Source: Giardia intestinalis
Taxonomy: Eukaryota
Assembly (NCBI GenBank): GCA_000002435.2
Contig: CM018793.1
Reading direction: 5' to 3' (one strand)
DNA length: 64,000 nucleotides
Shown: piece by piece, positions 1 through 64,000 of the stretch
How the letters are laid out: each line of letters opens with the position of its first letter
Position numbering within the stretch: the first letter of the stretch is position 1
Position numbers and translations under genes: made by a program
The notes under the pieces: generated by a model
What the model was told of the DNA's origin: nothing
The model's input: the letters and a program-made list of their open reading frames with translations, nothing else
Databases searched by the model: none

Positions 1-561
1 AGCTCCTATCGACCCCCTTGCTATGAAGGTGGAAGCAAGATGTCCCTGCCAAAGACACACCCCATATACGCCCTGCCGTCTGTCAGCATACGAGCCCAAC
101 TCTGGGACATCGCGGGTCAAGAACGCTACACAAGCCTGACTAGAGCATACTATCGTAACGCAGTTGCCGCGGTGGTCGTTGGGGACCTCGAAAGCCCAAC
201 TTTCTACGAGGACGTTCTCGGATGGAAGAAGGACATAGACGAAAAGGTCAAGCTAATGGATACAGATGTCCCCATACCATGTATTCTTTGCTGTAATAAG
301 ATAGATTCAGAGGCAGCCAACGCGTGGTACGCAAAGAACGGTGAGGCAGTCGCAAAATTTGCTCGTGAAAACCGATTTGCGGGAATGTACACGACAAGTG
401 CGCTGACCGGCGCAAATCTGCAATGCGCCTTCCAGCATCTTTGTGTGGCAACTCTTGCGGAGCTGCTGGTGATACAGCAAGCTCAAACCCCATCTATGAA
501 TCCGGTTGTAGTATCTATGGAGCAATCCAAGGAGAGGTCCGCAAATAAGGCTTGTTGTTGA
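1..561 (+). CDS. Rab-like small GTPase, 5'-partial (frame open to window start; the ATG at 40 is internal)
   Basis: WDIAGQERY (G3/switch II), CNKID (G4 NKxD), TSALTG (G5-like), C-terminal -CC prenylation dipeptide. No P-loop (G1) is visible, so the N-terminus lies upstream of the window. Confidence 0.6.
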   Translation, partial: SSYRPPCYEGGSKMSLPKTHPIYALPSVSIRAQLWDIAGQERYTSLTRAYYRNAVAAVVVGDLESPTFYEDVLGWKKDIDEKVKLMDTDVPIPCILCCNKIDSEAANAWYAKNGEAVAKFARENRFAGMYTTSALTGANLQCAFQHLCVATLAELLVIQQAQTPSMNPVVVSMEQSKERSANKACC

Positions 562-639
562 TGGCATATCTATCCGTGATACTGTCCATGACGCTCGTTC
601 TGAGAGCTTCGTATCTTGGCGTGTAAACACCGTTAAAAA

Positions 640-1605
640 ATGCCTTTACATGGTCGCACTGTGGTCCGCGGAGTGCAGAACGATTATCGTGAGCTGAAGC
701 AAATAGGAGAGGGCATCTTCGGACGTTGCTTTAGTGCCTATCGCGTATATGACAACGAGCTTGTCCAGCTCAAGGAGTACAATGTCACATCCATGTCTAT
801 TGCGGATCGCCGCCAGCTCATAGAGGGCATTGAGATTCTCCAGTGCATGTACTACCGCCACATAGTTCGGTTTTACGCCAGCTTCGGCGATCCAGAGGCA
901 GATGTCCACTATGTGGAGACAGAGCTCTGCGCTGGTGGATCCCTCCGCGAATTGATTAATTACTATCGTGGTCTTGCTACTTCTGGAGTAGTCAGTCACC
1001 AAGGCGAGCCGCCCGCACTAGGAACATACAGATCAGGAAGAAGCGTTTATATCGACGAGGCTATCGTCTGGAACATTGCTGCTCAAGCAATAGCCGGCCT
1101 TGCGTTCTTGCACAATCAAACGGAGGACGGCGAGCGATGCGCCGTTGCTCACAGATACATTTCTCCCGAGAGCTTCGGTATCAATGGGGACGGAGTCTTA
1201 AAGCTGGATAACTTTGAGATCGCAGTCGTTGCAAAAGCAAGCAACAGTCCCTTTAATGAGGTAGATCGATCTGTGACTGGAGTGGTCGGGGTTCCCGCCT
1301 ACCGTGCCCCGGAGATTAAAGAGGGGGAGTACTACGGGCCCCCGTCTGACATTTGGTCTCTCGGCTGTGTCCTTCTGGAACTATGCACCCTGAGAGTGCC
1401 GCCCGTGTATGTCAGCGAATCCTCAGAGTTTGAGGTTTACATGCCCGACCAGTATTCCTCTGAACTACGCTCCTTCATTAGATCTATGTTAAAAATTGAC
1501 CCGGTGCAACGGCCCACAAGTGTTCTTCTAAAGGCTAACAAAAATCTGAGTCGCTATCAGCACGCAGCTGTCCCGATTCCTGTCCTGGCTCATGCGTCAA
1601 CGTGA
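640..1605 (+). CDS. NEK-like Ser/Thr protein kinase, probably a catalytically inactive pseudokinase
   Basis: Kinase fold signatures: IGEGIFGRCF Gly-loop, YRAPE, DIWSLGCVLLEL. HRD is replaced by HRY and DFG by DNF. ATG at 640 is preceded by gttaaaaa. Confidence 0.7.
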   Translation: MPLHGRTVVRGVQNDYRELKQIGEGIFGRCFSAYRVYDNELVQLKEYNVTSMSIADRRQLIEGIEILQCMYYRHIVRFYASFGDPEADVHYVETELCAGGSLRELINYYRGLATSGVVSHQGEPPALGTYRSGRSVYIDEAIVWNIAAQAIAGLAFLHNQTEDGERCAVAHRYISPESFGINGDGVLKLDNFEIAVVAKASNSPFNEVDRSVTGVVGVPAYRAPEIKEGEYYGPPSDIWSLGCVLLELCTLRVPPVYVSESSEFEVYMPDQYSSELRSFIRSMLKIDPVQRPTSVLLKANKNLSRYQHAAVPIPVLAHAST

Positions 1606-1624
1606 GGGATCTCCCTTCGCTCTC

Positions 1625-1631
1625 AGTAAAG
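1625..1631 (+). promoter_or_regulatory. putative Giardia poly(A) signal AGTAAAG, 20 nt after the stop of the 640..1605 gene
   Basis: Matches the Giardia AGTRAAY consensus at the expected distance from the stop codon. Confidence 0.4.
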
Positions 1632-1658
1632 ATAGGTTAAGAATTAATCATTGCAGCT

Positions 1659-3872
1659 TCATGGCCCTCTAGCCTTTAGCAAGCTTATTGCTGGGATGAC
1701 GTCTGCCACGTTGGTGACTCCAAGAGCAGACATTATTTCACCTGCCTCTGTGGGAGTGAAGACACCAACTCGTTCAGCTGTGTGAAGGGCGATCGCATTG
1801 ACCCGCTCGATGATCCTGTTGTGGGACGCGTCTCCCGTGAATCCGAGAGTCTTTCTTAGCGCAGCCGCAAGATTCTGCAAAGAACTGAGCTGAACATGAA
1901 TCTTTGAGACGGTTGGAAGAAGCCCTATTACCGACGTGCAACTGAACATCTTGCAGCAATAGTTGACCACGAAGACAAATACTGCAACGGCCGAGTATGC
2001 TTCTTCTTTCGTCAGCCTCAAAAGTATCTCAGGATGCCGCCGGACAGTAGCATCAACGCCATCCTGGACAAGCTTAAAGCGCTCTGGGCCAACACTGTAC
2101 AAGAACGTGTCTGCGGCCTTTATAAGGTCATCCTTCCCAGTCGGATTGAGGCCGATGTGAGACTTCACGGTGCGCCGTTGAAATTCATCAACATAAGGCC
2201 CGAGAGGCAGTAATATGTCTAAGGCACCTGCTTGTTGCGAAGACCCACTTCGCTGAAGATTCCGGAAGAGGGTAAGTAGCTCTGCATGAGCATCTCTAAC
2301 GTCTTCAAGGTCGTACAGATCAGCTAGCTGCTCAACTTGCTGATACCCAAGGGCTTTGGCTATGACCGCACGGAACTCTTTGAGCCTGCACGCTTCCTTG
2401 AGCGCATATGCTACCCTGTTACCCTCTTTATGAAGAATGTCCGGCAGCTGCTCCACAAAGGCGTCGGTGAATTCGGGGCGCTGATTAAGCAACACAGGAT
2501 CGGTTTCCTCGATGAGATCAACCTGAGAGGGTAACGCTGTGCGAGTCATTGTGATTAAGTGCTTAAAAAAGAGGAGCTTCTCAATTGCAAGTGTCAGTAT
2601 TTTCCGATACGCTAGCACCTGCTTCTGGCCCTTTACTGCAGCCTGGACCAGCGCCACGCACTCAGCTGGAGCTGCGGGTTGCGTAGGAAGCTCCAATGCT
2701 ATTCTAGAAAGAAGGTCTTGAAGCTGTGATGTACGCAATTGCTTGAGCAATGCATTAAAGCCCTCCTTTTCTCCAGAGCAATCCTGAGAGACCGCTTGCG
2801 CACCCTTTGGAGACGCTCTACCCCTGGTTCTGTATGTTTCACCGTCTGCAACGGCACAGGAAGGGTCAGGATCATAAAATCGGACTCCCCAAATGAATCC
2901 GCATCTAAATCCTTCCTGAAAAGTGCTTAGAAGAGCTGCTTGTCGAGCCTGAACAGAGAAGACGCCCGTCTCGTCTATGTCGTTAGCCATGGCATCTACA
3001 TGCATTCCAAGGGCAGTGTCAGTGTAAGCTTCCAGTTCTTCCAGCAAAACCTTACGGTAGTCATCCTTGTCTTCCTTGCGGATACCACGCGTGGAGCACT
3101 CGAGCTCCTCATCTGGATCCACCTCGCCCCCAGCTAGAGGTACAGACCGTAGAACACTCCCGCGCTGCTTTGGCTTGGTCTGTGATTTGGCTGACACAAC
3201 AGACGGAAGCGATTTTTGAGCTTGTGTCGTCTCTGCAAAGTTCACAAGACGCTCAAACATGTGCAATATCGCTTGCTCATTGACCTGTGCGCCGGCCTTG
3301 CATTTCAATGTATTTCTGGCTCGCACCATGAGTTCTGCCCACTTGCTCTGGTTGCTTTGCTCAAGACCTTGTCGCAAGGGCCCTCCATTGGATTGTGGCG
3401 CACGTGGGAGTGCAAACGACTGTATTGTGTTCTTGGATGCACGAGAGGCGGGGGTTGGCAGATGGGAAGTCAGGGTGTGTGGCTTACCCAGATGGGCCTG
3501 GATATCATAGAATTCGTACTCAGAATAGGAGGGCGTCATTGACTGAGAAACAGACAGCGCAGGCGTAATGCTGCTAGCTACGGAGTTGGTAGTAATCTGC
3601 TTCAAGAGAGAAACACATTCCGGGGTTGTGTCTCTTCTATGGACAGCTGACCGGGGTCTGTAATACTTAGCTGTTATGCCGGATGTGTGACTGGGGCTTG
3701 AGGTCTGGGAGTCAAACCCGTTGTTTGATATGGCTAGGGGATCGATGGGCGCCCAATATTGCGTGGAGTTCACATGGTCCGCAAGCGGTGTGGCCAAAGA
3801 CCGGAGAGATGGGGTCACCGATACAGACGGGGGCATGCTACTGGGGGTTGGAGATGTCGTAAAGGAATCCAT
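1659..3872 (-). CDS. hypothetical protein (737 aa)
   Basis: Long uninterrupted ORF with ATG at 3870..3872 and an A/T-rich upstream spacer. No recognisable domain. Confidence 0.5.
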   Translation of the reverse strand: MDSFTTSPTPSSMPPSVSVTPSLRSLATPLADHVNSTQYWAPIDPLAISNNGFDSQTSSPSHTSGITAKYYRPRSAVHRRDTTPECVSLLKQITTNSVASSITPALSVSQSMTPSYSEYEFYDIQAHLGKPHTLTSHLPTPASRASKNTIQSFALPRAPQSNGGPLRQGLEQSNQSKWAELMVRARNTLKCKAGAQVNEQAILHMFERLVNFAETTQAQKSLPSVVSAKSQTKPKQRGSVLRSVPLAGGEVDPDEELECSTRGIRKEDKDDYRKVLLEELEAYTDTALGMHVDAMANDIDETGVFSVQARQAALLSTFQEGFRCGFIWGVRFYDPDPSCAVADGETYRTRGRASPKGAQAVSQDCSGEKEGFNALLKQLRTSQLQDLLSRIALELPTQPAAPAECVALVQAAVKGQKQVLAYRKILTLAIEKLLFFKHLITMTRTALPSQVDLIEETDPVLLNQRPEFTDAFVEQLPDILHKEGNRVAYALKEACRLKEFRAVIAKALGYQQVEQLADLYDLEDVRDAHAELLTLFRNLQRSGSSQQAGALDILLPLGPYVDEFQRRTVKSHIGLNPTGKDDLIKAADTFLYSVGPERFKLVQDGVDATVRRHPEILLRLTKEEAYSAVAVFVFVVNYCCKMFSCTSVIGLLPTVSKIHVQLSSLQNLAAALRKTLGFTGDASHNRIIERVNAIALHTAERVGVFTPTEAGEIMSALGVTNVADVIPAISLLKARGP

Positions 3873-3889
3873 GAAGTCCAGATTTATTA

Positions 3890-4564
3890 TTAAACCGGGT
3901 TTTGCGTCTCTCTAGATGCGTGAGATTCACACTCAGATAATATCAATCTGGCAATGTGAGGGTAAACGAACTGCATCATGGCTGCGTGTCCCGAGTGGGT
4001 GAAGTGGAGCCCGTCGTCTCCAACAATGTTTGTACCAAGGCAATGAGAGTCCAGGACAGTGCATGCTACGTCTGGCAGAAGAGCGTGAACCGCTTGCTCT
4101 AAGCCCTTCGTACCCTTGAACTTCCGTTCCCAGAAGCCTGTCAGTCTCGCATACACTATCCCTGGATGTGTGACATAAAGAATATCCGCGTCAGCGCGCT
4201 TTGCTCGACAAGTAGATATGTACCAATTGATTTCAGTTGTTATTTGAGCAGCCGTTGCCTCATAACTCAGGTCGTTGGTGCCCAGAGCTAAGATGAGAAT
4301 GAGTCTTGGCGTCTGGGCCTTGTCCTGGTATCGTGTAATAAGCCGAGTGAACTGCTCCTTAGCAGAACTTTCTCCTGAAAGGCTGCGTCCCGGTACTGAA
4401 TCATTGTGGACCGTCCAGTTCTCTACCCCGTTGGCCACAAGGGCTTTACTGAGGAGCTGGGGCCAAGAGGCGTCTCCCAGGTTGGGTGCTCTGGAATTGT
4501 GGGGGTACCCTGCCCCGTTAGAATCCCCATATATGAGGAGGATGTTCTGTCCTTCTTTCTTCAT
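3890..4564 (-). CDS. SGNH/GDSL-family hydrolase (lipase/esterase-like)
   Basis: Block I IYGDSN (GDS-x), GTND block, DGLHFT (DxxH catalytic block). The ORF-track start at 4585 is a GTG. The first ATG is at 4562..4564 and is preceded by ttttaaattta. Confidence 0.7.
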   Translation of the reverse strand: MKKEGQNILLIYGDSNGAGYPHNSRAPNLGDASWPQLLSKALVANGVENWTVHNDSVPGRSLSGESSAKEQFTRLITRYQDKAQTPRLILILALGTNDLSYEATAAQITTEINWYISTCRAKRADADILYVTHPGIVYARLTGFWERKFKGTKGLEQAVHALLPDVACTVLDSHCLGTNIVGDDGLHFTHSGHAAMMQFVYPHIARLILSECESHASRETQNPV

Positions 4565-4591
4565 CTCTAAATTTAAAAGATTCACAGCGCC

Positions 4592-4933
4592 ATGCAGCCG
4601 TGGAACCCCGATTACCTCCCCCTCTATAAGGCTGTGAATAAAACGATGCAGAAGACGAGGTATACGACGCCGGATGCTCTGCTCAAAAGTGAGCAGGAGC
4701 TCTTTGGGCCCCTATTATCCAACCGTTTTGATCACCCAACGGCTTCCCCATTTTGCACGCGATACTGCGACCTAACTCTCGTTCCAGCTCCATACATGCT
4801 TCCCGAAGGTAGCATCCCTTTTTCAACGCCCGTCGCAGGATCTGTTTTGATGAGTGCTAACGCATCCACCAAAGCAACCATCACGGCCCTTCATGACCTC
4901 CCGGGTTATCTGGAGCAGCTTCAGCAGAAGTGA
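4592..4933 (+). CDS. small hypothetical ORF (113 aa) in the gap between two divergent genes
   Basis: ATG start, no domain, sits in a 378-nt spacer. It could be spurious. Confidence 0.25.
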   Translation: MQPWNPDYLPLYKAVNKTMQKTRYTTPDALLKSEQELFGPLLSNRFDHPTASPFCTRYCDLTLVPAPYMLPEGSIPFSTPVAGSVLMSANASTKATITALHDLPGYLEQLQQK

Positions 4934-4963
4934 TCGGAAGGAGTTTAGGGCCTCAAAAATTAA

Positions 4964-5665
4964 ATGGGTCTGGGTAGTATTTCTTGGTTCTACAAAGAGC
5001 CTCAGACCACCACGGTTCGGCTGTTTGACGTCTTTGCCCAGGGGAGAGACTATATTACTCGGTCAGATATCCGCCGCGCGCTTGCTGGATTGAAACTGAC
5101 GCCGACCGCTGACGAGGTCTCCGCCATATACCGCGAGGTAGAAGAGCTTTCTAGCATGACGCATCCAGAAGTATCAGAGAAGCTCGTTTATCCCATGTTT
5201 GAGGAGATGCGCCATGCCCCACCTTTCACACCTCTTTACTCCTGCACCTTGAATATATTGGCGGAATATATGAAGTATAACTGTGCTTACATTCACCGGG
5301 GCTATGTCACAGAGGACAGCATTGAGACCGCTCTTCTCAAGGAGTCGAAGAGCCCCGAGTTCATAGACAACGTGAAAAGAAATCTTCTGCAGCTCTCCTT
5401 CAACGTGCAGTTCAAGCTTGTGAGCGTCAGAGAGCTCTACTGCTTCATGAAACAGATCATCCCTAATAACTGGCGTCAGTACATATGCGAAAGCATACTA
5501 GAAAATGTTCCGATATCCACTATAGTAGAGAGCCTCTGTGAAGTGGGGTTCAATGAGAACACGGTGATCGAAACAGTCCGGCTCATTGCTAGCGAGGGAA
5601 TGGTGTCTGCATTTCCTGCGTTTCTAGAGAAGACATCCCAGGCCGTTGTTCATATCTATCAATAG
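4964..5665 (+). CDS. hypothetical protein (233 aa), possible EF-hand-like segment near N-terminus
   Basis: ATG at 4964 preceded by cctcaaaaattaa. FDVFAQGRDYITRSDIRRAL resembles an EF-hand loop (weak). Confidence 0.5.
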   Translation: MGLGSISWFYKEPQTTTVRLFDVFAQGRDYITRSDIRRALAGLKLTPTADEVSAIYREVEELSSMTHPEVSEKLVYPMFEEMRHAPPFTPLYSCTLNILAEYMKYNCAYIHRGYVTEDSIETALLKESKSPEFIDNVKRNLLQLSFNVQFKLVSVRELYCFMKQIIPNNWRQYICESILENVPISTIVESLCEVGFNENTVIETVRLIASEGMVSAFPAFLEKTSQAVVHIYQ

Positions 5666-5749
5666 CGGCAACGCCTGTAACATCCTAGCCCCACACCAGT
5701 GCGTGCCAGTAGAGCTGTGGTGGATCAGTTCAAGAGTAAATGGGGATGT

Positions 5750-7951
5750 TCACTGTGTCTCAGAAGCCGCTTGGAGGGTTATGTCGTAGACCGCAACTTC
5801 TCCGGAAAAGCCCGTCAGTACAACCTGGGAGCCGAGCTTACTCAGCCATACACTGGCACCGTTTACCCCGTTGCAGAACTGCGTGTCGGCTGGGATCCAA
5901 TCATCAGCCCCACAAACAAGAGACATGATCACTTCGTCGCCCTCGGTTTCGCATCCAGCACTTATCAGCACCTTGTCGTTGCAATCTATCATATACCTAC
6001 CTTTACGGTTAACGAAGACAGAAGATGGAAGGGCAATTGCCTGTACAGGGGCATCTACATCGAAGTCAAAGAACCGGAGAAGGCCGTCCACACACGCGCA
6101 AGCCAGCTCGTAGCGCCCCACAGGAACCTGGCTGATCGAATATGCAAAGCCATTCGACCCCCCTGGCAACTGACGGTTCTTTAACCGTTTGGGCTGTGCT
6201 GCGTTCTTCAAGTCATACGTGTGGATATAACCTTCAGAAAAGCTAGCGTGCAAGATGGTGGGGACCAGGATGTCACACTTGACGCTGAAGATGTGACAAA
6301 AGTTGCCTGTGATCTTTGCTAAGTAGGCTCCAGATGATGGGCTATATGTGAAGATCCCCCCGTCTGCGCCGCCAGAGGCAAGGAATTGGGAGTTAACATC
6401 CAAAGCTGAAACTGCTGCTCTATGTGCGTTTGGTATGTCAAAGAGTTTTCGTAACACAAAGCCCTCCCCTGCCACAGGGACCATCTTCAGTGCCGCAATG
6501 CTTCCATTGCTAAAGCCTACGTAGATAGTGTCCTCGAGTGTACAGATTGCTGTTGCAGCCGTGCTTGCTGAGGAGACTTGCATAGTTGCAATTAAAGAAG
6601 TGGGGTTATCTCGTGTCGCTGCAGAGCCAAGCCCAAGCAGATGCCAGACCTGCACGGTACCACTCTGGGTAGCGCCCACGAGATACTCTTGGCCGCCAAC
6701 AACAAGGCTACACGAAACAACAAGGGGTAATGTTGGAAATGAGAAAACAAGACTCCGTTGGCCCAGAGAAAAGCCTACTATGAGATTTGCGCTAGTGGGC
6801 GGGGCATCTGACTTTCGAAGAGGGGTCACGGTAAACTTGCGATCTTGTGGTCCGAAGTTATTGAAGCCCTGTTGCCCAGGAAGTTCCCCGACGTTGCCCC
6901 GCTTATTTAAGTAGACGGAATCGTACTTTTCTCGTGCCAGATCGCCTTGCAACATAGCTCGCTCTAGCTCAAAGCGGAATACAGCCCCAGAGCCTACTAT
7001 AGCGTACAAGCACGCGCCTGCAATGCAGTGCGAGAGACATGTGATAGAGGAAGATTCCATTGATAGGTCAGACACGACGTTAAAGAGCATGTCCTGCCCA
7101 TAGATCACTATGACGTCCCCGTCACTGGATGACAAAGCGTAGCATTCGGCAACTACAGGATATGTGCGCGATTCCTGTAATAGCAGTATACTGGTGACAG
7201 AGCACTTAAAGTACTTAAGGATAGTTCGCAAGGTGGAGGTCTTTAGATTGAATACACAAAGCTCCCCAGAGGGTGTGCCACAGAAACAGAAATCACCCGA
7301 GACAAGCCCAGTGGTAAACGTACGAACTGTGCCTGTTGTTGGCATGGCGATAGTTGAGGTAGTCATTTCATATGTAAGAGTTGCTCTATTGAAGACCAGA
7401 AGGTGGCTGTAAATCTTATTGTAATCTACTGAGACGAAGTTCATCGAAGGCCGAGGTTTCTTTGCTTCATCCGGAGCAATCTGGCCAAACGCAACAAATG
7501 TGTTGCAAGATGCATCCTTTGCGGTGAAGCGGCCTATAACGGTGTAATCATCACATGACCAACACGCAACGAGCCCACATGTCAATGAACATGCCGCCAA
7601 AAAGTGGGAGTCTGGCGAAAAGTCAATGAACCTAACTCCGGAGGGGAAAGCCTCGAGTACCACAGACTCGCCCGATTCGTAGGTCCAGAGGAAAATGCAA
7701 CTCTGGCCTGCTCCATCGGTATCTTGCCCGGAAGCAACATACTTCCCGCACGGTGAAACAGCCACTGTGGTAATTGTCTGTGTGTGCCCCGGAAATATGC
7801 GCTGCTCGCCTGTTTCCGGATTGTGTATGATTAGAAGCTTTCCCGTTGAATAGACAAGGGATCCAGAAGGATGGACTATGAAATTCCTGGCCTGAAAGGT
7901 GCCGAAAGAGGTGCTAATCCCGAGCAAGCTGTGGAGGCTAATCTCAGCCAT
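5750..7951 (-). CDS. WD40-repeat beta-propeller protein (733 aa)
   Basis: Repeated GH..(S/T)..V..SP.G..(L/V)ASG..D....W-type units throughout. ATG at 7949..7951. Confidence 0.65.
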   Translation of the reverse strand: MAEISLHSLLGISTSFGTFQARNFIVHPSGSLVYSTGKLLIIHNPETGEQRIFPGHTQTITTVAVSPCGKYVASGQDTDGAGQSCIFLWTYESGESVVLEAFPSGVRFIDFSPDSHFLAACSLTCGLVACWSCDDYTVIGRFTAKDASCNTFVAFGQIAPDEAKKPRPSMNFVSVDYNKIYSHLLVFNRATLTYEMTTSTIAMPTTGTVRTFTTGLVSGDFCFCGTPSGELCVFNLKTSTLRTILKYFKCSVTSILLLQESRTYPVVAECYALSSSDGDVIVIYGQDMLFNVVSDLSMESSSITCLSHCIAGACLYAIVGSGAVFRFELERAMLQGDLAREKYDSVYLNKRGNVGELPGQQGFNNFGPQDRKFTVTPLRKSDAPPTSANLIVGFSLGQRSLVFSFPTLPLVVSCSLVVGGQEYLVGATQSGTVQVWHLLGLGSAATRDNPTSLIATMQVSSASTAATAICTLEDTIYVGFSNGSIAALKMVPVAGEGFVLRKLFDIPNAHRAAVSALDVNSQFLASGGADGGIFTYSPSSGAYLAKITGNFCHIFSVKCDILVPTILHASFSEGYIHTYDLKNAAQPKRLKNRQLPGGSNGFAYSISQVPVGRYELACACVDGLLRFFDFDVDAPVQAIALPSSVFVNRKGRYMIDCNDKVLISAGCETEGDEVIMSLVCGADDWIPADTQFCNGVNGASVWLSKLGSQVVLTGFSGEVAVYDITLQAASETQ

Positions 7952-8005
7952 GGAGATTTTTTTGTGTGCTGCTCAAATTCTGAGACGTAGCCTGCGGCAG
8001 CTACC

Positions 8006-9652
8006 ATGCAGAAGCCCCTTCCGCAAAAAGGCCCATCGCATAGGCCAGCTGTCCCGAGGATTCTCCGGCCACAGAGCCAGGAGATCGTTGCACTTACTAA
8101 TATCTTTCTTCTCCAGGAGTCGGCCTTGTTCTCCGAGACCTATGGGTTTACACCCAACAGCTACACCTTTCTGAAGGGGTCTCCCCGTGAGAAGGCCTGC
8201 GTTATGCACTTTTTGCTGATGATAGCCGATCGCCACGAAGCCCAGCAGCAGTTCGCCTTTCTTAAGCCAGAAAAGGGCTCCAATTTGATACATTTTAGGA
8301 CCTGTGAGCTGTCTCTTTTTCGCGATAGAGCATACGTCATTGCCTCTGCCTTGAGCAACATGGCTGGCTTTGAAGTTGTGCCCCGGTCGGAGTTCCTAGG
8401 ATTCTCGGCGAAGTACATGAACATGGTGTTTCGCCTTTCTATTTACTGCGTACGTGAGCAGAGTAAGCGTCTTTTGCGGCGCTTATCCTCTGTCGACCTC
8501 AGTGCAATGGCTGATGGCACAGATATAGACCAGGCCGCGAAAGAAAACCTTTCTGGCACAACGTTTTTCGACGAATCTTTGAACATGCCTGTGAATTCGC
8601 CGCTAATCCGTCAAGTGAGCATTGCGGCAACTGGAAGCTCGTCCAGCAGCGCGAGATTGAACTTTTCTCCGGGGCAATTGGTTCCATACTGCAGTACGCA
8701 GATTAGCCTCGCTTTGGAAGAGCTTGATGTTGAAGCCTTATTGGCTAAAAGGATCTCAGACATATACAGAGAGCTTCTAAACGCTGAAAAGGATCAAGCC
8801 TGCTATGAGAGTGTCATCCGATGTCTTGCAAAGCATAACTATGAGGTAACAACACCGGGTCCAGAGAGTGTGCCTCGTCCTCGCGTTCCTCCAAACATTG
8901 GGGATGCACTACGTTTTCTGCAAGCCCTCAGCAAGGAGCTCCAAGACATTCCACTCGATGCATACACTTTCCTAAGGCAGCTAGGGAACACCCAGTCTCC
9001 TGGCTTACAGTTAGAAGATCAGAGCGCTGAGGTAACGTACCCAGAGGTACATCTTTCACAGCTTCGGGAGCTTTACAAAACACAAGTTCAGCCATCTTCT
9101 GTTAACTTTCCGTTAATCTGCGCAGGAGCTACGTCTCTATTAAGAAGCGCACTTTCCGATGAAACCCTCCATAACATAAACCAGAGGCTTTTCTCTTGTC
9201 CTCGTGTAGACGTACCAGACCATGTGTCGCCAAATCGCAATTATGAGGAGCAGCTTCTGGGCGTTCAGAGCTCAATAAAGGCACTTCAGGCGCAAATAAC
9301 AGCTTTACGAAAGGACTCTAACTCTAGTTTACAGCCGCCAGATACAACCGTGAAGGACGCGTTCACAGAGGCCATTCTCCAGGCACTTGGAGACACCGAG
9401 AACGCAAGCTCAAGCGTTGGCAACCAGCATTGCATCGAGGATAACAGGACCATAAGAGATCCACGCATTGCAGATAAAGAGCGGCTGCGGATGTCGCTTC
9501 GTGCAACAACAAGAACCCAGGAAATAGACAAGCTCTCATCTCGACTGCACAAGACATTCTCCGGCGGAAAACAGGTTATCCCCGTTTCTACATTCGTTGC
9601 AGATGGCACAGAAGGCCGTCTCTCTAATACCGTATATCTTGGGGACGAGTAA
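8006..9652 (+). CDS. hypothetical protein (548 aa)
   Basis: Long ORF with an ATG 54 nt from the divergent WD40 gene start. No confident domain. Confidence 0.55.
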   Translation: MQKPLPQKGPSHRPAVPRILRPQSQEIVALTNIFLLQESALFSETYGFTPNSYTFLKGSPREKACVMHFLLMIADRHEAQQQFAFLKPEKGSNLIHFRTCELSLFRDRAYVIASALSNMAGFEVVPRSEFLGFSAKYMNMVFRLSIYCVREQSKRLLRRLSSVDLSAMADGTDIDQAAKENLSGTTFFDESLNMPVNSPLIRQVSIAATGSSSSSARLNFSPGQLVPYCSTQISLALEELDVEALLAKRISDIYRELLNAEKDQACYESVIRCLAKHNYEVTTPGPESVPRPRVPPNIGDALRFLQALSKELQDIPLDAYTFLRQLGNTQSPGLQLEDQSAEVTYPEVHLSQLRELYKTQVQPSSVNFPLICAGATSLLRSALSDETLHNINQRLFSCPRVDVPDHVSPNRNYEEQLLGVQSSIKALQAQITALRKDSNSSLQPPDTTVKDAFTEAILQALGDTENASSSVGNQHCIEDNRTIRDPRIADKERLRMSLRATTRTQEIDKLSSRLHKTFSGGKQVIPVSTFVADGTEGRLSNTVYLGDE

Positions 9653-9669
9653 CAAATTTCAAAATTTGC

Positions 9670-10656
9670 ATGTCCTATTTTGACTGGAATGATCGCCTCC
9701 CGAACAGCCTCCGGGCAGGCTTCCAGCCACCGTCCGAGGAAGCAGAGGAGGACATGAAACGCAGACACCATGCGGAGTTAGTCGAATACGAACGCTTTGC
9801 AACGAGCATTCGCTCCGAGTACACGAAACCAATCGATAAGAGCCGCGCCGTGCAGCAGCTCTCAAGGCTGAAGCAGCAGATGCGCGACCGCCATGTATCA
9901 GAAGAAGCTGTGCTCAGCGGCTCTGAGCGAGCGTCGAAGAAAGCCCAGATCCTTTTGAACGCAGGGCCTTCACATCCTGTAGCCTCTGGGAAAACAGATA
10001 ATGTCGCAGAAGATCCAGTACGTGCCGGCTTTCTCCCTCCACAGGATGCAAGAGGCCTAATTGGGGGTGCCCTGGCTCATGCAAACCGCATGGCAGAGCA
10101 GGCATCTCATAAAGTCCTTCGCTCGACGGTGAATCGCACCGCAATGGATAACGAGATCATCGAGAGATATGTGAAAAAGACAGAAGCCCGCTCAGGCCCT
10201 GGAGCGCGCTTTGGCTTCATCCAACGGATCAACCAGAAGGCCGCCGCCTTGGGAAAGCGGGTCATAACCGTTGAGGCAGACAATCACTGTTTGTACAATT
10301 CTCTGATTGCAGGCCTTCACGGGCCATCTGAGAATTCGGGAGAGGCTGTCAGGCATCTACGAAACCTAGTGGGGGACTACATTGCCGCACATGCAGATAT
10401 CTATGCAGACATGATAAATGTGATGGTCCAGATGTCGCTTGCAGCGTACGTGGAGGGCGTGAAGACAGAAGCCATGGGAGACGAGCTGGAGTGCTCTGTA
10501 GCGGCAAAGGTGCTGAGGGTGAGGATACACCTACTTACGCCAGACGACGACGTCCGCATCTTCGATCCTGAGGGCTCATCAGAGGCCGATATTTGGATTG
10601 CATATTATCCTAGCTACACCATTCTAGGGGATCCTCACTACAACGTACTAAGGTGA
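9670..10656 (+). CDS. OTU-domain cysteine protease-like protein (putative deubiquitinase)
   Basis: Cys-box-like DNHCLYNSL and C-terminal His-box-like GDPHYNVL at OTU-typical spacing. Only 17 nt separate it from the upstream gene. Confidence 0.55.
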   Translation: MSYFDWNDRLPNSLRAGFQPPSEEAEEDMKRRHHAELVEYERFATSIRSEYTKPIDKSRAVQQLSRLKQQMRDRHVSEEAVLSGSERASKKAQILLNAGPSHPVASGKTDNVAEDPVRAGFLPPQDARGLIGGALAHANRMAEQASHKVLRSTVNRTAMDNEIIERYVKKTEARSGPGARFGFIQRINQKAAALGKRVITVEADNHCLYNSLIAGLHGPSENSGEAVRHLRNLVGDYIAAHADIYADMINVMVQMSLAAYVEGVKTEAMGDELECSVAAKVLRVRIHLLTPDDDVRIFDPEGSSEADIWIAYYPSYTILGDPHYNVLR

Positions 10657-10668
10657 CACGGCCTCTAA

Positions 10669-10675
10669 AGTAAAT
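10669..10675 (+). promoter_or_regulatory. putative poly(A) signal AGTAAAT, 13 nt after the stop at 10654..10656
   Basis: Giardia AGTRAAY consensus. Confidence 0.45.
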
Positions 10676-10704
10676 TCTCAAGAAATGATGCCGACCCTTC
10701 GCCG

Positions 10705-13299
10705 TCACAGGCTTAGTTTGCGGTGCTTCCTCGATTTGTCTTGAGTGGGCGCGGTGTCTATGATGCTTAACGCGCTAGTATACCGAGTTGGAATTGCGGT
10801 GATTTTATGTGCAATGGATATGCTTTGCTCTTCAGCTTGAGAGAGATACTGGACGCTTTGCATACGTGACAGACAGGACATCGTTGAAGGGGACGTCTTT
10901 GTCGCTGGAATGTCTTCTTCCAGATAACCGATCTCAGTAGACTCACCCAGGCAGCTGTCTTTCTTGATTTCATAGGTGGTGGCGTCTACTTTCTCAAGAA
11001 GAGAGACATATATGGATTCAGGAGGCTTTTCTAACTGCGTTATGCTAGCACACCTGTGCATGATTGTCTCTGTTTTGTGCTTGAGCTGCTCCTCACGTAT
11101 TATTCCCCGAATATAGTTGAACTTGACAAGCAGATACACCATCCCGCTAAGCCCGCCGAGGATATCTGCTATGGCGATTCCATGTATCATGTAGTCGGTA
11201 GAGTTAGTAGCCAAGGGGTAAATGATATTCCACGCAGTGCCAATGGCAAGTCGCAACGCTGTTAAAAAGATTGATATCCTATCTTGCTTGAGGATCTGGG
11301 CTAGTATGACGGCCATATAAAAAGGTGTTTGGAACGTAATAAAACTAAACACAATCCGTCCATTTTTGACAATGTTCTTCTGGTAAGAGCTATCCAGCTC
11401 ATACGACTGAACGAAGTACGGGAGCAGGCTTTCAAATACAATAGTGTAGCATACGCAGAAGAGAAGCATCGCTAGCGTTCCGGTGTAAAAGGCCTTCTTG
11501 AAGTTCAGGTACTTCTTTCTGCTCCAGTAATAATCTACCACAGTTGTTATTCCAGCAATTAGGCCAGTTAGTGGCGACTGATATGTTCCCAGGTAACGCG
11601 AAGCCAGTCCGGTAGCGATTTGGCGTTGATGTGCATTCTTGCCGCCGTATTTGTAGTGCTGGATGATGCCTATCAGAGCAGTGAGGGGTGGGGTCAAGTA
11701 GCCTAAATAGTTAGTCAGCCCACGTGTTAAGAACTTGCAAAAGAGAGAGCAGTCGAAGTCACCGTATCGCTGCGCCTTTAGATATATACGAGGAACGGCT
11801 TCTGCGTGTGATCGTGCACCCCTTGATTTTAGACCGGATTTACGCGTCGTCTTTTGTGTTTCACTGGTCGATACCGTCACAAGAGAAGAAGTGGTGGTTG
11901 TCTTCTTCGAGAAACGGCAGCCTTTGAAGGCCAACTGGAGGCGCGTCTCGAGCATTTTAGCTCGTAAGTGAAGCGGCTCCAGGAAATTGAATAGGAAGAA
12001 AAGACCCGTGCATAGCTCTCCAACCAGTATCCCCCACGCAGCCCCGCTATTGGCAAGCTTTAATGCTATCATCAGTATTGCTGTTGTTACGAGAAAGACT
12101 GCTCCCCCAATTAGCTGGCGAACAAGGCAGTATGCGCCTAAGCTCATTGTTCGCAGGACAGGGACCAAGCCCGAACTTATGAAGTAGATGAATGGGCCAA
12201 AGAAGAGAATGGGGTATGCATATTCCAGCGTAGAAGCAACGTAGTTATAGTGATTTGCTGGATTGGCCGCGAAGATTCTCACAAGCTTGTCAATAAACAG
12301 AACCATAGTAACTGAGATGACCAGGGACAGTATCAGTCCAAAGAGGAAATAGTAAGCAACGACCCGTTCGCTCATAATCCGTGATTGCGTATCTTTTTGA
12401 TTGTCTTTAAACTGTGAATAGTATTTTTCCATGATGGTGCCGGCAGAAGAGCCAAAAGCTAGGTAGAGCTGGGTAATCAAGATTTGCTCTAACGGGGTAA
12501 AGTAAACCAGACCGGTGAGATTCGCTAATCCAGAGGTGTCTATGACCACCTCGTAATCAAACAGGATATAAAGAGAGACCGAGAGGTAACCCAGAACCAT
12601 GGGGTAGGATATCAGAAAGATCAACTCAAAGGGTGACTTTCCAGTAGTTCTTTTGGTTTTGATGTAGGACCTTTTAGGGAGACTAGACTTGATTGTAGGC
12701 AGTGGCACTTTATGGAATACTACATTGTTGGCTCTGGAAGAAGGTGTTCTTGCTCTATGCTTATCCAAAGTGTTCTTGGTGCTTTTCGTTGTTGAGGTAG
12801 GTGCCGTAGCGCATGGATAAGAGGTGCTACCGTGATCAATAGGAGCCACAGCCGAGGATGGGTATAAGTGAGACGCCAATGTACGGGTGGATCTTCGTGT
12901 AGTGACGGAAGACACACTATTGACGAGGCTAATTGCCTCCGAATCGTAGTCATAAGCCGGGCCTTTTCTAGACACACCCTTCCATCCATGCATATTTGAT
13001 GAGCGCTCGTCAAGGACACTACGCCTAGACGGGATCGTGTAGTCCACATCCTCAGAGAAGTGAACACGATGGTTGCTTGATGCTATCTGATGGAGGACAC
13101 TTTCTTCTGCTTGAAGGTGTGCAAATATGGGGTGCCCTGCTTGCGTAGCTTCTGCGCTTGGGAGAATTAGGTGACGCGCTTCAACAGTGATCGTACGTCT
13201 GGAGGCAGGTTCGCACTCTCCAAAGGATGGCAGGGTTGCAGTGCACTCCTCAAAGTCGTCTTCAAACAGGCCGCTTATGTTGGTTGCAGCCCTAGCCAT
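10705..13299 (-). CDS. multi-pass membrane protein with about 12 predicted TM helices, MATE/MOP-flippase-like, with a Ser/Thr-rich N-terminal extension
   Basis: Two blocks of about 6 hydrophobic helices separated by a charged loop. The ORF-track start (13614) is not credible. The ATG at 13297..13299 (MARAATNISG) has an A/T-rich upstream tract. The family call is tentative. Confidence 0.5.
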   Translation of the reverse strand: MARAATNISGLFEDDFEECTATLPSFGECEPASRRTITVEARHLILPSAEATQAGHPIFAHLQAEESVLHQIASSNHRVHFSEDVDYTIPSRRSVLDERSSNMHGWKGVSRKGPAYDYDSEAISLVNSVSSVTTRRSTRTLASHLYPSSAVAPIDHGSTSYPCATAPTSTTKSTKNTLDKHRARTPSSRANNVVFHKVPLPTIKSSLPKRSYIKTKRTTGKSPFELIFLISYPMVLGYLSVSLYILFDYEVVIDTSGLANLTGLVYFTPLEQILITQLYLAFGSSAGTIMEKYYSQFKDNQKDTQSRIMSERVVAYYFLFGLILSLVISVTMVLFIDKLVRIFAANPANHYNYVASTLEYAYPILFFGPFIYFISSGLVPVLRTMSLGAYCLVRQLIGGAVFLVTTAILMIALKLANSGAAWGILVGELCTGLFFLFNFLEPLHLRAKMLETRLQLAFKGCRFSKKTTTTSSLVTVSTSETQKTTRKSGLKSRGARSHAEAVPRIYLKAQRYGDFDCSLFCKFLTRGLTNYLGYLTPPLTALIGIIQHYKYGGKNAHQRQIATGLASRYLGTYQSPLTGLIAGITTVVDYYWSRKKYLNFKKAFYTGTLAMLLFCVCYTIVFESLLPYFVQSYELDSSYQKNIVKNGRIVFSFITFQTPFYMAVILAQILKQDRISIFLTALRLAIGTAWNIIYPLATNSTDYMIHGIAIADILGGLSGMVYLLVKFNYIRGIIREEQLKHKTETIMHRCASITQLEKPPESIYVSLLEKVDATTYEIKKDSCLGESTEIGYLEEDIPATKTSPSTMSCLSRMQSVQYLSQAEEQSISIAHKITAIPTRYTSALSIIDTAPTQDKSRKHRKLSL

Positions 13300-13849
13300 C
13301 AAAGTCAAAAAATTAACGTCCCTTTTTGTTCGGAACCTTGATAGCAAGGTCACAGAAGATCTGCTGTACGAGCTCTTTACACAGGTTGCCCAGGTGCAAC
13401 GCGTTAACATCCCGGTGGATCCCCTGACGGGTTTGCAGAAGCAATATGGATTCGTTGACGTGGGGACGAAAGAAATGGCTGAGTATTGTAAGGCCGTTTT
13501 ATCCGGCGTTGAGCTATATGGTAAACAGCTGGCAATCCAAGATTCTCGCGCAGACATAGAACAAGGCGTTTTTACGCAGCAGGTTTTAAGAGTGACATTC
13601 ATTAGGCCTCTCAACTACATAGATGATTGCGCATGCCCTGCTAGTCTAGGGAGCGGGTTACCTGGTAAATTTCTGGAGAGGCTCAAGGGAATCTTGGAGA
13701 GATTCGGTGCTGTGACCGGCCAGGTTTACCACGACGGGTATGCCCTTTTCTCTTTTTCCACTGACTGCGCGGCCACAGAGGCTGCTACCGCTCTAAACAA
13801 TCAGTTCATCTGCGGAATGCTGGTAACGACGGCCGTAATCAATCGGTAA
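13277..13849 (+). CDS. RNA-binding protein with RRM domain(s)
   Basis: RNP-like LFVRNL...TEDLLYELF...YGFV signature. The ORF-track start (13187) is a GTG. The first ATG is at 13277 and would overlap the divergent gene start by about 23 nt. Confidence 0.55.
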   Translation: MLVAALAIKVKKLTSLFVRNLDSKVTEDLLYELFTQVAQVQRVNIPVDPLTGLQKQYGFVDVGTKEMAEYCKAVLSGVELYGKQLAIQDSRADIEQGVFTQQVLRVTFIRPLNYIDDCACPASLGSGLPGKFLERLKGILERFGAVTGQVYHDGYALFSFSTDCAATEAATALNNQFICGMLVTTAVINR

Positions 13850-14011
13850 ATTTACATATTCCACACTGATCAGAGCGGGTCATGTTGCAGGACTAAGTAC
13901 GGTTCTTAGCGTCACATCCTAGACATATGCCCGTGAACCACCAGAACGTGGCACTCGCGAGTGTCTGAAGCGGAACCAGAAATCTACCCATCAAAGCACA
14001 CTAAGCCAACG

Positions 14012-14203
14012 CTACCTTCTAGACTTTCGATCGCAGCATTCGCAACAGTGACAACACGGGCAGAGTCCACAGAGGACAATCGGAAGGGTGATGCACGTAG
14101 CCACCATGCCAAGGGCGACTATTATGATCACAACCAAAATAGTAATGAACACGCCCTTGGATAAATTGAACACGTCGTTGAAAACCTGATCATCGTTGTC
14201 CAT
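14012..14203 (-). CDS. small single-pass membrane protein with Cys-rich tail (63 aa), candidate unannotated gene
   Basis: ATG at 14203 is preceded by an A/T-rich tract (caaagaa-ATG). One hydrophobic helix is followed by CGLCPCCHCCECC. It sits in a 525-nt convergent spacer. Confidence 0.3.
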   Translation of the reverse strand: MDNDDQVFNDVFNLSKGVFITILVVIIIVALGMVATCITLPIVLCGLCPCCHCCECCDRKSRR

Positions 14204-14374
14204 TTCTTTGATTCCTGGGAACCCAAATAATTAATTATTTTGCTATTTTTTGAATAGGTATAGGTTAGTGTGGGACGCAATCAGTAATAGGACAGATTTT
14301 TGCACCTTTCGAGCGTTTACTTTCAAGTAAGCACACGACATTTACCGCAAGTATCTTCTATCGCCGCACCAGAT

Positions 14375-17300
14375 TTAAAGGTCATCTTCTCCATTTTCAT
14401 CGTCTTCATCGTAAGTGTAGCTGACATAAGAATAATCGTCCTCCAGAACAGAACTGTCTAATTCTGTGGCGCTAGTTTCTGACTCTGTAAAGGACGACTC
14501 CTCCTTCTTCCCACGCTTTGCAGAGGCCTTCTTGGTGTCAACAGGTGCTGCGGCCGGTCTTTTCCTCTTCGGTTCAGTAGGTGCGGTTTCAAGCCCCTCT
14601 TCCGGTTTTTGTACTTTTGCCTTGGAGGCAGGAGCTGTTTTCGGCACATGTTCTTTCTTTGGCTTTGGCTCCCCCTTTATCTTGAGCCCTTGATCGTCTC
14701 TAGTAGTACTGTACTCTATCTCATTGTCTGAGTCACCGACCCGGTCATCCATGGCCTTGTATTTTCGTTCAGATTCCTCTAGCTTGCCCTGGATCATCGT
14801 CTCTGTGACGGTCAGCCGGCGTGTCTCTGCAGACTTGGTTTGCTCCATGTGGCGATCCACTTCATAGGCTGCTTCGAACGCTGCAAGGTCTCTGAGCCAC
14901 ATATTCTCCACCGTGGTGTTCCTGAGCTTTTCGGCCTCTGCTCTTATTAGCTCGGCAGAAGACAGCAGATTTCTGTAGCTCTCTTTAGTCATTGTAGAAA
15001 TCGGCATACGTAAGAGGTATTCGTAGCACTCGTTTCTATCCTGAACAGTGAATCCGCTCCAGCTATTAATGGCATCGAAGAACTGGGGCCCGATAAGATC
15101 CTTCACAGTCGCCTCGAGGTGCTTCTCTAGATCTCGCTGGTCTGCATCATCGTCCTCCTCTGGTCTCTCAGAGTCCTCATCAATCTTTAGTGCCTGTCTT
15201 TTATTGATCAGATTACGATGACTGAGCAGAATTATACGATGCTTGCGAGAGGGATGGAACTGGTATTTGCCCCATAACAGCTCTGTGACGGAATCGCGGG
15301 GCACGTTCTTTATGTTGAGCTTATCCTCGATGATGAGCTTTATGAACCGCGCCTTTTCATTTAGCATTAATGATCTATCATCCATGTCAATTATCTGATT
15401 GTTCCTCCGCACTCTGTACAAGTCTAATCTTTTAGCGTAGAAGGCGTCTATGATCTTGAAGGGTGTGTGATAAAGGCATAGCATATTCCTTTCGTTGTAG
15501 AGCCACATGTTCGACGGTCTAATGCTTCCATCGAGTTTAAAGCCCTTCACTATGTTATCGTACCTTGCCGTCCCCGCTGTGTTGCAGGTCTCTATGTCTA
15601 CATCAGAGGTGCCAATGAGGTATCTTGCGCATTCATCACTAAGAGTGACGATGATATTGACAGTATTGTTGTCACTCATGTCTATGACCTTCATGAGGGC
15701 TGGATGGATGCCCTTGTAATAGCCAGTAACGGAGTCATACAGTTGGTCCTTAGCGGCCGGCTTCTCCTTTGCAGCACCAGAGGCTCCCTTTAGTTTGGCT
15801 TTTCCCTTCGTGGTTGCAGAGACCTTGGTTGCTGGCTTCTTCGCGGTCCCTGCGTCTTCGTTACCCTTAACCCATGTCTCTATCTCTTCGCGATAGGACT
15901 CCGTCCACACACCGATTGGTAGGTCCGTTATCTGTATTGTCTTGAGATCCACCACTGAAAAACACCCTGTCATTCTCCAGCGGACAAATTTGCCACTCTT
16001 ATCGTATTCATGGGTCATTGTTCCTTTCCAGCCATTCGAGAACGGCTTGAGAGTCCTCTTCTCGCGGCGGGTTGTCTTCCCATAGATCCGCAGTCTTATA
16101 CTATGGAGCATATCTAAAGGATCAAATTGGGGTATTGTTGTGCTAAACCCTGTTCCGATACCATCAGAGCCATTGATAAGAACCATAGGCAAGATGGGAG
16201 CATAGTAAAACGGCTCGATAACCTTTCCGTCGTCTTCCTTATACTGCATAATAGCATCATCCGGTTCTGGGAAAAGATACCTTGCAAGAGGATCCAAGTA
16301 TGTAGAAATGTAACGAGGAGCAGAGCTGTCCTTGCCACCTCGTGCGCGGGACCCAAAAATACCTGCAGGGTAGAGCAAGGCAATATTGTTGCTGCCTGTG
16401 AAGCTCTGCGCCATGTTGACGATGGTTCCGTTTAGCGAGGCCTCGCCGTGATGGTATGCCGCCTTGTCCGAGACAAAGCCGGATAACTGGGAGACTTTCA
16501 GCTTCGTCTTCAGGTTTCTCTTAAAGCATGCATACAGCACTTTTCGCTGACCAGGTTTGAGCCCATCCATGAGCGACGGAATTGCACGTTGATTAGATTC
16601 GATATCGTAAAGTACAAGCTCCTTGTCAACAAACGCCGTTATGTCGATTTTTGTGGGCGAGAGATCAAGATATGTGTCTGGATCTGTGCCCGATATCCAG
16701 GTCTTTCTGTCGTCTGCCAGCTTCTTGTCGAAGGCCAGCTTCAGCTTTGAAGCAGACTCTGGGTTGTAGATAAGGGTTTTTCTGTTGTTTGCTATCTGTT
16801 GGAAGTATTGTTTGGCATCGGTCGTGTTGCTGGATCCTAACCCTTTGTAGTAATTAATGTTCCACTTTGGAAGATCAGTCACTGTCTGCGTCCACTTTTT
16901 GTACTCTGGAATGGTATAGAATGTCTTCATGTTGCGGGCTTGCGTGCACCGCACAATTGGCGTGATGAAGAAATCGAGAAACTTGTTGCTCCTTGCAAGA
17001 CCATTCCAGTAGGTATCAAATAGGTTTATAAGTAGTCCTTTAATGTGCGACCCATCGGGGTCTTGATCTGTCATTATCATGACGTGGCCATATCGTAAAG
17101 TGTTACGGGCCTCCTGAGTGCTATAGTCCATTCCCTGCTTCAATCCGAGGATCTTCTTCAAATTGGTGATCTCCGCGTTATTGCTTACCTTATCAATTGA
17201 TTCATTTCGCACGTTGATGACCTTGCCCCGAAGAGGGAAGACGCCGTAATACTTCTTACCATCCTCAATGCTCGAAATACCATCAACAGCAAGGGCCTTG

Positions 17301-18850
17301 GCAGAGTCTCCCTCGGTCAAGATCAAGGTGCATTTGGACGATTCTCGAGTCCCAGCAGCGATTGCGTCATCGAGCTTAGGGATGCCGAGAAGCTGGCTTG
17401 TTTTGGACCCGTCTGTTTTCGTCAACAGTTTTGCTGCCTGGTTATAAGATGCTTGCCGAAGCGAATTCCAAAGGGGCCTGATCTCCTGTATACGCTTCAC
17501 TAGCTGTGTCGCCAAGGTCGCAAGCTCTGCTTGGGTGCTTCCAAGGCTACGGAGGAGCGCAGCTTTATCTGTTTTGAGACTAATTTTGGTTTGAGAATCA
17601 AAAGACGGGTTGACGACAAGAGAGCGGATAAACAGAACCAAGCACGACTTTAGCTGCTGCCTTGTAAGCTTTTTGGCGTTCTTTGCGTCCTGCTGGAACG
17701 ACTTTATCAAAACGTCATTAAGCTGGGACATTATAAGATCTAGTATAGCATCGACATGCGTACCTCCGTCGGTTGTGTTGATGCTATTGACAAAGGAGAC
17801 CTGCACCAGCTCCCCGCTATCGGTGTATCCTAGCCCTATGTCCCAGAATTTATTCACGGGTATAACTTTGAGATAGTCATGCGTCCAGTCGCTTGGTTTG
17901 GAGAGATCATCAACGGGGATCAGAAGGCTGTTGGTTTCTATAGTTTTCTTGGTTCTCTTAGTTTTTGGTTTGGCCTTAGCAGCAGACTTGATATCCAAAT
18001 CAGAGTCAGAGTCATTGGTATTGACCTGAGCAGTGTCACCTTTACTAGTTTCGTAGAATTGCGTGATCTCCGGATTGATAGATCTATATACCATTCGAGC
18101 GTATTGTTCAAAGTTTGCTATTTTCAGCTCTGTGCCATTGATGATAAGCTTCAACCCGATGTTGCAGCCGGCCACGTCTACAGCCCGCCGCATCATGTAG
18201 GCGGCATGGTCCCTGTCAAGTCCAGACGTCATTCCAAACTTCATGTAATCAGGAGTGAAGCTGAATCTGATAAAGTTTTTCTTCTTGTCCCTGACGTCCT
18301 CTATGCGTGGCGGCTTGGTGTTCTTCATGTTATCTGTCCACGTCTGCTCAAAGACCTGGCCATTTTCTTGCAGAAGTACCGTAAATTTTGTTGAGAAGAT
18401 GTTTGTAAGCTTCGCCCCATACCCATTGCGACCGCCTGTGACCCTCTGCTCTGTATCGTCATAATTGCTTGACGTCATGAGAATCCCAAAGGCAAGGGTC
18501 GGAAGGTACATCTTCTCCTTCTCGTCAAAGTGGAGCAACCCCTCGACGCCGTCGTTTTCAACTGAGATCGCCCCACTGGCCACATCTACACTGCACTTAA
18601 TATAGGTCATCTTGTGCTCTGCAGACCTATCGGAGTCTCGCTGCTTGTTGTCAGACGCATTGACAATTATTTCGTCGAAGATCTTACATAGCCCAGGTAC
18701 TATATTTGCTTTGGTGTAATAAAGACCTTGACCGGGCTCGTAAAGCCAGAGGAAAGTCTCTGCGGCAGAGACGGATCCGACATACATGTCTGGCCGCAAG
18801 AGGACGTGCTCCGAGCCCGTAACGCGTTGGATCTTCGCCTTCTGGGCCAT
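14375..18850 (-). CDS. TOP2: DNA topoisomerase II (1491 aa)
   Basis: GHKL ATPase N-terminus, TOPRIM EGDSA block, PLRGKVINV block, long charged C-terminal tail. ATG at 18848..18850 with an A/T-rich upstream spacer. Confidence 0.95.
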   Translation of the reverse strand: MAQKAKIQRVTGSEHVLLRPDMYVGSVSAAETFLWLYEPGQGLYYTKANIVPGLCKIFDEIIVNASDNKQRDSDRSAEHKMTYIKCSVDVASGAISVENDGVEGLLHFDEKEKMYLPTLAFGILMTSSNYDDTEQRVTGGRNGYGAKLTNIFSTKFTVLLQENGQVFEQTWTDNMKNTKPPRIEDVRDKKKNFIRFSFTPDYMKFGMTSGLDRDHAAYMMRRAVDVAGCNIGLKLIINGTELKIANFEQYARMVYRSINPEITQFYETSKGDTAQVNTNDSDSDLDIKSAAKAKPKTKRTKKTIETNSLLIPVDDLSKPSDWTHDYLKVIPVNKFWDIGLGYTDSGELVQVSFVNSINTTDGGTHVDAILDLIMSQLNDVLIKSFQQDAKNAKKLTRQQLKSCLVLFIRSLVVNPSFDSQTKISLKTDKAALLRSLGSTQAELATLATQLVKRIQEIRPLWNSLRQASYNQAAKLLTKTDGSKTSQLLGIPKLDDAIAAGTRESSKCTLILTEGDSAKALAVDGISSIEDGKKYYGVFPLRGKVINVRNESIDKVSNNAEITNLKKILGLKQGMDYSTQEARNTLRYGHVMIMTDQDPDGSHIKGLLINLFDTYWNGLARSNKFLDFFITPIVRCTQARNMKTFYTIPEYKKWTQTVTDLPKWNINYYKGLGSSNTTDAKQYFQQIANNRKTLIYNPESASKLKLAFDKKLADDRKTWISGTDPDTYLDLSPTKIDITAFVDKELVLYDIESNQRAIPSLMDGLKPGQRKVLYACFKRNLKTKLKVSQLSGFVSDKAAYHHGEASLNGTIVNMAQSFTGSNNIALLYPAGIFGSRARGGKDSSAPRYISTYLDPLARYLFPEPDDAIMQYKEDDGKVIEPFYYAPILPMVLINGSDGIGTGFSTTIPQFDPLDMLHSIRLRIYGKTTRREKRTLKPFSNGWKGTMTHEYDKSGKFVRWRMTGCFSVVDLKTIQITDLPIGVWTESYREEIETWVKGNEDAGTAKKPATKVSATTKGKAKLKGASGAAKEKPAAKDQLYDSVTGYYKGIHPALMKVIDMSDNNTVNIIVTLSDECARYLIGTSDVDIETCNTAGTARYDNIVKGFKLDGSIRPSNMWLYNERNMLCLYHTPFKIIDAFYAKRLDLYRVRRNNQIIDMDDRSLMLNEKARFIKLIIEDKLNIKNVPRDSVTELLWGKYQFHPSRKHRIILLSHRNLINKRQALKIDEDSERPEEDDDADQRDLEKHLEATVKDLIGPQFFDAINSWSGFTVQDRNECYEYLLRMPISTMTKESYRNLLSSAELIRAEAEKLRNTTVENMWLRDLAAFEAAYEVDRHMEQTKSAETRRLTVTETMIQGKLEESERKYKAMDDRVGDSDNEIEYSTTRDDQGLKIKGEPKPKKEHVPKTAPASKAKVQKPEEGLETAPTEPKRKRPAAAPVDTKKASAKRGKKEESSFTESETSATELDSSVLEDDYSYVSYTYDEDDENGEDDL

Positions 18851-18943
18851 TTAATTTTTACATCGCAAACTTCGGTGACCAAGCAAATTTCCTGTCACCA
18901 AGCTAGCAGCTGTAGGACGATAATATTGATTTACAGTACACTG

Positions 18944-21190
18944 TCACAACTGGGCCGTTTCGTTGGCTCTAGGGCTGACGCAATAAGGCCGCTTATCTAA
19001 ACATAGGGGCTCTGTGCCGCCTACGTGTCCGGTCGTCGCTGCCGACACAAAGAACATGATGAGGTAGGAGATGGCGACAAGGAAGGTGACGACGTAGAAC
19101 ACCGAGTATAGGATGTGTATAATGCAAATTCCCCGTGTGGATAGCCTCTCCATTAGCCGATCGCAGAGCGCATATGCCAGGAGGCCGACCACAAGAGTAG
19201 CAGCGGCATAGGTAACAGTTGGAGTAACGCACACAATGTTAAAAGCCAGCTCCATGAGGAGTGCGTAGAGAGAGCTGAAAAAGATGTATGCAAACTGCAA
19301 CGCCACAAAAGTGCGTCTATGCATTTGTAGCTTGTCAAACAGACCTGAAACGACAAGGTCGCCGCCGTAGCCAACGAGAGACACTGTCAGGCCAGATGCA
19401 AAACTGTATAGTGCTATCTTGATATGGGATTTTATGAACACTAGGGGCTCGGGCCTGAGGGTCCCACACGTGAGCTTGTATCTACGAATATGCTCGTCCG
19501 TGCTGGTTGTCAGTAGTGATTCGTTAACCAGCGTATAGAATGCCTTGATCCTGATCCTAATAACAGCCATCTGGAACACTGCCTGGACAAGAGACAGCGC
19601 ACATGCGACACCCAGGAAAGTGGCAAGCAATGCATTACAACTAGATCCCTTTATAGTGTTGAAGCGAATGGCCAACCCGATGGCGGCCAGAACGAGAACC
19701 TCAAGGAACCAGAACATAGATGTACGCAGTGGATCAACGGCGTTGAAATGGGAGATCCCAAACCCTCGAATTGTCCCTTTGTCTGTCAACGGAATTGCCT
19801 TCGGTATATCGTTTAGAGGATTGTTGTGAAGAAAGCTATTTTCGGCGTTGTCTTCATGTATACATGGATCCGAGACCTCTAGTAACATCTTATCAGCCTT
19901 ACTTGTAGAGCAGGTGCCAGATTTGTTCATAGCATCGCCCAAGTCTGGTGCCAAGGACTTGGAGGGAACGACCTCACGGCTCTCACACATAAGCTCAAGC
20001 GCGCTGTGAGACTGGACTCTGCAGTCTTGGATGCTGTTTTGTTCAGTTAGCTGAACTGTTATTTCCTTGATTTCGCTCTCTGAGTTATGCTCATTTTGTT
20101 GAAGGAAGTCGGTGCGACGATTTGCTGCAGGTGTGTGTGCTTGAAAGACCTTTCCCTGAGAAACTGCCGAGGTTGGTGTTGCGCTGGAGGATGCCTTGCT
20201 CTTAGGACCATTGACAGGTACTGGAATGGATTTGGGTACAGTCTTCTGCTTGTTGCGAGCCATGAAAGACAGATTTCTCCGATGGTCTTTGAAGGAGACC
20301 CCATGAATGACCTTCTTCTGGGGGCAAGATGCTTGATTGACGACGCTGTCTGACGAAGAACTACGTGAGGACGACGTGAGGCCGAAGTTCATGCTTTCAT
20401 ATGCTGACACGGAGTGGCCCTCCAGAAGCTGCTCCACAAGCTTGGAGTGCTCAAGGGACTCGGTAGTAGCCAGGCTACTTTGATTTGTACAGGTTTTTGG
20501 CCCGGTGGTTGGCTCACCGAAGGTTTCCGGGATCTGTGCATTTGTAGGTCCAAGGGTGTAGATGTGCATCTGCTCATTCCGAATAAGGCACACACTGGGG
20601 CTTTTCCGTGTGGATGCAATAGAGTTGTGCTGGGTTTTAGTGTTCGACGAGAGTCTTTGCAGATAACTCGCCTGCCTTACGTGTCTGGCTGTATTGTCAT
20701 GCGGATATAGCTGTGGGGCTGCAGTAAACTGATCTTGACGAAGCAGAGCCTTTTCTTCCTCAATATCGGACTTTATCAAAAATAAGTAGGAAATGCGTTT
20801 TCCGACGACTAGGATCAGAAATAGACAGACAAAAATGTTGAGGACCCACGAGGGGAAAATGGCGTTACATATTGATCCTGCCAAAGCGCCGAGCAAACTG
20901 AAGGGCTGAAAGAGGATGAGAAGGTCCCACTGAAGCAAGGGAGAGAAGGCGTCGTACTTTTTGTGTCGGAAGGCGTCTAAGATAAACGCCGGAAGTGTCA
21001 GGGCGCACGCGCATGCATTCGCTATGGTTGTGGCAACATGTGTGTCTGCAAAGAAGAAGACGAGGATCAAAACAATCAGGGGAGCCGGGTTTGTCTGAGT
21101 CAGCCTCATCAAAAACGAGGCTATCACAACCATCCCGGCACTTATGACCGTCTCGGCCCACGTAAAGCCTGCTATCATTGTTGGAGACAT
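18944..21190 (-). CDS. multi-pass membrane protein, possibly a TauE/SafE-type anion exporter with a long central loop
   Basis: N- and C-terminal hydrophobic repeats of about 4 TM each flank a 350-aa hydrophilic loop. The family call is tentative. Confidence 0.45.
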   Translation of the reverse strand: MSPTMIAGFTWAETVISAGMVVIASFLMRLTQTNPAPLIVLILVFFFADTHVATTIANACACALTLPAFILDAFRHKKYDAFSPLLQWDLLILFQPFSLLGALAGSICNAIFPSWVLNIFVCLFLILVVGKRISYLFLIKSDIEEEKALLRQDQFTAAPQLYPHDNTARHVRQASYLQRLSSNTKTQHNSIASTRKSPSVCLIRNEQMHIYTLGPTNAQIPETFGEPTTGPKTCTNQSSLATTESLEHSKLVEQLLEGHSVSAYESMNFGLTSSSRSSSSDSVVNQASCPQKKVIHGVSFKDHRRNLSFMARNKQKTVPKSIPVPVNGPKSKASSSATPTSAVSQGKVFQAHTPAANRRTDFLQQNEHNSESEIKEITVQLTEQNSIQDCRVQSHSALELMCESREVVPSKSLAPDLGDAMNKSGTCSTSKADKMLLEVSDPCIHEDNAENSFLHNNPLNDIPKAIPLTDKGTIRGFGISHFNAVDPLRTSMFWFLEVLVLAAIGLAIRFNTIKGSSCNALLATFLGVACALSLVQAVFQMAVIRIRIKAFYTLVNESLLTTSTDEHIRRYKLTCGTLRPEPLVFIKSHIKIALYSFASGLTVSLVGYGGDLVVSGLFDKLQMHRRTFVALQFAYIFFSSLYALLMELAFNIVCVTPTVTYAAATLVVGLLAYALCDRLMERLSTRGICIIHILYSVFYVVTFLVAISYLIMFFVSAATTGHVGGTEPLCLDKRPYCVSPRANETAQL

Positions 21191-21801
21191 AAAAACGTTT
21201 ATGGTTTTATAGGATATGGCCCGGTGTGGACGGTTTATTTCATTTTATAGATGTTGAAAATATTACGTCTTGGCCGGTCTATCGCCATGTAGCTCACCAG
21301 ATTGAAGCGCAGATTCGTCAGCGAACGGCATGTTGGTACCTCGCACGCCAAGAGGAGGTTTTTTAAAACGGCGTGCCTACGTGTTACAATTACTCATGCC
21401 CTTGTTCCTCCTGGACTATGCGACTCAAACAGCTACAGATTTTCACCGTGTTGCATGTCCTGGCGCTCCTTCTGATGTCTGGGGCTGTGTCCATAGACCA
21501 CTACTTTGCTCTGGACAGATTCCTCTCAGTCTGCGTGATGAGTAATTATTTGGACAATCACTAAAACTCGATTTGGGGTGGCCCAATCAATTGACTTACT
21601 GGAGTGCTCCGGTTTCCTGCGCAGTAAACTGTGTTGTTCTTTGGGAGACGGCAGAAGGATCTTGCTCTGACGGACATCCTCGTCCAGAGCACGGACGTCG
21701 GGTCCAGCGAGGCGTCCTGCGCCTCCAGACGCATCCGCTACCAGGGGCCTGTTCTGCACGGAGATCTGAGCCCGTCGACTAGGCCCCACAGAACCTAACG
21801 A

Positions 21802-22437
21802 CTATTTACTAGGGAGACTCTTAGACAGGTGACGGGTCTCGTTGTATGAGCGGATGTGGAACGTCGAAGGGTCGTGCATATCCACTTGCGAAATGGAGCA
21901 TGCATCGCCATAGAACATCCAAAACTTCGACAGCGGGGCGGAGGTGATCAAGCACATGAAAAGGTTGAGCACGGCACCATGAGACACAATGCAGATGGTC
22001 TCGTCGGTGCTGCGCTCAAGCTTGTGGACCAGGGCCTCGAGGCGCGCCAGAACGGAGTAGAAGCTTTCTCCATTTGGTATCTCGAGGCGCGCAGGGTCTG
22101 TCTTAAAGAGATGCACGCGCTCGGGCGTCCCAAAGGCCTCGAGGTACGTCTTTCCCTCCCAGTCGCCCCAAGAGATATCACAAACAAGGGGCTCCTCCTC
22201 AAAACGAGCTTGGGGCTGATTGGCTCGAATGGCCTCGGCCGTTTCCTTGGCACGGGGAATTCTACTGTAAAAGATGGCATCAAATTTCACGTCCTTCAAT
22301 GCGGCGCTGGCCTCCTTGGCATGGAGGCGCCCTATTTCGTTCAGTGGATTGGGAACGTGGCCTCTGATGCGGGGCTCGGGGTCCGTGTTGAAATCTGTCT
22401 CTCCATGGCGGACAAGGTAGATGTGCTTGACAGGCAT
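21802..22437 (-). CDS. histidine phosphatase / phosphoglycerate mutase family protein
   Basis: N-terminal LVRHGETDFN (RHG catalytic motif) and downstream HG...SHG pattern. Confidence 0.8.
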   Translation of the reverse strand: MPVKHIYLVRHGETDFNTDPEPRIRGHVPNPLNEIGRLHAKEASAALKDVKFDAIFYSRIPRAKETAEAIRANQPQARFEEEPLVCDISWGDWEGKTYLEAFGTPERVHLFKTDPARLEIPNGESFYSVLARLEALVHKLERSTDETICIVSHGAVLNLFMCLITSAPLSKFWMFYGDACSISQVDMHDPSTFHIRSYNETRHLSKSLPSK

Positions 22438-22456
22438 TTATTTTGGCTGTCTACGG

Positions 22457-24868
22457 CTACGAAATGTTCCGAATTGAGAATTTGCTTATTTTTGCGACGA
22501 ACATACACTCGAGTAGAGCCAACAGAAGCATCAGAAGACGTGACTGTGGGTACAGGCTTAGCCCCACTCCTGTTGCCATAAAGCAAACTGTCGGCAGGAG
22601 GAAGCGCAGACAGACAGCCACGATCTGGCGCGGGGAGACGTATATCCGTGTATATGGAACACAGACGTATCCCGGACTCTTGTCTTCAAAGACTAGGTAT
22701 GTGTTGAGCTCCTTCAATATAGATGCTAAAACTCCTGCTAGAACGATTGTAATTACAACGCCAATCCACCGAAACATGCGTGCTGTATGAAAAAAGTCAA
22801 TGAGCCCTATGTCCAGAAGCAGCAGACAGTTGAATACGCCATGCGCCGTGAAGGCCAGAGAGCACACAGATATGCACGGCTCTCTAGACGAGCAGGTGGA
22901 TATTTCCTTAGAAAGTAAGAAAACCTTACTAGGCTTTTTCCACTTTACCGGCGTCCTTCGTTGCTTCGGTAGTGGAGTTACGTATCCAAGTCTTTGGAGC
23001 TCTGCATATGGCAATCGTGTGAGCATCCCGGACTTTGAATGAGATAAAGTGCTATAGCGGGGCTTTTGTGTGCGCCCCTCCGTTCCACCCAGATCGTCTG
23101 CCCAGCCCACTGCCTTGAAATTTCCTGTGTTACCGGCAGACCTCCTTCGGTGCCTGCAGGCTAACCGCACCCTTTCCGCCCCGGAGCTCCCGACTGAGTT
23201 AGTAGAGTCGTCGCCAATCTCTCTTACCTCACTCCCAGCTTCTAAACAGTGCTTTTTACCAGGCTCGCAGACCGTATCTACTTTAGACAAAAGTACCTGG
23301 TTCGTCTTACATCCGATTACAGTTGGCGTTTGCTCATATTTCGTGAAGCAGGATGCCGCTGCCTCGCTTGGAACCTGCATTGAGGTATATATTCCGGAGC
23401 GAAGTGACAGGTACGAGATCGCAGAAACTATTAGCCTCTCGGTGTAAGTGAGCACAAGCGACCTTGTTTTGCTGAAGGGTAACATCCAGGGGCCCACTGT
23501 TGAGGAAGGGTGCGATACAGATACGTGCGACAGGACAAATTGACTCGGTAAACACTCACAATCGTTGGCAGACACCGTTCTGTCATTGTTCTTGCCAACA
23601 TCCTCCTGAGAAACCAAGGGTCCCGGGCCAAAGGATGCCCCACTACGAGCAGCGCGAGGAAGAGGGGACGGGGCGTGGCTATTAGCATCGCAGTTGTCCT
23701 TCTGTATGTAGCACGAAAGAATGAGCTTGTCAATAGAGTGGTTACTGTAGTTAGTACATGCAGGCTCTGAATAAGAATGGGTGAACTCTCCTGCATCTGG
23801 AAAGGCGCTTGCTTGGGCACACACACAGTAATGGATAAGCTCTTCAGCCTGAGAGGAAGAGGGGCACAAGGCCATAGCGCGCTGCGTGAGGCGCAAGTCC
23901 GAAGGAACACGTAAAAGCTTGCAAACCGGACAGTATCCCGGCCTTTCGTGCAGAGACGTGGTACTATCGTCTACGGCCGAGTTCACCCCAATGGTCTGCA
24001 GCTCCCGGCGGGTTATTTGGCTGATAGCCCTTCCACGGCGTGCGGACAGAAGGGATATACCATCTGCGCAAAGGCTCACCGATTGGCTTTCCGGAGAGGT
24101 TTCGGCCACATCAATGGGATTAGCGCTGAGTATGACGGACCTCAACGAAGAGCACAGTGGAGATATGTGTGGCAGTGAGTGAGTGTTTCTGAGGGCACTC
24201 TCGCAACTGGATGTAAGTGATTGGGTGCTCGCATAATCCTTTTGTCCCAGATGGGACTTCTGATCTGATAGGGAGCTTTTGACGAAGCTCTTTGGATGCA
24301 CTACGCTTTGGTGGAGCGTACTGTTACAGCTCTTGCTACTCTTGGTACTATGGACGCTCAGGTCACTGTGATCACTGTGTTCGAAGATCCCGGACACAGG
24401 AGAATTTAGAAGCGTGTTAACTATGGATTGCGTCGGATTGTTCGCTTTTCCACGGTCTGTCGTATTGGACGTGAAACTAGCACTAGAGTGAGCTTGCCCG
24501 ACTGCAACGTGCTTACCAACAGCCAATGTGTCGTTCTGGATAGAGTCGATCTGACTCTCTGAGGTGCAAGTGGCGGAGGTCTGCTCTGCCGGTTTGCGAG
24601 GTGAGGCAAACAATGCCACCGATTGTGTGCTGGCGTGTGCCTTAGAGCTGAGAGTCGTGTTCACGGCGCTCTTTATGAGGTGGTCACTATCCTTGGGTTC
24701 TACGTCCAGGTTCTCACAACTCCCGTCGTCTACGAGAGCCTTTAGCTGCAGCTCCGTGGAAAGAAGCGCGGACTCGCTGGACTCATGCGACTGAAAGCTA
24801 ATGGGGAACGGCTCTCCCACCTGAATCTCGGAAGGGGCCTCGCGCATGCGATTGTCAAGCAGGATCAT
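22457..24868 (-). CDS. hypothetical protein (803 aa) with C-terminal TM segments
   Basis: Long ORF, ATG at 24866..24868, Ser-rich and low-complexity. Confidence 0.5.
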   Translation of the reverse strand: MILLDNRMREAPSEIQVGEPFPISFQSHESSESALLSTELQLKALVDDGSCENLDVEPKDSDHLIKSAVNTTLSSKAHASTQSVALFASPRKPAEQTSATCTSESQIDSIQNDTLAVGKHVAVGQAHSSASFTSNTTDRGKANNPTQSIVNTLLNSPVSGIFEHSDHSDLSVHSTKSSKSCNSTLHQSVVHPKSFVKSSLSDQKSHLGQKDYASTQSLTSSCESALRNTHSLPHISPLCSSLRSVILSANPIDVAETSPESQSVSLCADGISLLSARRGRAISQITRRELQTIGVNSAVDDSTTSLHERPGYCPVCKLLRVPSDLRLTQRAMALCPSSSQAEELIHYCVCAQASAFPDAGEFTHSYSEPACTNYSNHSIDKLILSCYIQKDNCDANSHAPSPLPRAARSGASFGPGPLVSQEDVGKNNDRTVSANDCECLPSQFVLSHVSVSHPSSTVGPWMLPFSKTRSLVLTYTERLIVSAISYLSLRSGIYTSMQVPSEAAASCFTKYEQTPTVIGCKTNQVLLSKVDTVCEPGKKHCLEAGSEVREIGDDSTNSVGSSGAERVRLACRHRRRSAGNTGNFKAVGWADDLGGTEGRTQKPRYSTLSHSKSGMLTRLPYAELQRLGYVTPLPKQRRTPVKWKKPSKVFLLSKEISTCSSREPCISVCSLAFTAHGVFNCLLLLDIGLIDFFHTARMFRWIGVVITIVLAGVLASILKELNTYLVFEDKSPGYVCVPYTRIYVSPRQIVAVCLRFLLPTVCFMATGVGLSLYPQSRLLMLLLALLECMFVAKISKFSIRNIS

Positions 24869-24980
24869 ATCCGACTCTGCCCGGATGGAAAGCGAATCCA
24901 GTCTCCTGTTCTATCACAAAATAATCGCGTCAAAAATCTTTGCACTGGTGCAATTGAGAATGCTTGTGACGACAATTAGA

Positions 24981-24987
24981 GTTTACT
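24981..24987 (-). promoter_or_regulatory. putative poly(A) signal AGTAAAC (minus strand), 17 nt after the Rab11 stop
   Basis: Plus-strand gtttact = minus AGTAAAC. Confidence 0.45.
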
Positions 24988-25003
24988 TGGCGGGGAATCA
25001 GGC

Positions 25004-25654
25004 TCAGCAACGCTTCTTTTGCTTAGTCTTTGCTGCATTATTAAGACTAACCTGGGAGATGGGGGCTACTCCCACCGGAAGCTGGCGCTGAGCCCCTGCT
25101 ACGGCTGTATTGGCCAGCTCGACGACGGCTAGTTCAGTAACGAGCTGCTTGAATGCATCATCGATACCGTGGCCAGATGAGGCAGACGTCTCAATGTACG
25201 AAAGGCCTTGCTGCTGGGCAAACGCCGTCGCCTCCTCCGTCGTGACCTCGCGCAAGTGCCTGAGATCGACCTTATTACCGACAAGGATGACTTTGCAGGC
25301 CGTGGAGTTTGCCGACGCGTTTCTAAGCTCCGTCAACCACTCTGTGCAGTGTTCAAACGATGTGCGCTTTGTGACATCAAAAACGAGCAAACACCCATGG
25401 GCTCCGCGATAGTAGGAAGACGTGATCGAGCGGTAGCGCTCCTGGCCGGCAGTGTCCCAGCACTGGAGCCTCGTCGAAATCATCTTTCCTTGAACTTCGA
25501 CAGTCAAGGTTTTCGTTGTGAACTCAACCCCAATGGTCGCCGCCGAGCTTGCATTGAACTTGTTGCTGGTGAACCTCGAGAGGATGTTTGATTTACCGAC
25601 TGCAGAGTCCCCAATAAGAATCAGTTTATAAAGATGGTCGTACGCGTCAGTCAT
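25004..25654 (-). CDS. RAB11: Rab11-like small GTPase (217 aa from the ATG at 25654)
   Basis: GDSAVGKSN P-loop, SRFTSNKF and STIGVEF (Rab11-type RabF/SF motifs), WDTAGQERY, GNKVDL, ETSAS. The ORF-track start (25819) is an upstream extension. The ATG at 25652..25654 is followed by aaaaaatcgg. Confidence 0.85.
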   Translation of the reverse strand: MTDAYDHLYKLILIGDSAVGKSNILSRFTSNKFNASSAATIGVEFTTKTLTVEVQGKMISTRLQCWDTAGQERYRSITSSYYRGAHGCLLVFDVTKRTSFEHCTEWLTELRNASANSTACKVILVGNKVDLRHLREVTTEEATAFAQQQGLSYIETSASSGHGIDDAFKQLVTELAVVELANTAVAGAQRQLPVGVAPISQVSLNNAAKTKQKKRC

Positions 25655-25696
25655 CCGATTTTTTGATCGAACTTTATTGACCCATCCTTCATAGAG
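25655..25696. promoter_or_regulatory. 42-nt A/T-rich bidirectional promoter/initiator spacer between Rab11 (-) and LRR gene (+)
   Basis: Divergent ATGs 42 nt apart, A/T-rich as is typical for Giardia core promoters. Confidence 0.4.
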
Positions 25697-28504
25697 ATGC
25701 GCCCGGACACAGGTAATGGCTCTGCACCTACAAACGCGCCATCTGAGCGCTACATCATCAGAAGTCTTAGCGACTTCGAGGGCCTCCTGATGTCCTGGCA
25801 GACACAAGTCGGTCTCCACCTACACCTCCAGCTTTCCTCGGATGCACTCTCCAGAAATGACCTTCATGAGATCGCTAAGCTGCTGAAGAGCAAGTCATGC
25901 TATATCTTCCTGGACTTTTGCGGAACCGCTTTCACAGAGAATGACATTCTGGATGTGGCGACTATGCTGTCGTATAGCTCGGCAGGAGCTGTGGTCTATG
26001 GTCTGGACTTTTCACAGACTAGCGTGTCGACATCCGCGTTGACTGGAATTCTTCCGGTGCTTGACCTTTCCAACTTGTTACACTTGGACCTTTCTTACAC
26101 ACTAGTTAGTGACCGGTTCTTCAGTGAGGTCGTTACAATCATGGAGGAGGCCGATGCTCCTTTTCCTCTGGTGTCGCTTTCTCTCCGCAATTGCTACAGG
26201 CTTGGCGAATCTGATGCTCTTTGTGCGTTTATCGCCAGGACCACACGGATACAAACTCTTGATCTCACTGGTGTTTCCCTGCAGCCACCTACTCTTGTCA
26301 ACCTGACGGACCTTTTGTACGAGCAAGAGTACCTGAGTTATTTATCTTTGTCAAACTTATGCAGGACAGCTACCAGCAATCCCAGCGCTACCAGTAGCTG
26401 GGAGGGCGATATGCGGCAAATTATATACAACATCTTACAACTACCTCAAGTGCAGACTATAGATCTTTCCGGTACACCAATTAAGGACATAGGCCTTTAT
26501 TATATCAGCCAAGTTATAGATAAGCTCCTTGTAGCAAAACACCGCTTTTCATTAGAATTTATCAACCTGGCCTGTACTGGTATGACAGATAAGTGTGTTT
26601 CCTTTCTAAAGCAAATACTCCAATCTATGAAGGAAAGCTCTCTTAGATCAATTAATCTGATAGGGAACCGCTTAACAGTGGCATCCCTAGAAGATTTGCG
26701 AAGAGCATCCACGCTTGCTGGCATTCACCTTCTTTTTGATCCGCCTCTAGCATACTATGGTAGAGGTATATCCTCCAGACTGCTTGAGCGAGACACTCAG
26801 TTTATGGACAAATACTCTATCTTATCGCTGCTACCACACACTTTCTCCGACAAACCGAAACTCACTAAGGAAGAATCCGATAGAATTGGATTTTCGTATG
26901 CATGCAATGACATTGTGGAAGGTGCCTTAAAGGCATACTCTCAGAATTATGAAGATATTGTCCCCTATGTTCTGGATAGTGTCTCTTCATCTGCACATGA
27001 GCTGCCTATTGCTATCGCAGCTAGCCGCCATTCTGTCACAACCCGGTATGTCCCTATGTCCTCAGCAAAGGAAAAAGATTCAGTGCAATTCACCAATACA
27101 TTTCTTAATGCATCAGAAATTGTCTATTCCCAAGACCGCGACACGTCTAATCCTTGTTTAGATTCTATCACATATACCTTCTCCTCCGATGATGAGGTCT
27201 CGGCTGACCTCCTGATAAAAAAGACATCCAGCATAGCTTCCCAGTGTCACAAGAATCCAGATGTTCCGTCGCCGAAGGCTGAGCACGTGTTTCGTTCAGC
27301 CAATGCAGATACAGAACGACCCTTGGCGATGTCTGCCTTGCTCTCTGCGTTCATTCGCACAGATAACTCGGCAATCCCGGTTTCTCCGTTCTTCAAACAG
27401 GAGCCGAAGACACAGCCAGAAATACCTTTGGCTACTGAAACAAATCCAGAAACTATGGCGGTCGATGATGGTGCAAACGTTGACGGGGTTCAATTAGAAG
27501 CTAGTGACATACAACCAGAAGTGGTAAGGTCCGTTCCTATAACGGCTCCTTCGGATCACTCCTTTGCCCTAGCTCCTCCCTTCTCGGCAGGAATGTTTGT
27601 TATTGATGAGTCTGAAATTGTGAGACAGAGGACATCAGAGCAACATACTCCGCCTGAGATGGTATCTCATGGGCATGATTCAGTTTATTCCAAGTGCGAA
27701 GCCTCAGATCATGTAGACCTATCATTAATAAGAGGCAGCGTCAGTAATTCAGATGATGGAGACATGCAGCCATCTGAGATACAGCCCAATATTCAAGAGC
27801 TAGCACCTGGACATCAATGTTCAATCACTTCTGATAGCTGGGGATCAACTCCACCTCAAAAGGTCACCACCCAGGATTCCCCCTTTTCCTCTTTTGAGGA
27901 GGCAGCTCCAAACTCGGACGAGTGGTCAAGTCCGTATCCAGCAGAACCAAACGTGGAACTAAATGAAACATTAGCAGAAGGTGACTTTGTAGAACAGGCC
28001 AAGCATAGCGCATCCGTACCCTGTATACCTATCAGTACGTTGTCCATATCTGAGTCTCGGAGAACAAAGCTCGCGTCGTACATGGCGCAAACGTCTGCTG
28101 ACCCACGCGAGTCTAAGTGCGGGTTTGTTAACAAGTTTAGAGTTTGGTATGCTAGTGAGTATGAGAAGCAAAAATACAATGTGCAAGAGCTTCTTCTTGC
28201 TCTTGACAAAGGCTTATGCGCAGCCCACGATTGTCGCCAGATATGCAATACCGTTGGGCTCACTGCTACAGTCAATATGCATGCCTCCGCTCTCACCGTC
28301 ACGTGGTTTGACAAACTTAAACACAAAACAAAGACTGCGATGCTCTTCAAAGACATACAGACTGCCGAGCTGGTTGGGTCCGGAAAATCAGGAGTTGTCC
28401 ACCTTAAAACGTCTGAAACGGAGATAGTAGTGTCAGTCATGGACAAGGCGGAGCGCAGACTCTTCTTGGAGTTGCTGTTGCTCTTCATGACAAGTCAGAG
28501 CTAG
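25697..28504 (+). CDS. leucine-rich-repeat protein with long acidic/Ser-rich C-terminal region (935 aa)
   Basis: N-terminal 350 aa show LxxLxLxxN/C-type repeats. The rest is low complexity. Confidence 0.55.
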   Translation: MRPDTGNGSAPTNAPSERYIIRSLSDFEGLLMSWQTQVGLHLHLQLSSDALSRNDLHEIAKLLKSKSCYIFLDFCGTAFTENDILDVATMLSYSSAGAVVYGLDFSQTSVSTSALTGILPVLDLSNLLHLDLSYTLVSDRFFSEVVTIMEEADAPFPLVSLSLRNCYRLGESDALCAFIARTTRIQTLDLTGVSLQPPTLVNLTDLLYEQEYLSYLSLSNLCRTATSNPSATSSWEGDMRQIIYNILQLPQVQTIDLSGTPIKDIGLYYISQVIDKLLVAKHRFSLEFINLACTGMTDKCVSFLKQILQSMKESSLRSINLIGNRLTVASLEDLRRASTLAGIHLLFDPPLAYYGRGISSRLLERDTQFMDKYSILSLLPHTFSDKPKLTKEESDRIGFSYACNDIVEGALKAYSQNYEDIVPYVLDSVSSSAHELPIAIAASRHSVTTRYVPMSSAKEKDSVQFTNTFLNASEIVYSQDRDTSNPCLDSITYTFSSDDEVSADLLIKKTSSIASQCHKNPDVPSPKAEHVFRSANADTERPLAMSALLSAFIRTDNSAIPVSPFFKQEPKTQPEIPLATETNPETMAVDDGANVDGVQLEASDIQPEVVRSVPITAPSDHSFALAPPFSAGMFVIDESEIVRQRTSEQHTPPEMVSHGHDSVYSKCEASDHVDLSLIRGSVSNSDDGDMQPSEIQPNIQELAPGHQCSITSDSWGSTPPQKVTTQDSPFSSFEEAAPNSDEWSSPYPAEPNVELNETLAEGDFVEQAKHSASVPCIPISTLSISESRRTKLASYMAQTSADPRESKCGFVNKFRVWYASEYEKQKYNVQELLLALDKGLCAAHDCRQICNTVGLTATVNMHASALTVTWFDKLKHKTKTAMLFKDIQTAELVGSGKSGVVHLKTSETEIVVSVMDKAERRLFLELLLLFMTSQS

Positions 28505-28535
28505 GCGTGTGCTCGGGTGATTTACTGACCGCAAA

Positions 28536-29129
28536 CTAATTCTCAAAAATGTCTCCGCACGGGGTCCAATACGACGTTTGGGGATTCTTTGTCTTGAGGA
28601 CCGGGTTTTGAACGCAGGTCGTCTGATGCACCGAATAGTTTCCTGCTCCAATGTCTTGCTGCATGGAGTTGAAGTTGTACTTGCGGGGCTTCACCTGGGC
28701 GCACATCTCTTGTGTATTCAGCGGTGTGCTACCCAAACTAATCCTTCCCGTCTCGTCCTGCTCTTTGTGGATCCGGTCATACCTCTTTGCAATGCTCTGA
28801 ACTCTCCCTGCAGTTGCCAAAACTGGACCCTCCGGGACTGTTAGGTCTCCCACACCCGCAAACTTCGTTGTGTGAGTCTTGCATTGCGGTCGTAGGTTAA
28901 ACGTTATGTCGAGCTTTTCTGTGCGCTGCTTCACTGGAGCTGGCTGCTCGTAATACTTGGGCGCTGTGTCCTTAAGTGTCCGCGAAAAGTCCTTGTCGTG
29001 CTCATCGGCCGGGCAACCGTGCCTTTGGGTGCGAGTCGTATTTGCATAGCCACTCATTTTGAGAGCTCCAGTGGAGTTGACAAAATCATTTTCGCGTAGG
29101 TTGTCCTCTTCCGTATGGTAGTAGCGCAT
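28536..29129 (-). CDS. hypothetical protein (197 aa)
   Basis: ATG at 29127..29129 with a strongly A/T-rich upstream spacer. Confidence 0.45.
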   Translation of the reverse strand: MRYYHTEEDNLRENDFVNSTGALKMSGYANTTRTQRHGCPADEHDKDFSRTLKDTAPKYYEQPAPVKQRTEKLDITFNLRPQCKTHTTKFAGVGDLTVPEGPVLATAGRVQSIAKRYDRIHKEQDETGRISLGSTPLNTQEMCAQVKPRKYNFNSMQQDIGAGNYSVHQTTCVQNPVLKTKNPQTSYWTPCGDIFEN

Positions 29130-29232
29130 TCCCTCCTCAAAATTCGTGTCCTGCGGGATTTTTTGAATTATAGATATTTAAGGATCAATAATTGGCGCAC
29201 AAGGTACCTTGGATTCCATTCGGCGCTGCCGA

Positions 29233-30027
29233 TCATGGCGGCTCCGTGTTTGTTAAGGGATTCGGCTTACTAAGTGACACTAATCTTGCACTAAACCGAT
29301 CTTCATGGCGCTGCATGCTTGACAAAATCTGTTCGGCGTCAATTGTAAGACATCGGTTCAATGGGCTTTCAAGCTTCTCTCTGGAGTACCGCGCGCCTAT
29401 CTCTGAAAGCCTTGTATAACAAGGGCTAGCACTTCTTGCGGAGTCACCTTCTGTGACAGTTTGAGGCCCTGCAATAGGAAACAGTGGGCGACATGTTGCT
29501 AATCCTTTCTGAACTGGGGCCTTTTCATCAAATAGCGATGCTGTCTTCTTTTGTATCGACCTCTGAAACTGAGTTACTTGTGACCCTGGCTTTGGACGCG
29601 CAGGGATCGTAAAGGACTCACGATCGTCGACCTCAACATCCTGAATCTCCCTGCTCTGCCTTTCAATTGACAAGCGGTATTTGGACCATCCATCTGCACT
29701 CTGTCCGCTGGCCCTTGGCGCCCTTTTTGCCCAGTCCTTAACAATAAGGGATTGATTTCGGATGTTTCTTTTGGTTTCCTCTTGACGCATCAGAAAGGCC
29801 AATCTAGACTCTCTGCGCCTCTCTGCCAAGTGCTGTAAATATTGCGCCTCCTCTGGATCAAGGAAAAGACTAGAGTAAAAGGGACGTACATTCCCATCTA
29901 CTATGCGTTTCATTTCGCGGGACAGTGGCTGCACATGGTCTCCCTGAGTGTAATGAGGCTGCATGGCACCACTGACACCGCTAGATGTCAGATCTGTCGC
30001 CTTAAATTGGAGGTTTTTGTTATACAT
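29233..30027 (-). CDS. hypothetical protein (264 aa from the ATG at 30027)
   Basis: The ORF-track start at 30045 is a GTG. The first ATG is at 30025..30027. The gene lies just outside the left inverted-repeat boundary. Confidence 0.45.
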   Translation of the reverse strand: MYNKNLQFKATDLTSSGVSGAMQPHYTQGDHVQPLSREMKRIVDGNVRPFYSSLFLDPEEAQYLQHLAERRRESRLAFLMRQEETKRNIRNQSLIVKDWAKRAPRASGQSADGWSKYRLSIERQSREIQDVEVDDRESFTIPARPKPGSQVTQFQRSIQKKTASLFDEKAPVQKGLATCRPLFPIAGPQTVTEGDSARSASPCYTRLSEIGARYSREKLESPLNRCLTIDAEQILSSMQRHEDRFSARLVSLSKPNPLTNTEPP

Positions 30028-30165
30028 TTTACATCCTGAGTTCACTCCACTAACCAGTCAATTCCAGTGCTACTCCGCTAAGTTTCCTGTCTATAGGCGC
30101 GCTTCTGAATTCATACAAGCAAGCTCCTTTAATCCCTGACCATACCAGGAGACAGAAATAGGTCA

Positions 30166-33100
30166 CTCATGCGAACCGCCGCGCTGGACGGCCTCTCTCA
30201 CTCAGTTTCAATGCTTCGGTGCCGCGTATCTCTGGCGAAAACGGAAGAAGGCGGGCACCCCAGCACCCGACCCTCTGCGCCTTTGTAGGATGAGCGGTAC
30301 CACAGGCATGAAAGGAGGGGCCCTCACACCCACCGCCTCAGTGAAACTCCCTGCTGAAGAGAGCATGCTGCAGTGACGGGCCCCAAGATGGCTGACGTTA
30401 TCAGTAAAACTCTCCCTAACTGAGTCGCTTAAAGAATACAGAAACGGCTCACGAACGCGCCACTTCGTCGACGGGACTACGCCTCTAGGAACCTCCCGAC
30501 TTGTCTCCGTTACGTTGTCCACGGCGCCAAAGGCTGTGAGCGGCATCCCTGCATCTCCCGTTTGAAGAGCTTTTCCACGGGTAAGGAGCTCGAGCGATAC
30601 ATTTGGAAGCGTCTCTCCCGCCTCGGGCCCTCTCTACGCAGCCTCATTCGTCAAGCAATGCCCCAGTCGAAGGCCCCCTGTTGCCCTTCCATGCCTTTGT
30701 GATCGGCTAGTATTTCAGATCATACTACACCAAACCCTGGTGTCCAAGTGCAGGCGTTCCACATGGGCCACCACTGTTGCCTGTTATCCCCTCCAGTAAA
30801 GACGACGCTAGACCGGAGCACCTTCAAGCTCCTTGGAAGTCTTCAGATACAGCTCTTAGTTCTCGTCGCCAGAGTCACATCTGATTAGGATTAGCAAAGA
30901 TGAAAACCAGAACGCCATTACCATAACCAGGGCATGATAGAACTGGGTGGCCTCTACCATGCAGCAGGAAACAGATCCGTTCTCTCTGTGTCTTGTGCTC
31001 CCAGAAAAAACGGAACTCTCTATCACCAGCTGTCCCGGGTTCAGTCACAAATCCAAGGGATGCATAGATCACGACTCGTACCGATACACTGTGGATGCTG
31101 CAGCTCTCACAAAGAAGATGTCTCGACGCCATAACAAGAGCAGAGACCTCATGTGCACACATGAGCACCTGATAAAGGGTGTAGAGCTGATGCACGTCTT
31201 AGCTGAGAGATTGGGTGCGTTTCTGAGCACGCTGGCTGACATCAGATCGAGGGAATCCTACCTGTTCGCTGATCTAAATGCGTCAACCTAGGACGGCGCC
31301 CAGGAAGCATCTAGCCGAAGCAGAACACCCCATGTTGAGCGGCACCAGATGACAGTCACTCAAGCATGAGCAGGACGAGCATCTGCCCGCTCTGCACAAA
31401 ACTCACTGGAGCCAGAGCTGTCCAAATGTACTGCGGCACAGACAGCAAGTGCAAGGTGCTACTGCGCGAAAGGATGGAGATGGCAGAGGAGATGCACCTC
31501 GTCACACTGTGGACCGCTACATGAGCAACACCCACCAGAAGGTTCCGAACAAGAATAGGCCACCGAGCGCATGAAGGACCCCCGGCGAAGAGTAGCTGCC
31601 GCCCCATGGGGCTCCTCTCCCACGGGCCCCCTCGACCCGGACTCCTCAGAGGGGATCAGGGTAGCGTACGGGCTGCACCCTGGAGGGACACGAGCCCCCT
31701 GTTCTGCAGCCAGCGGAGAGCACGGGCATCTCTCCCAAGGTAACTGACGACGAGATGACCCGGGGGTCCGTCCATGGGTTCTCGAGGTCTCCTGGACCTC
31801 GCCTAGATCTGCGTACTGGAGGTCCTCATCCCCAAGAACGAGGCAAGCATAACCTGTGGAGCGACCACGACGGCTCTTCACAGATACTGCCGGGCCATCT
31901 GAAGTCTCAGGCACTGGACACTGGGGCCTGCATGCACATATAGTATGCGCTCGTATGCGCACACGAGACTGAGGAAGCCAGGCGGTCTCGCTCGATTACA
32001 GGGCGCCCTCAACAGCAGCCCCGGTCCTGCACAGTCTCGATCAGGGGAACGTGCCCCTCGCTCTAAGGAGCTACACGAGACCTTCCTCTGGCCACAGCAC
32101 ACATGGACTCAGTCCCGTGCAGTGTTCCTCAGGGACCCTCTAGGTATGCTCCTATGCTGCGCTGGACGGAACGCGCTCACTAAGCAGCTGAAGGAGGTGC
32201 CCCCTCAGTGCCTGCGCCGACGACGTACTGATCCTGCGCGACGACAACAACGAGGCAATGAGGTTGGCAAACCCACGGACTGACGATCAACACAGACAAC
32301 TTAAGAGCACCGAGGGGGTAGGAGGGCTCCTTCCTGGGTGTCCGGTCTCGAGGAGCGGCTACCCACGGCCTCCAAGGAGATAGAGAGGGTAACGAAAAGG
32401 TTGCAACTGTGTCAATCGCCCACCACCCAAGCCAAGCTGATCTGGATAGACTCACCACGCGACCCCTACGGATCCCTCGGAGGGCAGGCCTGCCCTCTGG
32501 ACGCCCGGCTCGAGCAACAGCGGACCGAGCTCCTGGCTACGCAGGACAGCGGCAGTCGGGAGTCCACCACAAGCAGCTGCGCGGTGCTTGACACCTCGAC
32601 GTGAGACGTGGCACATGGGCAGGCTGCCAGCGGGACAGCCTCGTGGTGAGCAACGCATCGTACACGAAACGTGCCCTGGTCGCTCCGATGCTTCAGATAA
32701 CGCCTCTCGGAGAGCTGTGACCGGGCCAGCCTCTCCGGCTGAACGACTCATGGCTCCACGTACACTCTGCGGTACGGATGGGTGCAGACCACACCAGCCG
32801 AGCCGGCACACTGCACAGGGTGTGGACCTGCGAGTGTGTACTGGCTGCTGACCACCTGGCACCACAGGTGCACTGCGGTTCATGAGCAGAAGGGCGAGCC
32901 GGGCGTCTCCTCCGCGCCAACCAGGGGTCGACATGAGGGTCCACGGGCACACGCTATAATCCAGGAGGACGCATGGCGAACGCACCCCGACGGTAGGATC
33001 GATGGTCCACTCCATGAGGAGGCGAGAAGGAACCCGAGTCGGCATTCCGAGGCCATGACACATGCGATCTTCGTCGTGGAGCACTACACCCTCAAGGCCA

Positions 33101-33414
33101 GACCGCCACGACTTGCGACAGGGCCCTGGGGCAGCGGTACCCACCAGGCGCCAGGCAGCAGCCGGCCCCATGGAGGTTGAGCAAAGGAAGGGAGAAGTCC
33201 ATCGAAGGCGCTGTGGAAAACTAGCAACAGCACGAAAGGGAGCCAAACAACATTAAACCTCTTCTTTTCCCATCAGAGCTGGACGGAGTCTGAATTTCGA
33301 ATGTCGGATTTTGGATGGTAAACAAGGAAGGACCTATCTGATGAGGTGGCGGATCGCGCGATGGACTTACTCGGACAGCGGCTAGCAAACCAGCCTCGGT
33401 GAAACAGAGAGTAA
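30166..33414. repeat. left arm of 3,249-bp inverted repeat (mirror of 35463..38711)
   Basis: Reverse-complement identity was verified by eye at both ends and at three internal spots. All ORF translations in the two arms are letter-identical mirror pairs. Coordinates obey x+y=68877. Confidence 0.9.
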
Positions 33415-33828
33415 CTCTTGGAACTATCTACAATATGGGATACATGTACTGACACGGCAATCCACTTGATAGGGACGAATCCATAGGCAGTTACGGCCCA
33501 GAATAGGGTAAACTACAAGTGGATACCGTTGTTTCGTAAAGGAAAGTTTACCTAACTCCTTGGATTTTATTAACTGCTCTATCTTACACAAGTTGCGCAG
33601 GAGTCCCAGTCAGCTACAGCGTTATATAATCTACCGTGTGCTTGGAGCCAGAATTCGAAGCCATATATACACTAAGCACTGTGTGCTACAAACTAATTAT
33701 ACAGAGTAAGAAGGGTACAACCACCCAGCGGAGCATATACTCTGACTACGGTGAGCTATAAACAAGATAATGTGAATTATAAAATATTTACCGTCACACA
33801 CATTCCGTTTACAGCAATTAAAACAAAA

Positions 33829-35370
33829 ATGTCTTTAGCCAAACTCGATGATGGGCGTAGCAGTCTTGAAGCTGGTGGTAGGTCGAGCGTAGAAGCCCGT
33901 CTCTTAGATGGAGAGGCTGACCTTGCATGGGCTATCGTGAATGGGCACAAAGAGATAATGAGGGTACTTTCAAAGTACGTTGGCTGGACTGACCTCATTT
34001 GTGCCGCTGCTCTTGGGAGCGTGAACAGGGTCATGGAGCACCTTGATGAGTGTGAAGAAAGGGACGTCAATGGTAGGACAGCCCTTATGTGGGCTGCTAT
34101 GAACGGGCATAAAGAGGTAGTGGAGATGTTAGTGGAGTATGGAAAGAAGATGGTTGATGACCAGGGTCATACTGCTCTGTACTACGCTCTCAAGGGTGGG
34201 TCTCTTGAGATTGCCAAAATACTTATACCTCACGAAAACCCAACCGATGAGAACGGCATCACGGCGCTCATGCGGGCTGCTACCGATAGAGACGCCGAAA
34301 TGGTGGAATTGCTTATACCACTCCAGAAGGGAATGAAGGATAAGGACGACAACACAGCGTTCGTGCATGCCCTCAAAAACAAACATACGGACATCGCTCT
34401 GCTTCTCCGCGGACATGAATCCCCCTCGTGGACTCCCTTGATGTGTGCTGCTTTCATCGGTGATGTCAAAGTAGCCAGAAGATATTTATCTAGCAAAGAT
34501 GAGAAGAATAATGATGGTAACACTGCGTTAGTACTTGCTGCGAGGGCAGGACATAGAGATATCGTAGAGCTTATTGATCCTATTGATGAGAACGGCATCA
34601 CGGCGCTCATGCGAGCTGTTGGTAGAAATGACGTGGAGGCTGTAAAAGCACTCTTACCCATCCAGAGGGGAAGAAAAACATACAAAGAGGTCACAATAAG
34701 CGGATGGTACATGCGCAAAGGAACAGCTCTGATGATGGCTGCGGCACATGGATACGCAGAAATAGTAGAACTGCTAGCAGAGCACGAAAAGGGAGAGAAA
34801 GTAGGCGGTTGGACCGCTCTCATATTCGCGGCACGGTGCAATCGTTCCAATGACCCCCTGGTGGACTATTCTAAGTGCGTTGAGCTCCTGGTAAAGCACG
34901 AGGGCGACATTTCAGGGTGGACGGATCTCATATATGCCGCTTACCGTGGCGATATTGACGCAGTCAGAAACAACCTTCATATGAAGGGAAGCCAGGATGC
35001 TGGTGGGTGGACAGCGCTTATGTATGCAGCAGCACGAGGGCACGAAGCGATTGTAGAGCTGCTCAAGCAAGAAACTCGTATGAAGAATAACGATCATCAG
35101 ACTGCCCTCATGTGGGCAGCACGCAATGATCATCCAGAGTGCGTCAGGCTCCTAATGAAGGACGAAGGCGGCATGCAAACGACCAAGGGCTGGACCGCCC
35201 TTATGAACGCAGCATATAGCAACACCGTGGAGTGTGCAAGGCTTCTTAAGGAAACCGAGAAAGATCTGAAGACAACCTGCAGCTGCCATGGTCACTCGCC
35301 TGGTACCACTGCTCTCGACATCGCTAAGAAGAAGGATCACAAAGAGATAGTAGACATCCTTTCAAGCTGA
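33829..35370 (+). CDS. ankyrin-repeat protein (Giardia protein 21.1 family), the only gene in the loop between the inverted repeats
   Basis: About 14 ankyrin units (G.TALM.AA..GH..IVELL). The ORF-track start at 33751 is a GTG. The ATG at 33829 is preceded by aaaacaaaa. Confidence 0.8.
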   Translation: MSLAKLDDGRSSLEAGGRSSVEARLLDGEADLAWAIVNGHKEIMRVLSKYVGWTDLICAAALGSVNRVMEHLDECEERDVNGRTALMWAAMNGHKEVVEMLVEYGKKMVDDQGHTALYYALKGGSLEIAKILIPHENPTDENGITALMRAATDRDAEMVELLIPLQKGMKDKDDNTAFVHALKNKHTDIALLLRGHESPSWTPLMCAAFIGDVKVARRYLSSKDEKNNDGNTALVLAARAGHRDIVELIDPIDENGITALMRAVGRNDVEAVKALLPIQRGRKTYKEVTISGWYMRKGTALMMAAAHGYAEIVELLAEHEKGEKVGGWTALIFAARCNRSNDPLVDYSKCVELLVKHEGDISGWTDLIYAAYRGDIDAVRNNLHMKGSQDAGGWTALMYAAARGHEAIVELLKQETRMKNNDHQTALMWAARNDHPECVRLLMKDEGGMQTTKGWTALMNAAYSNTVECARLLKETEKDLKTTCSCHGHSPGTTALDIAKKKDHKEIVDILSS

Positions 35371-35462
35371 TCCCAGAGTGAATGACAGACCCTTTTGCTG
35401 CACTCCACGCTAGTTATGGATCGTACATTATCTCTCTTGATGTCTAGTGGTACTCTACGCGT

Positions 35463-38400
35463 TTACTCTCTGTTTCACCGAGGCTGGTTTGCTAGCCGCT
35501 GTCCGAGTAAGTCCATCGCGCGATCCGCCACCTCATCAGATAGGTCCTTCCTTGTTTACCATCCAAAATCCGACATTCGAAATTCAGACTCCGTCCAGCT
35601 CTGATGGGAAAAGAAGAGGTTTAATGTTGTTTGGCTCCCTTTCGTGCTGTTGCTAGTTTTCCACAGCGCCTTCGATGGACTTCTCCCTTCCTTTGCTCAA
35701 CCTCCATGGGGCCGGCTGCTGCCTGGCGCCTGGTGGGTACCGCTGCCCCAGGGCCCTGTCGCAAGTCGTGGCGGTCTGGCCTTGAGGGTGTAGTGCTCCA
35801 CGACGAAGATCGCATGTGTCATGGCCTCGGAATGCCGACTCGGGTTCCTTCTCGCCTCCTCATGGAGTGGACCATCGATCCTACCGTCGGGGTGCGTTCG
35901 CCATGCGTCCTCCTGGATTATAGCGTGTGCCCGTGGACCCTCATGTCGACCCCTGGTTGGCGCGGAGGAGACGCCCGGCTCGCCCTTCTGCTCATGAACC
36001 GCAGTGCACCTGTGGTGCCAGGTGGTCAGCAGCCAGTACACACTCGCAGGTCCACACCCTGTGCAGTGTGCCGGCTCGGCTGGTGTGGTCTGCACCCATC
36101 CGTACCGCAGAGTGTACGTGGAGCCATGAGTCGTTCAGCCGGAGAGGCTGGCCCGGTCACAGCTCTCCGAGAGGCGTTATCTGAAGCATCGGAGCGACCA
36201 GGGCACGTTTCGTGTACGATGCGTTGCTCACCACGAGGCTGTCCCGCTGGCAGCCTGCCCATGTGCCACGTCTCACGTCGAGGTGTCAAGCACCGCGCAG
36301 CTGCTTGTGGTGGACTCCCGACTGCCGCTGTCCTGCGTAGCCAGGAGCTCGGTCCGCTGTTGCTCGAGCCGGGCGTCCAGAGGGCAGGCCTGCCCTCCGA
36401 GGGATCCGTAGGGGTCGCGTGGTGAGTCTATCCAGATCAGCTTGGCTTGGGTGGTGGGCGATTGACACAGTTGCAACCTTTTCGTTACCCTCTCTATCTC
36501 CTTGGAGGCCGTGGGTAGCCGCTCCTCGAGACCGGACACCCAGGAAGGAGCCCTCCTACCCCCTCGGTGCTCTTAAGTTGTCTGTGTTGATCGTCAGTCC
36601 GTGGGTTTGCCAACCTCATTGCCTCGTTGTTGTCGTCGCGCAGGATCAGTACGTCGTCGGCGCAGGCACTGAGGGGGCACCTCCTTCAGCTGCTTAGTGA
36701 GCGCGTTCCGTCCAGCGCAGCATAGGAGCATACCTAGAGGGTCCCTGAGGAACACTGCACGGGACTGAGTCCATGTGTGCTGTGGCCAGAGGAAGGTCTC
36801 GTGTAGCTCCTTAGAGCGAGGGGCACGTTCCCCTGATCGAGACTGTGCAGGACCGGGGCTGCTGTTGAGGGCGCCCTGTAATCGAGCGAGACCGCCTGGC
36901 TTCCTCAGTCTCGTGTGCGCATACGAGCGCATACTATATGTGCATGCAGGCCCCAGTGTCCAGTGCCTGAGACTTCAGATGGCCCGGCAGTATCTGTGAA
37001 GAGCCGTCGTGGTCGCTCCACAGGTTATGCTTGCCTCGTTCTTGGGGATGAGGACCTCCAGTACGCAGATCTAGGCGAGGTCCAGGAGACCTCGAGAACC
37101 CATGGACGGACCCCCGGGTCATCTCGTCGTCAGTTACCTTGGGAGAGATGCCCGTGCTCTCCGCTGGCTGCAGAACAGGGGGCTCGTGTCCCTCCAGGGT
37201 GCAGCCCGTACGCTACCCTGATCCCCTCTGAGGAGTCCGGGTCGAGGGGGCCCGTGGGAGAGGAGCCCCATGGGGCGGCAGCTACTCTTCGCCGGGGGTC
37301 CTTCATGCGCTCGGTGGCCTATTCTTGTTCGGAACCTTCTGGTGGGTGTTGCTCATGTAGCGGTCCACAGTGTGACGAGGTGCATCTCCTCTGCCATCTC
37401 CATCCTTTCGCGCAGTAGCACCTTGCACTTGCTGTCTGTGCCGCAGTACATTTGGACAGCTCTGGCTCCAGTGAGTTTTGTGCAGAGCGGGCAGATGCTC
37501 GTCCTGCTCATGCTTGAGTGACTGTCATCTGGTGCCGCTCAACATGGGGTGTTCTGCTTCGGCTAGATGCTTCCTGGGCGCCGTCCTAGGTTGACGCATT
37601 TAGATCAGCGAACAGGTAGGATTCCCTCGATCTGATGTCAGCCAGCGTGCTCAGAAACGCACCCAATCTCTCAGCTAAGACGTGCATCAGCTCTACACCC
37701 TTTATCAGGTGCTCATGTGTGCACATGAGGTCTCTGCTCTTGTTATGGCGTCGAGACATCTTCTTTGTGAGAGCTGCAGCATCCACAGTGTATCGGTACG
37801 AGTCGTGATCTATGCATCCCTTGGATTTGTGACTGAACCCGGGACAGCTGGTGATAGAGAGTTCCGTTTTTTCTGGGAGCACAAGACACAGAGAGAACGG
37901 ATCTGTTTCCTGCTGCATGGTAGAGGCCACCCAGTTCTATCATGCCCTGGTTATGGTAATGGCGTTCTGGTTTTCATCTTTGCTAATCCTAATCAGATGT
38001 GACTCTGGCGACGAGAACTAAGAGCTGTATCTGAAGACTTCCAAGGAGCTTGAAGGTGCTCCGGTCTAGCGTCGTCTTTACTGGAGGGGATAACAGGCAA
38101 CAGTGGTGGCCCATGTGGAACGCCTGCACTTGGACACCAGGGTTTGGTGTAGTATGATCTGAAATACTAGCCGATCACAAAGGCATGGAAGGGCAACAGG
38201 GGGCCTTCGACTGGGGCATTGCTTGACGAATGAGGCTGCGTAGAGAGGGCCCGAGGCGGGAGAGACGCTTCCAAATGTATCGCTCGAGCTCCTTACCCGT
38301 GGAAAAGCTCTTCAAACGGGAGATGCAGGGATGCCGCTCACAGCCTTTGGCGCCGTGGACAACGTAACGGAGACAAGTCGGGAGGTTCCTAGAGGCGTAG

Positions 38401-38711
38401 TCCCGTCGACGAAGTGGCGCGTTCGTGAGCCGTTTCTGTATTCTTTAAGCGACTCAGTTAGGGAGAGTTTTACTGATAACGTCAGCCATCTTGGGGCCCG
38501 TCACTGCAGCATGCTCTCTTCAGCAGGGAGTTTCACTGAGGCGGTGGGTGTGAGGGCCCCTCCTTTCATGCCTGTGGTACCGCTCATCCTACAAAGGCGC
38601 AGAGGGTCGGGTGCTGGGGTGCCCGCCTTCTTCCGTTTTCGCCAGAGATACGCGGCACCGAAGCATTGAAACTGAGTGAGAGAGGCCGTCCAGCGCGGCG
38701 GTTCGCATGAG
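35463..38711. repeat. right arm of 3,249-bp inverted repeat (mirror of 30166..33414)
   Basis: See left arm. Confidence 0.9.
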
Positions 38712-40115
38712 GAATTTATTCTGACAGCATTGAAATTCTTCTACAGGGGAGACCTCCTCCACTTCCACAGGATGCCCGTGGAGAGCGGCGCAGACGGCCC
38801 CCGCTCTGTCGGCACGTGCGAGCTGGCCCCTTCGACACACACGTTCTGCGCCCTGTACGAGACAGAGGGGGCCTTGCGGTGCGTCTTCACGGCCGTGGAC
38901 AGGGTGCGCCTGTTCCTCTGCATGGCGAGCACGCAGGTGAGTTCCGGCCGTCGTGCTGGGGTCGGGGGGAAGTCGCAGAGGGACCAGGAGGGGAAGCCTC
39001 GAACGGGTTAGCACCGCATAGGACTTCCTTCCATTGCCTAAAACACGCAAGGGTGCACGCGTCCACCCACTGAGCAGGCAGATGAGGCGATGACTGATGG
39101 CAGGGTGGCCAAGACTCACTTCTGCCCTCGGCCGAGCGACACATGAAATGAAGAGCGTTTGCATCTTAAACAGATAGATATTGTGTTTTTGCGAGGCGTC
39201 TTGTCTGGGCGGTTTTGGGTTGGAGGGGCTAGAGTTATTATTTGTGCGAGGGTTGTCATGCTCTAGTGGAAGAAAGAATACAACTCGAGATATGATTGAT
39301 TCTAGAAGAGTCAACCCCAGTGAATACACATCTCCCAAAGCATCAAGAGACGTGGGTGTTACACTTTCTTGTCGGTCAAAGAGGGAACCATTAGTAGAGA
39401 GGAAATCATAGCATCTGAGCGTCGATTCAGGCGCCCTGTACACGAGGGTGCACGTTGTTCCCGTTGAAATGGGGGAGTAGTGATCGGCGGAAAGAACCTC
39501 AGGCTCAGCGTAGTTAGCAGAAGCACTTGGAGAGGAATAAACACAATACTTAGCCATCCCCAGGTCTGCAAGAAAAGCAGAGCCGTTGCCATCCAGAAGA
39601 ATGTTCGACGGCTTGACGTCTCTGTGTGCGATCCCCAGTCTGTGAAGGTTCCGAAGACAAGTAACCACAGAGTGCCAGAAGAACACCATCTGGGACAGTG
39701 TAAAGCTGCTTACTAAGTTGTACGTTCGGAACCTTTCACAGTCGTGTGGATAGAGCGGAGTGACAAGGCAGATTAGCGAAGAGCAGTTCTCGAAATGCTT
39801 CGCAAAGGGTAAGTCTTTCGTTGTATCATCGAGTCGTAATTTGAAGCTCGAGATAAGATCGATTGCAGGATTCTTAAAAGGCTGGCCGCCAGCCGTAACC
39901 TGAGCCAGGTATGCGAGTAAGGTCACTTCACGCAGCACCAGATGGTTGAAAACGCCTGAAATGCCGACAGCCTTGAGAGCAACAGGTTTGCCCGTCTCCT
40001 TATCTATCCCCTTGTAGATCGTGCCGTACGCGCCTGCTCCGAGGTACCCTGTGGGTGACCAGTCGATCGCATACCGCTCGAGGGAAGAGGGGATGGTCGG
40101 CTGTGGCTCGGTCAT
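38589..40115 (-). CDS. Ser/Thr protein kinase (catalytic motifs intact); the 3' end of the ORF is uncertain because it runs through GC-rich low-complexity sequence into the right repeat arm
   Basis: GAGAYGTIYKG, VALKAV, HRDVKPSNILL, DLGMAK, YRAPE. The ORF-track start (40217) is a TTG that reads through the tRNA. The ATG at 40113..40115 gives MTEPQPT. The kinase domain ends near 39300. Confidence 0.6.
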   Translation of the reverse strand: MTEPQPTIPSSLERYAIDWSPTGYLGAGAYGTIYKGIDKETGKPVALKAVGISGVFNHLVLREVTLLAYLAQVTAGGQPFKNPAIDLISSFKLRLDDTTKDLPFAKHFENCSSLICLVTPLYPHDCERFRTYNLVSSFTLSQMVFFWHSVVTCLRNLHRLGIAHRDVKPSNILLDGNGSAFLADLGMAKYCVYSSPSASANYAEPEVLSADHYSPISTGTTCTLVYRAPESTLRCYDFLSTNGSLFDRQESVTPTSLDALGDVYSLGLTLLESIISRVVFFLPLEHDNPRTNNNSSPSNPKPPRQDASQKHNIYLFKMQTLFISCVARPRAEVSLGHPAISHRLICLLSGWTRAPLRVLGNGRKSYAVLTRSRLPLLVPLRLPPDPSTTAGTHLRARHAEEQAHPVHGREDAPQGPLCLVQGAERVCRRGQLARADRAGAVCAALHGHPVEVEEVSPVEEFQCCQNKFLMRTAALDGLSHSVSMLRCRVSLAKTEEGGHPSTRPSAPL

Positions 40116-40130
40116 CAAAACAAGGGAAAG

Positions 40131-40203
40131 TGCCGGGGCCGGGAATCGAACCCGGACCGATCGGACGACAACCGAGCGCGCTAGACCGTTACGCCACCCC
40201 AGC
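40131..40203 (-). tRNA. tRNA-Asp (anticodon GUC), 73 nt
   Basis: I folded it by hand. Acceptor GCUGGGG/CCCCGGC with one G.U pair and discriminator A. U8. D-arm GCGU/GCGC with loop AACGGUCUA (A14, G18 G19, A21). Anticodon stem CUCGG/CCGAU with loop UUGUCGU. Variable loop CGGU. T-arm CCGGG-UUCGAUU-CCCGG. Confidence 0.65.
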
Positions 40204-40217
40204 CAGGGAGGAAACAA

Positions 40218-41285
40218 ATTAAAGATTATATAAAATATTTGGTTTAATAGAAATTATTTGTAATAGAGTATTTGTAATTTTATTGGTTTATCCTAACTTT
40301 TTCTGACAATCGTTCACTCCCTAAAATAGACACCTTTTAGGCACTAGCATCGTAAACGGTGCAGGACATAAGATCTAACATGCGTTGAAAGTTTCATCAC
40401 ACTAAATCTTCATAACCAACAAACTGGACAAAGTTCTTTTTGGAACTATTTAACTATCTGTCCAGTGCCTTAAAAAGATTTACTCTTCATTGCTATTGCC
40501 AAATTCAGGGTAATTCTAGCATTATACTCTGTACAACTCGGTCTCTTGCCAGATAAACATATTTACTATCGGCAATAACTTTGCTAGGTTACATGTAATA
40601 TAGCGAATGTTTATCGTACAATAATTGAAATTAGGCCTGTTGTCCACAAAAGTAATTTATTCTTAAAGTTACTCATTCTCTTCTAATGGAGTACTGTGCA
40701 CACAGTTCCTCTCTACTTATAAAAAGTTGACATTTGGATGCAACAACATCTTAACCAGCCTTGTAGAAAGAATCTCTATGTATGAAGCACTTCTAAGAAA
40801 TGTATTATAGTAACAACTTAAATAACATCAGACCTGTTTTAGTGTTTACCGTTGTGTTAGTCAATATTTTTATAACCATAAACAATTCTAGAGCAATTCT
40901 CCACGACAATATACCGCAGACTTCATAAGTGGTAACTATAAATTTATTCTACAATGGCACTACTACGGTTTTAAAGAAAATTGCTTCCTCATGAAACTTA
41001 CTGACTGGTTAGAAACAAAACTATTTATCATTAATTGATAATCATTAGAACTCCAGGCAGTATCTTTCAAATAACTCCCCGTTGCTTCTAATATATAGTG
41101 AGGGAATATTTACCACTTGTAAGATTATTTGAAAAGTTCATTAAATAGCACTTCCAATATCAGCATCTCTTACATTGAATAAATTTAGATGTTATTTGAA
41201 CAGAAAATTATCTTTAAACTTACTATTAATAGTCATCATATAGTGCTAAAAGCAATGGAGACAAGGATATCTGATAGAGGAGCGT
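40218..41285. other. about 1.07-kb strongly AT-rich, ORF-free island, compositionally anomalous for Giardia
   Basis: By eye about one third G+C, against about half in the flanking genes. No ORF longer than 60 aa. Bounded by the tRNA on one side and a GC-rich retroelement remnant on the other. Confidence 0.6.
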
Positions 41286-41299
41286 CATGTATGAGTTTC

Positions 41300-44200
41300 T
41301 ATATGTGGTGCCGCTGAGGCTTGTCGCGGTGCGGTCCAGAAATCTCACGGGCAAGCCTCGCTCAGTCCCTGACCAGCTCGGAGACGAAGGTTGGCTGCGG
41401 GCGTGCACATCGATCTTTTCGAGGTTTTCTTACGGGCTCGCTGGTCTACTAGGGTGCCTCTCCCTGTTCTCCCTTCACGATTGGCGAAGCTCTGGTCTTT
41501 GTTGTCATTCTCAATACTGTCCATGTAGATCAGCAGCAGCTAACGGGGCCCTCTCCACTGGCTGGGATTCCACTCGGTTGTGTGTCCAGTCTTGCGCCCC
41601 CTTTCGGTCGTTGTCGACAGGTCCCAGGGATGGATTCATTCGGTTGTCAGAAGTAGGATGACAGGAGGCGGTCGCTCTGGGTGGCCAGGCTTTCGGCCCG
41701 GTCGCGTCTGATCAGCTTCGTCAGGTGCTCGTTCGCCTCTGCAGCCATGTGGGCGATGGCGAAGGCAGCCCGGACAGAGAGCTTCTCGACGTCCACGTGG
41801 AGCTCCTCGAGGTGCCTCTTGGACCTGGGGTGGAGGGATCCGTCCGTCTCATAGATGATCGGGAGCGTCCCGTCCCTGTACTTCTTGGCCTTCTCGCTGT
41901 GGTATCCATCTGGCGGGGCTGGATGACACCCACGTCCACTGCCTTGCACTTGTCGACGAGCCAGATGTCGGGCTTCTGGTTCTGGTCGCTGAGGTGGCTG
42001 TGGGTCTTGACTTCCAGCTCCGGTTGAGCTTCCCCGAGACGCGGAGGTACAGGTACGCGACGATCATGTTGTGCCTCGTGGTCGAGGGTCTGCCGTGTGG
42101 CAGCCCGGGCAGGTGCCTCTTGTCTGCGCCATGATCGAGCCATCTCTCTCCTTCAGGGCCCTTTCCTCCTCGGTCAGCACGCCGCCGCTCTGTCCGGAAG
42201 CTGATGTGTGCGCGTGAGGAGGCGGTTGAAGTAGGTCCCCTTCCCCTGCAGTGCCTGGCCGCCCACCGACAGCTCCACCGGGTCCCTGGTCCCCTTGTTG
42301 ACGTCCGGGGAGGCCCATGCCCTCCGCAGCTCGTCGTGGCAGAGCCCCGGCATGAGCAGGCCCAGGCCGCTCTTCTCCTTCGGGTACGCCAGGAAGTCGA
42401 CCAGGCGATCGCAGCTTCTGCTGGTTAGCTTGTTGAAGCCTTGTGCGACGTCTGTCGAGCTCCTCGTAGTCCGCCTTGTCCGATGTCATCTCGACCAGGG
42501 GGGCGTAGTTCACCATCGGGACCACGCAGAGTGACAGCAGGATGAGCTTCTGGTGGGTGGTTATGGGGGCAGTCTCGGCACCTGCGATGGCCTTTGGTGC
42601 GGGACTGGCTGGAGTGGGGGACACCGGGTGGCTGAGGAAGGTCACCTCCTCGCCCGCCATGGTGGACTTGCATTTGTCGCTCCTTATCGTCAGGTCCATA
42701 GCCTGCTGTACTATTGCGCCTGCTGGGTAGGCCTCATCGTGGAGCGCCACGATGTCGTCTGCATAGGCAAGGAAGGCGATGCCTCTCTCCGTGAGGCGTC
42801 TCAGAGGCGCTCGATGGCCATGCAGAAGAGGAGCGTGCTGAGCGGGTCGTCCTGGGGGACGCCGCAGACCCCGCACTTCACGTCCTTGCTGTGCCTCAGG
42901 TCGAGGAAGTTCCTGATGTAGTCGACCAGGACCTTCGGGATGCCCGCCTCGTTCAGGGCTCTGACGACCTCTGCCCTCGGGAGCGAGTTGAAGGCCTTCT
43001 TTGTGTCGAGGGAGACGGCGTGCACCTGTCCTGCTGATGAGCTCGTGGGCCCTCCTCATGCCTACCGCGTATGCGTTCTGCATGAAGGCGATCTGTTCGC
43101 ACGAGAGGTAGTTGGCATGCTTGATCAGCCGCTTCAGCAGGACGCGGTGGAAGATGTTTGTCACCGTCTCGCCATCGCGATCGGACGGTATCCGTCGGAC
43201 TCCTTCGGGATGAGGATCGCCCGGAACTCGAACATGGCCATCACGTCGGACATCGCCTCGGGGTGGGTGGTCAGCTCGTTGTACGCCTGCGTGAGGTACT
43301 TCACGAAGTCGTCGTTCTGCTTCCTCGCTTTGAGCTGGACCGCCCGAGGCCTTCTTGTTGAGGGTCCCAACAGGGCCTTCCTCATTTCTTCTTCGGTTGC
43401 CGGCTCCAGCCCGTTGAGCTCATCGATGGAGGGTAGTCAAGGCTAACGTAGCCTTCGGGGGGACGCACGGGTGTAACGCGCTGAGGGCGGCCTTGGCTTT
43501 CTCCGGCTTGATGTCAACCATGGGCGTATCATCAAGGGCGCGGAGAGCCTTGGCAACTGCTCCGAAGCTCAGCGCGTTACTCACCCTGTTTGCTATCCGG
43601 CGCCTCGCCTTCTCGGGGTCTGGGTCTGCCTTACTCTGGGACTGCTCCGTGGTGTTGCTTGAGTCCTCCAGGCCTCCTACCAGGGCGTTCAGGCCCCTGA
43701 TTGCGGGGAGCGCGACCCCAGTCCCGGGCTGCTCGATGCTCGCGATCATGCGCGCACCCTGGTGGATGAGCATGGCAGCTGTCTGGTTCGGTATGTGGGA
43801 CGGAAGGATCGGTTTGTCGTCGCCCGGTACTCTGTGTCTGTCGTTGTTTGCTTCTCTTAGATGCTCGGTTGGTTGCTTGGCACCCTCGCACGGTAGGCCA
43901 CAGAGCCAGCGTGTGTGTCCTGCCGAGAGGGCAAACGTCTTCGGAGTGGTCTCCCAAGTAGAACCTCACGATTGCTCTCTGGGGCCCGGAGGTACGATCT
44001 TGCGTTCATGATGTGGATCGGGTCTTCGCGGGCTCTCCTTCGCCTCAGATCCAGCTGTGCACACTCCCAGTCTGGGCACACACCCGCAGAACAGCTGAGG
44101 AACGCAATAGCTCCTCCCTTCCACTACTGTGGTCATTATCATATTCCATAGCCAACCCTCGTCTCCGGACATCGCCAAAAATTGAGTGGGAATTTACTCG

Positions 44201-44347
44201 CGAGATTTGCGGACAGCACCCGCAGGCGAGGGCCCCAGCAGCACACCACTGGAAGCAACCGGTGGGTGGAGTAAATGATGAGCGAGGATGCCGTTCAACA
44301 TAGTGACTCGTACGATGGACTTACTCAGACTGCGGCCAGCAAACCAA
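41300..44347 (-). mobile_element. degenerate non-LTR retrotransposon remnant (dead GilD/Genie-like element) with a frame-shifted reverse transcriptase
   Basis: All minus strand. RT motif 1 ILIPKESDGYRPIAM is near 43165..43210. Motif A LDTKKAFNSL is near 42985. Motif B GVPQDDPLSTLLF is near 42869. Motif C FLAYADDIVAL is near 42765, followed by SDKCKS...FLSHP. These lie in different frames with an in-frame stop at about 43158. Confidence 0.6.
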
Positions 44348-44397
44348 CTTCTTTTTGAAGAGAAACGACAGATTTATTCATGAGACTACAGAGCAGT

Positions 44398-45279
44398 CTA
44401 TTGGTCATTGCAACCATTGACACTAGGTGTACTGCCCCTAAGGAGAGACGCTATCTCGAGGTATCCCCTAGAAGTAATCTTGTCAAAGAAATATTCATTA
44501 GACTTGTCTATCAGATGCCCCTCTTTTTCTAATAGAAGCTTTACCACTTCTAAGTGACCCTTTAGCGCTCTATGTTCAAGAGCAGTCATCTCATTCCTAT
44601 CCTTTACACCCCCCTCCAGATCTACTAACAATCTTGCTATTTCCACGTTCCCCATAGAAGCCGCGTTCATAAGCGCAGTCATACCTACCATGTTTTGTGC
44701 ACCACTGTCGTATCTTATTACCAACTTTGCTGTCTCTATGCAACCGCGTGTGGCTGCTCGCATAAGCCTCGTGTCGCCGAATGTATCGGTTGGCTCAAGA
44801 ATATTCACAATAATTTTGTGCCCTGCCTCCTTAGCAATCATCAGGGCCATCTTGCCTTCGCTGTCGATTAAGTTCTCCTCGTACGGAATCAGAACAGAAG
44901 CAGCCTCCGCATGGCCCTCCTGTGCGGCGATCATCAGAGCAGTACGGCTGTTCTTGTTTCTTCTCCCACATTCGTAAGGGGCAAGAATTTCAACTACCTC
45001 AGGGTGGTTGTTGTGTGCGGCGTGCATGAGTGCAGTCCAGCCGTTCTTGTCCTGGAGGCCCCTCTCTTCCTCAACAAGCAACTCGACGGGATCAGCGTGC
45101 CCCTGCTCGTCGCGCTGATCAACACCGAGTCTTTCTTCAAGCAGCATCCGGACGGTCTCTGTGTTATTCGTGTGCGCGGCACGCATCAGCCTGGGCAGCA
45201 AAAGGAGGCTGGACTGAGGGCCAGCCATATTCACTCTGTCATCGAACTGTGCAAGCCTACTCTCCAGTGCCTTAATCAT
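44398..45279 (-). CDS. ankyrin-repeat protein (293 aa), probably the C-terminal part of a disrupted NEK-ankyrin gene
   Basis: About 8 ankyrin units. ATG at 45277..45279 lies immediately downstream of the stop of the kinase-tail fragment. Confidence 0.55.
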   Translation of the reverse strand: MIKALESRLAQFDDRVNMAGPQSSLLLLPRLMRAAHTNNTETVRMLLEERLGVDQRDEQGHADPVELLVEEERGLQDKNGWTALMHAAHNNHPEVVEILAPYECGRRNKNSRTALMIAAQEGHAEAASVLIPYEENLIDSEGKMALMIAKEAGHKIIVNILEPTDTFGDTRLMRAATRGCIETAKLVIRYDSGAQNMVGMTALMNAASMGNVEIARLLVDLEGGVKDRNEMTALEHRALKGHLEVVKLLLEKEGHLIDKSNEYFFDKITSRGYLEIASLLRGSTPSVNGCNDQ

Positions 45280-45281
45280 AG

Positions 45282-46294
45282 CTAGATGTTCCTTACTTTG
45301 GTCTTCAAGTGCGTCGATCTAGTGGATTTAGTCTTAACATCCTCTTCCAGCAGCGCGATCCTGGCGTTAGCGCCATTCAGCGCAGCCTCCAAGGATCCGC
45401 ACTTATACTTCAGCATCACGCACTGACCCCCCAACTCACTAACTGGGATGTCGAATGTAGTGAGCGTCTCATGCAGCTCCCTGACCATCGGCCTCCTCTC
45501 TGGCTCCAGCACGAATATCCTCTCCAGAACACTCTTTATGAATCCATCAGTGAGACCGCTCAGGTCCGGCCTCCACCCGTCACGAAGACCTCTGCCGGCT
45601 CCTTGCCCCCCAAGAAGTCCGGTCTCCTCAGAGTTACTAATTCATAAATGATGACCCCGAGGCTCCATACGTCGGAGGCAGGGCTGGCCTCGTTGTGGAG
45701 GAGCACCTCGGGGGCAACGTATGCCATTATTCCTATGAGAGTGCTCCCGCATCTCAGGGCGTCCTTGCAGAGGCTGAAGTTGGCGATGACGAAGCGCTCT
45801 CCGTCTGCGCTAATAAGGACGTTGGCAGGCCTGAGGTTGCGGTGGACAAACCTCCTAGTATTTGCTCCATTGACACCGTGGAGGTAGGCGAGGGCGGCGG
45901 CAAGCTGCCTCACAATTGAGAGGATCACAGCGATAGGGACGAGGTTCTTCCTTCGCTTGTGCTCGGCGAGGAGGCGCTCAAGGGTCTTGTCGTGCCGGTC
46001 CATGACGACATAGATGAGGCCCTCGTCTTCGACTACTTGGTGGTGCTTGAGGACTCCTGGGTGGGAGAGGGTAAGGATGACGGTCAATCTTGTCTTGATG
46101 GCGTCCAGATCCCCCTTGTCCAGGCCGTCGATGAGGATCTCCTGCACAGCGAGGTCCGGAAAGTCCTTGAGGGAGTAGACTGTCACCATAGTGCTTTCAT
46201 TAAGCACATCACCTAACCGCTCATGAAGCTCCCTAGGGGTGAACGGTAAGACACTGACAGCTGTTGTTGCAGGCTCAGACGAGGAAGTGTCCAT
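45282..46294 (-). pseudogene. NEK-like kinase domain split by a frameshift near 45520..45560 and a stop at 45282 (pseudogene or sequencing error)
   Basis: Fragment 45560..46294 carries HRNLRPANVL, ANF (DFG position), APEV and DVWSLGVIIYEL. Fragment 45282..45512 carries the subdomain XI-like LEPERRPMVRELHE in another frame. Confidence 0.5.
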
Positions 46295-46599
46295 CCTGGT
46301 ATTATTTTGGTAATCTACCGTTTTGGAAACGATCCTTTCCACAGGAGTTTATGTCTACAAGTCTACAGCGGCCCTGTATCTGTGGGGGCTTCTGCATAGG
46401 AGATGAGAAGGCCACCTGCGCGACCGTTTCACCCACCGGCGTTCCAGCGCTGACCGAGGGTGAGAAGGCCTGCTCCCCTGACCTCTGCGGACACGGGTGG
46501 TTGTGTGCCCCACTGACAGCCAGCACTTCACCCTAGTGGCTGACCATCCCTTTGTACAGCTGAAGGGAGACTCTAGTCCCCGTCGGATGCAATCAACAG

Positions 46600-47271
46600 T
46601 TAAGCGCGTTCACTCACAAGCTTCCTGGGCTGCATCTGCAAGTATGGATCTACAATACCCTCACTCTCGAGAAAAGATGCTACCTCGGAGTTATTCCATC
46701 TATTGGCCATATGGATGGCATCTACGCCACTTATGTCCCTCTCCTTCTCCAGTAACAACTTGACACAGTCCAGATGATCATGCCTTGCTGCAAGCACGAG
46801 GGCAGTATAACCTCTGCCCTTCTGCATGCCGCCCTCAATCTTCAGGAGTAGTCTCACGACCTCGGTACGGCCAACAAGTGCCGCCCACATGAGGGCTGTC
46901 CACTCCTCACTGTCCCTCATGCCGCCCTCGCACCTCATCAGCAGCTTCACCGTCTCAACGTTTCCAAGCGCTGCGGCGACCATCAGGGCCGTCCCATCGT
47001 ATATCTCTACTCTCCCTGCCTTGACAAACCTCGCCATCATCCTTGCCTGATAAGGGATGTAGCGCTTCACCGCATCCACGTCGTTCCTCTTAGCTGCCTC
47101 CATAAGTGTGGTGACGCCGTCCTCGTCCACACTGCCTTCATCATCTGTCTGTGGAGACTCGGCGGGGCTGCTCTTACCTGCGCCCTCTTCGCTCGTGTCC
47201 TTCTCTGGCGCGAGGGGCGGGGCGCAGTCGTGCTTCTGAAGGAGTTGACCTGAATCATCCACAGACGACAT
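46600..47271 (-). CDS. ankyrin-repeat protein (21.1-like, about 224 aa); start could alternatively be the ATG at 47343
   Basis: Ankyrin units TALMEAA..NDVDAV.., TALMVAAALGNVETVKLL, TALMWAALVGRTEVVRLL. ATG at 47271 has aataaaa immediately upstream. Confidence 0.6.
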   Translation of the reverse strand: MSSVDDSGQLLQKHDCAPPLAPEKDTSEEGAGKSSPAESPQTDDEGSVDEDGVTTLMEAAKRNDVDAVKRYIPYQARMMARFVKAGRVEIYDGTALMVAAALGNVETVKLLMRCEGGMRDSEEWTALMWAALVGRTEVVRLLLKIEGGMQKGRGYTALVLAARHDHLDCVKLLLEKERDISGVDAIHMANRWNNSEVASFLESEGIVDPYLQMQPRKLVSERA

Positions 47272-47672
47272 TTTTATTCCATGGTCACAAAGGAAACGCG
47301 TGTACTGGTAAACTTGCGATTCACGGTATTGTTTACAGATCATCCAAGATAATTCACTTCACCGGTTATTTCCTGTGCCGTGCCCCTCTGTAGTAACAAG
47401 TTGACTGCTTAGGGGCAATGAACTCTCTGAGGCCTCTCTTCGGCAACCAGGAGCTCCCTGCTCTCGTGGGTGGAACCGACACCAGAACTAGTGCTCGTGG
47501 CGATCCAAGCAAGCCTCACTCATCCGACTGGGTCTACGTCGTCCTGTCCTGCAAGGCGTGCTTGATGGATGAATTGCGGCATCCGATCGTCACTGAGGGG
47601 GTTCCGCGGGCACGCACTGCTCGAGCATGTCTTAGAGCACCGCCTACAAGTCTATATACGGCACCAGTATGC

Positions 47673-47679
47673 GTTTACT
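47673..47679 (-). promoter_or_regulatory. putative poly(A) signal AGTAAAC, 20 nt after the VSP stop
   Basis: Plus-strand gtttact. Typical for VSP genes. Confidence 0.45.
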
Positions 47680-47698
47680 ACCTAAGTCACATCTAAAT

Positions 47699-48292
47699 CT
47701 ACGCTTTGCCCCGGCAGAGGAACCACCAGCAGAGGAAGCCGACGAGGCCCCCGACGACGATGACAGCGGCCACAGCGATGCCAGCTATGGCGCCCGTGGA
47801 AAGGCCGCTCTTGTTGACGCTAGAAGGCACGCACTTTTTATCATCACCTAGAACAAATCCGTCGTTACACTCTGTACACGTGCCGTCGGGACATGACTTG
47901 CAGTTAGGAAGATCGCAGCCAGCGGGCGCGTCCGCGCAAACACGCTCGTTCGCGGTGGGGCCGTACGGGCACTCGTCGTAGCATCCGCCCTTGTAGAGGC
48001 TGTGCGCGCCCGTGCATGCAGTGCACGTCCCTGCCTTATCGCTTGTACCGGCCGTGCACATGCCCGCGTCCGTCTTCGCCTTGCACTCCCCGTTCACCGG
48101 GACCTTGTCCCCTGTGCACTTGGAGCAGAAGGTCTGGCCCCCGATTTCCACGTTGCAGCTGTCGGCGGCGCAGTTTGTCGCGCCGGGGTTTGCGGCGGCG
48201 CACGGCGTTGGGTTTGTCTTTGCTTTACTTGCTGTTTGCGACGCCAAGGCCATTTGCAGGGCCAAGCTTACAAAAATAAGCTTATCGAACAT
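47699..48292 (-). CDS. VSP: variant-specific surface protein (short VSP, 197 aa)
   Basis: Signal peptide, repeated CxxC motifs, GGCY motif, a single C-terminal TM helix and the invariant cytoplasmic tail CRGKA. Confidence 0.85.
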   Translation of the reverse strand: MFDKLIFVSLALQMALASQTASKAKTNPTPCAAANPGATNCAADSCNVEIGGQTFCSKCTGDKVPVNGECKAKTDAGMCTAGTSDKAGTCTACTGAHSLYKGGCYDECPYGPTANERVCADAPAGCDLPNCKSCPDGTCTECNDGFVLGDDKKCVPSSVNKSGLSTGAIAGIAVAAVIVVGGLVGFLCWWFLCRGKA

Positions 48293-49387
48293 TGGGCCAG
48301 CGCTCGGGCAATAGCCATTTAGAAAGCAAGTTTCTTGAGAATTACGCCATGAAATGATGAAGATGGTATGATATTTGTTGTCGATACCAGGAGTGTGGCT
48401 TTCATCGACAAAGGGTGCCTAGATCAGTGTTCAGGAGAATAATAGAGTCACGTGCTGTCATCTACAGTATTTGGTGCAGAGAGGAAAGTGGAGGAGCTCA
48501 GATGAGAGTAAGTATGTAGCTAGAGGTACGCTATTATCAGTGACTGTTTGTTATGAAAGGAATAAGCAGGCCACAGCAGAGGCTTTCCTATCAGTCCTCT
48601 ACATTAGATCCAATGTGTCGCCGGGATCTCTGGGCGGTGCCAGCATCTAGCTGATGCACGCGACCGTTGTTGTTCAGCCGCCTATCTTGCCCACAGCCCC
48701 AGACCTGTCCCTGGGTCTTAAATCATCAGTGGTTTTCCCGCTCCCAGCAGCTCTGATCTGCGGGGGTATTGTCATTAGCTAACGGTAGAGCAAAAGATGT
48801 GTCCCTCTGGGTTATCAGACTCTTATGGCGTCATCTAATTAGCTTCACCTTATGCTTTTTCACCCGACTATCTTATAGATAAGACTCTGGATTAATACCT
48901 TTTGACGTTTAAAGAGTCCCTTGAGACTCCTCTTCGATTTGCGACAGAAGGAGCCGTCATACTATGGAATCCCCTGTCCAGTATCTCCATCTCTTCGTTG
49001 CAGAAGTCCATCTGGCAAAAATAACTTACATTCATCGTCTCTGCTTGTCGACAGGCAAAGTATCTAGCTTCTATTCTGATCATTTGGTGATTAGGCCTGA
49101 TCTGACTATTTAGTATGAGTCCGTTGCAGTCGTGTTGTGATTGAGCCATTTTTATTGCTCTTTTTTGTAGAAATCCCGCGCATTGATAAACAGTATGTAT
49201 TAAGAGTTGAGATGCACTAATGGAGAGACAATTGGAATAGGTCTTTTCCCGCAGGTTGTAGCCTTAAGTTTATGGTCAATAGCTTGCCTTCTCTTCTAGA
49301 CACAGTCAAAGGTTCAACGAAGCTCTACGAAGCGCTGTCTATGAAGAAGACCCGATGTCGCAATATGAACAGCATGCCCCACTTTCA

Positions 49388-52249
49388 CTAGTGGTATGCT
49401 GACAGTAGGATTGATATCTTTGGATTATGTGAGCAGCTCGCAGCCAATCGTATGTCTTCTCGAGAGGGGTGATGTTCCAAGAGAAACATTACCACCTCCG
49501 TACTCCCCTTTGCAGCCGCATATGTTAAACAGGACCAACGCTCCACAACCCCGTTTCTTACTCGTTTGTGATAGATGCTTGATTCGAGCGGATAGAGAAG
49601 CGTCACAATATTGAGGAAATTGTGCTTGCACGCTAGCATGAGCGCAGTCAGCCCCTGAGCGGTCAGCTTGGATTCGCAAGTTGCCAGCTTAGCACAGCAG
49701 CGAAGGTTTCCTCTGCTGCTGGCAACCATGAGCGCTGTCCAGCCGTTGTGCATAGTCTCCCTCGATTCAGAATGTAAAAGAAGCTCGACAATGGCTGAGT
49801 GATTGAAGTATGCGGCAAGCATCAACGCAGTATAGCCGAAGAGCTGCTCGTGGCGCCCGGCCTCGTATCTGGAGAGAATCAGAGCGCATTCTGGAGCATT
49901 ACCGATAGACGCCATCATGAGGGCGGTCACGTTGATCAAGGTGTGCGCATTCCTGTTGCTAGGAAAGTCTTTTAACGTGTAGCATGCCTGTGGAATATTA
50001 TTCTCTAGAGTTGCTAGCTGCTCAACAAGAATGCTGTTATTCATTTGCACTGCTAGGTGCAATGCGGTATAGCGTTCACGATTGGCAGATGCACGGGTTG
50101 CCTCGTGGCTAAGCAGCCCTTTGACAGCTGCTGCTGCATTGTTCCTAACTGCTATCATCAAGGCAGTCTCTCCGCGTGCATCTACCATCAACTTCTCATC
50201 ATTGACAAGCAGCCTAACTAGTTCTACAATATCAGCCTTCGCAGCTATCATGAGCGCCGTGAGGCCATTCCTTTGAGAGATCTGTTTTTCCAGTGGTATA
50301 AGGAGCAGGATAATCTCGACGAAGGCTTGAAACAGAGATCTGAGCTTTCTAATTCTACACTCTACAACGCTGGCATCGTCTTTTATCCTGAGAGCATCTG
50401 GAAATGACACATGCTTTCCACTCAGGTTATCAAGCTGAATCACTGGTACCTTTATGCTCCCGTCAAGCTGGGTTCCGTACGTGCTCTGAGCCCGGTGCTT
50501 AGTAACTTCAGCAGGAAGCTTTTGGGCTGTGACTTGGGTTGTGCGCGGTCGCGCCATGGGAGATGTTTTAGAGCTTCCAGACCGCGAAGTCGCGCACCTT
50601 CCGCTCCTCTTTTTTGGAGAGGAGGATAGCATCGATGGTACGGTAATGCTAGGAGATATTTGCTGGCCTCCTCGTGAGCTGAAGCTGCTTTTTGGTGTTC
50701 CTACACGTGTACTAGCAGATAGAGCCGGCGTCTGTCTTGGATATCGTACCGATGTTATTGGGCGTCTAGACGAAGTGACACGTGGCCTAGAGTAGGCTGA
50801 TTCCTTTTCAGCTGTCTGTGCAAACAGGTCACCCCTACCGCAAGACTTGGTTAGGATACTAATAGACCGTGGAGATCGTGTGTTTCGTGGTGTCACAGAG
50901 CTGTGGGTCAGCGGCACTTCTGCCTCTACTATAAGGTGGCCGCTGTCAGTTGCCAAGCGATCTCTTTCTTGCAGCAGAAGCTTGATAGACTTATGAAGCG
51001 AGATTGCAGATATAACGGCCAAATGCATCGCAGTGACCCCATTCTTTGCCTGCCTCTTTGCTTGTCGTTGGATGTACTTCTCAACGAGTCGTCTCTCACC
51101 AAACGAAGCCGCTAACATCAGCTGCGTATACCCCCGCTCAGTAAGTATCTTCCCTTCAAATGGAATTAATAGCCTGGCTACTTCGCATGAACCCCGAAGA
51201 AGGGCCAGCTCCACTGCAGATTCTTTTGTGTCAGAATAGCTACCTGCTTCCTCATCAATCAGAAGTTTGGCGAGCTCCAAATTTCCATGTTTTATCGCCA
51301 ATTGTAAGGCTGTCTCTCCAGAAGTATTGCGTAATCGGCAAAGGTAGGCTAGTGACGAGCTAAGCGCTTTAGCTTCAAGGCCACTGCACTCCAGAGCGGC
51401 CTTGTGCAGCAAGGAATTTCCGGAGCAATCGGTCTTAACACCAATGATATCGTTGAGAATACTTTTGCCAAAGAGATATACTGAGCTTTTCTGAAGAGAG
51501 GAGGCCGTCAGCTTTGATAAATTGGAGGGGTGATTGAGCCTATTGACGAAATCGATGAACTGCTTTGAAAATCTTCTACTATACTTAGAGACAAACGGGA
51601 TAGTGAAGCATTGTACAGTTTTCATGTACTCAGAAAAATACTGTTTTGGTGGCGCCTGCACGGCTGGCACTTCAACTGTGACGAATAAGTAAAGAGTCTT
51701 CCCTAGTGCTGCCACAAAGTCGCTGGCCCAGGAGCTTTCAGTTGAGTAGGATGCGAGCCTCCTAGATGAGAGCATATGCACCAAATCACACTTTAGAAGA
51801 CCGTGGTCATCAAACCAGAAGCATGACGGATCAAGGTGGGGACGCATCTTGGCTGTGGTCGCAATCTTTACCAGATCCGGTCGGCACAGCTCTACGAAGC
51901 AATCGATCAACTGAGCACATATGACACTTAGCTCTCTTTCGCTATATATTGTGTAGGCCGCTACCGCTTCAAAATAGAGACTGGCCAATGATGTCAAGGG
52001 TGTTCCCCGGGAGAGCGTCAGGAGTGTGTCTGCACTGTCATCATAACTTACATATAGAACACGCCAAAACGAGAAGGAGGGTATCATTGGAAGAAGCCGA
52101 AAAAGGCTAAGAATGGCTTGCTTCTGTGCAGGCGCCACACTGCCGAGACTGATCTCCTGACTGACAAATATCGCGCCGTCCTTGTCTCGACGCAAAATGG
52201 CCCGTTTCGGACCGAGAACTGCTGTTGTCGTGAAGACATAGTCCTCCAT
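49388..52249 (-). CDS. protein 21.1-type ankyrin-repeat protein with a degenerate N-terminal kinase-like domain
   Basis: The C-terminal 600 aa are ankyrin units. The N-terminal 250 aa have a kinase-like but motif-less fold (PDLVK in the HRD position). The ORF-track start (52306) is a TTG. The ATG at 52247..52249 is preceded by ccaaaaatgtg. Confidence 0.7.
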   Translation of the reverse strand: MEDYVFTTTAVLGPKRAILRRDKDGAIFVSQEISLGSVAPAQKQAILSLFRLLPMIPSFSFWRVLYVSYDDSADTLLTLSRGTPLTSLASLYFEAVAAYTIYSERELSVICAQLIDCFVELCRPDLVKIATTAKMRPHLDPSCFWFDDHGLLKCDLVHMLSSRRLASYSTESSWASDFVAALGKTLYLFVTVEVPAVQAPPKQYFSEYMKTVQCFTIPFVSKYSRRFSKQFIDFVNRLNHPSNLSKLTASSLQKSSVYLFGKSILNDIIGVKTDCSGNSLLHKAALECSGLEAKALSSSLAYLCRLRNTSGETALQLAIKHGNLELAKLLIDEEAGSYSDTKESAVELALLRGSCEVARLLIPFEGKILTERGYTQLMLAASFGERRLVEKYIQRQAKRQAKNGVTAMHLAVISAISLHKSIKLLLQERDRLATDSGHLIVEAEVPLTHSSVTPRNTRSPRSISILTKSCGRGDLFAQTAEKESAYSRPRVTSSRRPITSVRYPRQTPALSASTRVGTPKSSFSSRGGQQISPSITVPSMLSSSPKKRSGRCATSRSGSSKTSPMARPRTTQVTAQKLPAEVTKHRAQSTYGTQLDGSIKVPVIQLDNLSGKHVSFPDALRIKDDASVVECRIRKLRSLFQAFVEIILLLIPLEKQISQRNGLTALMIAAKADIVELVRLLVNDEKLMVDARGETALMIAVRNNAAAAVKGLLSHEATRASANRERYTALHLAVQMNNSILVEQLATLENNIPQACYTLKDFPSNRNAHTLINVTALMMASIGNAPECALILSRYEAGRHEQLFGYTALMLAAYFNHSAIVELLLHSESRETMHNGWTALMVASSRGNLRCCAKLATCESKLTAQGLTALMLACKHNFLNIVTLLYPLESSIYHKRVRNGVVERWSCLTYAAAKGSTEVVMFLLEHHPSREDIRLAASCSHNPKISILLSAYH

Positions 52250-52280
52250 CACATTTTTGGCATAGCTCAACACCGGTTGT

Positions 52281-55250
52281 TTACTTACGCTTCTCCTGAA
52301 GCTCAATGTAAAGCCTCATCTCGCGGCGAAGCGTATCTGTCTTCGCAAATGCATCTGCTGTTAGGCCGTTGGAGTGCATTATGTGCCATTCCAGAGGAAG
52401 AAGCATCCGAACACACTGCTCCCAGCCACACTGTGCCGCACACATCAGCGCTGTGTACCCACTTGTTTTTGACATCCCGGCTTCGTGGGCCATAAGAAGC
52501 TTTACACACTCAACCCGATTTCTCTGCACAGCGCTCATCAAGGCCGTCCATCCATCTGTTCGATTTAATCTTGCCTCTTTCTTCATCAGGATCTTAACGC
52601 ATTCGCTGTGACCCTCTTGGGCGGCCATCATTAGCGCAGTGAAGCCATTTTCCTTTTGCCTTCGAGACTCGTAATTCACCAAAAGAGAGACTGCCGCGAC
52701 ATTTCCAGCCTCTGCAGCAAGCATCAGAGCAGTAGCGCCCGACGATTCTGTCGATGATCCTAGTACAATCCCGTTTTCCCACACCAGAAGCGCCTTAATA
52801 ATCTGTGTGTACCCCAGGTAAGAAGCCATCATAAGTGCAGTCCACCCTCGTGCATCCTGCATCCGTGCTTCTAGCTGAAGGAGGGGAAACACACAATTTA
52901 AGTGGTTCTTCCTGCATGCGAACATGAGCGCAGTCCTACCTTTCAGGTGGTTGTCGGACGTCATTTGACACCGTGCCAAAACCATTCGAAGCAGTTGCAC
53001 TACCTCTGCATTACCTAATTCTGCCGCATACATCAAGGCTGTCTTTCCATCCTGTGCACTTCCACTCAGAAGTTCTAGTGATAGCTTTCTTTGCAGCACG
53101 TCTCCTACTTTAATGGCTTGCCTGTATTGATGAATGAAGTAATTAACTATGGAGATGTCACCTAGCATGCTTGCTTTGATTACTGGGTTAGGCGATGGCT
53201 TTACACTGTTTGCGATTGCCTCATATCTAGAAAGAATTTCTGCTATGACTGTGTGGCCGTGTGCAACTGCTACTTCATATGCACTCGTGCCGTCCCTGAG
53301 AATAAGACCGGCTTCTGTCTCTAGTAGCACACGCGCCATTAGAATACAGTTAGACTCAGCACAGAACATCAGTGCCGTCTTCCCCTCTGCTGTCCGTGCC
53401 CCGGCTTGAAAACGTAGGCACCAAGCCCGTGCAATGTCATTGGCTGCACACGCTTGCATGAGACCTGTTGAGTTCGTCCGAAATATGAGATTTAGTTCAC
53501 TGGAACTTAATCCTCGAGAGCCACGAAGCCCTGATGCGCAGGCTCTGAAGGTAGATAGTTCCTGCGACGGCGTGAACCGGGAAATTGTCAGAGGTAGAGA
53601 CATATCGATGGACGAACTGAGAATGTCGAGAGGCGACCTAAGGTCTTCTTGTACAGAAACCGAAGAGGATAAAGATGCATCTATGCTATCGTCGAGTGTA
53701 GAGGATGCCCGACTGACAGAGAGGGGGCTCACTATTACCGAGATTGTCGGCGTTTTAGATCCTGGAACCGCCCGTCCTCCCACAAACGTTGCGTTGATTG
53801 TGGATTTCTGAAACGCCCCATGCTTCCCATCCATCCAGTCATTGTATATATCTTGTATTTTGTTGTATTCAGGACATTCGTAATACGCTATCATATCTGC
53901 CCCATCATCGTTTCCGGCTGCAATGGCCAATTGAAGAGCTGTGGCGCCATTTATTTCACGTCCGTTCTCAAAGGGGAGTAGATATAAGATGAACTCATTT
54001 CTGCCCAACTCTGCAGCATACATCAGGGCGGTCTTCCCATGCTCATCCACGTGTCCTGCGTATGAGAAGTTAGCGATAAGAAGCTCCTTATCATTTGCTA
54101 TAACTGCTTCTATTAGTGGCGTGGTAGAGTTGCCCTCCAGCTGAGTTGCAACAACAAACGAGTCTGCTGCAGATACTGGCACAGATGAGCCGTCAACATC
54201 TGTGCAGGCCAGCTCCACGGTCCGTGTCGATATGCGAGACTTCAGTGGAAGTATCCGACTCAGGTTAGTTGAAAGGGTCGACCGAGGGGACATGGTGGAG
54301 GTAGCTGAGTAAATAGAGGCCCGTCCACTGTCTCTATCGCGCAGATGAGCGACAGAGCTTCTATCCCTGAGGGCCCGCATTCTGCTGTGATTAAGAAGAG
54401 TATCGTAGTCAGGCCGCAAAGATGGGTTCTGAGTGAGCATCTGATTGAGGAAATCATTCAACACATCCGAGTAACCGTACAACTTGCGGATGGGGAGAAT
54501 AGCACTCAGCATACTCTCTGAGCTGGCGGCGTCAAGTGTGTCGGAAACGAGTGCCTTCATAGTGCACATTTCGTAGAGAATGCAGCCCAAAGACCAAATA
54601 TCTGATGTTTCGTGGGCTTTCTTATCTTTTAGAATCTCTGGTGCCATATAGGCTGTTGTATAAAGGTGGTCCGCATCTCTCTTGTGCGCTTTCAGCCCAA
54701 TTTTGGTTGAACTGAGTGTCAATCGCAAGTCGGGGCTAAATGAACAGTCACACAGTTGGACCATCGAAAGGTTTTCGTCAAGGAAAAGGATATTTGTTGG
54801 CTTCAGGTTGCAATGAAGAGGCTTCAGACTGGGGGCGTCGTCTTCACGAAGTGGATAAGAGGCTAAGTCCTTCAAGATCGTTAGTAGGGAGTATGCAGTA
54901 CTCCACACCACGTCTTCTGTAAAGTATGTCTGATCTGTTTTTGCTGATTCAATTGCTGCTTGCAACGTTTTAGCCCCCAGAAAGGGGAGTACGATATACA
55001 ACACGAGAGAGTCATGGTCAACAAATGTATAGCACGGTTGCAGAATGGAGTCTATTTGCACCTGAGCTTGTAGATCTGCTTCCCTCCTGAGGAGAGAGAT
55101 GCACTGCCGAGGAATTGCATCAAGCAAATATTCCTTGATAATGTGCGTCTCTTCTGTCGCCTTGTGTCTGCACTTGAAGACAGTAGCATATGGCCCATGT
55201 CCAATGATACCCAGGATGTCGTATGCCTCCAATATTCGGGGGCTTTTCAT
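52281..55250 (-). CDS. NEK-family kinase (likely pseudokinase) fused to a long ankyrin-repeat region
   Basis: N-terminal GHGPYATVFK, IIKEY, LHCNLKPTNILF (HRD replaced by HCN), CDCSF (DFG position), YMAPE, DIWSLGCILYEM, then more than 15 ankyrin units. The ORF-track start is a TTG. The ATG is at 55248..55250. Confidence 0.8.
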   Translation of the reverse strand: MKSPRILEAYDILGIIGHGPYATVFKCRHKATEETHIIKEYLLDAIPRQCISLLRREADLQAQVQIDSILQPCYTFVDHDSLVLYIVLPFLGAKTLQAAIESAKTDQTYFTEDVVWSTAYSLLTILKDLASYPLREDDAPSLKPLHCNLKPTNILFLDENLSMVQLCDCSFSPDLRLTLSSTKIGLKAHKRDADHLYTTAYMAPEILKDKKAHETSDIWSLGCILYEMCTMKALVSDTLDAASSESMLSAILPIRKLYGYSDVLNDFLNQMLTQNPSLRPDYDTLLNHSRMRALRDRSSVAHLRDRDSGRASIYSATSTMSPRSTLSTNLSRILPLKSRISTRTVELACTDVDGSSVPVSAADSFVVATQLEGNSTTPLIEAVIANDKELLIANFSYAGHVDEHGKTALMYAAELGRNEFILYLLPFENGREINGATALQLAIAAGNDDGADMIAYYECPEYNKIQDIYNDWMDGKHGAFQKSTINATFVGGRAVPGSKTPTISVIVSPLSVSRASSTLDDSIDASLSSSVSVQEDLRSPLDILSSSIDMSLPLTISRFTPSQELSTFRACASGLRGSRGLSSSELNLIFRTNSTGLMQACAANDIARAWCLRFQAGARTAEGKTALMFCAESNCILMARVLLETEAGLILRDGTSAYEVAVAHGHTVIAEILSRYEAIANSVKPSPNPVIKASMLGDISIVNYFIHQYRQAIKVGDVLQRKLSLELLSGSAQDGKTALMYAAELGNAEVVQLLRMVLARCQMTSDNHLKGRTALMFACRKNHLNCVFPLLQLEARMQDARGWTALMMASYLGYTQIIKALLVWENGIVLGSSTESSGATALMLAAEAGNVAAVSLLVNYESRRQKENGFTALMMAAQEGHSECVKILMKKEARLNRTDGWTALMSAVQRNRVECVKLLMAHEAGMSKTSGYTALMCAAQCGWEQCVRMLLPLEWHIMHSNGLTADAFAKTDTLRREMRLYIELQEKRK

Positions 55251-55593
55251 CAAATGGAATGGTTTTTAGGAATTCCGTGATGTGTCTTTGAAGAGTACAG
55301 ATTCCGAATAAGGAGATGCAGCCTCACACTTTACAGTGCTCATTCCTAATATCCAGATATGGTCCTGTCGAGACAGGGAATCAGTGTTCTGACAACAGCT
55401 TCTGCACCATGGCTGTGGGCAACTTAGGCAACAAATCACCAACTTAGTGCATTCTTTTCACCTAGTACTCTCTATATGTACATGTGAAGTACATATATAA
55501 ATTTACAGAGGATTTGATAAAGGAAGAGATAGATATAAACAAGCAATACATCCTGCTCTTCACAAGCGGGCAGATGTACTAAGTAAGGCAAAG

Positions 55594-57825
55594 ATGCATT
55601 GCCGCAACTTTGAGGCGCCAAATCCGCGTAATGACAAGCCAAAAAATAATTACCTAGAAATGGCGCAGTTACCCTTTGGCTCCGCGCAGGAGTGGTTCGA
55701 TGCCGTAAAGAGACGCGACTATGACGGCGTAGTATTCAACCTTCCTGTGTACCAAACAACTACGGACAGTAACGGGGAAACGGCTCTAATGTATGCAGTG
55801 AGGAATATGGATGCAGAAATGACCCTTCTTCTTGGTCCGTTAGAATGCGGTGCAGTCAACAACATAGGCTACTCCGCTCTCATGCTGGCTGCCGAGCGAA
55901 ACTTTATGCCTGGAGTAGAGTCGCTTCTATATTATGAGAAGGATTTGCGCCTTCCAGATGGAAGAAATGCCCTCATTCTTGCTGCACAGCACAATGCTTT
56001 AGATGCGATTCATCTTCTCCGCCAAGAGCTCTGGGGGCAGACTGATTTAAAGGGACGTTCTGCATTAACTTACGCTGCTGCAAATGGATACATTGACTCC
56101 GTTAAGCTATTAGTCCAGAATACGTACAAGGAACTTGCACCAGATATCGATCAAGCAATTGTCCACGCGTCATCCAGGCGCCACGACGGCGTGGTTCAAT
56201 ATCTTAGCAAATTCAGCAAAGCGCTACAGCTCCGCTCTAGTGTTGCGAGCACAATGAATCAATCACCAACTGCGGCAGACTTCGGATATAGCAGCGGCAC
56301 TAGCCTTCTAAATTCCACTCTTCGTGATGGGGGTAGTTCGCCTCTCCAGTCATCAAAGGCCTTCAGTCCTGCAAGTACCGGTTTGACTAATACCTTTAGT
56401 GGGGGCGCGTCCATAAAGAACACACAGCTGACTAAGCAGTTTCAATCTAGTACAAAGTATGATGGACTCCTTTCATCTGAGACTATCCAGCCGTTAGAGA
56501 TACAAAATCGTCAGGCTCCTTCCCACAGCGCAACATCACTTCGTGCTCGAAACAGCAACAAGCCGCTGTCTATGGTGGAAGATAATACGATAAGGCTGCC
56601 TCAGCCAGTGCATGCGCCATCCCATCAGGCGACGACTGTTAACCCTGCTTATTTGTACAACGAAATAGATGTAACGGATCTTATGACGGCATCCTCGCCT
56701 TCAGCGCTGCCATCTCATGAAGCCACAGGGACAGCTGACAAGTCTGCAGACATCTCCAGTATCGTCAAGGGGACCTCTACCATCGCGTTAACTGGGGCTT
56801 CAAAGAAGGAAAATAGAAGTGACTGGTCTCCTTTGATGACCGCTGCAGACTCGAATCAGCTTAAGCTTGTCCAGCAGTTGATCCCGCTTCACGCAGGCAA
56901 AGAGACGAAGGATGGATTAACTGCCCTTATGATAGCAGCAAAGAAGAACCACTCGCAGATAGTTTCTGCACTGGTAGGACGGGAGGGCGGTATGAAAATG
57001 ACAAACACCTTGATAACAGCGCTAATGTTTGCTGCACAGCACAACTCCCTTGCAAGCATTAAACCTCTTGCAACGAGAGAGAGTGGAATGCGGGACTCAA
57101 ATGGAAGAACTGCTATGATGTTTGCTGCTCAGAACGGTCACGCTAAGGTAGTCCAGCAGCTGCTCAAGTTGGAGGGGAAGCTTTGCGATCAACGAGGGTG
57201 GACAGCCATGATGTATGCCGCGCAAAATGGACACCTTTCTGTTGTTAAGCTTCTTGCCAAGAGTGAGATGGGAGTTCAAGAAAATGATGGAGGGACTGCT
57301 CTTATGCTGGCTGCTGAAGAGGGCCATGCTGATATAATTCCACTTTTGGTAAAGACTGAGGGTACCCTCCGTGACAAATCTGGAGCAACGGCCTTGATGG
57401 TGGCAGCCTCTGGAGGCCATGTGGCCATCGTCAAGAGCCTTCTCCAGGCTGAGGGTGGCATGAAGAATAATGAGGGCTACACAGCTTTAATGGGATCTGC
57501 GTATAGTGGGCACTTAGGGTGCGTCCAAGCCCTCATCCCTCGCGAGGCAGGATTGACAATGGACGACGGTTGGACGGCTCTCATGTCTGCAGCACAGAAT
57601 GGACACCTAACAGTGGTAGAGCAGCTCTTGGAGCGCGAAGCTGGTAGGCAGACAAATACAGGGTGGACCGCGTTAATGTCTGCAGCACACGCAGGCTATG
57701 CCTCCATTTGTAGGATTCTTGGGCCCATGGAGAATGGATTCCGAGATAATCACGGGAAGTCGGCATTAAACTATGCCAGTGAAGGGGGTCACGCAGACGT
57801 GGTGGCAATCCTTCGCAAGATGTAG
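55594..57825 (+). CDS. ankyrin-repeat protein (protein 21.1 family, 743 aa)
   Basis: Ankyrin units in both the N- and C-terminal thirds flank a Ser/Thr-rich linker. ATG at 55594. An alternative ATG lies at 55660. Confidence 0.75.
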   Translation: MHCRNFEAPNPRNDKPKNNYLEMAQLPFGSAQEWFDAVKRRDYDGVVFNLPVYQTTTDSNGETALMYAVRNMDAEMTLLLGPLECGAVNNIGYSALMLAAERNFMPGVESLLYYEKDLRLPDGRNALILAAQHNALDAIHLLRQELWGQTDLKGRSALTYAAANGYIDSVKLLVQNTYKELAPDIDQAIVHASSRRHDGVVQYLSKFSKALQLRSSVASTMNQSPTAADFGYSSGTSLLNSTLRDGGSSPLQSSKAFSPASTGLTNTFSGGASIKNTQLTKQFQSSTKYDGLLSSETIQPLEIQNRQAPSHSATSLRARNSNKPLSMVEDNTIRLPQPVHAPSHQATTVNPAYLYNEIDVTDLMTASSPSALPSHEATGTADKSADISSIVKGTSTIALTGASKKENRSDWSPLMTAADSNQLKLVQQLIPLHAGKETKDGLTALMIAAKKNHSQIVSALVGREGGMKMTNTLITALMFAAQHNSLASIKPLATRESGMRDSNGRTAMMFAAQNGHAKVVQQLLKLEGKLCDQRGWTAMMYAAQNGHLSVVKLLAKSEMGVQENDGGTALMLAAEEGHADIIPLLVKTEGTLRDKSGATALMVAASGGHVAIVKSLLQAEGGMKNNEGYTALMGSAYSGHLGCVQALIPREAGLTMDDGWTALMSAAQNGHLTVVEQLLEREAGRQTNTGWTALMSAAHAGYASICRILGPMENGFRDNHGKSALNYASEGGHADVVAILRKM

Positions 57826-57850
57826 AACCCGTGCTCTCGTAAACCTTAGA

Positions 57851-60271
57851 TTATGATCTTGTCATGAGTCGCCTTATGCTTTGCTTTAGCGCAGCACTGG
57901 CGTCCTTACATGTCGCAAGGGAAGCTGCTATAGACGTGATGTCCGGGGTAAGGGCGTCCACATCAGCAAGCCTATCTATCAGTTTGGTAAGGGCTGCTTT
58001 GATGGACGAGTGAATCCTCCAAGTAGACTCCAGCGGAGAGCGAGAGGAAGAAGAACTCCTTTTTGGAGTCCTCGCACTCTGCGTTCTGGAATAGCCGCCT
58101 TCAAAGTCCTTTTTGAGTTGGTCTAACGCATGCTTTATCTTTCTATTTGTATAAAGGCATACTTTGACCTCGGTTTGCGACATGAAACTTTTCTGAACAC
58201 ACTCTGCGTTGCGAAAAACTTTCTTCATGGAGGTTGAGACATAGTCACGGAGCTCTGCCAGAGCAGGTTGAATTTCAGTGGCTGAAGTAACCATTGACGA
58301 GTGCTCGCACGTGACGAGTGGTGATTTTTTGTTGTTGGAAGACGGAGTCTCCGATGTCTTATCGAAAGGGAGGATACTAGAGAGGGATGAGATTTTCTTT
58401 ACTGCCAGAGCAGAGTGCCTCTTGTGGCCTTCTATTTCTTCGGTCAGGAAACGCACTACAATTCTATCGGGGTGCTTTGGATCAACATCATTGTAGAGCA
58501 GCTCACTACAATTCCTTTTATCAAAAGCATGGTACACCCTAATAAGCTGCTGATAAATGTCAAGCTCGTGTTTGATTGCTTGAATAAAAGGCATGACGAT
58601 CGGAGGAAAGAGGTCGGAAAGCTCTTCTTTAGTCTCTTCTACTCTTCTGCAGAGAACACTCCTTGCGCGACAAGGAAGACCGGTAAAGTCACGTAGCTTT
58701 TTGTGCACAGCGTGAGTTACTGTCTCATTAGATTTAGGACGATTATAGAAAGTGCAGGATAGACCTGCAGGGTCACAAAGGCCCCGGCCAGTTGTATTCA
58801 TTGGTGATGTAAAGGAAAGGAACTGCTCCCAGAAAGAGACTGCATTACTGATGATGGCTAACTTCTGTTGCATATTGCTACGTCCTATCATAAACAAGCG
58901 CTCACTAAGGTGTTCTGTCTCTTGACGTATCTTCTTTAACTCTTCTCCAGCTATGATAAAGCTTCTAGTTGCCTCGATATACTCAGAAGACAAATTGCCT
59001 CCTGGACAAACACGAGCTGAATTCCCCTGACTCAAGTGAGAAGTAGAGCTTTCACAAAGGACTCCTGACAATCCTGATAAGGATGTAGCGGATGGTGTGC
59101 AGGCATTGTTTGGTTCTAAGATGGCAGAGAGAGATAGCTGATCATTGTTGTTCGATTGTCCAGGTGAGTGGAGAGACTTGAGGACGTGGAGTGCAACGGG
59201 AGGAGCGGACGAAATATCTGCATCTGCGGAGGAAGCTTGGCAAAGAGGAAGGTGAACAGGACTTTCGGATCGACTTACGCACTTACTACCGATGTCGAGA
59301 TCCAATTCAACATATGCGTTGTAAAGGTGCAAGTCCAAGAGGGCCTCGTCGGGGAGTTTCCCACCTATCTGTCTCCAGACATTCGCCTGGAGGATAGCCT
59401 TTGGAGAATGCAGCCTTGGAGTGTGTTGGGGAAACCTTACTGGTCGGTGCTGAACTCCAGAAACCCACGAAAGTTGCACAATCGTGCCATCGTTACAATT
59501 GCTTTCTGTAAGAAGCTGGACCTCGGGGTCGAGGTCTTCTACTGTCGAAACGTCCACCTTCATGCCCTGGCTCAATGCATTTTCGATGTAGCAAAATGTT
59601 GGGATGGTGCTAGTGACAATCTGTGCAAAGTAATCCTGCATGTTGCACCAGTGGGTGATCGCTTCGTCTACCTGACGTGAGTCTGTGCCTAAGTCTCCTA
59701 ATTCTGATAGTGCAGCAATGGAGTCGAAGTAGTGTGCGCTTTCGAATTGTCCGGGAGGCTCAACCAAATATATGCGGATCGCTGCAGTGGGTAAAACTAC
59801 GATGAGGCGGATAATAATGGTCGAAGTAGTGGCCTCTGCAGAGTAGGTATGGTGTGCGTACCCAATCAAGGACTTTATTGCCGGCAAGGAGACAACATGA
59901 TAAGCTTCACAATCAAGCAGGGTTGTCTCAGCTCCGGTGAAAAGACAGATCGCGCGATTGCCTTGACTGACAGAGAGGATGGATATTCCCATATCATATC
60001 TTCCTGCATATATGTCGTCCAGTCGCTTGAGCAGAGACCCCAAAAGCCGGAATATTAGAGCATCTTCTGTAAAACACATGCGCTGAAGCACCACTGGGAT
60101 GCCTCGGCGGCCTCCCTTATAGAATAGGAGAGAGGAGTCATGAAGCTGTTCAACAGCCTCCCAGATCCGCTCGAGGAGCTCTTTTAACAGCGCATACTGG
60201 CTAGATGTGACAAAGGTCAATCCACCCTGGGTGTCCTCCGATCCCAGAAGCGCGAACGTCTCGATCAGCAT
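57851..60271 (-). CDS. hypothetical protein (806 aa)
   Basis: Long ORF with ATG at 60269..60271. No recognisable domain. Confidence 0.5.
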   Translation of the reverse strand: MLIETFALLGSEDTQGGLTFVTSSQYALLKELLERIWEAVEQLHDSSLLFYKGGRRGIPVVLQRMCFTEDALIFRLLGSLLKRLDDIYAGRYDMGISILSVSQGNRAICLFTGAETTLLDCEAYHVVSLPAIKSLIGYAHHTYSAEATTSTIIIRLIVVLPTAAIRIYLVEPPGQFESAHYFDSIAALSELGDLGTDSRQVDEAITHWCNMQDYFAQIVTSTIPTFCYIENALSQGMKVDVSTVEDLDPEVQLLTESNCNDGTIVQLSWVSGVQHRPVRFPQHTPRLHSPKAILQANVWRQIGGKLPDEALLDLHLYNAYVELDLDIGSKCVSRSESPVHLPLCQASSADADISSAPPVALHVLKSLHSPGQSNNNDQLSLSAILEPNNACTPSATSLSGLSGVLCESSTSHLSQGNSARVCPGGNLSSEYIEATRSFIIAGEELKKIRQETEHLSERLFMIGRSNMQQKLAIISNAVSFWEQFLSFTSPMNTTGRGLCDPAGLSCTFYNRPKSNETVTHAVHKKLRDFTGLPCRARSVLCRRVEETKEELSDLFPPIVMPFIQAIKHELDIYQQLIRVYHAFDKRNCSELLYNDVDPKHPDRIVVRFLTEEIEGHKRHSALAVKKISSLSSILPFDKTSETPSSNNKKSPLVTCEHSSMVTSATEIQPALAELRDYVSTSMKKVFRNAECVQKSFMSQTEVKVCLYTNRKIKHALDQLKKDFEGGYSRTQSARTPKRSSSSSRSPLESTWRIHSSIKAALTKLIDRLADVDALTPDITSIAASLATCKDASAALKQSIRRLMTRS

Positions 60272-60346
60272 GCCTCAGTGCAAACAAAACAAATCTTAAA
60301 GAGTTCACTCAGGGAAGGGCCAACACAAGTAGTGCATGGACAGCAC

Positions 60347-61240
60347 CTAGCTGAAGTCTAGCCCCCAACCTTCAGAAGCAGGAGCATAATAGTCGCGGAG
60401 TGCAGGAAAGCTGTAGAGATCACTGGCGGAAAAACGCTTGGCAGGATTGGACGCCAGCATGAAATTCAGTATTGTGTTAAGCTGAGTACTATATCCCGCT
60501 GATGTGATGTCGATGGACTCTATAGACGAGATGGCTTCACGCTGCTTCTCCGGGTCGGTTTCCTTGCACAGCGGCCGCTGCATGCACATTGCGTAGATGG
60601 TTGCTCCAAGGGCCCAGATGTCACTTTTGTCGCTATACTGTTCCATCTTGAGGACCTCTGGCGAACAGTAGCCCAGCGTCCCAAAGATGGTGGAGTTGAT
60701 GGTTGTCTTGTCGAGAAGACGAAACGAAGCAGAGTCCACGAGTTTGCAGTACCCGTCTGCAGCGAGGAATATGTTCGCTGGCTTGATGTCCCGGTGAACC
60801 ATGCGGCCCATGTGCGAAGCCCCAGATTTGAAGGGCGTGTGATAATAACAAAGTGCTGCCATCATATGCGCCAAGACGCGCCACACAACTGACTCGGGGA
60901 TATACTTCTTATGACTGTGGTAAAAGACTATAATGTCGGCAAGGCAGCATCGCTCGTGATAGTCCATCACAAGGTAGGCCTTGTTTTCTTGCGAATCATA
61001 GAAGACATCATGGTAGCGCACAAGGTTCTGGTGCACCATAGAAGTAAGGTTCTCCAGATCAGAGTAGCTTGAAGGCTTGTACCGCTCAGGAGCTCGCTGC
61101 ATGTCAATCACCTTTAAGGCCCTTTGCTGGTCCCCCGCAAGTGTCCGGACCAGATAAACATTCCCAAATGTGCCTTCCCCAATTAGCATCTTGTCATCAA
61201 TTTCGGTGTAGGCTTTGGCATAGTCCGTGAGCTCCTTCAT
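60347..61240 (-). CDS. NEK-family Ser/Thr kinase (297 aa, kinase domain only)
   Basis: IGEGTFGNVY, ALKVIDM, HRDIKPANIFL, GYCSPE, DIWALGATIYAM. The DFG position reads DSA. Confidence 0.8.
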   Translation of the reverse strand: MKELTDYAKAYTEIDDKMLIGEGTFGNVYLVRTLAGDQQRALKVIDMQRAPERYKPSSYSDLENLTSMVHQNLVRYHDVFYDSQENKAYLVMDYHERCCLADIIVFYHSHKKYIPESVVWRVLAHMMAALCYYHTPFKSGASHMGRMVHRDIKPANIFLAADGYCKLVDSASFRLLDKTTINSTIFGTLGYCSPEVLKMEQYSDKSDIWALGATIYAMCMQRPLCKETDPEKQREAISSIESIDITSAGYSTQLNTILNFMLASNPAKRFSASDLYSFPALRDYYAPASEGWGLDFS

Positions 61241-61305
61241 GATTGTCCGTTTTATATTTTTATTGTGGAAGTCAAAAAACGAAAAGCAAAAAAATCGTGC
61301 ACCGT
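61241..61305. promoter_or_regulatory. 65-nt A/T-rich bidirectional promoter spacer between NEK (-) and coiled-coil gene (+)
   Basis: gttttatatttttattgtgg...caaaaaacgaaaagcaaaaaaatcg lies between divergent ATGs. Confidence 0.4.
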
Positions 61306-63252
61306 ATGTCTTCTAATCCTTTAATAGAGGCCAGAGACGCGCTTCATCGGGCCGCGGTCTTGGAACGGGAGAACGTGACCCTACGCGACGAAATTTATAG
61401 ACTGGAGAAGGTCAATCGGAACCTCATGGATCACTCGGCACAGCTTTCCCAGCAAAGCCGCTCTGACGTTCGCTATCACTCCCTTGAGACGGATTTGGCA
61501 GAAGCGAAGGACAAAATCATCAATCTGGAAGCAGAGAACACCAATCTGGTTGACGAGAAATTGCAGCTAAGACAGCAGCTGGCCCTGCTTACCGCGGATA
61601 ATGAGATACTTTCTCAGGACATCATTACTCTTTCTGCGCTTGTCAGCGAACTTGGTGGGACTCCGGGACTCTCCGCGCCGGGAATCACTTCTGTGGAAGC
61701 AGAGCCTCACACGGCCGTCTTTCAACCGTGCTCTCCAGACAATCCTTTGCCAACAGCGCCGGCAGTGAAGGCACCCCAGCTAGAGAACGAGGCTGTTGAC
61801 TTTTTCTTGCCCGAAAATCGCTTGCGCTCAGACCTTGCAGCTCCTTCGTTTTGCGAATCTAATTTTAACCGCCTGCTTGCTCTTGTCGATAGTTTGAAAA
61901 AGGATTTATTTGAGATAAGTTCCTATTGTCCTAACATAAGCAAGTTAAAGGAAATTCTTACCAATACCTCTAACGAGGAGAAGTCAAAAGCCTCCTCTGA
62001 GCTCGTTGACTCTCTAACCAGGAAAGTAGGTGACCTGGAGAATAAGCTGTGTGTCTCCGAATCGCGGGTGACGGAACTTGAGGTACTTCTTGCCGACTAT
62101 GAGAGACAGGAGGCAGCTTATGTTAGTATGGCGTCCGAGATCGAGGACACCAGGAAGACTCTTGCCGCTGCCGAAGCCAAGCTCTCTAACTATGAGGCAA
62201 TCCAGGCAGAGTGTGCCGCGCTTAGAGAGAAGGTCGCGAGCCTTGAGCAATCTCTCACTGAAAATCTCGATGCGTACAAGAACCTTGATAATGAATATCA
62301 GCTGACAACGGAGCGACTTCAGGCTATTACAGAAATTGCTGAGCGGTCAACTATGTTAGAGGAAGCGCTTCGGGACTCCGAGACAAAAGGCAGCAGAACG
62401 GCCCAGCTACTTGAACTCGCTCAGGAGGAGCTTGCCCGATACCAGTCTGGGGAGAAACGCACTCTAGATTCGGCCGAGGCAGAGATAGAAACCCTAAAGG
62501 CATCCCTGGCTGCAAAAGCCTCCCAACTGAAGGATGTGATGGAGCAGTTTGAGGGACTAATGGAGCTGAAGAAGAAACAAGACGTCAAGCTCAATGAAGT
62601 CTATGAGCTGCGCAAGCGCTTTGACTATATGCGCGAGCGGTTTGAGCCTATGCAAAAGGAGGTGGAAAAGCTCCGAAACAAAGAAAGGGAGTACAGTAGG
62701 ATTCTCTCACACTTGGATAATGGCACTAATAAGCATGACGAACGGTTCAAAGAGATCGAGGCCAGGTACAAGCAAGAAATAGCCCGTAAAGACAATCTAA
62801 TATCTACCCTCAAAGAGGAAAAGCTTAAGCTTAATGAAGAGATCATTGTTCTGCGTACCTCTATACACGTTAGGGACGAAGATGGTCGCCGCACCCGCTT
62901 GAATCTCCTCGGTGCTAGTCAGATTTCCGCAAATGCTCAGAGACTCATTGACCAAACCAACACCGGGAATCCCCCAGAAACCACAGGGGGCTCAGCAATG
63001 ATTGACAAGTCGGGAATAACTATGAATGATCTGGCCTTACAGCAACCAGCGCTGAGTGCGGGATCCGTGGTCTCTTCAGCGGGGCCATCCAGACAGATCA
63101 CCCAGAGAAGTGGGATTCTCTCCAGCTCTGCTGTGGGCTCTGTTCATCCTATGTTGCGAAGCTCCACGATAATTGGTAGCCGAGGATATGTAGGATCTGC
63201 TGCACTTAGTGGGATTGCTCGGGCACCTAGTATGAATACTCACCCGGAGTAG
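61306..63252 (+). CDS. long coiled-coil protein (about 648 aa)
   Basis: Heptad-rich E/K/L/Q sequence throughout. The ORF-track start (61243) is a TTG. The first ATG is at 61306 (MSSNPLIEARD). Confidence 0.6.
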   Translation: MSSNPLIEARDALHRAAVLERENVTLRDEIYRLEKVNRNLMDHSAQLSQQSRSDVRYHSLETDLAEAKDKIINLEAENTNLVDEKLQLRQQLALLTADNEILSQDIITLSALVSELGGTPGLSAPGITSVEAEPHTAVFQPCSPDNPLPTAPAVKAPQLENEAVDFFLPENRLRSDLAAPSFCESNFNRLLALVDSLKKDLFEISSYCPNISKLKEILTNTSNEEKSKASSELVDSLTRKVGDLENKLCVSESRVTELEVLLADYERQEAAYVSMASEIEDTRKTLAAAEAKLSNYEAIQAECAALREKVASLEQSLTENLDAYKNLDNEYQLTTERLQAITEIAERSTMLEEALRDSETKGSRTAQLLELAQEELARYQSGEKRTLDSAEAEIETLKASLAAKASQLKDVMEQFEGLMELKKKQDVKLNEVYELRKRFDYMRERFEPMQKEVEKLRNKEREYSRILSHLDNGTNKHDERFKEIEARYKQEIARKDNLISTLKEEKLKLNEEIIVLRTSIHVRDEDGRRTRLNLLGASQISANAQRLIDQTNTGNPPETTGGSAMIDKSGITMNDLALQQPALSAGSVVSSAGPSRQITQRSGILSSSAVGSVHPMLRSSTIIGSRGYVGSAALSGIARAPSMNTHPE

Positions 63253-63310
63253 AGCAATCCAGAGTAGAGTGGGGCGGTGTATTCTGCAGACATTATAATG
63301 AGTGAACGCG

Positions 63311-64000
63311 TCAGATGAAGATAACGTCGTCACCGTTCCTGACGATCAGCCCCTGGCTTACAAGTGTGTCCAATGCCGTGTTGAGCAACTCTGAAGATAC
63401 CGACTCCCCCGTCGAGATCTGGTCTGTCGAAAGTCCTCTGTTCATATTGGCTAGAAGCTCCAGAACAGTCACAGTCAATTGTTCTTCATTCTCCACTGAT
63501 TGTAGCTCGGCTATCCGCTGGCTCTTATACCTTATAATGGCCCTACAAAGCATATCCAAGCTAGCCGCCTCGCTAGTGCCCCCTGTCTCAGCAAAGATAT
63601 CCATGTTGATAAACCCACTTTGATCGGTCATCGCGAGATGCATGGCCCTTGTCATGAGACGTGAAACCTCTAAAATATCGTTTGCTGTTACGAAATTAGA
63701 GAAGCGAATGCGTGCACGTGCTTCTGCAAGACGTATAAGGCTCATAAGCTGCCGGGGCGTGGCGGTGATGCGTCCTGACGCAGAGTACGACCCGCTTCTC
63801 AACTGGTTGTACGACAGTAGAAGCGCATCTTGCGCCGACTTAGAAAGCACCGGAGATAGCTTTTGCGCAAAGTAGATGTATTGACGAAGGACCTGCGGGT
63901 CCCATGCATCAGGCGTAGCGGCAGCGGTGTTCTTGCTGGATAGGTGTCCGGAATGCTCTGCTTGCCCTGAGCTTATGTACATGCTTACAAGCCAACTAGC
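63311..64000 (-). CDS. MCM-family (AAA+ replicative helicase) protein, C-terminal part only; the gene continues beyond the window end
   Basis: ITATPRQLMSLIRLAEARARIRFSNFVTANDILEV matches the MCM lid/winged-helix region (compare ITVRQLESLIRLSEA). The minus frame is open to position 64000. Confidence 0.55.
   Translation of the reverse strand, partial: ASWLVSMYISSGQAEHSGHLSSKNTAAATPDAWDPQVLRQYIYFAQKLSPVLSKSAQDALLLSYNQLRSGSYSASGRITATPRQLMSLIRLAEARARIRFSNFVTANDILEVSRLMTRAMHLAMTDQSGFINMDIFAETGGTSEAASLDMLCRAIIRYKSQRIAELQSVENEEQLTVTVLELLANMNRGLSTDQISTGESVSSELLNTALDTLVSQGLIVRNGDDVIFI

Follow-up and report, generated by a model that had tools for sequence, protein, structure and literature searches.

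A motif shared by a large inverted repeat and a retroelement locus of Giardia intestinalis probably marks the termini of an old, dead non-LTR family

The stretch of Giardia intestinalis DNA analysed here (the window; 64,000 nucleotides of contig CM018793.1, assembly GCA_000002435.2) carries a long inverted repeat whose inner arm ends share a short motif with sequence beside an element bearing reverse transcriptase (RT). This raises the question of whether the motif is the terminal sequence of that element and the arms are older copies of it, as was originally predicted, or whether motif and arms belong to something else. We consider it likely that the motif belongs to an old non-LTR family, now dead and here called arm-type, as the conserved core of its terminal region; two copies of the family would form the arms tail to tail, and a third, short copy would be split. 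As part of this whole model, and at the same level of confidence, the arm-type family is taken to be a separate family and only a distant relative of the Genie 2/GilD-like element that bears RT, here called RT-type. The window was compared with about 150 kb of other Giardia DNA, from loci picked for RT-type copies or for a kinase gene; the set from isolate DHA2 comprised six loci carrying RT relatives. The features of the window are collected in Table 1.

Table 1. Positions of the features in the window, with the evidence for each
Feature	Coordinates	Strand	Evidence
Diverged solo RT-type terminal repeat, immediately outside the left arm	30040..30154	+	nhmmer E = 0.007
First half only of the inverted motif, left arm	30159-30184	-	Motif HMM
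Left arm, putative near-complete arm-type non-LTR copy; 3' terminus ...GGTGAAACAGAGAGTAA at 33414	30166..33414	+	100% identical to 38711-35463
Putative vestige of RT motifs A–C, in a single frame (AVSLDY ... ACADDVLIL)	31982..32245	+	Pairwise blastp against P0002, E = 5.5e-4
Putative vestige of the C-terminal endonuclease side (IDGPLHEEARR against TDGSLHPKSKR)	32926..33033	+	E = 2.7 in the arm; stronger in L002
Motif, probable core of the arm-type 3' terminal region	33354..33397	+	Repeat search, family alignment, consensus search
Spacer of the inverted repeat, with an intact ankyrin-repeat gene at 33829-35370	33415..35462	+	Pfam Ank_2, E = 2.9e-85; ORF list
Right arm, putative second arm-type copy, inverted; 3' terminus 35463 faces the spacer	35463..38711	-	Identity, nhmmer
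Mirrored motif copy	35480-35523	-	Repeat search
Inverted motif copy on the right arm, at its outer (5') end, reaching 9-18 nt into the right flank	38693..38729	+	Motif HMM E = 0.1, 30/37
Left half of the candidate split arm-type 3'-terminal fragment, matching arm 33315-33347	41255..41295	+	Local alignment, suggestive
Younger RT-bearing element, Genie 2/GilD-like (RT-type)	41296..44275	-	RT ORF matches, DHA2 alignments
Degenerate 3' repeat of the RT-type element	41296-41400	-	HMM/alignment of repeat ends
Broken RT/endonuclease coding sequence of the RT-type element	41514-43415	-	tblastn
5' terminal inverted repeat of the RT-type element	44056-44275	-	Alignment to DHA2 copies
Right half of the candidate split arm-type fragment	44276-44370	+	Holds the third motif copy
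Third motif copy, within the short arm-type terminal fragment 44276-44370	44308..44351	+	84% over 44 nt; E = 6.5e-7
Ankyrin-repeat gene, stop codon ~30-50 nt from the third motif copy	44398..45279	-	ORF list, Pfam

In the repeat search of the window, the motif of the left arm (33354-33397) and its third copy (44308-44351) were 84% identical over 44 nt in the same orientation, and blastn of the arm against the window returned 31/34 identities at the motif (E = 6.5e-7). The match originally predicted was therefore real and correctly oriented, although the count of about 33/37 became 32/37 on recounting, over 33359-33395. The TGATGAG block said to accompany it was present at both sites (33339-33345 and 44276-44282), although the two spacings between block and core are unequal, by about 13 nt. 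The mirrored copy was found on the opposite arm (35480-35523), as expected. A 33-nt degenerate consensus of the motif found three sites in the window, where 0.00 were expected from 100 shuffles. Across the window and the ~150 kb of related loci, the motif was confined to the termini of one repeat family. The Rfam scan of the window found no family at the motif, its sole match being a tRNA at 40131-40203, and the predicted RNA fold of the 3'-terminal 100 nt was no better than that of shuffled sequences (z = +1.3).

The arms were 100% identical, with zero differences in the 3249 nt aligned by blastn (30166-33414 against 38711-35463); the 3258-nt repeat returned by the repeat search includes mismatches in its final 9 nt. 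Searching with the arm by nhmmer recovered homologues in four DHA2 loci, L001 (5599-6523), L002 (8537-7753), L003 (12939-14279) and L006 (1101-4359), with E-values from 6e-35 to 0. Arm-type copies were 0.1 kb, 0.9–1.4 kb or 3.3 kb long. Similarity stopped at one 3' terminus, ...GGTGAAACAGAGAGTAA, in the arm, in L003 and at two sites in L006 (the second being L006b), the common ending being GAGAGTAA(A/C), and the 5' extent varied. The inverted repeat has its inner boundary at this family terminus. The terminus includes AGTAA(A/C), which is like the polyadenylation signal of Giardia. The sense strand of the arm is A-rich. Arm-type copies were 61–76% identical to one another, compared with 85–88% among RT-type copies, indicating that the arm-type family is the older of the two. 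The arm ORF 32782-33177, compared with 1.8 billion proteins, matched one 68-aa fragment and nothing else.

Faint, putative vestiges of retroelement coding were found in the arm, with AVSLDY at 31982, ACADDVLIL at 32215 and IDGPLHEEARR at about 33000. The alignment of the arm frame to protein P0002 (E = 5.5e-4) is a single post-hoc pairwise comparison. Pfam gave no significant RT match for the three forward frames of the arm, tblastn with 24 relatives gave no match to the arm at E <= 0.01, and an RT family HMM found nothing significant in it. Because the arm alone fails these searches, its descent from a retroelement is argued by transitivity, by way of DHA2 copies that are better preserved, together with that one pairwise alignment. 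Among these, the L003 copy aligned to P0001 across RT motifs A–C (E = 7.4e-4), and the L002 copy gave two adjacent alignments to the C-terminal region of P0010/P0002 (tblastn E = 2.5e-4), a stretch that was also recovered at the DNA level (nhmmer E = 3.6e-6). The RT and endonuclease vestiges are collinear on the A-rich strand, at spacings resembling those of the RT-type element. The arms had been predicted not to be arbitrary duplicated DNA, and this is upheld, as they are probably decayed retroelement copies, with homologues in DHA2 that carry RT/endonuclease signal. Descent from a DNA transposon or MITE was considered and rejected, since six-frame translation revealed RT-like rather than transposase vestiges and no target duplication of fixed length was seen.

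The two ends of the arm are related to each other in inverted orientation. The 5' end of the arm matched the reverse complement of its 3' end at 24/32 positions (p = 0.002) and also matched the L001 and L002 copies at their 5' ends (p <= 0.002). L001 holds a 1.1-kb internally deleted arm-type copy in which the motif occurs twice, at 5388-5456 in inverted orientation (E = 7e-13) and at 6467-6533 in direct orientation; in L002 the motif lies at 7726-7792 and 11729-11782, with an RT-type element nested between. Past the identity tract, into the outer flanks of the arms, similarity to the inverted 5' motif was not significant (right flank p = 0.13–0.3). Judged from these alignments, the arm-type family has its own short terminal inverted repeats, of which some 35–75 nt are detectable. 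The complete arm-type element would have been about 3.3 kb long, with an A-rich sense strand, RT and endonuclease domains now reduced to faint vestiges, and these short terminal inverted repeats.

The RT-type element of the window is better preserved. Its ORF 42064-43164 (minus strand) contains AYADD (the YADD box) and matches Giardia 'reverse transcriptase/endonuclease' fragments, mostly from DHA2, at E-values down to 1e-104. Several of these proteins carry PF00078, and Pfam gave no match for the window ORF by itself. Matches of the 24 relatives within the window were restricted by tblastn to 41514-43415, and the coding sequence is split across several frames and ORFs both here and in the DHA2 loci. 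The element is 85–88% identical to the DHA2 copies. Positions 44056-44278 aligned to the 5' ends of those copies and, inverted, to their 3' ends, giving terminal inverted repeats of ~220 nt, which fits the earlier remark that dead Giardia elements were reported to carry such repeats. Other RT-type sequence was also found. The solo repeat outside the left arm (30040-30154) is collinear from the canonical terminus (GTTCACTCCAC; z = 5.5–7.9, p < 0.001); its junction with the arm is conserved in DHA2, and the remainder of the element behind it was not found. In L003 an older RT-type element (1918-8139) is bounded by terminal repeats, at 1918-2128 and 7939-8139, with ~64% identity to those of the young elements, and a younger copy (3449-6515) is nested within it. 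A further RT-type fragment lies at 48801-49083 on the minus strand (HMM positions 2353-2675, E = 9e-9), recognizable at the nucleotide level only. With the two arms, the RT element, the short arm-type fragment and the solo repeat, the description of 30–44 kb as a retroelement graveyard largely holds.

The short arm-type fragment is the third site of the motif. An nhmmer alignment placed arm 33348-33425 on 44302-44387, to the right of the RT-type element. To its left, 41255-41281 showed a weak match to arm 33315-33347, the sequence just upstream of the motif (p = 0.01, 2000 shuffles). The element is flanked by TGTATGAG (41288-41295) and TGATGAG (44276-44282), a possible but weak target-site duplication of 7–8 nt; none was seen around the L002 copy. 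Scored by profiles as a 3' or a 5' end, the 44.3-kb fragment obtained 15.6 and 14.3 bits respectively, which does not discriminate, and alignment was uninformative as to whether the short L001 and L002 copies are collinear across the RT insertion point. In the proposed order of events, an arm-type 3'-terminal fragment of ~100 nt would have been there first, as a 5'-truncated insertion or the remnant of a deletion. A younger RT-type element would then have inserted into it in opposite orientation, leaving ~40 nt on the left and ~95 nt on the right. From the sequence, then, the RT-bearing element probably inserted into a ~100-nt arm-type fragment at 44.3 kb.

The same site would also arise if the 44.3-kb motif were the remnant of a full arm in a paralogous duplicate of an 'arm - ankyrin gene - 2.7-kb block' segment, most of that arm having been lost by deletion or replacement upon arrival of the RT-type element. 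The match would then stem from segmental duplication rather than from an independent short insertion. In L006 an ankyrin pseudogene comes after the arm 3' end, its 5' part and the 2.7 kb beyond match window 44834-47758 at 78–85%, and the order is that in which motif, ankyrin gene and block follow one another in the window. Identity between the motif copy and the arm is also 84–91%, close to that 85% and above the 61–76% of independent copies. However, nhmmer detected no arm sequence to the left of 41255, the stretch separating the motif from the ankyrin stop codon resembled the corresponding flanks of neither the arms nor L006 (p = 0.19–0.9), and the two ankyrin genes are unlike in their 3' halves. 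We regard such a duplicate as unlikely, though credible, and favour the split arm-type fragment.

The proximity of motif and RT-type element invites the reading, made in the original prediction, that the RT-bearing element has the motif as its own 5'-terminal sequence and that the arms represent earlier copies from one and the same family. The motif is just 33–38 nt from the RT-type 5' terminal repeat, in the orientation expected were it inverted at the element's 5' end, and motif copies also lie 57 nt (L002) and about 220 nt (L006) past the 3' repeat. Alignment of eight repeat ends nevertheless gave one terminus, TTTACTCCACC, which in the 5' repeat of the window lies on the minus strand at 44275. 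This terminus ends both repeats of L002 and the repeats of L004, L006 and the window, with unrelated flanks, and it is shared by five related DHA2 copies whose flanks differ. Since each copy continues past the terminus into a different flank, the motif is external to the RT-type element. The element stops at 44275 and the motif begins 33–38 nt outside, so it is neither at the edge of the RT-bearing unit nor its terminal sequence. It is missing from the flanks of most other copies, including those in L001, L003 and L004, and the L002 copies of the motif belong to an arm-type copy whose body is present, antisense to the RT element.

Comparison of the sequences themselves agreed with this. In blastn of the arm against the whole window the 34-nt motif was the only similarity found between arm and remnant, and an HMM of the RT-type element found nothing in the arms at E <= 1. 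Pairwise comparisons of arm ends with RT-type terminal repeats gave non-significant p = 0.06–0.9, and a profile of nine RT-type terminal-repeat sequences recovered no arm-type end at E <= 100. A GCTGTCCG...AGTAA pattern, tried as a terminal homology between the arm-type and RT-type families, failed shuffle tests and the profile search. Without shared nucleotide sequence beyond the motif, the arms and the remnant represent different families rather than old and young copies of one. Of the prediction that the arms are older copies of the same or a related family, the decayed, related retroelement is retained and identity with the family of the remnant is given up. Membership of a single family is largely refuted and is, in our view, very unlikely.

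The inverted pair comprises 3249 nt at 100% identity around a 2048-nt spacer. Window 29057-33414 aligned to DHA2 L006 1-4358 at 95.9%, and the reverse complement of 38711-35005 aligned to L006 1110-4814 at 94.6%; from both alignments, DHA2 carries a single arm at the orthologous site. This arm combines the outer junction of the left arm with the inner junction of the right arm. In the proposed model the arms would be two arm-type copies placed tail to tail around the ankyrin gene. A pair of elements so placed predicts an inner boundary exactly at the 3' terminus and an outer boundary inside the 5' terminal repeat, and the duplication boundaries lie at the 3' terminus and within the 5' motif. 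As the boundaries coincide with element ends, the pair is best read as two element copies and not as an arbitrary segmental duplicate. The suggestion that the 3.2-kb pair is an enlarged version of a terminal inverted repeat is replaced by two whole elements tail to tail.

The perfect repeat might instead be an assembly artefact, for example from a chimeric long read, with one real arm. The absence of any difference over 3249 nt would suit this, as would the single arm of DHA2 and a short-read contig from another run that ends about 150 nt before the arm. Each arm, however, is bordered by unique sequence of its own within a chromosome-scale contig of 4 Mb, breaks at repeats are normal for short-read contigs, and 6.9% of the genome is duplicated in the WB assembly, in which identical inverted gene pairs have been described (PMC7000408). 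An artefact is thus highly improbable. That the motif match is chance similarity or a common low-complexity k-mer, as so short a core (34–44 nt) might allow, has a negligible probability and was rejected on the E-value of 6.5e-7, the zero matches expected in shuffles against the three sites found, the confinement to family termini and the recurrence at homologous positions of independent family members in DHA2.

Zero differences between the arms of WB, set against ~4% divergence from DHA2, indicate a recent duplication or retro-copy, or gene conversion. In the first case, the WB lineage would have gained an inverted duplication or retro-copy once the two isolates had diverged, and the spacer would then have flipped. 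In the second, an old pair lying tail to tail would have been homogenized by gene conversion, and DHA2 would later have lost the pair. Three of six RT-type copies (window, L002 and L006) abut or split an arm-type end, the nested or adjacent cases in DHA2 being L002 7726-11782 and L006 11322-11449. This hints at a target preference or at shared safe havens. A mechanism that joins the two observations, in which RT-type elements prefer arm-type terminal regions and endonuclease breaks at both motif-bearing ends seed the inverted duplication, appears distinctly unlikely. Read-through transcription of the perfect inverted pair could possibly yield a long hairpin RNA for Giardia Dicer/Argonaute.

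The genes around these elements were also compared. The DHA2 ankyrin gene beside the single arm (L006 4451-5692) is a fragmented chimera, its 3' part resembling the central ankyrin gene of the window (84%) and its 5' part the gene at 44398-45279 (78%), which suggests recombination between paralogs. On the minus strand at 38589-40115 lies a 508-codon ORF that is 100% identical to a WB protein and is annotated in WB as 'Kinase'. It is a truncated gene, whose homology to the gene of P15 and to Logan locus L009 stops at 39147. The orthologs are longer (545 aa in P15 and 607 aa in L009) and are followed by an SNF2 helicase gene. The last ~185 kinase codons (38589-39146) run through GC-rich sequence (38721-39146) and then into the right arm. 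The start codon of the kinase is immediately preceded by a tRNA gene (40131-40203, minus strand, Rfam 57 bits). The AT-rich sequence of ~1 kb that separates the kinase from the RT-type element (40218-41250, GC 0.38) forms an unusually long intergenic region for Giardia, with no similarity to any fetched locus.

Genie 2/GilD is reportedly a dead non-LTR retrotransposon family of Giardia lamblia, the subject of work by Arkhipova & Morrison in 2001 and by Burke et al. in 2002, and the latter are said to have given its terminal inverted repeats as 'up to 172 bp'. By description, the element at 41296-44275 is like it in its length of ~3 kb, its frameshift-broken RT with C-terminal endonuclease and its terminal inverted repeats, which at ~220 nt are longer than that figure. 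The arm-type family is similar to Genie 2/GilD in its length of ~3.3 kb, in the order of RT and then endonuclease vestiges, in its inverted termini and in being represented by dead copies only. Unlike the RT-type element of the window, to which it has no nucleotide similarity, it has shorter terminal repeats that are not detectably homologous to the 220-nt ones, and its copies are far more diverged among themselves than the RT-type copies. The Giardia genome is usually said to hold only three retroelement families. The arm-type family may be a fourth, older and wholly decayed one, with short inverted termini of its own. Genie 2/GilD occupies gene-poor regions near VSP genes (PMC2861651), and VSP genes lie beside RT-type copies in the fetched loci. 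A ~160-nt fragment at 47651-47821 is 72–83% identical to sequence at the 3' ends of VSP genes from four DHA2 loci, and in L003 this same sequence adjoins old RT-type terminal repeats.

In their behaviour, the elements share with nested and 5'-truncated non-LTR insertions the precise 3' terminus, a short 3' fragment, the nesting of younger in older copies and a possible short target duplication. They differ from non-LTR elements generally in having no poly(A) or simple-repeat tail and in their inverted terminal repeats, which are unusual for the class. The inverted arrangement also has precedents in WB, where Xu et al. (2020) described 19 identical inverted VSP pairs, with an RT remnant between four of the divergent pairs (PMC7000408). 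Here too identical inverted copies lie a few kilobases apart with one gene between, the differences being that retroelement relics are duplicated, a host ankyrin gene is enclosed and the boundaries are mobile element ends. Given the identical inverted pairs and the 6.9% duplication of WB, the pattern itself was already known.

The region therefore holds transposon debris of an ordinary sort rather than a new type of system. Little is added to general biology, as dead retroelements, nested insertions and identical inverted duplicates were already known in Giardia WB. For annotation, the arms carry spurious ORFs and the WB 'Kinase' model at 38589-40115 reads into the right arm. The polymorphism between isolates, with a pair in WB and a single copy in DHA2, could serve for studying inverted duplication or gene conversion in an organism where evidence for sex is scant.

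What the first reader, a model, noticed from the sequence alone, without database searches (positions are those of the whole stretch)
40218..41285. Anomalous about 1-kb AT-rich, ORF-free island between tRNA-Asp and the retroelement remnant
Giardia sequence is normally near 50% G+C and almost entirely coding. This stretch is visibly much more AT-rich (about one third G+C by eye), has no ORF longer than 60 aa on either strand, and contains short internal repeats (tatttgtaat twice; attaattgataatcatta is an imperfect palindrome). It is bounded sharply by the tRNA at 40203 and by GC-rich sequence at about 41285. Candidate explanations are a long 3'-UTR or tail of the adjacent dead element, a remnant of a different AT-rich element or foreign DNA, or a functional AT-rich chromosomal element such as a replication origin, a nuclear matrix attachment region (MAR) or a centromere-associated tract.
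Basis: seen in the sequence. Interest (0 to 1): 0.55.

Follow-up and report, generated by a model that had tools for sequence, protein, structure and literature searches.

The report
AT-rich spacer beside a Giardia tRNA
A real, 1.1-kb, gene-free, unusually AT-rich stretch sits just upstream of a tRNA gene in Giardia; it travels with the tRNA and the neighbouring kinase gene in a duplicated fragment and is not the tail of the dead retroelement beside it, but why it is so AT-rich remains open.

Summary
Window 40204-41304 is 31% G+C against a window mean of 51%. It is the only such stretch in 64 kb. It has no ORF above 48 codons, no codon periodicity, no Rfam match and no protein homologue.

The island is not the tail of the adjacent retroelement. 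Three other copies of that GilD-like element end without it. The island is instead the 5' spacer of a tRNA(GTC)-CDK-kinase unit. An independent assembly shows an intact kinase, the tRNA and 813 bp of island, identical to the window.

Giardia WB carries two kinase copies on one chromosome. The window holds the truncated one, so both sharp borders are explained: the tRNA gene on one side and a rearrangement junction with the broken element on the other.

Assemblage E has unrelated, GC-rich DNA at the same position. Neutral decay does not explain the composition: equilibrium G+C is about 0.57 and GC3 is 0.52.

The origin is unresolved. It could be replaced or foreign non-coding DNA, or an ancestral relic. 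A role as a replication origin or centromere is untested and somewhat disfavoured.

The parts
40204..41304 (.). AT-rich, non-coding island (31% G+C). It is the 5'-flanking spacer of the tRNA-kinase unit.
   Evidence: Composition. No ORF above 48 codons. No period-3 signal. No Rfam family. No protein homologue for six-frame peptides. No copy elsewhere in the window.
40131..40203 (-). tRNA gene with anticodon GTC (Asp). It forms the left border of the island. Its orthologue in three other Giardia lineages is tRNA-His(GTG).
   Evidence: ARAGORN; Rfam tRNA at 57.2 bits; alignment and pair counts.
40229..40238 (-). TATA-like ATATTTTATA at -35 to -26 of the tRNA. It lies within the roughly 60 bp of island that still resembles the tRNA upstream flank of other lineages.
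   Evidence: The same decamer occurs at -36 to -27 in L007. The proximal 60 nt are 47-52% identical to P15, L007 and L012, with shuffle p of 0.001-0.02.
40403..40482 (.). Imperfect 80-nt hairpin or inverted repeat inside the island (arms TAAATCTT/AAGATTTA, ACTGGACA/TGTCCAGT, AGTTC/GAACT).
   Evidence: Sliding-window fold z of -4.3. As RNA: -18.7 kcal/mol, z -4.5 on the plus strand and z -3.6 on the minus strand; 0 of 200 shuffles fold as well. Function unknown; no sequence variation is available for a covariation test.
39147..40115 (-). N-terminal two thirds of a CMGC/CDK kinase gene. This is the truncated duplicate, annotated as the 508-aa 'Kinase' KAE8305393. Homology to the intact gene ends at 39147.
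   Evidence: Pfam Pkinase. P0025 is 100% identical and P0032 is the intact 545-aa copy on the same 4.02-Mb contig. Breakpoint alignment.
39199..41016 (-). Stretch shown to exist in a second context. It is identical to Logan contig L011, where the kinase is intact.
   Evidence: blastn gives 99.5% over 39147-41016, and all 10 mismatches lie within 39157-39198.
41305..44278 (-). Dead GilD-like non-LTR retroelement remnant with reverse transcriptase (YADD motif). It forms the right border of the island, and its 3' terminal inverted repeat is largely missing.
   Evidence: All reverse-transcriptase relatives are from Giardia and several carry PF00078. Three DH copies align to 41418/41435-44231/44278. 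Alignment is lost below about 41395, with only a weak repeat-like match at 41328-41400.
40255..40278 (+).
   Evidence: Present, but the number of such repeats equals that in shuffled sequence.

Best explanation
The island is the non-coding 5' spacer of a tRNA-kinase gene unit in Giardia assemblage A. The copy in this window is part of a fragment of about 2.15 kb (39147 to about 41300). The fragment holds the spacer, the tRNA and the first two thirds of the kinase. It was duplicated from the intact kinase locus, which lies about 140 annotated genes away on the same 4-Mb chromosome. The fragment now sits in a patchwork of rearranged DNA, between a GC-rich 3.2-kb inverted repeat and the broken 3' end of a dead GilD-like retroelement. 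This explains both sharp borders. The left border is the tRNA gene. The right border is a rearrangement junction, so the native island may be longer.

Shown: the island is real and non-coding. It is not part of the retroelement family. It is linked to the tRNA and kinase in an independent assembly. WB has two kinase copies. Assemblage E has unrelated GC-rich DNA at the same position.

Inferred: the spacer distal to about -60 was replaced in the assemblage A lineage or the E lineage, since tRNA genes are common rearrangement sites. Its 31% G+C reflects where the DNA came from, not local mutation pressure. It has no function of its own beyond the proximal TATA-like Pol III promoter region. It probably also drives promiscuous initiation of sterile transcripts, because Giardia TATA and Inr elements are merely degenerate AT-rich sequences (PMC1885649).
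For: The composition anomaly and non-coding nature rest.

Three DH-isolate copies of the retroelement (L003-L005) align to window 41418-44278 only. After their 3' end they carry an inverted copy of their own first 190-220 bp, not AT-rich DNA. No 500-bp stretch below 38% G+C occurs in those 49 kb.

Contig L011 carries 813 bp of island, the tRNA(GTC) and an intact 545-aa kinase. It is 100% identical to window 39199-41016.

WB encodes both the 508-aa truncated kinase (KAE8305393) and the 545-aa intact kinase (KAE8305533) on the 4,018,654-bp contig. Both were already in the 2007 annotation. Xu et al. report that 6.9% of the WB genome is duplicated and that tRNA genes are among the duplicates (PMC7000408).

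In P15, the kinase and tRNA align at 87.6% down to the tRNA 5' end. Upstream of that lie 1171 bp of non-coding DNA at 58% G+C with no similarity to the island. A long gene-free spacer upstream of this tRNA also exists in two AT-rich Giardia lineages: 585 bp in L007 and at least 320 bp in L012.

The proximal 60 bp are weakly homologous across lineages and include a shared TATA-like box.

Private substitutions in the four dead reverse-transcriptase copies give an equilibrium G+C of 0.57 (139 strong-to-weak against 118 weak-to-strong changes on a 61% G+C background). GC3 of WB genes is 0.52. Neutral decay therefore cannot generate 31%.
Against: The native WB locus upstream of the intact kinase could not be fetched. 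That the island also sits there in WB is inferred from a different sample (L011), which ends inside the island at 41016.

No source for the AT-rich DNA was found. An out-of-equilibrium composition with no detectable donor is equally what selective maintenance of AT-richness would give.

One hairpin (40403-40482) folds better than chance, and short inverted repeats are marginally enriched. Both could point to a function.

The dinucleotide signature does not differ significantly from the rest of the window (delta* 0.107 against 0.075 +/- 0.025), which gives no positive support for a foreign origin.

The distance of about 140 genes between the two kinase copies assumes that accession numbers follow gene order.
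Confidence: 0.5

Rival explanations
1. The island is the long 3' UTR or tail of the adjacent dead (GilD-like) retroelement. The reverse transcriptase is on the minus strand, so the island does lie 3' of it.
For: Orientation fits: reading the minus strand gives element, then island. [quoted passage not shown]
Against: Three other copies (85-88% identical) end at the position equivalent to about 41395-41435 and continue with an inverted terminal repeat. None has AT-rich DNA or any match to the island. The island is contiguous with the tRNA and kinase in L011. GilM and GilT sequences themselves were not available for comparison.
Confidence: 0.03
2. The island is a functional AT-rich chromosomal element, such as a replication origin of the fission-yeast 'A+T-rich island' type, a diatom-type low-GC centromere core, or a matrix attachment region. 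In this case selection keeps it AT-rich.
For: It is out of compositional equilibrium with no sign of recent foreign origin. It is below 33% G+C over more than 500 bp (minimum 29.4%) and non-repetitive, which matches the criteria that suffice for diatom centromere function (10.1101/096016). It is the only such island in 113 kb of assemblage A DNA examined. It contains a hairpin with z of -4.5.
Against: It is not present at the orthologous position in assemblage E. The duplicated tRNA-kinase unit that carries it exists twice on one chromosome, about 140 genes apart, which is awkward for a centromere. The right border is a rearrangement junction rather than a natural edge. There is no direct functional evidence, and Giardia origins and centromeres are not defined in any source I could reach.
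Confidence: 0.12
3. The island is a remnant of foreign DNA acquired in the assemblage A lineage next to a tRNA gene. Possible donors are bacteria, viruses or the host. It is still unameliorated.
For: Atypical G+C next to a tRNA gene. It is absent from assemblage E at this site. CpG observed/expected is 0.54 against 0.81 for the rest of the window. Composition is far from the local equilibrium.
Against: There is no protein-coding trace, although prokaryotic and viral DNA is mostly coding and a recent arrival should still be recognisable. There is no match in plasmids or phages. Exact 20-24-mers found nothing in viral, prokaryotic or metagenome contigs. The overall dinucleotide signature is within the window's own range. 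Eukaryotic (host) genomes could not be searched.
Confidence: 0.12
4. The island is a relic of an ancestral AT-rich non-coding composition. Deeper Giardia lineages are AT-rich, assemblage A retained the old spacer, and assemblage E replaced it with GC-rich DNA.
For: A long spacer upstream of this tRNA is present in four lineages, and it is AT-rich in L007 (26%) and L012 (40%). GC3 of the kinase falls from 0.51-0.55 (A) to 0.48 (E), 0.365 (L012) and 0.30 (L007), so the island's 31% equals the near-neutral composition of the AT-rich lineage. The proximal 60 bp are homologous, and WB shares the AT-rich TATA-like box with L007 where P15 has G/C.
Against: No similarity to the L007 or L012 spacers beyond the proximal 60 bp, although that is expected at this divergence. 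Synonymous sites and dead elements in assemblage A have moved to or sit near 50-57% G+C. A neutral relic should have followed unless it was shielded. Other intergenic DNA in the window is 48.6% G+C.
Confidence: 0.15
5. The island encodes one or more unannotated non-coding RNAs, or serves as a promoter or leader for the tRNA-kinase unit.
For: A hairpin with z of -4.5. The kinase ATG lies only 15 nt after the tRNA, so the kinase promoter must overlap or precede the tRNA. AT-rich DNA initiates transcription readily in Giardia (PMC1885649).
Against: No Rfam family at E of 1 or below. The mean fold z over the island is -0.25, and only 2 of 50 windows fall below -2. No sequence variation is available to test covariation, because L011 is identical. 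One kilobase is far more than Giardia promoters need.
Confidence: 0.08

Closest known systems
Segmental duplications of the Giardia WB genome (Xu et al. 2020, PMC7000408)
   Same: A short, near-identical duplicated stretch with one gene plus a tRNA, sitting among multigene-family members (ankyrin 21.1-type, NEK kinases), reverse-transcriptase remnants and inverted repeats. That paper reports 6.9% duplicated DNA and extra tRNA copies.
   Different: The duplicate here is partial. The kinase is cut at codon 317 or thereabouts. It also carries an exceptional AT-rich spacer, which that paper does not describe.
Long 3' UTRs of Giardia non-LTR retrotransposons GilM, GilT and GilD (Arkhipova and Morrison 2001; cited through PMC5537684 and PMC2861651)
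   Same: The island lies 3' of a reverse-transcriptase remnant of the GilD kind, which is dead, GC-rich and found next to VSP genes in other copies.
   Different: It is not shared by three other copies of the element. Its composition is the opposite (31% against 61% G+C). It is linked to the tRNA-kinase unit instead.
Low-GC centromeres of diatoms (Diner et al., bioRxiv 10.1101/096016), and the AT-rich centromeres of Plasmodium and Cyanidioschyzon cited there
   Same: A non-repetitive stretch of 500 bp or more below 33% G+C in a genome near 48% G+C, with no conserved motif.
   Different: There is no evidence for one per chromosome or for cenH3 binding. The duplicated unit that carries it has two copies on one chromosome. 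It is not conserved in position in assemblage E.
A+T-rich island replication origins of Schizosaccharomyces pombe (Segurado et al. 2003; cited from my own knowledge, not read here)
   Same: An intergenic 0.5-1-kb stretch whose A+T content stands well above the intergenic average.
   Different: Nothing is known of the origin determinants in Giardia, and no initiation data were available.
Compositionally atypical islands next to tRNA genes (horizontally acquired genomic islands; tRNA-targeted retroelements such as Dictyostelium TRE5 or yeast Ty3; cited from my own knowledge)
   Same: Atypical G+C directly flanking a tRNA gene, lineage-specific.
   Different: No integrase, reverse transcriptase, LTR, target-site duplication or any coding capacity. 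The 60 bp next to the tRNA appear ancestral rather than inserted. No donor was found.

Membership tests
3' UTR or tail of the GilD-like retroelement | The sequence is present 3' of the reverse-transcriptase region in other copies of the same element family | tested here: not met
   L003, L004 and L005 align to 41418-44278 only. Their 3' ends are followed by an inverted terminal repeat, with no island match.
3' UTR or tail of the GilD-like retroelement | Similarity to the 3' regions of GilM or GilT | not testable with these tools
   No GilM or GilT DNA could be fetched, and the original paper is not held.
Segmental duplication | A second, near-identical copy in a different flanking context | tested here: met
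   L011 is identical over 39199-41016 but continues into an intact kinase. WB has 508-aa and 545-aa kinase genes on one contig.
Segmental duplication | The island is present at the native locus of the same genome (WB) | not testable with these tools
   The look-up of P0032 returned no DNA. This is inferred from L011 only.
Low-GC (diatom-type) centromere | At least 500 bp at or below 33% G+C, non-repetitive | tested here: met
   Minimum 500-bp G+C is 29.4%. No tandem repeats, and direct repeats are at chance level.
Low-GC (diatom-type) centromere | One per chromosome, occupied by cenH3 | not testable with these tools
   No whole genome or ChIP data were available. The carrying unit exists twice on one chromosome, which argues against this.
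Low-GC (diatom-type) centromere | Position retained in close relatives | tested here: not met
   P15 has unrelated DNA at 58% G+C at the orthologous site.
A+T-rich island replication origin | An intergenic 0.5-1-kb stretch with A+T well above the intergenic mean | tested here: met
   69% A+T against 51% for short intergenic DNA in the window.
A+T-rich island replication origin | ORC binding or initiation activity | not testable with these tools
   This needs SNS-seq or ORC ChIP.
Horizontally acquired DNA | Detectable homology to a donor lineage | tested here: not met
   No hit for six-frame peptides among 5.8 billion protein clusters. No hit in plasmids or phages. No exact 20-24-mer in metagenome, prokaryote or viral contigs. 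Host genomes were not searchable.
Horizontally acquired DNA | Oligonucleotide signature foreign to the host genome | tested here: inconclusive
   G+C is strongly atypical. The dinucleotide delta* of 0.107 lies within the window's own spread of 0.075 +/- 0.025. CpG observed/expected is 0.54 against 0.81.
tRNA-targeted mobile element | Element hallmarks: coding capacity, terminal repeats, target-site duplication | tested here: not met
   No ORF and no homologue. No terminal repeats. The proximal 60 bp look ancestral.
Structured non-coding RNA gene | Match to a curated family, or structure supported by covariation | tested here: inconclusive
   No Rfam match. One hairpin with z of -4.5. The only second copy is identical, so covariation cannot be assessed.
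Decayed protein-coding gene | Residual codon periodicity or protein similarity | tested here: not met
   Period-3 signal is 0.62, in the lowest 2.5% of windows. There are 23-33 stops per frame. No homologue.

The most novel reading that the evidence does not exclude
The island is one of a small set of selectively maintained low-GC elements of Giardia chromosomes, either a replication origin or a centromere core of the simple 'low-GC, no motif' type seen in diatoms. Its AT-richness would then be kept against a GC-favouring substitution regime. The window would hold a recently duplicated, possibly inactive, copy.
Probability: 0.1. Interest if true: 0.85.

Novelty: new member of a known kind. Interest (0 to 1): 0.4.

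Why it matters
Giardia has a compact genome of about 46-49% G+C. Its replication origins and centromere DNA are, as far as I could find, undefined. A non-coding kilobase at 31% G+C is therefore a rare object. The substitution pattern of dead elements and GC3 both point to an equilibrium at or above 50%, so it cannot be explained by decay. That makes it either a marker of recent DNA replacement at a tRNA gene or a cheap, testable candidate for a chromosomal element.

The practical result is more modest. The island should not be annotated as part of the GilD-like element. It belongs to a duplicated tRNA-kinase fragment, which illustrates how patchwork regions of the WB genome are built. The adjacent tRNA has also switched anticodon from His to Asp with compensatory stem changes. 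That switch is arguably the more concrete biological lead.

Tried and rejected
1. In-window copies: blastn with word size 7, and purine/pyrimidine-recoded local alignment to detect a hypermutated copy. Nothing rose above shuffles.
2. Tandem and dispersed repeats: none, or at chance level.
3. Rfam at E of 1 or below found only the tRNA. The Giardia intron branch/acceptor motif is absent from the island.
4. Six-frame peptides concatenated and searched against 5.8 billion protein clusters gave no hit. tblastx against all fetched loci gave none.
5. Plasmid and phage blastn in distant mode gave none.
6. Exact-pattern scans gave none. They covered the 5' half of the tRNA and an island 24-mer in metagenome contigs, a 24-mer in prokaryote genomes, and two 20-mers in viral contigs.
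7. Smith-Waterman alignment of the island against the spacers of P15, L007 and L012 scored at shuffle level.
8. The dinucleotide signature was not discriminating.
9. A 3'-transduction idea (element, then island, tRNA and kinase on one strand). It has no support: there is no poly(A) or recognisable end at the 39147 breakpoint, and the element copies are old (8-9% pairwise divergence) while the duplicated stretch is identical to its second copy.
10. Look-ups of window proteins and of WB P0032 to fetch the native locus failed, which exhausted that tool.
11. The Arkhipova and Morrison 2001 paper is not held. The paper on assemblages C and D gave no G+C figures and no link to the ERR333338x runs.

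Full report
**Observation.** The stretch is real. G+C over 40218-41285 is 31.3%. The window mean is 50.9% (SD 4.6% for windows of the same length), the 2 kb to the left is 55% and the 2 kb to the right is 62%. It is the global minimum of the 64-kb window. A three-segment likelihood fit puts the borders at 40212 and 41304. Twelve of the 15 100-bp windows at or below 32% G+C in the window fall inside it, and the next-lowest 500-bp stretch elsewhere is 41%. Short intergenic DNA in this window averages 48.6% G+C, so the island is anomalous for Giardia non-coding DNA too (genes approximated by ATG-ORFs of 150 aa or more).

It is non-coding by every test available:
- Each frame has 23-33 stops, and the longest run between stops is 48 codons.
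- The period-3 signal is 0.62 against a window median of 4.47.
- Rfam finds no family other than the flanking tRNA.
- The concatenated six-frame peptides find no protein homologue.

**Organism and neighbours.** All relatives of the reverse-transcriptase ORF at 42064-43164 are from Giardia duodenalis. The kinase ORF at 38589-40115 is identical to the 508-aa 'Kinase' KAE8305393 / XP_001708886 of strain WB, on a 4,018,654-bp contig. The tRNA is at 40131-40203 on the minus strand with anticodon GTC. The kinase ATG follows 15 nt after the tRNA, directly after a TTTT run.

**The retroelement and the right border.** Three other copies of the element were fetched from the DH isolate (L003-L005; two lie next to VSP genes, as the literature says of GilD: PMC2861651). 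They align to window 41418/41435-44231/44278 at 85-88% by BLAST. None aligns to the island. In those copies the 3' end is followed by an inverted copy of the element's own first 190-220 bp. The window copy loses similarity below about 41395 and keeps only a weak repeat-like match at 41328-41400. The island is therefore not a shared tail or UTR of this element family. The G+C jump at about 41300 is the junction between a broken element end and something else. GilM and GilT could not be compared.

**What the island belongs to.** A search with the N-terminal 338 aa of the kinase found an intact 545-aa form in many assemblies. Its cluster includes a second WB gene, 'Kinase, CMGC CDK' KAE8305533 / XP_001705061, on the same 4.02-Mb contig. 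The two WB proteins are identical up to about residue 316 except at positions 22 and 313, and are unrelated after that. The accession numbers are 140 apart, so the two copies probably lie about 140 genes apart. This assumes that numbering follows gene order.

A Logan contig from another sample (L011) contains the intact kinase, the same tRNA(GTC) and 813 bp of island. It is identical to the window from 39199 to 41016, and all ten mismatches lie in 39157-39198, next to the breakpoint at 39147. The island therefore travels with the tRNA-kinase unit. The window holds a partial duplicate of that unit, about 2.15 kb long. The duplicate is wedged between the broken retroelement and a region containing a perfect 3249-bp inverted repeat. 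This fits the published description of WB: 6.9% duplicated DNA, extra tRNA copies, and reverse-transcriptase remnants inside inverted gene pairs (PMC7000408). The native WB locus itself could not be fetched.

**Comparison across lineages.** In P15 (assemblage E), the kinase and tRNA align at 87.6% right up to the 5' end of the tRNA. Upstream of that lie 1171 bp of gene-free DNA at 58% G+C with no similarity to the island. Two AT-rich Giardia lineages were recovered from Logan assemblies: L007-L010 (35% G+C) and L012 (40%). They are probably dog assemblages, though this was not verified. Both also have a gene-free spacer upstream of the same tRNA, of 585 bp and at least 320 bp respectively, and neither spacer aligns to the island. 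Only the 60 bp nearest the tRNA are weakly but significantly similar between lineages (47-52% identity, shuffle p of 0.001-0.02). These 60 bp include an ATATTTTATA box at -35 to -26 that WB shares with L007. A long spacer is thus a positional constant of this locus, while its sequence and composition are not. Between assemblages A and E it must have been replaced, because point substitution cannot account for the difference.

**Why it is AT-rich.** Neutral decay does not explain it. Private substitutions in the four dead reverse-transcriptase copies comprise 139 strong-to-weak and 118 weak-to-strong changes on a 61% G+C background. This gives an equilibrium G+C of 0.57 overall, and 0.49-0.69 per copy. 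GC3 of WB genes is 0.52. The island is therefore out of equilibrium. Either it arrived from an AT-rich source and has not yet ameliorated, or it is a shielded relic, or selection keeps it AT-rich.
- No source was found in plasmids, phages, or viral, prokaryotic or metagenome contigs.
- It is not a transition-hypermutated copy of other DNA in the window.
- Its dinucleotide signature lies within the window's own range.
- Its G+C equals the GC3 (0.28-0.30) of the AT-rich lineage L007. This is compatible with a relic or with introgression, but there is no sequence evidence for either.

**Possible function.** The proximal TATA-like box is a plausible Pol III upstream element (inference). Giardia TATA and Inr elements are degenerate AT-rich sequences that initiate in both directions (PMC1885649), so the island is likely to emit sterile transcripts (inference). 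One 80-nt hairpin at 40403-40482 folds far better than shuffles (z of -4.5 and -3.6). The rest of the island does not (mean z of -0.25).

The island satisfies the simple compositional criteria of diatom centromeres, namely below 33% G+C over 500 bp or more with no repeats (10.1101/096016). It also resembles fission-yeast A+T-rich-island origins. Three points count against a conserved chromosomal role: it is absent at the orthologous site in assemblage E, the unit that carries it exists twice on one chromosome, and its right edge is a rearrangement junction. None of this could be tested directly.

**Verdict.** The retroelement-tail reading is refuted. The best-supported description is a lineage-specific, non-coding 5' spacer of a tRNA-kinase unit, carried along in a partial segmental duplication (confidence about 0.5). 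The cause of the low G+C is unresolved. The rival readings are an ancestral relic (0.15), foreign DNA (0.12), a functional chromosomal element (0.12), a non-coding RNA or leader (0.08), and the element tail (0.03). A genome-wide copy count and low-GC scan of the WB assembly, overlaid with cenH3, ORC and transcript data, would settle it.

Noticed in passing
window 40131-40203 (-); L006 9914-9985; L007 745-816; L012 322-393; L011 814-887: The tRNA directly upstream of the CDK kinase is tRNA-Asp(GTC) in assemblage A (WB and L011). At the same position in P15 and in two AT-rich Giardia lineages it is a nearly invariant tRNA-His(GTG). The WB gene differs at 14 of 73 positions. These include three fully compensatory stem pairs (7-66, 11-25 and 12-24, all AU to GC), one broken pair (28-44), a 1-nt D-loop insertion and the third anticodon base. 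The acceptor and T arms are otherwise identical. This looks like an anticodon shift or remoulding in place, or a partial gene conversion.
   Followed up: partly
window 30166-33414 and 35463-38711: A perfect (100%) 3249-bp inverted repeat of GC-rich DNA (about 61% G+C) flanks the ankyrin gene at 33829-35370. The kinase duplicate is cut 435 bp from its right arm. Part of the repeat is 76% identical to L003 5600-6402 in the DH isolate.
   Followed up: partly
L005 3449-6515 (also L004 8543-11672, L003 9193-12292); L005 3015-3445 and 6514-6942: The GilD-like reverse-transcriptase remnants in the DH isolate end with an inverted copy (about 88-91% identical) of their own first 165-220 bp. In L005 the whole unit is additionally flanked by 430-bp direct repeats at 97% identity. 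This architecture is unusual for a non-LTR element. It may reflect the palindromic VSP-pair contexts described by Xu et al..
   Followed up: partly
window 39157-39198: All ten differences between the truncated window copy and the intact copy (L011) cluster in the 42 bp next to the breakpoint. At most of them the truncated copy keeps the P15-like, presumably ancestral, state. The following 1.8 kb are identical. This suggests an older duplication homogenised by gene conversion up to about 39199.
   Followed up: partly
window 40116-40130; L006 9986-10000; L007 817-866; L012 394-436: The kinase start codon lies 14-50 nt downstream of the tRNA in all four lineages. In WB and P15 the tRNA's TTTT terminator directly precedes the ATG. 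The kinase promoter must therefore overlap or lie upstream of the Pol III gene.
   Followed up: no
L007-L010 (Logan SRR17450160, SRR17450158, ERR3333381, ERR3333382) and L012 (ERR3333383): These Giardia lineages are syntenic with P15 (tRNA-His, kinase, SNF2 helicase) but have much lower G+C: 35% and 40% overall, with kinase GC3 of 0.30 and 0.365 against 0.51-0.55 in assemblage A. Composition therefore shifts strongly within the species complex.
   Followed up: partly
window 41418-44231 aligned with L003, L004 and L005: Private substitutions in four dead reverse-transcriptase copies imply an equilibrium G+C of about 0.57. The WB copy shows more AT-to-GC than GC-to-AT changes (51 against 36). 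There is thus no AT-biased decay in this genome compartment.
   Followed up: yes
window 40403-40482: An 80-nt imperfect hairpin inside the island folds with z of -4.5 (plus strand) and -3.6 (minus strand) relative to dinucleotide shuffles. It is the only strongly structured segment of the island.
   Followed up: partly

Follow-up and report, generated by a model that had tools for sequence, protein, structure and literature searches.

The minus-strand segment from about 44355 to 41305 of the 64,000-nucleotide stretch of Giardia intestinalis DNA analysed here (the window) is very probably a fossil of GilD, the dead non-LTR retrotransposon family also known as Genie 2. The copy is real and ordinary for a Giardia genome, and its family is already known. 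The original prediction of a pseudogenised Giardia non-LTR retrotransposon of the Gil/Genie type is supported by the reverse transcriptase (RT), endonuclease and decay evidence set out below, and its limits of 41300-44347 were close to those derived here (about 41305-44355). GilD is said to have been described by Arkhipova and Morrison in 2001 as a dead non-LTR family of Giardia lamblia WB, and Genie 2, reportedly identical to it, by Burke, Malik, Rich and Eickbush in 2002 from the same isolate. As WB reportedly carries three non-LTR families, one of which is dead, the name was assigned to the copy by elimination, together with the genomic context and the inverted repeats ascribed to Genie 2.

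The RT domain lies at 42625..43214 on the minus strand. All of the RT motif peptides originally quoted were found on the minus strand in the claimed order, namely motif 1 LIPKESDGYRPIAM (43214-43173), motif A SLDTKKAFNSL (43013-42981), motif B GVPQDDPLSTLLFCMA (42863-42816) and motif C FLAYADDIVAL (42774-42742), followed by SDKCKS (42681-42664) and FLSHP (42639-42625). Residues 184-381 of a conceptual protein stitched from frame pieces matched nearly the full length of the Pfam profile RVT_1 (positions 1-204 of 205; 81.2 bits, E 1.1e-22), and a single piece of 74 aa exceeded the gathering score by itself (31.8 bits, E 1.5e-7). Because one piece scores above this threshold and the stitched match runs from end to end, the motif series is not a product of chance, and a chance cluster of motifs was ruled out on these grounds. 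The best relative of the RT domain with a solved structure is the R2 protein 9nl2. The motifs had been assigned to three different frames, which proved incorrect: they occupy two phases, one common to motifs 1, A and B and another for motif C, and the third phase comes into play solely in the endonuclease region.

The remnant of a CCHC zinc knuckle and a restriction-like endonuclease follows at 41782..42111 (minus strand). Their motifs are scattered over three frames and partly deleted in the window copy, and comprise CPGCH from the CCHC part (42111-42097), RHNMIV in that third phase (42076-42059), KPDIWLVDKCKAVDVGV with the catalytic PD motif (41975-41925) and EKAKKY (41895-41878). The other peptides originally quoted from this part, PDGYH (41913-41899), ETDGS (41850-41836) and VDVEK (41796-41782), were likewise found on the minus strand in the claimed order. 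The earlier suggestion of restriction-like endonuclease remnants was sound in that the CCHC/RH/PD...D...K domain matches R2; however, PDGYH is not the catalytic PD motif, which lies in a different frame. A deletion of 40 nt at about 42083 has taken the CCHC His and last Cys from the window copy; in a consensus built from four copies, the series is again complete as CPGCHTARTLDHDMNC...RHD...KPD-x12-D...KVKKY. In the family consensus, a knuckle of the form C-x2-C-x7-H-x3-C precedes RHD, KPD-x12-D and K..KY, and these columns are invariant in the alignments. A profile built from the consensus and its five nearest relatives matched residues 933-1037 of R2Bm 8gh6 (E 1e-9), its top five matches all being R2 proteins; the first version of this profile was partly circular because it contained R2-like sequences, and it was rebuilt without them. 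The endonuclease segment alone gave no phmmer match among PDB sequences, a profile being required, and an AlphaFold2 model of the 125-aa segment made without an alignment was unusable (pLDDT 43).

The coding part of the copy is a degraded single ORF at 41647..44060 (minus strand), which represents the C-terminal ~810 codons of the family protein, contains about 10 frame switches and closes at the natural stop codon after ...LLSSYF (41647-41649). In tblastn searches, P0001 and P0002/P0004 were collinear with the copy over three frames. Homology to the assemblage B ORF begins at codon 319 of that ORF, exactly at 44060, and ~2 kb of N-terminal coding sequence are absent from the window copy, which is without the N-terminal zinc-finger region except for the last finger-like stretch. 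C2H2-like patterns are visible in P0001 and in P0160, the ORF of a long copy, and the Pfam zf-C2H2 match on P0160 is only 'faint'.

Alignment to four related copies (L001-L004) gave 21 indels in the window copy relative to the family consensus, 20 of them frame-breaking; about 15 frame-breaking indels are left once events at alignment edges are discounted. The lesions, most of which are private to the window copy, include deletions of 7, 17, 22 and 40 nt, and the private deletions of 17, 22 and 40 nt have, as judged by eye, short imperfect direct repeats alongside, for example GGCCTCAGG/GGCCTCGGG and a repeated GACCACGA. At least one stop and one frameshift had been expected; the frame is indeed broken, but by far more events than this, about 15-20 frame-breaking indels. 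The frameshift that was anticipated between motif B and motif C proved to be the loss of 1 nt at 42804. The in-frame stop placed at ~43158 is present near 43161-43163, but its cause is the deletion of 1 nt at about 43173 and not a nonsense substitution; over the 491 codons that run from motif A to the end, no stop had arisen by substitution.

Private substitutions amount to about 4% and are even over the three codon positions (18/21/17, p = 0.79), as expected for neutral decay, with a nonsynonymous to synonymous ratio of 33:12. When the assemblage A consensus is compared with the copy from assemblage B, the corresponding counts are 71/48/161 (p = 2.5e-17), with a synonymous to nonsynonymous ratio of 124:54. 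Purifying selection in the past and subsequent neutral decay of the window copy are thereby demonstrated quantitatively, and the frame-breaking indels together with the neutral substitution pattern agree with the earlier view of a pseudogenised rather than an active element. A frame of 561 codons reappears in the consensus of four copies from assemblage A, which indicates that the gene was once functional and that its copies decayed independently of one another. The other copies are broken as well: L002-L005 are each split into several ORFs, and L001 is damaged in its endonuclease part. The window copy cannot encode a protein, and it is most likely without function now.

Programmed frameshifts are known in retroelements and an ORF of 366 codons does exist at 42064-43164, so that the frame changes might be regarded as functional, with a protein still made through programmed frameshifting or read-through. 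The probability of such expression is next to nil, as about 10 switches would be needed, most lesions are private, the 40-nt deletion has cost the catalytic domain a part that includes the CCHC His and Cys, the N-terminal 2 kb are gone, the substitutions are neutral by codon position and, over most of its length, the 366-codon ORF does not follow the register of the family protein. Both an intact gene and one read by programmed frameshifting were rejected on the basis of the frame switches, deletions and neutral substitutions.

The close relatives of the copy are all Giardia sequences. In the coding core, the window copy and the dead copies of DH share 92-95% identity, and the next relatives in an exhaustive search (27-35% identity) were another Giardia sequence, named 'Reverse transcriptase/endonuclease', followed by RTs of Spironucleus and Hexamita. 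These values bear on whether the fossil could instead be a decayed copy of GilM or GilT (Genie 1) that moved from a telomere to an internal site. Such an origin would fit the shared host and the same order of RT and then CCHC-endonuclease, but it is highly improbable: the annotated Giardia RT/endonuclease P0016, which was equated with GilM/GilT by annotation name only, is just 34% identical to the family member P0001 as against the 92-95% of the dead DH copies, and the copy in the window stands alone at an interstitial site, neither a head-to-tail array nor tandem repeats being present. The GilM/GilT assignment was rejected given the low identity to P0016 and the lack of an intact ORF or array. 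Neither tblastx nor blastn detected a second copy of the young family elsewhere in the window, where only a motif of 44 nt was matched. No direct repeats were found flanking the element, whose ends are inverted and not direct.

The 5' inverted arm (44056..44278, minus strand) repeats, in reverse complement, the ~220-nt 3' terminus of the family. Its matches in other copies are inverted and lie immediately past the 3' end of L004 (3838-4057, 92%), L002 (88%), L003 (91%) and L005 (6065-6285, 95%). Within the arm are an AT-rich initiator-like stretch CAATTTTTGGCG and, at 44172-44170, an ATG (MSGDEGW...); in the long copy L005, the 861-aa ORF P0160 opens with MSGDEGW at the corresponding ATG. All copies have the outer edge ...TTTACTCCACCCACCGG in common. 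Between this arm and the stop of the neighbouring NEK/ankyrin pseudogene lies an outermost 5' stretch (44279..44355, minus strand) with the 44-nt motif (44308-44351, minus strand), which may be either element or target sequence; in the DH copy L002, the motif is found in inverted form immediately beyond the 3' arm. At the other end, the 3' untranslated region (41397..41646, minus strand) aligns to the DH copies at 85-88% down to 41418-41435, and is followed by a degraded and partly deleted 3' inverted arm (41308..41396, minus strand). As homology to the other copies ends at about 41305, the outer part of this arm is missing. An AT-rich kilobase lies beyond it (40230-41300) and may or may not be part of the element. 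What is left of it aligned locally to 44150-44244 with a score of 37, against 17.3 +/- 2.2 and a maximum of 29 in 200 shuffles (z about 9), and shares 80% identity with an arm variant of L005 (479-574). At least four copies from different loci have the same 5' junction, which argues that the rearrangement occurred once and that the short form multiplied afterwards. Neither the inverted ends nor the 2-kb N-terminal deletion was part of the original prediction.

Terminal inverted repeats are better preserved elsewhere, reaching 170 nt at 98% in L002, 94 nt at 100% in L005 and at least 220 nt in L004, and an AT-rich stretch stands right before an ATG at both ends of such copies. These arms speak for a proposal that the fossil was co-opted at the RNA level, with sense and antisense transcripts from the arms, or a long hairpin, feeding RNAi and silencing related copies. 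Small RNAs from Giardia retrotransposons have been reported (PMC10999387), and another Giardia non-LTR element is reported to be transcribed into double-stranded RNA (PMC1950533). In the window copy, however, the 3' arm retains only ~70% similarity over ~90 nt, its ATG/initiator region is mutated and there is no sign of constraint on the copy, which makes co-option improbable compared with a decaying fossil.

The copy lies in a gene-poor and pseudogene-rich stretch, with ordinary genes, a tRNA and a VSP gene in the flanks. The upstream neighbour is the NEK/ankyrin pseudogene (stop codon at 44398-44400); the ankyrin ORF next to the element is part of this NEK pseudogene, its best homologue being only 55% identical. 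The VSP gene at 47699-48290 (Pfam VSP, 97 bits) is 3.3 kb from the element, and VSP genes adjoin four of the five related loci (L001, L002, L003 and L004). Between 29000 and 49500, Rfam returned the tRNA only and Tandem Repeats Finder returned nothing. GilD members have been described as bearing microhomology-mediated deletions and as located in gene-poor regions beside VSP genes (PMC2861651, citing Arkhipova & Morrison 2001). In the same window, a perfect palindrome of 3.26 kb at 30-39 kb (within 30157-38720) holds older RT relics in its arms, and the 44-nt motif occurs at its inner ends (33354-33397 and 35480-35523, 84%). Six-frame Pfam scans of the palindrome arms found nothing, and comparison of the arms with young and long copies at the DNA level found only the 44-nt motif. 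In L004, an inverted repeat of at least 890 nt surrounds the copy. More curious than the copy itself is this palindrome with its older RT relics, which may bear on the remodelling of variable, VSP-rich regions in the Giardia genome.

A probable history of the element can be outlined. As homology shows, the active ancestor encoded one protein with putative N-terminal zinc fingers, an RT and a C-terminal CCHC knuckle/restriction-like endonuclease. Homology to R2 suggests that it presumably inserted by target-primed reverse transcription, the endonuclease nicking the target and the RT copying element RNA onto the nick. In the short form of ~3 kb, to which the window copy belongs, ~2 kb of 5' coding sequence are replaced by the reverse complement of the ~220-nt 3' terminus, giving inverted ends; this form was then multiplied, perhaps through retrotransposition in trans or perhaps through DNA duplication. 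After insertion, the window copy decayed neutrally, with its substitutions, frame-breaking indels, deletions of 7-40 nt and loss of most of its 3' arm. A more ambitious and rather doubtful reading joins these elements into a snap-back, non-autonomous short form that was mobilised in trans, had arms driving double-stranded RNA and left relics that seeded palindromes. In such a scheme, a single fold-back template switch, with nascent cDNA copying its own 5' end, could have made the short form, the two initiator-bearing arms would drive convergent transcription into double-stranded RNA, and the large, homogenised palindromes concerned may be the 3.26-kb repeat and the one that encloses the L004 copy over at least 890 nt.

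The value of these results is modest, as a dead non-LTR family had been described in the same isolate more than 20 years ago; the lesion map, the quantitative account of neutral decay and the shared rearrangement junction are useful but add little biology. The junction of the short form is relevant to the continued multiplication of a 'dead' family.

Among known systems, GilD/Genie 2 is found in the same genome (WB) as the window copy, five proteins encoded in the flanks being identical to proteins of WB C6, and nothing contradicting membership was encountered, the window copy having lost most of its 3' arm. In Genie 2 copies, Burke et al. reportedly noted inverted repeats as long as ~172 bp in 2002, which resembles the terminal inverted repeats seen here, such as the 170 nt of L002. 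Every copy examined is degenerate, with frameshifts and internal deletions, and proximity to VSP genes is a further likeness (PMC2861651). GilM and GilT (Genie 1) belong to the same host and element class; they are reported as intact and in head-to-tail arrays at chromosome ends (PMC10999387), whereas the window copy is single, interstitial and dead. The nearest non-Giardia relatives are the RT/endonuclease elements of Spironucleus salmonicida and Hexamita inflata (27-29% identity), which share the CCHC-RH(D/N)-PD...D...K tail with the family but have intact ORFs of 1186-1212 aa and reside in other diplomonads. With R2 (R2Bm, R2Tg), the family shares the order of RT, CCHC knuckle and PD-(D/E)xK endonuclease, preceded by putative N-terminal zinc fingers, and the best solved-structure matches of both RT and endonuclease are R2 proteins; however, identity is only ~25-30%, and the family is a diplomonad-specific lineage that is not located in 28S rDNA and has inverted terminal repeats.

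Translation of the minus strand from ~44400 to 41250 in three frames recovered all peptides of the original prediction on that strand and in the order claimed: reverse transcriptase (RT) motif 1, LIPKESDGYRPIAM (43214-43173), motif A, SLDTKKAFNSL (43013-42981), motif B, GVPQDDPLSTLLFCMA (42863-42816), and motif C, FLAYADDIVAL (42774-42742), followed by SDKCKS (42681-42664), FLSHP (42639-42625), PDGYH (41913-41899), ETDGS (41850-41836) and VDVEK (41796-41782). In the RT profile search proposed with that prediction, a 74-residue piece (42801-43025) alone passes the gathering score of Pfam RVT_1 (31.8 bits, E 1.5e-7), and the stitched protein, a conceptual translation across the frame changes, covers positions 1-204 of 205 (81.2 bits, E 1.1e-22). 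Its closest solved relative is the R2 retrotransposon protein 9nl2 (E 2.6e-7). On these matches taken together, the motif set is not a product of chance. The assignment to three frames holds for the whole open reading frame only: a single phase accommodates motifs 1, A and B, motif C needs another, and the remaining phase is used in the endonuclease region alone.

Restriction-like endonuclease remnants, suspected downstream of the RT, are confirmed. A profile of the Giardia consensus and its five nearest relatives, with R2 sequences excluded, matches residues 933-1037 of R2Bm 8gh6, the C-terminal zinc-knuckle/restriction-like endonuclease domain (E 1e-9), and its best five matches are all R2 proteins. 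The consensus C-terminus reads CPGCHTARTLDHDMNC … RHD … KPDIWLVDKCKAIDVGV … EKVKKY, and the columns C-x2-C … H … C, RH(D/N), PD … D and K..KY do not vary among diverse relatives. In the window copy the motifs persist on the minus strand, spread over three different frames, as CPGCH (42111-42097), RHNMIV (42076-42059), KPDIWLV…VDVGV (41975-41925) and EKAKKY (41895-41878). Among the fragments initially singled out, ETDGS and VDVEK fall within the distal part of the domain, but PDGYH is rejected as the catalytic PD motif, which is KPDIWLV…VDVGV.

At close range, the stitched protein has relatives only among hypothetical proteins of Giardia duodenalis, namely P0001 (1108 aa, 67% identity; assemblage B isolate) and P0002-P0004 (isolate DH, assemblage A2). 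When P0001 served as query in an exhaustive HMMER search, the next relatives lay at 27-35% identity: P0016, a Giardia protein annotated as 'Reverse transcriptase/endonuclease' (34%), RTs of Spironucleus salmonicida (29%) and RT/endonucleases of Hexamita inflata (27%); on these identities, the family is a diplomonad lineage separate from the other annotated Giardia RT/endonuclease. Five contigs encoding relatives (L001-L005) were used for copy comparison. The DH copies (L002-L004) are 85-88% identical to window 44278-41418 and 92-95% identical in the coding core, and the assemblage B copy is 76% identical to the window copy. This assemblage B copy (L001, AHHH01000232.1, 1-3327) keeps a 1108-codon open frame through zinc fingers and RT, and its frameshifts are confined to the endonuclease part, so decay of the family seems to have gone less far in assemblage B than in A. 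Five flanking proteins in the window, for instance GL50803_0016978, an OTU-like protease, a WD40 protein and a NEK kinase, match entries of Giardia intestinalis WB clone C6 (ATCC 50803) exactly.

Against the majority consensus of four assemblage A copies, the window copy is 95.8% identical, and 20 of its 21 indels break the frame (~15 when alignment-edge events are left out). It carries private deletions of 7, 17, 21, 22 and 40 nt, the 40-nt one eliminating two residues of the CCHC knuckle, the His and the final Cys. The predicted in-frame stop and frameshift are both present, but the damage is larger than these; the stop near 43161 results from a 1-nt deletion at ~43173, the frameshift between motifs B and C is a 1-nt deletion at 42804, and over the 491 codons that begin with motif A, no stop has its origin in a substitution. 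Certain lesions are common to all four copies and others to subsets. In the consensus, one frame of 561 codons is restored without a break, beginning upstream of motif A and ending at the natural stop (…LLSSYF*); the decay of a functional gene therefore proceeded largely independently in each copy, as the codon-position test also supports. Private substitutions of the window copy number 18, 21 and 17 at codon positions 1, 2 and 3 (p = 0.79), with a nonsynonymous:synonymous ratio of 33:12 in single-difference codons, and are neutral decay in place. Differences between the consensus and the assemblage B copy number 71, 48 and 161 (p = 2.5e-17; synonymous:nonsynonymous 124:54 in single-difference codons) and show earlier purifying selection on the active lineage. 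The frame-breaking indels and the neutral pattern bear out a pseudogenised rather than active element, and the window copy is most likely now without function.

The original prediction did not include the inverted ends of the element. Inverted counterparts of the window copy's 5' ~220 nt (44278-44056) lie just beyond the 3' end of L002-L005, the arms pairing over 170 nt (98%) inside L002 and 94 nt (100%) inside L005, and the 3' arm is also found in the assemblage B copy. In the window copy the 3' arm is degraded, 41396-41308 pairing with 44150-44244 (score 37 versus 17.3 +/- 2.2 for shuffles, maximum 29), and homology to other copies ends at ~41305. L005 bears a longer copy (~5 kb), whose first ORF, P0160 (861 codons), begins MSGDEGW; its ATG, preceded by CAATTTTTGGCG, sits within the outer arm, and the frame continues across an N-terminal coding stretch of ~2 kb, with zinc-finger-like motifs, that the window copy does not have. 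In the window copy and L002-L004, the entire ~220-nt 3' terminus is repeated as its reverse complement at the 5' end and joined to the body at window 44060, about codon 685 of the long form. As this junction is common to at least four paralogous copies, the rearrangement occurred once and the short form multiplied afterwards; a fold-back template switch may have given rise to it, an attractive idea given that the 5' arm reproduces the 3' terminus exactly in inverted form. A 44-nt motif just outside the 5' arm (44308-44351), which may be part of either the element or its target, recurs inverted past the L002 3' arm and at the inner ends of a large neighbouring palindrome. L005 (1-609 and 1307-6285) also holds a second, partial copy, head-to-head with the long one at the contig end, with a diverged arm 80% like the window 3' arm. 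The L004 contig forms a palindrome over its whole length, centred on the RT body, and its inverted repeat (163-1052 and 3887-4773; at least 890 nt, 86-99%) reaches well past the element ends into flanks that include a variant-specific surface protein (VSP) fragment.

The neighbouring palindrome is a perfect (100%) inverted repeat of 3,258 nt (30157-33414 and 35463-38720), whose spacer (33415-35462) encloses an ankyrin-repeat gene (33751-35370). Its arms are GC-rich, ORF-poor and without Pfam matches, and each contains a collinear, very decayed RT relic with motifs A, B and C (in arm 2 at 36408-36904, minus strand; combined E 3e-4 to 1e-3 versus a best of 0.023 among 20 shuffles); L003 5600-6402 is 76% identical to 32491-33293 in one arm. 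Such perfect identity between arms that hold an ancient relic implies that the palindrome formed recently, underwent gene conversion or is an artefact of the assembly. The kinase ORF at 38589-40217 (minus strand) has a Pkinase match confined to residues ~150-250, and its low-complexity C-terminal third enters arm 2 (38589-38720); perhaps the real gene is shorter, or the palindrome has truncated it. This mechanical ORF also overruns a tRNA-Asp (GTC; 40130-40203, minus strand) on which ARAGORN and Rfam (57 bits) agree. The ~1 kb that separates the tRNA from the element's truncated 3' end (40230-41300) is AT-rich (38% GC) and gene-free, which is unusual in the compact Giardia genome, and no homologue of it was found in L001-L005. 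The 'genes' directly upstream of the element (44401-46066, minus strand) are one NEK kinase-ankyrin pseudogene, to which NEK homologues align in collinear pieces, each in a different frame (46066-45581, 45617-45318 and 45318-44401), implying two frameshifts; no close orthologue was found (best 55%). A short VSP gene (47699-48290, minus strand, open back to 48418; Pfam VSP, 97 bits) ends in ...CWWFLCRGKA*, a CRGKA tail; it is 3.3 kb away from the element, and the stretch around it contains no ORF of 220 aa or longer.

The original reading as a dead non-LTR element of Giardia thus concerns a real feature, correctly interpreted. Its domain composition, R2 relationship, rearranged short form and neutral decay are established, and the family fits GilD/Genie 2, a name assigned by elimination and context: every copy examined is dead, the window copy is single and interstitial, identity to the annotated RT/endonuclease is 34%, VSP genes adjoin the window copy and four of the five related loci, and terminal inverted repeats are present, of the size reported for Genie 2. 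R2-type elements insert by target-primed reverse transcription, and by analogy with their biochemistry the ancestor would have done so with its restriction-like endonuclease. Three non-LTR families have been reported in WB, of which GilM and GilT are telomeric and one consists entirely of dead copies (PMC10999387; PMC2861651); the family has already been described in the same isolate. Short imperfect direct repeats, as judged by eye, border several of the larger deletions in the window copy, in agreement with a report that deletions in GilD are mediated by microhomology (PMC2861651).

Follow-up and report, generated by a model that had tools for sequence, protein, structure and literature searches.

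GL50803_137701, a previously reported Nek-GL4 pseudogene of Giardia intestinalis WB: base-level placement of two deletions in a kinase-ankyrin gene

In a 64,000-nucleotide stretch of Giardia intestinalis DNA (hereafter the window), a kinase fragment, a kinase C-lobe piece and an ankyrin open reading frame (ORF) follow one another in three different frames. The locus raises the question of whether these pieces are the remains of one dead gene, a living gene that was misread, or separate genes that still work. By sequence, the window is part of WB chromosome 5, and the gene in question is GL50803_137701 (GK120), a member of Nek-GL4, a subfamily of the WB Nek kinases with fast turnover. The neighbouring proteins in the window are exact matches to the WB chromosome 5 entries KAE8305385, 388, 391-397 and 399-401, and the 244-aa kinase fragment is identical to XP_001708881.1, annotated as 'Kinase, NEK'.

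The locus has been described before. Manning et al. (2011, Genome Biol 12:R66, Additional file 1) entered G095 / GL50803_137701 / GK120 / Nek-GL4 as 'Pseudogene', with the remark 'N - multiple GiardiaDB', 1 coil and 7 Ank, and in the GK120 string that they printed an 'x' interrupts the sequence twice, in AEVFVxDGWRPDL and in KSTRxIDALEDQ. The published GK120 segments of 252, 88 and 57 aa are exact matches to window frames 0, 2 and 1, respectively. GK120 and the window represent the same locus, without sequence difference and with the frameshift marks at the same two points. The locus, its pseudogene status and both frameshift positions were therefore already published in 2011, and the finding is not new. 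As a discovery it carries little weight. Nek-GL4 is already known to hold about 30 such pseudogenes; the kinome census counted 30 kinase pseudogenes in WB, 29 of them in GL4 (Manning et al., PMC3218828). We consider it highly probable that GL50803_137701 is this known Nek-GL4 pseudogene, derived from an ancestor of ~632 codons that was disabled by two single-base deletions. The present analysis adds to the 2011 record the placement of the two deletions at the level of single bases, the lack of a protein at GL50803_137701 in the 2020 annotation, and a link to later expression and ChIP reports in which 137701 is treated as an ordinary NEK kinase.

Three frames of one kinase-ankyrin gene

The collinear arrangement of the three pieces on the minus strand, proposed in an earlier note on this DNA, was borne out by frame analysis (Table 1). 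Frame 0 is open from 46348 to 45563. The 244-aa fragment that it encodes matches the Pfam Pkinase profile with an E value of 3.4e-27, over profile positions 28-196 of 263 only, and its last six residues (TGGGRT) are an out-of-frame translation. Frame 2 is open from 45641 to 45285; its homology ends after 45320, and the stop codon TAG is located at 45284-45282. Frame 1 is open from 45318 to 44401 and gives an Ank_2 match with an E value of 2.8e-48.

All three pieces are real, but two of them begin farther upstream than the earlier note had placed them. The homology of the middle piece begins at 45581 (DGWRPDLSG...) and not at GTG 45512, and that of the ankyrin piece begins at 45318 (IDALEDQ...) and not at ATG 45279. 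The middle piece, which had been taken for a kinase C-lobe tail, does contain kinase subdomain XI, but it also carries coiled coil. The original count of eight ankyrin repeats depends on the criterion: six clear TALM-type repeats are detected by a regular expression, seven are given by Pfam in the Manning table, and eight to nine are counted by eye when degenerate and capping repeats are taken in.

When aligned with intact paralogues, the three pieces run end to end with no residue lost at the joins, and the addition of one base at each break yields a 632-codon ORF with a terminal stop only. Therefore, the split is not a chance pattern. The paralogue alignment supports a single ancestral NEK-ankyrin gene. 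Its architecture is common in Giardia: in 133 of 198 Neks, ankyrin repeats come after a kinase domain at the N terminus (PMC3218828). The layout of Nek-GL4 (N-terminal kinase, coiled coil and TALM-type ankyrin repeats) is evident from the collinear Pkinase and Ank_2 matches and the full-length paralogue alignment. The kinase part also groups with this subfamily, with 82% identity to GK117 (Nek-GL4) and 64-77% identity to the other best matches.

Table 1. Features of GL50803_137701 and its surroundings (window positions; lesions are given as the two flanking bases)
Feature	Position	Strand	Limits or basis
Kinase fragment, frame 0	45560..46294	minus	ATG 46294; premature TGA 45562-45560; 244 aa
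Kinase subdomain XI (DGWRPDLSG...EPERRP) and first half of coiled coil, frame 2	45320..45581	minus	Alignment to paralogues; published 88-aa GK120 segment
Second half of coiled coil and TALM-type ankyrin repeats, frame 1	44398..45318	minus	ATG 45279; stop 44400-44398
Lesion 1, one-base deletion	45582/45581	minus	DNA alignment to DH paralogues L003 and L004
Lesion 2, one-base deletion	45320/45319	minus	DNA alignment to paralogues
5' flank and promoter region of duplicated Nek-GL4 unit	46295..46531	minus	Flank similarity to GK126 and P0003
Degenerate reverse-transcriptase remnant	41721..44178	minus	RVT_1 matches; 62% GC

The two deletions and whether they are genuine

At lesion 1, the window reads GT-GAC where the paralogues have GTCGAT, the codons for Val-Asp in ...EVFVDGWRPDL.... 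At lesion 2, it reads ACTA-GATC where the paralogues have ACTAAGATC or ACTAGGATC, at the Lys/Arg of ...KSTKIDALEDQ.... Intact paralogues, such as P0002 (697 aa, WB) and P0001 (865 aa, DH), are unbroken across both points, and relative to these homologues the frame of GL50803_137701 is disrupted by two one-base deletions, as in a pseudogene. Lesion 1 would shift the frame six codons ahead of the TGA, so that any product begun at the normal ATG would lack subdomain XI and all that follows it. Lesion 2 would part the coiled coil from the ankyrin repeats.

Both frame changes might instead be sequencing or assembly errors in a gene that is intact in the organism. One-base deletions are the commonest kind of error, the remainder of the ORF is clean, and the PacBio draft of the 2020 assembly contained 85 indels, which affected 38 genes and had to be corrected with Illumina data (PMC7000408). 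However, no homopolymer was found at either deletion point in the DNA alignment. The run nearest to lesion 1 is a G6 at 45611-45606; it is identical in the window and in L003, an intact paralogue, but not in L004, a broken DH copy. In addition, the frameshifts were already present in the Sanger assembly (GiardiaDB release 2.3 sequence) from which Manning et al. built their kinome table. The 2007 annotation has only the 244-aa fragment at the locus, and in the Illumina-polished 2020 annotation KAE8305393 (38589..40115) is followed directly by KAE8305394 (46600..47271), with no protein at the locus; an intact gene masked by errors is unlikely because of these two annotations. The proteins tested that occur in both annotations are all identical, and the agreement of the two assemblies on the lesions is read from annotation numbering, not from a comparison of DNA.

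Other observations also speak against errors. Three versions of the conceptually repaired product had no exact match in the protein collection. The sequence further carries the substitutions K72Q, D166N and D184N (described below) and an in-frame deletion common to other dead copies, and the family holds 29 other such pseudogenes. The earlier note had left the cause between pseudogenisation and indel errors. Pseudogenisation is favoured because the deletions lie outside homopolymers, the 2011 frameshifts match, no protein is annotated in 2020 and three catalytic residues are gone, although the recent origin beside a retroelement that the note attached to it is not borne out (see below). That both changes are errors is, in our view, very improbable.

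Programmed -1 ribosomal frameshifting or transcriptional slippage could also restore a full-length protein at both sites. The two shifts run in the same direction, and several paralogous 'pseudogenes' have frameshifts at the same positions, which is what one would expect if the recoding site were conserved. However, the deletion points (TTC GT/G ACG and ACT A/GA TCG) contain no X XXY YYZ heptamer. A single slippery candidate, G GGG GGC (45611-45606), is located 25 nt upstream of lesion 1, and slippage there would swap the conserved KEPAEVFVD for unrelated residues. In most paralogues a single frame encodes this conserved peptide, and other pseudogenes of the family also have in-frame stops and different frameshifts. 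We regard recoding at this locus as scarcely credible.

Catalytic residues, promoter and possible products

The decay of GL50803_137701 is not confined to the two frameshifts. Alignment with the paralogues places its motifs LAVQ, HRN and NFS against LAVK, HRD/HCD and DFG, giving the substitutions K72Q, D166N and D184N, and the glycine loop is also degenerate (LNESTMVTV). A catalytically competent kinase has K72 (VAIK), D166 (HRD) and D184 (DFG). Because all three are lost, GL50803_137701 would be catalytically dead even after repair of the frame. Two in-frame deletions shorten the ankyrin part relative to intact paralogues: one takes out 11 residues of repeat 2, the other an entire 33-residue repeat. 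At the 3' end, the window encodes CNDQ-stop-TAL-stop-SHE-stop where the paralogues have CNDHQAAPRSHE followed by a stop. Two TAG codons, both in the last nine codons, are the only nonsense codons besides the two shifts. The Ka/Ks values against the paralogues are 0.33-0.37, no different from the 0.38 obtained between a broken DH copy and an intact one. Because of this agreement and the paucity of other nonsense codons, the decay since constraint was lost is slight, and the pieces may retain some constraint.

The 5' flank resembles that of other members of the subfamily. Translated conceptually, 46302..46526 is nearly identical to the GK126 5' flank in the Manning table and similar to the extension at the N terminus of P0003. 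The kinase ATG is preceded, at a distance of about 70 nt, by one Myb2-type hexamer (CWACAG; CTACAG on the plus strand) at 46363-46368. The hexamer alone proves nothing because it is no commoner in the window than expected by chance (65 found, 72 expected). In Myb2 ChIP-seq, GL50803_137701 was reported as a target with 6.2-fold enrichment and a motif in its promoter (PMC9547401), and 137701 is among the genes that are up-regulated in encystation (PMC9094438). From the published induction and the Myb2 binding of the 5' fragment, we infer that the promoter probably still works, and with a live promoter GL50803_137701 is most likely a transcribed pseudogene. Reads or primers that also match paralogues could have inflated the reported expression; mapping may be ambiguous because the GL50803_137701 5' flank is so close to that of GK126. 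The Manning table gives no SAGE value for GK120. The sole straightforward product would be the 244-aa truncated pseudokinase, probably without function. In the papers that list 137701 as an ordinary encystation-induced 'Kinase, NEK' or Myb2 target, the annotated product thus corresponds to a truncated fragment that is predicted to be catalytically dead.

The same locus might be read as two working genes, one encoding an encystation-induced truncated pseudokinase (244 aa) and the other a separate 293-aa ankyrin protein, of the Protein 21.1 / ARP-1 type, with an ATG of its own. Such an arrangement would suit the reports that the 5' fragment is transcribed, induced in encystation and bound by Myb2. 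The annotated GL4 members include kinase-only proteins such as GK117 / GL50803_112553 (376 aa), and Giardia is rich in stand-alone ankyrin proteins (267 ARP-1 genes; PMC7000408). The ankyrin ORF extends over 306 codons without an internal stop, and the 20 bases before its ATG are 65% A/T.

The start of the ankyrin ORF does not bear this out. The ATG at 45279, which the earlier note had called the ORF's own, corresponds to the conserved internal coiled-coil Met of ...EHLAMIKALE... in the paralogues, and the region upstream is conserved coding sequence rather than a new promoter. The A/T context does not discriminate: its value lies inside the 30 to 80% A/T range of real starts and about 1.4 SD over the window background. 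The 293-aa ORF was not found in any protein collection or in either WB annotation queried. Exact look-ups for independent contigs across the locus, with the 293-aa, 244-aa, 260-aa (GTG-start) and 76-aa ORFs and internal-Met versions, gave no match and yielded no such contig from Logan, ENA or NCBI; the neighbouring VSP and ankyrin genes were equally without a match, in a gene-position index that appears to lack the WB chromosome. Neither the start context nor the protein collections gave a positive sign of separate expression of the ankyrin ORF. On the kinase side, the 244-aa product would lack subdomain XI and all three catalytic residues, the locus has no SAGE value, and paralogue reads may contribute to the expression data. 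Two working genes at this locus are, we conclude, quite unlikely.

Relatives of the locus and the source of its lesions

The earlier note had described a dead retroelement adjoining the gene and had suggested that the break might be recent. The retroelement is indeed dead: its RVT_1 match is split over two frames at about 42800, with profile positions 69-136 matching 42801..43025 (E value of 1.5e-7) and positions 139-204 matching in another frame, inside the 42064..43164 ORF. The remnant has the same orientation as the pseudogene and begins about 200 nt beyond its downstream end. However, nothing ties the lesions of GL50803_137701 causally to the retroelement, and a recent event beside it is not supported, as the frameshift positions and the 11-residue deletion recur in other GL4 copies.

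As judged from the approximate 'x' marks in the published protein strings, not from DNA, break 1 is found at the same position in the WB Nek-GL4 pseudogenes GK103 and GK129 (...VF(V)xDGW...), and break 2 in GK101 (...KSTxIDALEDQ...). The 11-residue deletion in repeat 2 is common to GK101, GK102, GK119, GK140 and the DH proteins P0036 and P0037, all of which are broken or truncated; among the sequences examined, it was found only in broken copies. GK101, GK102, GK103, GK119, GK129 and GK140 belong to the same subfamily as GK120 but lie at other loci, and they carry other mixes of lesions (HPGxVLKYH, GVDAxLKRGL, ELGxGQCVML and in-frame stops). Because these pseudogenes have matching frameshift positions and the same deletion, the lesions of GK120 probably came from other dead GL4 copies, by duplication or by gene conversion; such a source is at least as likely as an origin on site.

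Extended to the subfamily, the Nek-GL4 pseudogenes might not be independent recent losses but form a lineage of already-dead copies that has been repeatedly duplicated and has exchanged segments by gene conversion, which would spread the frameshifts and the 11-residue deletion over different loci, while retaining a live, Myb2-driven and encystation-induced promoter. We offer this only tentatively and consider it rather unlikely as a whole. If it were true, the dead GL4 copies could serve as a donor reservoir that diversifies the active GL4 Neks, or they could be transcribed regulatory RNAs or truncated pseudokinase decoys in encystation. The recurring lesion positions provide a cheap and testable handle on GL4 turnover, that is, on duplication of dead copies versus gene conversion.

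The closest relative of the kinase part is GK117 (P0028), a kinase-only 'dead Nek' on WB chromosome 5, whose N-terminal 60 residues are almost identical to those of GK120. GK117 has the same K72Q substitution (LAVQ). Unlike GK120, it keeps HCD and DFG, is continuous over both lesion sites, and stops just inside the first ankyrin repeat (at ...PRLMRAAHK). Over the full length, the kinase-coil-ankyrin layout is shared with P0002, an intact 'Kinase, NEK' on WB chromosome 5 with a P15 counterpart, P0006 (698 aa). P0002 and GK120 are 64% identical by BLASTP (100% query coverage) and 70% identical in the MAFFT alignment, and their C-terminal ends are very alike (...EKEGHLIDKS...CNDH in P0002). In contrast to GK120, P0002 is encoded in one frame and has one extra ankyrin repeat; its repeat 2 is complete, and both D166 and D184 are intact (HCD and DFG).

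A search with the fused protein returned paralogues only, at 82% identity or less. This search missed the 244-aa fragment even though the fragment is in the collection, so absence from its output is not evidence of absence. The search with the ankyrin frame returned nothing closer than 57% over the full length. The DH contigs with P0001 and P0037 were considered as orthologues and rejected, as they are non-syntenic paralogues at 83-84% nucleotide identity. Logan contigs assembled from the WB-like runs SRR10368400 and SRR3596239 are 100% identical to the window but end at about 50.4 kb. Within the window, DH contigs break off at about 30 kb and at about 49.4 kb.

Three-frame structure and the two lesions

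Three consecutive open stretches lie on the minus strand in three frames, from kinase to ankyrin, and ORF and Pfam analyses agree with the earlier note on this arrangement. The first piece has a Pfam protein kinase domain (E 3.4e-27) whose match is limited to positions 28-196 of the 263 in the profile, indicating that the end of the C-lobe is absent from it. The Pfam search gave no match in the middle piece, and the third contains strong ankyrin repeats (Ank_2, E 2.8e-48). The coordinates first proposed for the middle and last pieces hold as mechanical ORF limits but not as limits of homology (45581 and 45318).

Features of the pseudogene locus and its surroundings (window positions)
Feature	Position	Strand	Remarks
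Histidine phosphatase	21802-22437	minus	211 aa
Repeat-rich island	~30000-49400
Inverted repeat	30157-33414 / 35463-38720		arms of 3,258 nt
Ankyrin gene, KAE8305392.1	33829-35370		in the 2,048-nt spacer
'Kinase', KAE8305393.1 / XP_001708886.1	38589-40115	minus	508 aa
Reverse transcriptase (RT) remnant	41721-44178	minus	62% GC
Ankyrin piece, frame 1	open 45318-44401; first ATG 45279; stop 44400-44398	minus	homology from 45318
Middle piece, frame 2	open 45641-45285; TAG 45284-45282	minus	homology from 45581
Kinase piece, frame 0	open 46348-45563; ATG 46294; TGA 45562-45560	minus	244 aa
5' flank	46302-46531	minus	part of GL4 repeat unit
Ankyrin gene, KAE8305394	46600-47271
Short VSP, KAE8305395.1	47699-48292	minus	197 aa

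The lesions were placed in a DNA alignment of the window with two paralogues of isolate DH, L003 (encoding the intact 865-aa protein P0001) and L004 (P0037). At lesion 1, one base is missing between 45582 and 45581, where the window reads GT-GAC and the paralogues GTCGAT (Val-Asp of EVFVDGW). At lesion 2, one base is missing between 45320 and 45319, with ACTA-GATC in the window versus ACTAAGATC or ACTAGGATC in the paralogues. The nearby G6 run (45611-45606) is the same as in the intact L003, and the broken copy L004 differs there. Intact relatives are uninterrupted across both points, and restoring one base at each lesion yields a 632-codon ORF with a terminal stop only. The breaks therefore lie within one ancestral NEK-ankyrin gene, as had been supposed.

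Published record, sequencing error and other decay

The gene is already known as a pseudogene. Manning et al. (2011, Additional file 1) list GL50803_137701 in row G095 as GK120, Other/Nek/Nek-GL4, with orthology 'C' and the label 'Pseudogene' (PMC3218828). The row also records 'N - multiple GiardiaDB', one coil, seven ankyrin repeats and the note 'Chromosomal neighbor of GK054', and the printed protein contains ...AEVFVxDGWRPDLSG... and ...KSTRxIDALEDQ..., where x is a frame change (PMC3218828). As stored, that protein falls into segments of 252, 88 and 57 residues, which match window frames 0, 2 and 1 exactly. The same study reported 30 kinase pseudogenes in isolate WB and lengthened 30 fragmentary gene predictions into pseudogene sequences (PMC3218828). 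In the 2007 annotation the 244-aa kinase fragment appears as 'Kinase, NEK' (XP_001708881.1), an entry now present in the protein collection via EukProt only. Exact protein matches from the 2020 assembly are, in window order, KAE8305385, 388, 391, 392, 393, 394, 395, 396, 397, 399, 400 and 401. Because KAE8305393 and KAE8305394 are the flanking annotated genes, the pseudogene locus and the RT remnant have no 2020 NCBI protein.

On indirect grounds, the frame changes are very unlikely to be sequencing errors in an intact gene, the other cause that the earlier note had offered. Both sites lie outside homopolymers in the local DNA alignment, and the same frameshifts are present in the Sanger-era sequence behind the 2011 table. 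The 2020 assembly was corrected for this very kind of error with Illumina reads (PMC7000408), and even so no protein is annotated there. Conceptually repaired proteins are absent from the protein collection queried, and the same copy carries additional degenerative changes. A pseudogene is thus the most likely interpretation. The matches of Logan contigs from WB-like libraries to the window are perfect but end at about 50.4 kb. Programmed frameshifting was also considered and is rejected on the local sequence, since a slippery heptamer occurs at neither lesion and a slip at the upstream G-run would leave the conserved peptide unrestored.

In the alignment, the catalytic motifs of this copy are LAVQ, HRN and NFS, versus LAVK, HRD or HCD, and DFG in the paralogues; K72, D166 and D184 are therefore all absent. 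At least one of these residues is missing in 71% of WB Neks (PMC3218828), so their loss has no diagnostic value by itself. Of ankyrin repeat 2, this copy has lost 11 residues (AQGMTALMHAA in intact relatives), and another ankyrin repeat, of 33 residues, is missing entirely. GK101, GK102, GK119, GK140 and the DH proteins P0036 and P0037 have the same 11-residue deletion, and all of them are frameshifted or truncated. The 3' end reads CNDQ*TAL*SHE* versus CNDHQAAPRSHE* in the paralogues.

The Ka/Ks values against the DH paralogues (0.33-0.37) are at the same level as that between an intact and a broken DH copy (0.38), indicating that most of the divergence accrued under constraint. There are no nonsense codons within the 632 codons, which, as a rough estimate, keeps the divergence from neutral decay within a few per cent. 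The RT remnant, which begins ~200 nt past the pseudogene stop, is degenerate, and its RVT_1 domain is split between two frames at ~42800. The retroelement is real. Of the proposal of a recent pseudogenisation beside it, the recency agrees with the little sequence decay; this site as the origin of the lesions and a causal tie to the retroelement are unsupported.

Recurrent lesions and expression

Manning et al. printed frame changes at the position of lesion 1 for GK103 (AEVFVxDGW) and GK129 (AEVFxDGW) and at that of lesion 2 for GK101 (KSTxIDALEDQ), a comparison based on approximate marks in protein strings. GK129 and this copy share the unusual ...EPERRPMVRELHETL... variant, and further GL4 pseudogenes have other recurring frame-change sites (HPGxVLKYH, GVDAxLKRGL and ELGxGQCVML). 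The simplest reading would be that dead GL4 copies have been duplicated or swap segments by gene conversion. Isolate DH has a fragmented NEK-ankyrin copy of its own at the end of contig AHGT01000024.1 (L004 791-2777), with a 366-aa kinase followed by four short ankyrin ORFs; these ankyrin fragments are closer to window 34513-35360 (83-88% identity) than to the pseudogene. What is mildly new is only that lesion positions recur among GL4 pseudogenes with an apparently active encystation promoter.

GL50803_137701 is among the genes up-regulated in encystation and strongly down-regulated in encysting cells exposed to Caco-2 cells, a set that also names the GL4 pseudogene 114495 (PMC9094438). In Myb2 ChIP-seq, it is the top 'signalling' entry (6.2-fold, promoter motif present), listed alongside GL4 pseudogenes 114495 and 42657 (PMC9547401). 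A 'GL50803_133701' that the same paper calls a confirmed Myb2-dependent Nek in its discussion (PMC9547401) may be a printing error for 137701. Both papers handle the gene as an ordinary NEK kinase (PMC9094438, PMC9547401), and its SAGE value is blank in Manning's table (PMC3218828). One CTACAG hexamer lies at 46363-46368, ~70 nt upstream of the ATG, and its frequency in the window is no higher than chance. The translated 5' flank nearly matches the flank printed for GK126 (GL50803_98653), and likewise the N-terminal extension seen in the paralogous protein P0003. Reads and primers are therefore perhaps not locus-specific, and promoter ChIP or RNA signals are possibly common to several copies of the repeat unit. 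The locus is most likely a transcribed pseudogene whose encystation promoter survives, and the only simple product it would make is a 244-aa fragment that is truncated and catalytically dead.

Separate expression of the ankyrin part from its own ATG and A/T context, as once suggested, found no positive support. In paralogues the ATG at 45279 corresponds to the conserved Met of ...EHLAMIKALE..., and the 60 nt before it are conserved coding sequence. The A/T content of the preceding 20 bases (65%) is uninformative, as it lies inside the 30-80% range of the window's real starts and ~1.4 SD above background. The ankyrin ORF is absent from every protein set queried.

Genomic neighbourhood

The repeat-rich island lies between conserved blocks and comprises an inverted repeat, a truncated kinase, the RT remnant, the NEK pseudogene, a small ankyrin gene and a short VSP. 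The DH (A2) contigs end at orthologues of 29233-30045 and 49388-52249, stopping on the left at the edge of the inverted repeat (~30 kb), whose arms are 100% complementary. Logan contig ends near the island are at ~50.4 kb and ~55.5 kb. Residues 1-312 of KAE8305393.1 equal the CDK GK054 (GL50803_14578) in Manning's printed version, with one difference; from ~residue 324 (~39146), where GC rises from 0.50 to 0.63, the divergence is complete. The gene is apparently a duplicate that was truncated and reads on into unrelated GC-rich sequence. Two proteins of the same chromosome, KAE8305362.1 and KAE8305386.1, whose accession numbers differ by 24, are identical copies of the histidine phosphatase, which points to segmental duplication. 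The short VSP, two genes upstream of the pseudogene, has a canonical CRGKA tail.
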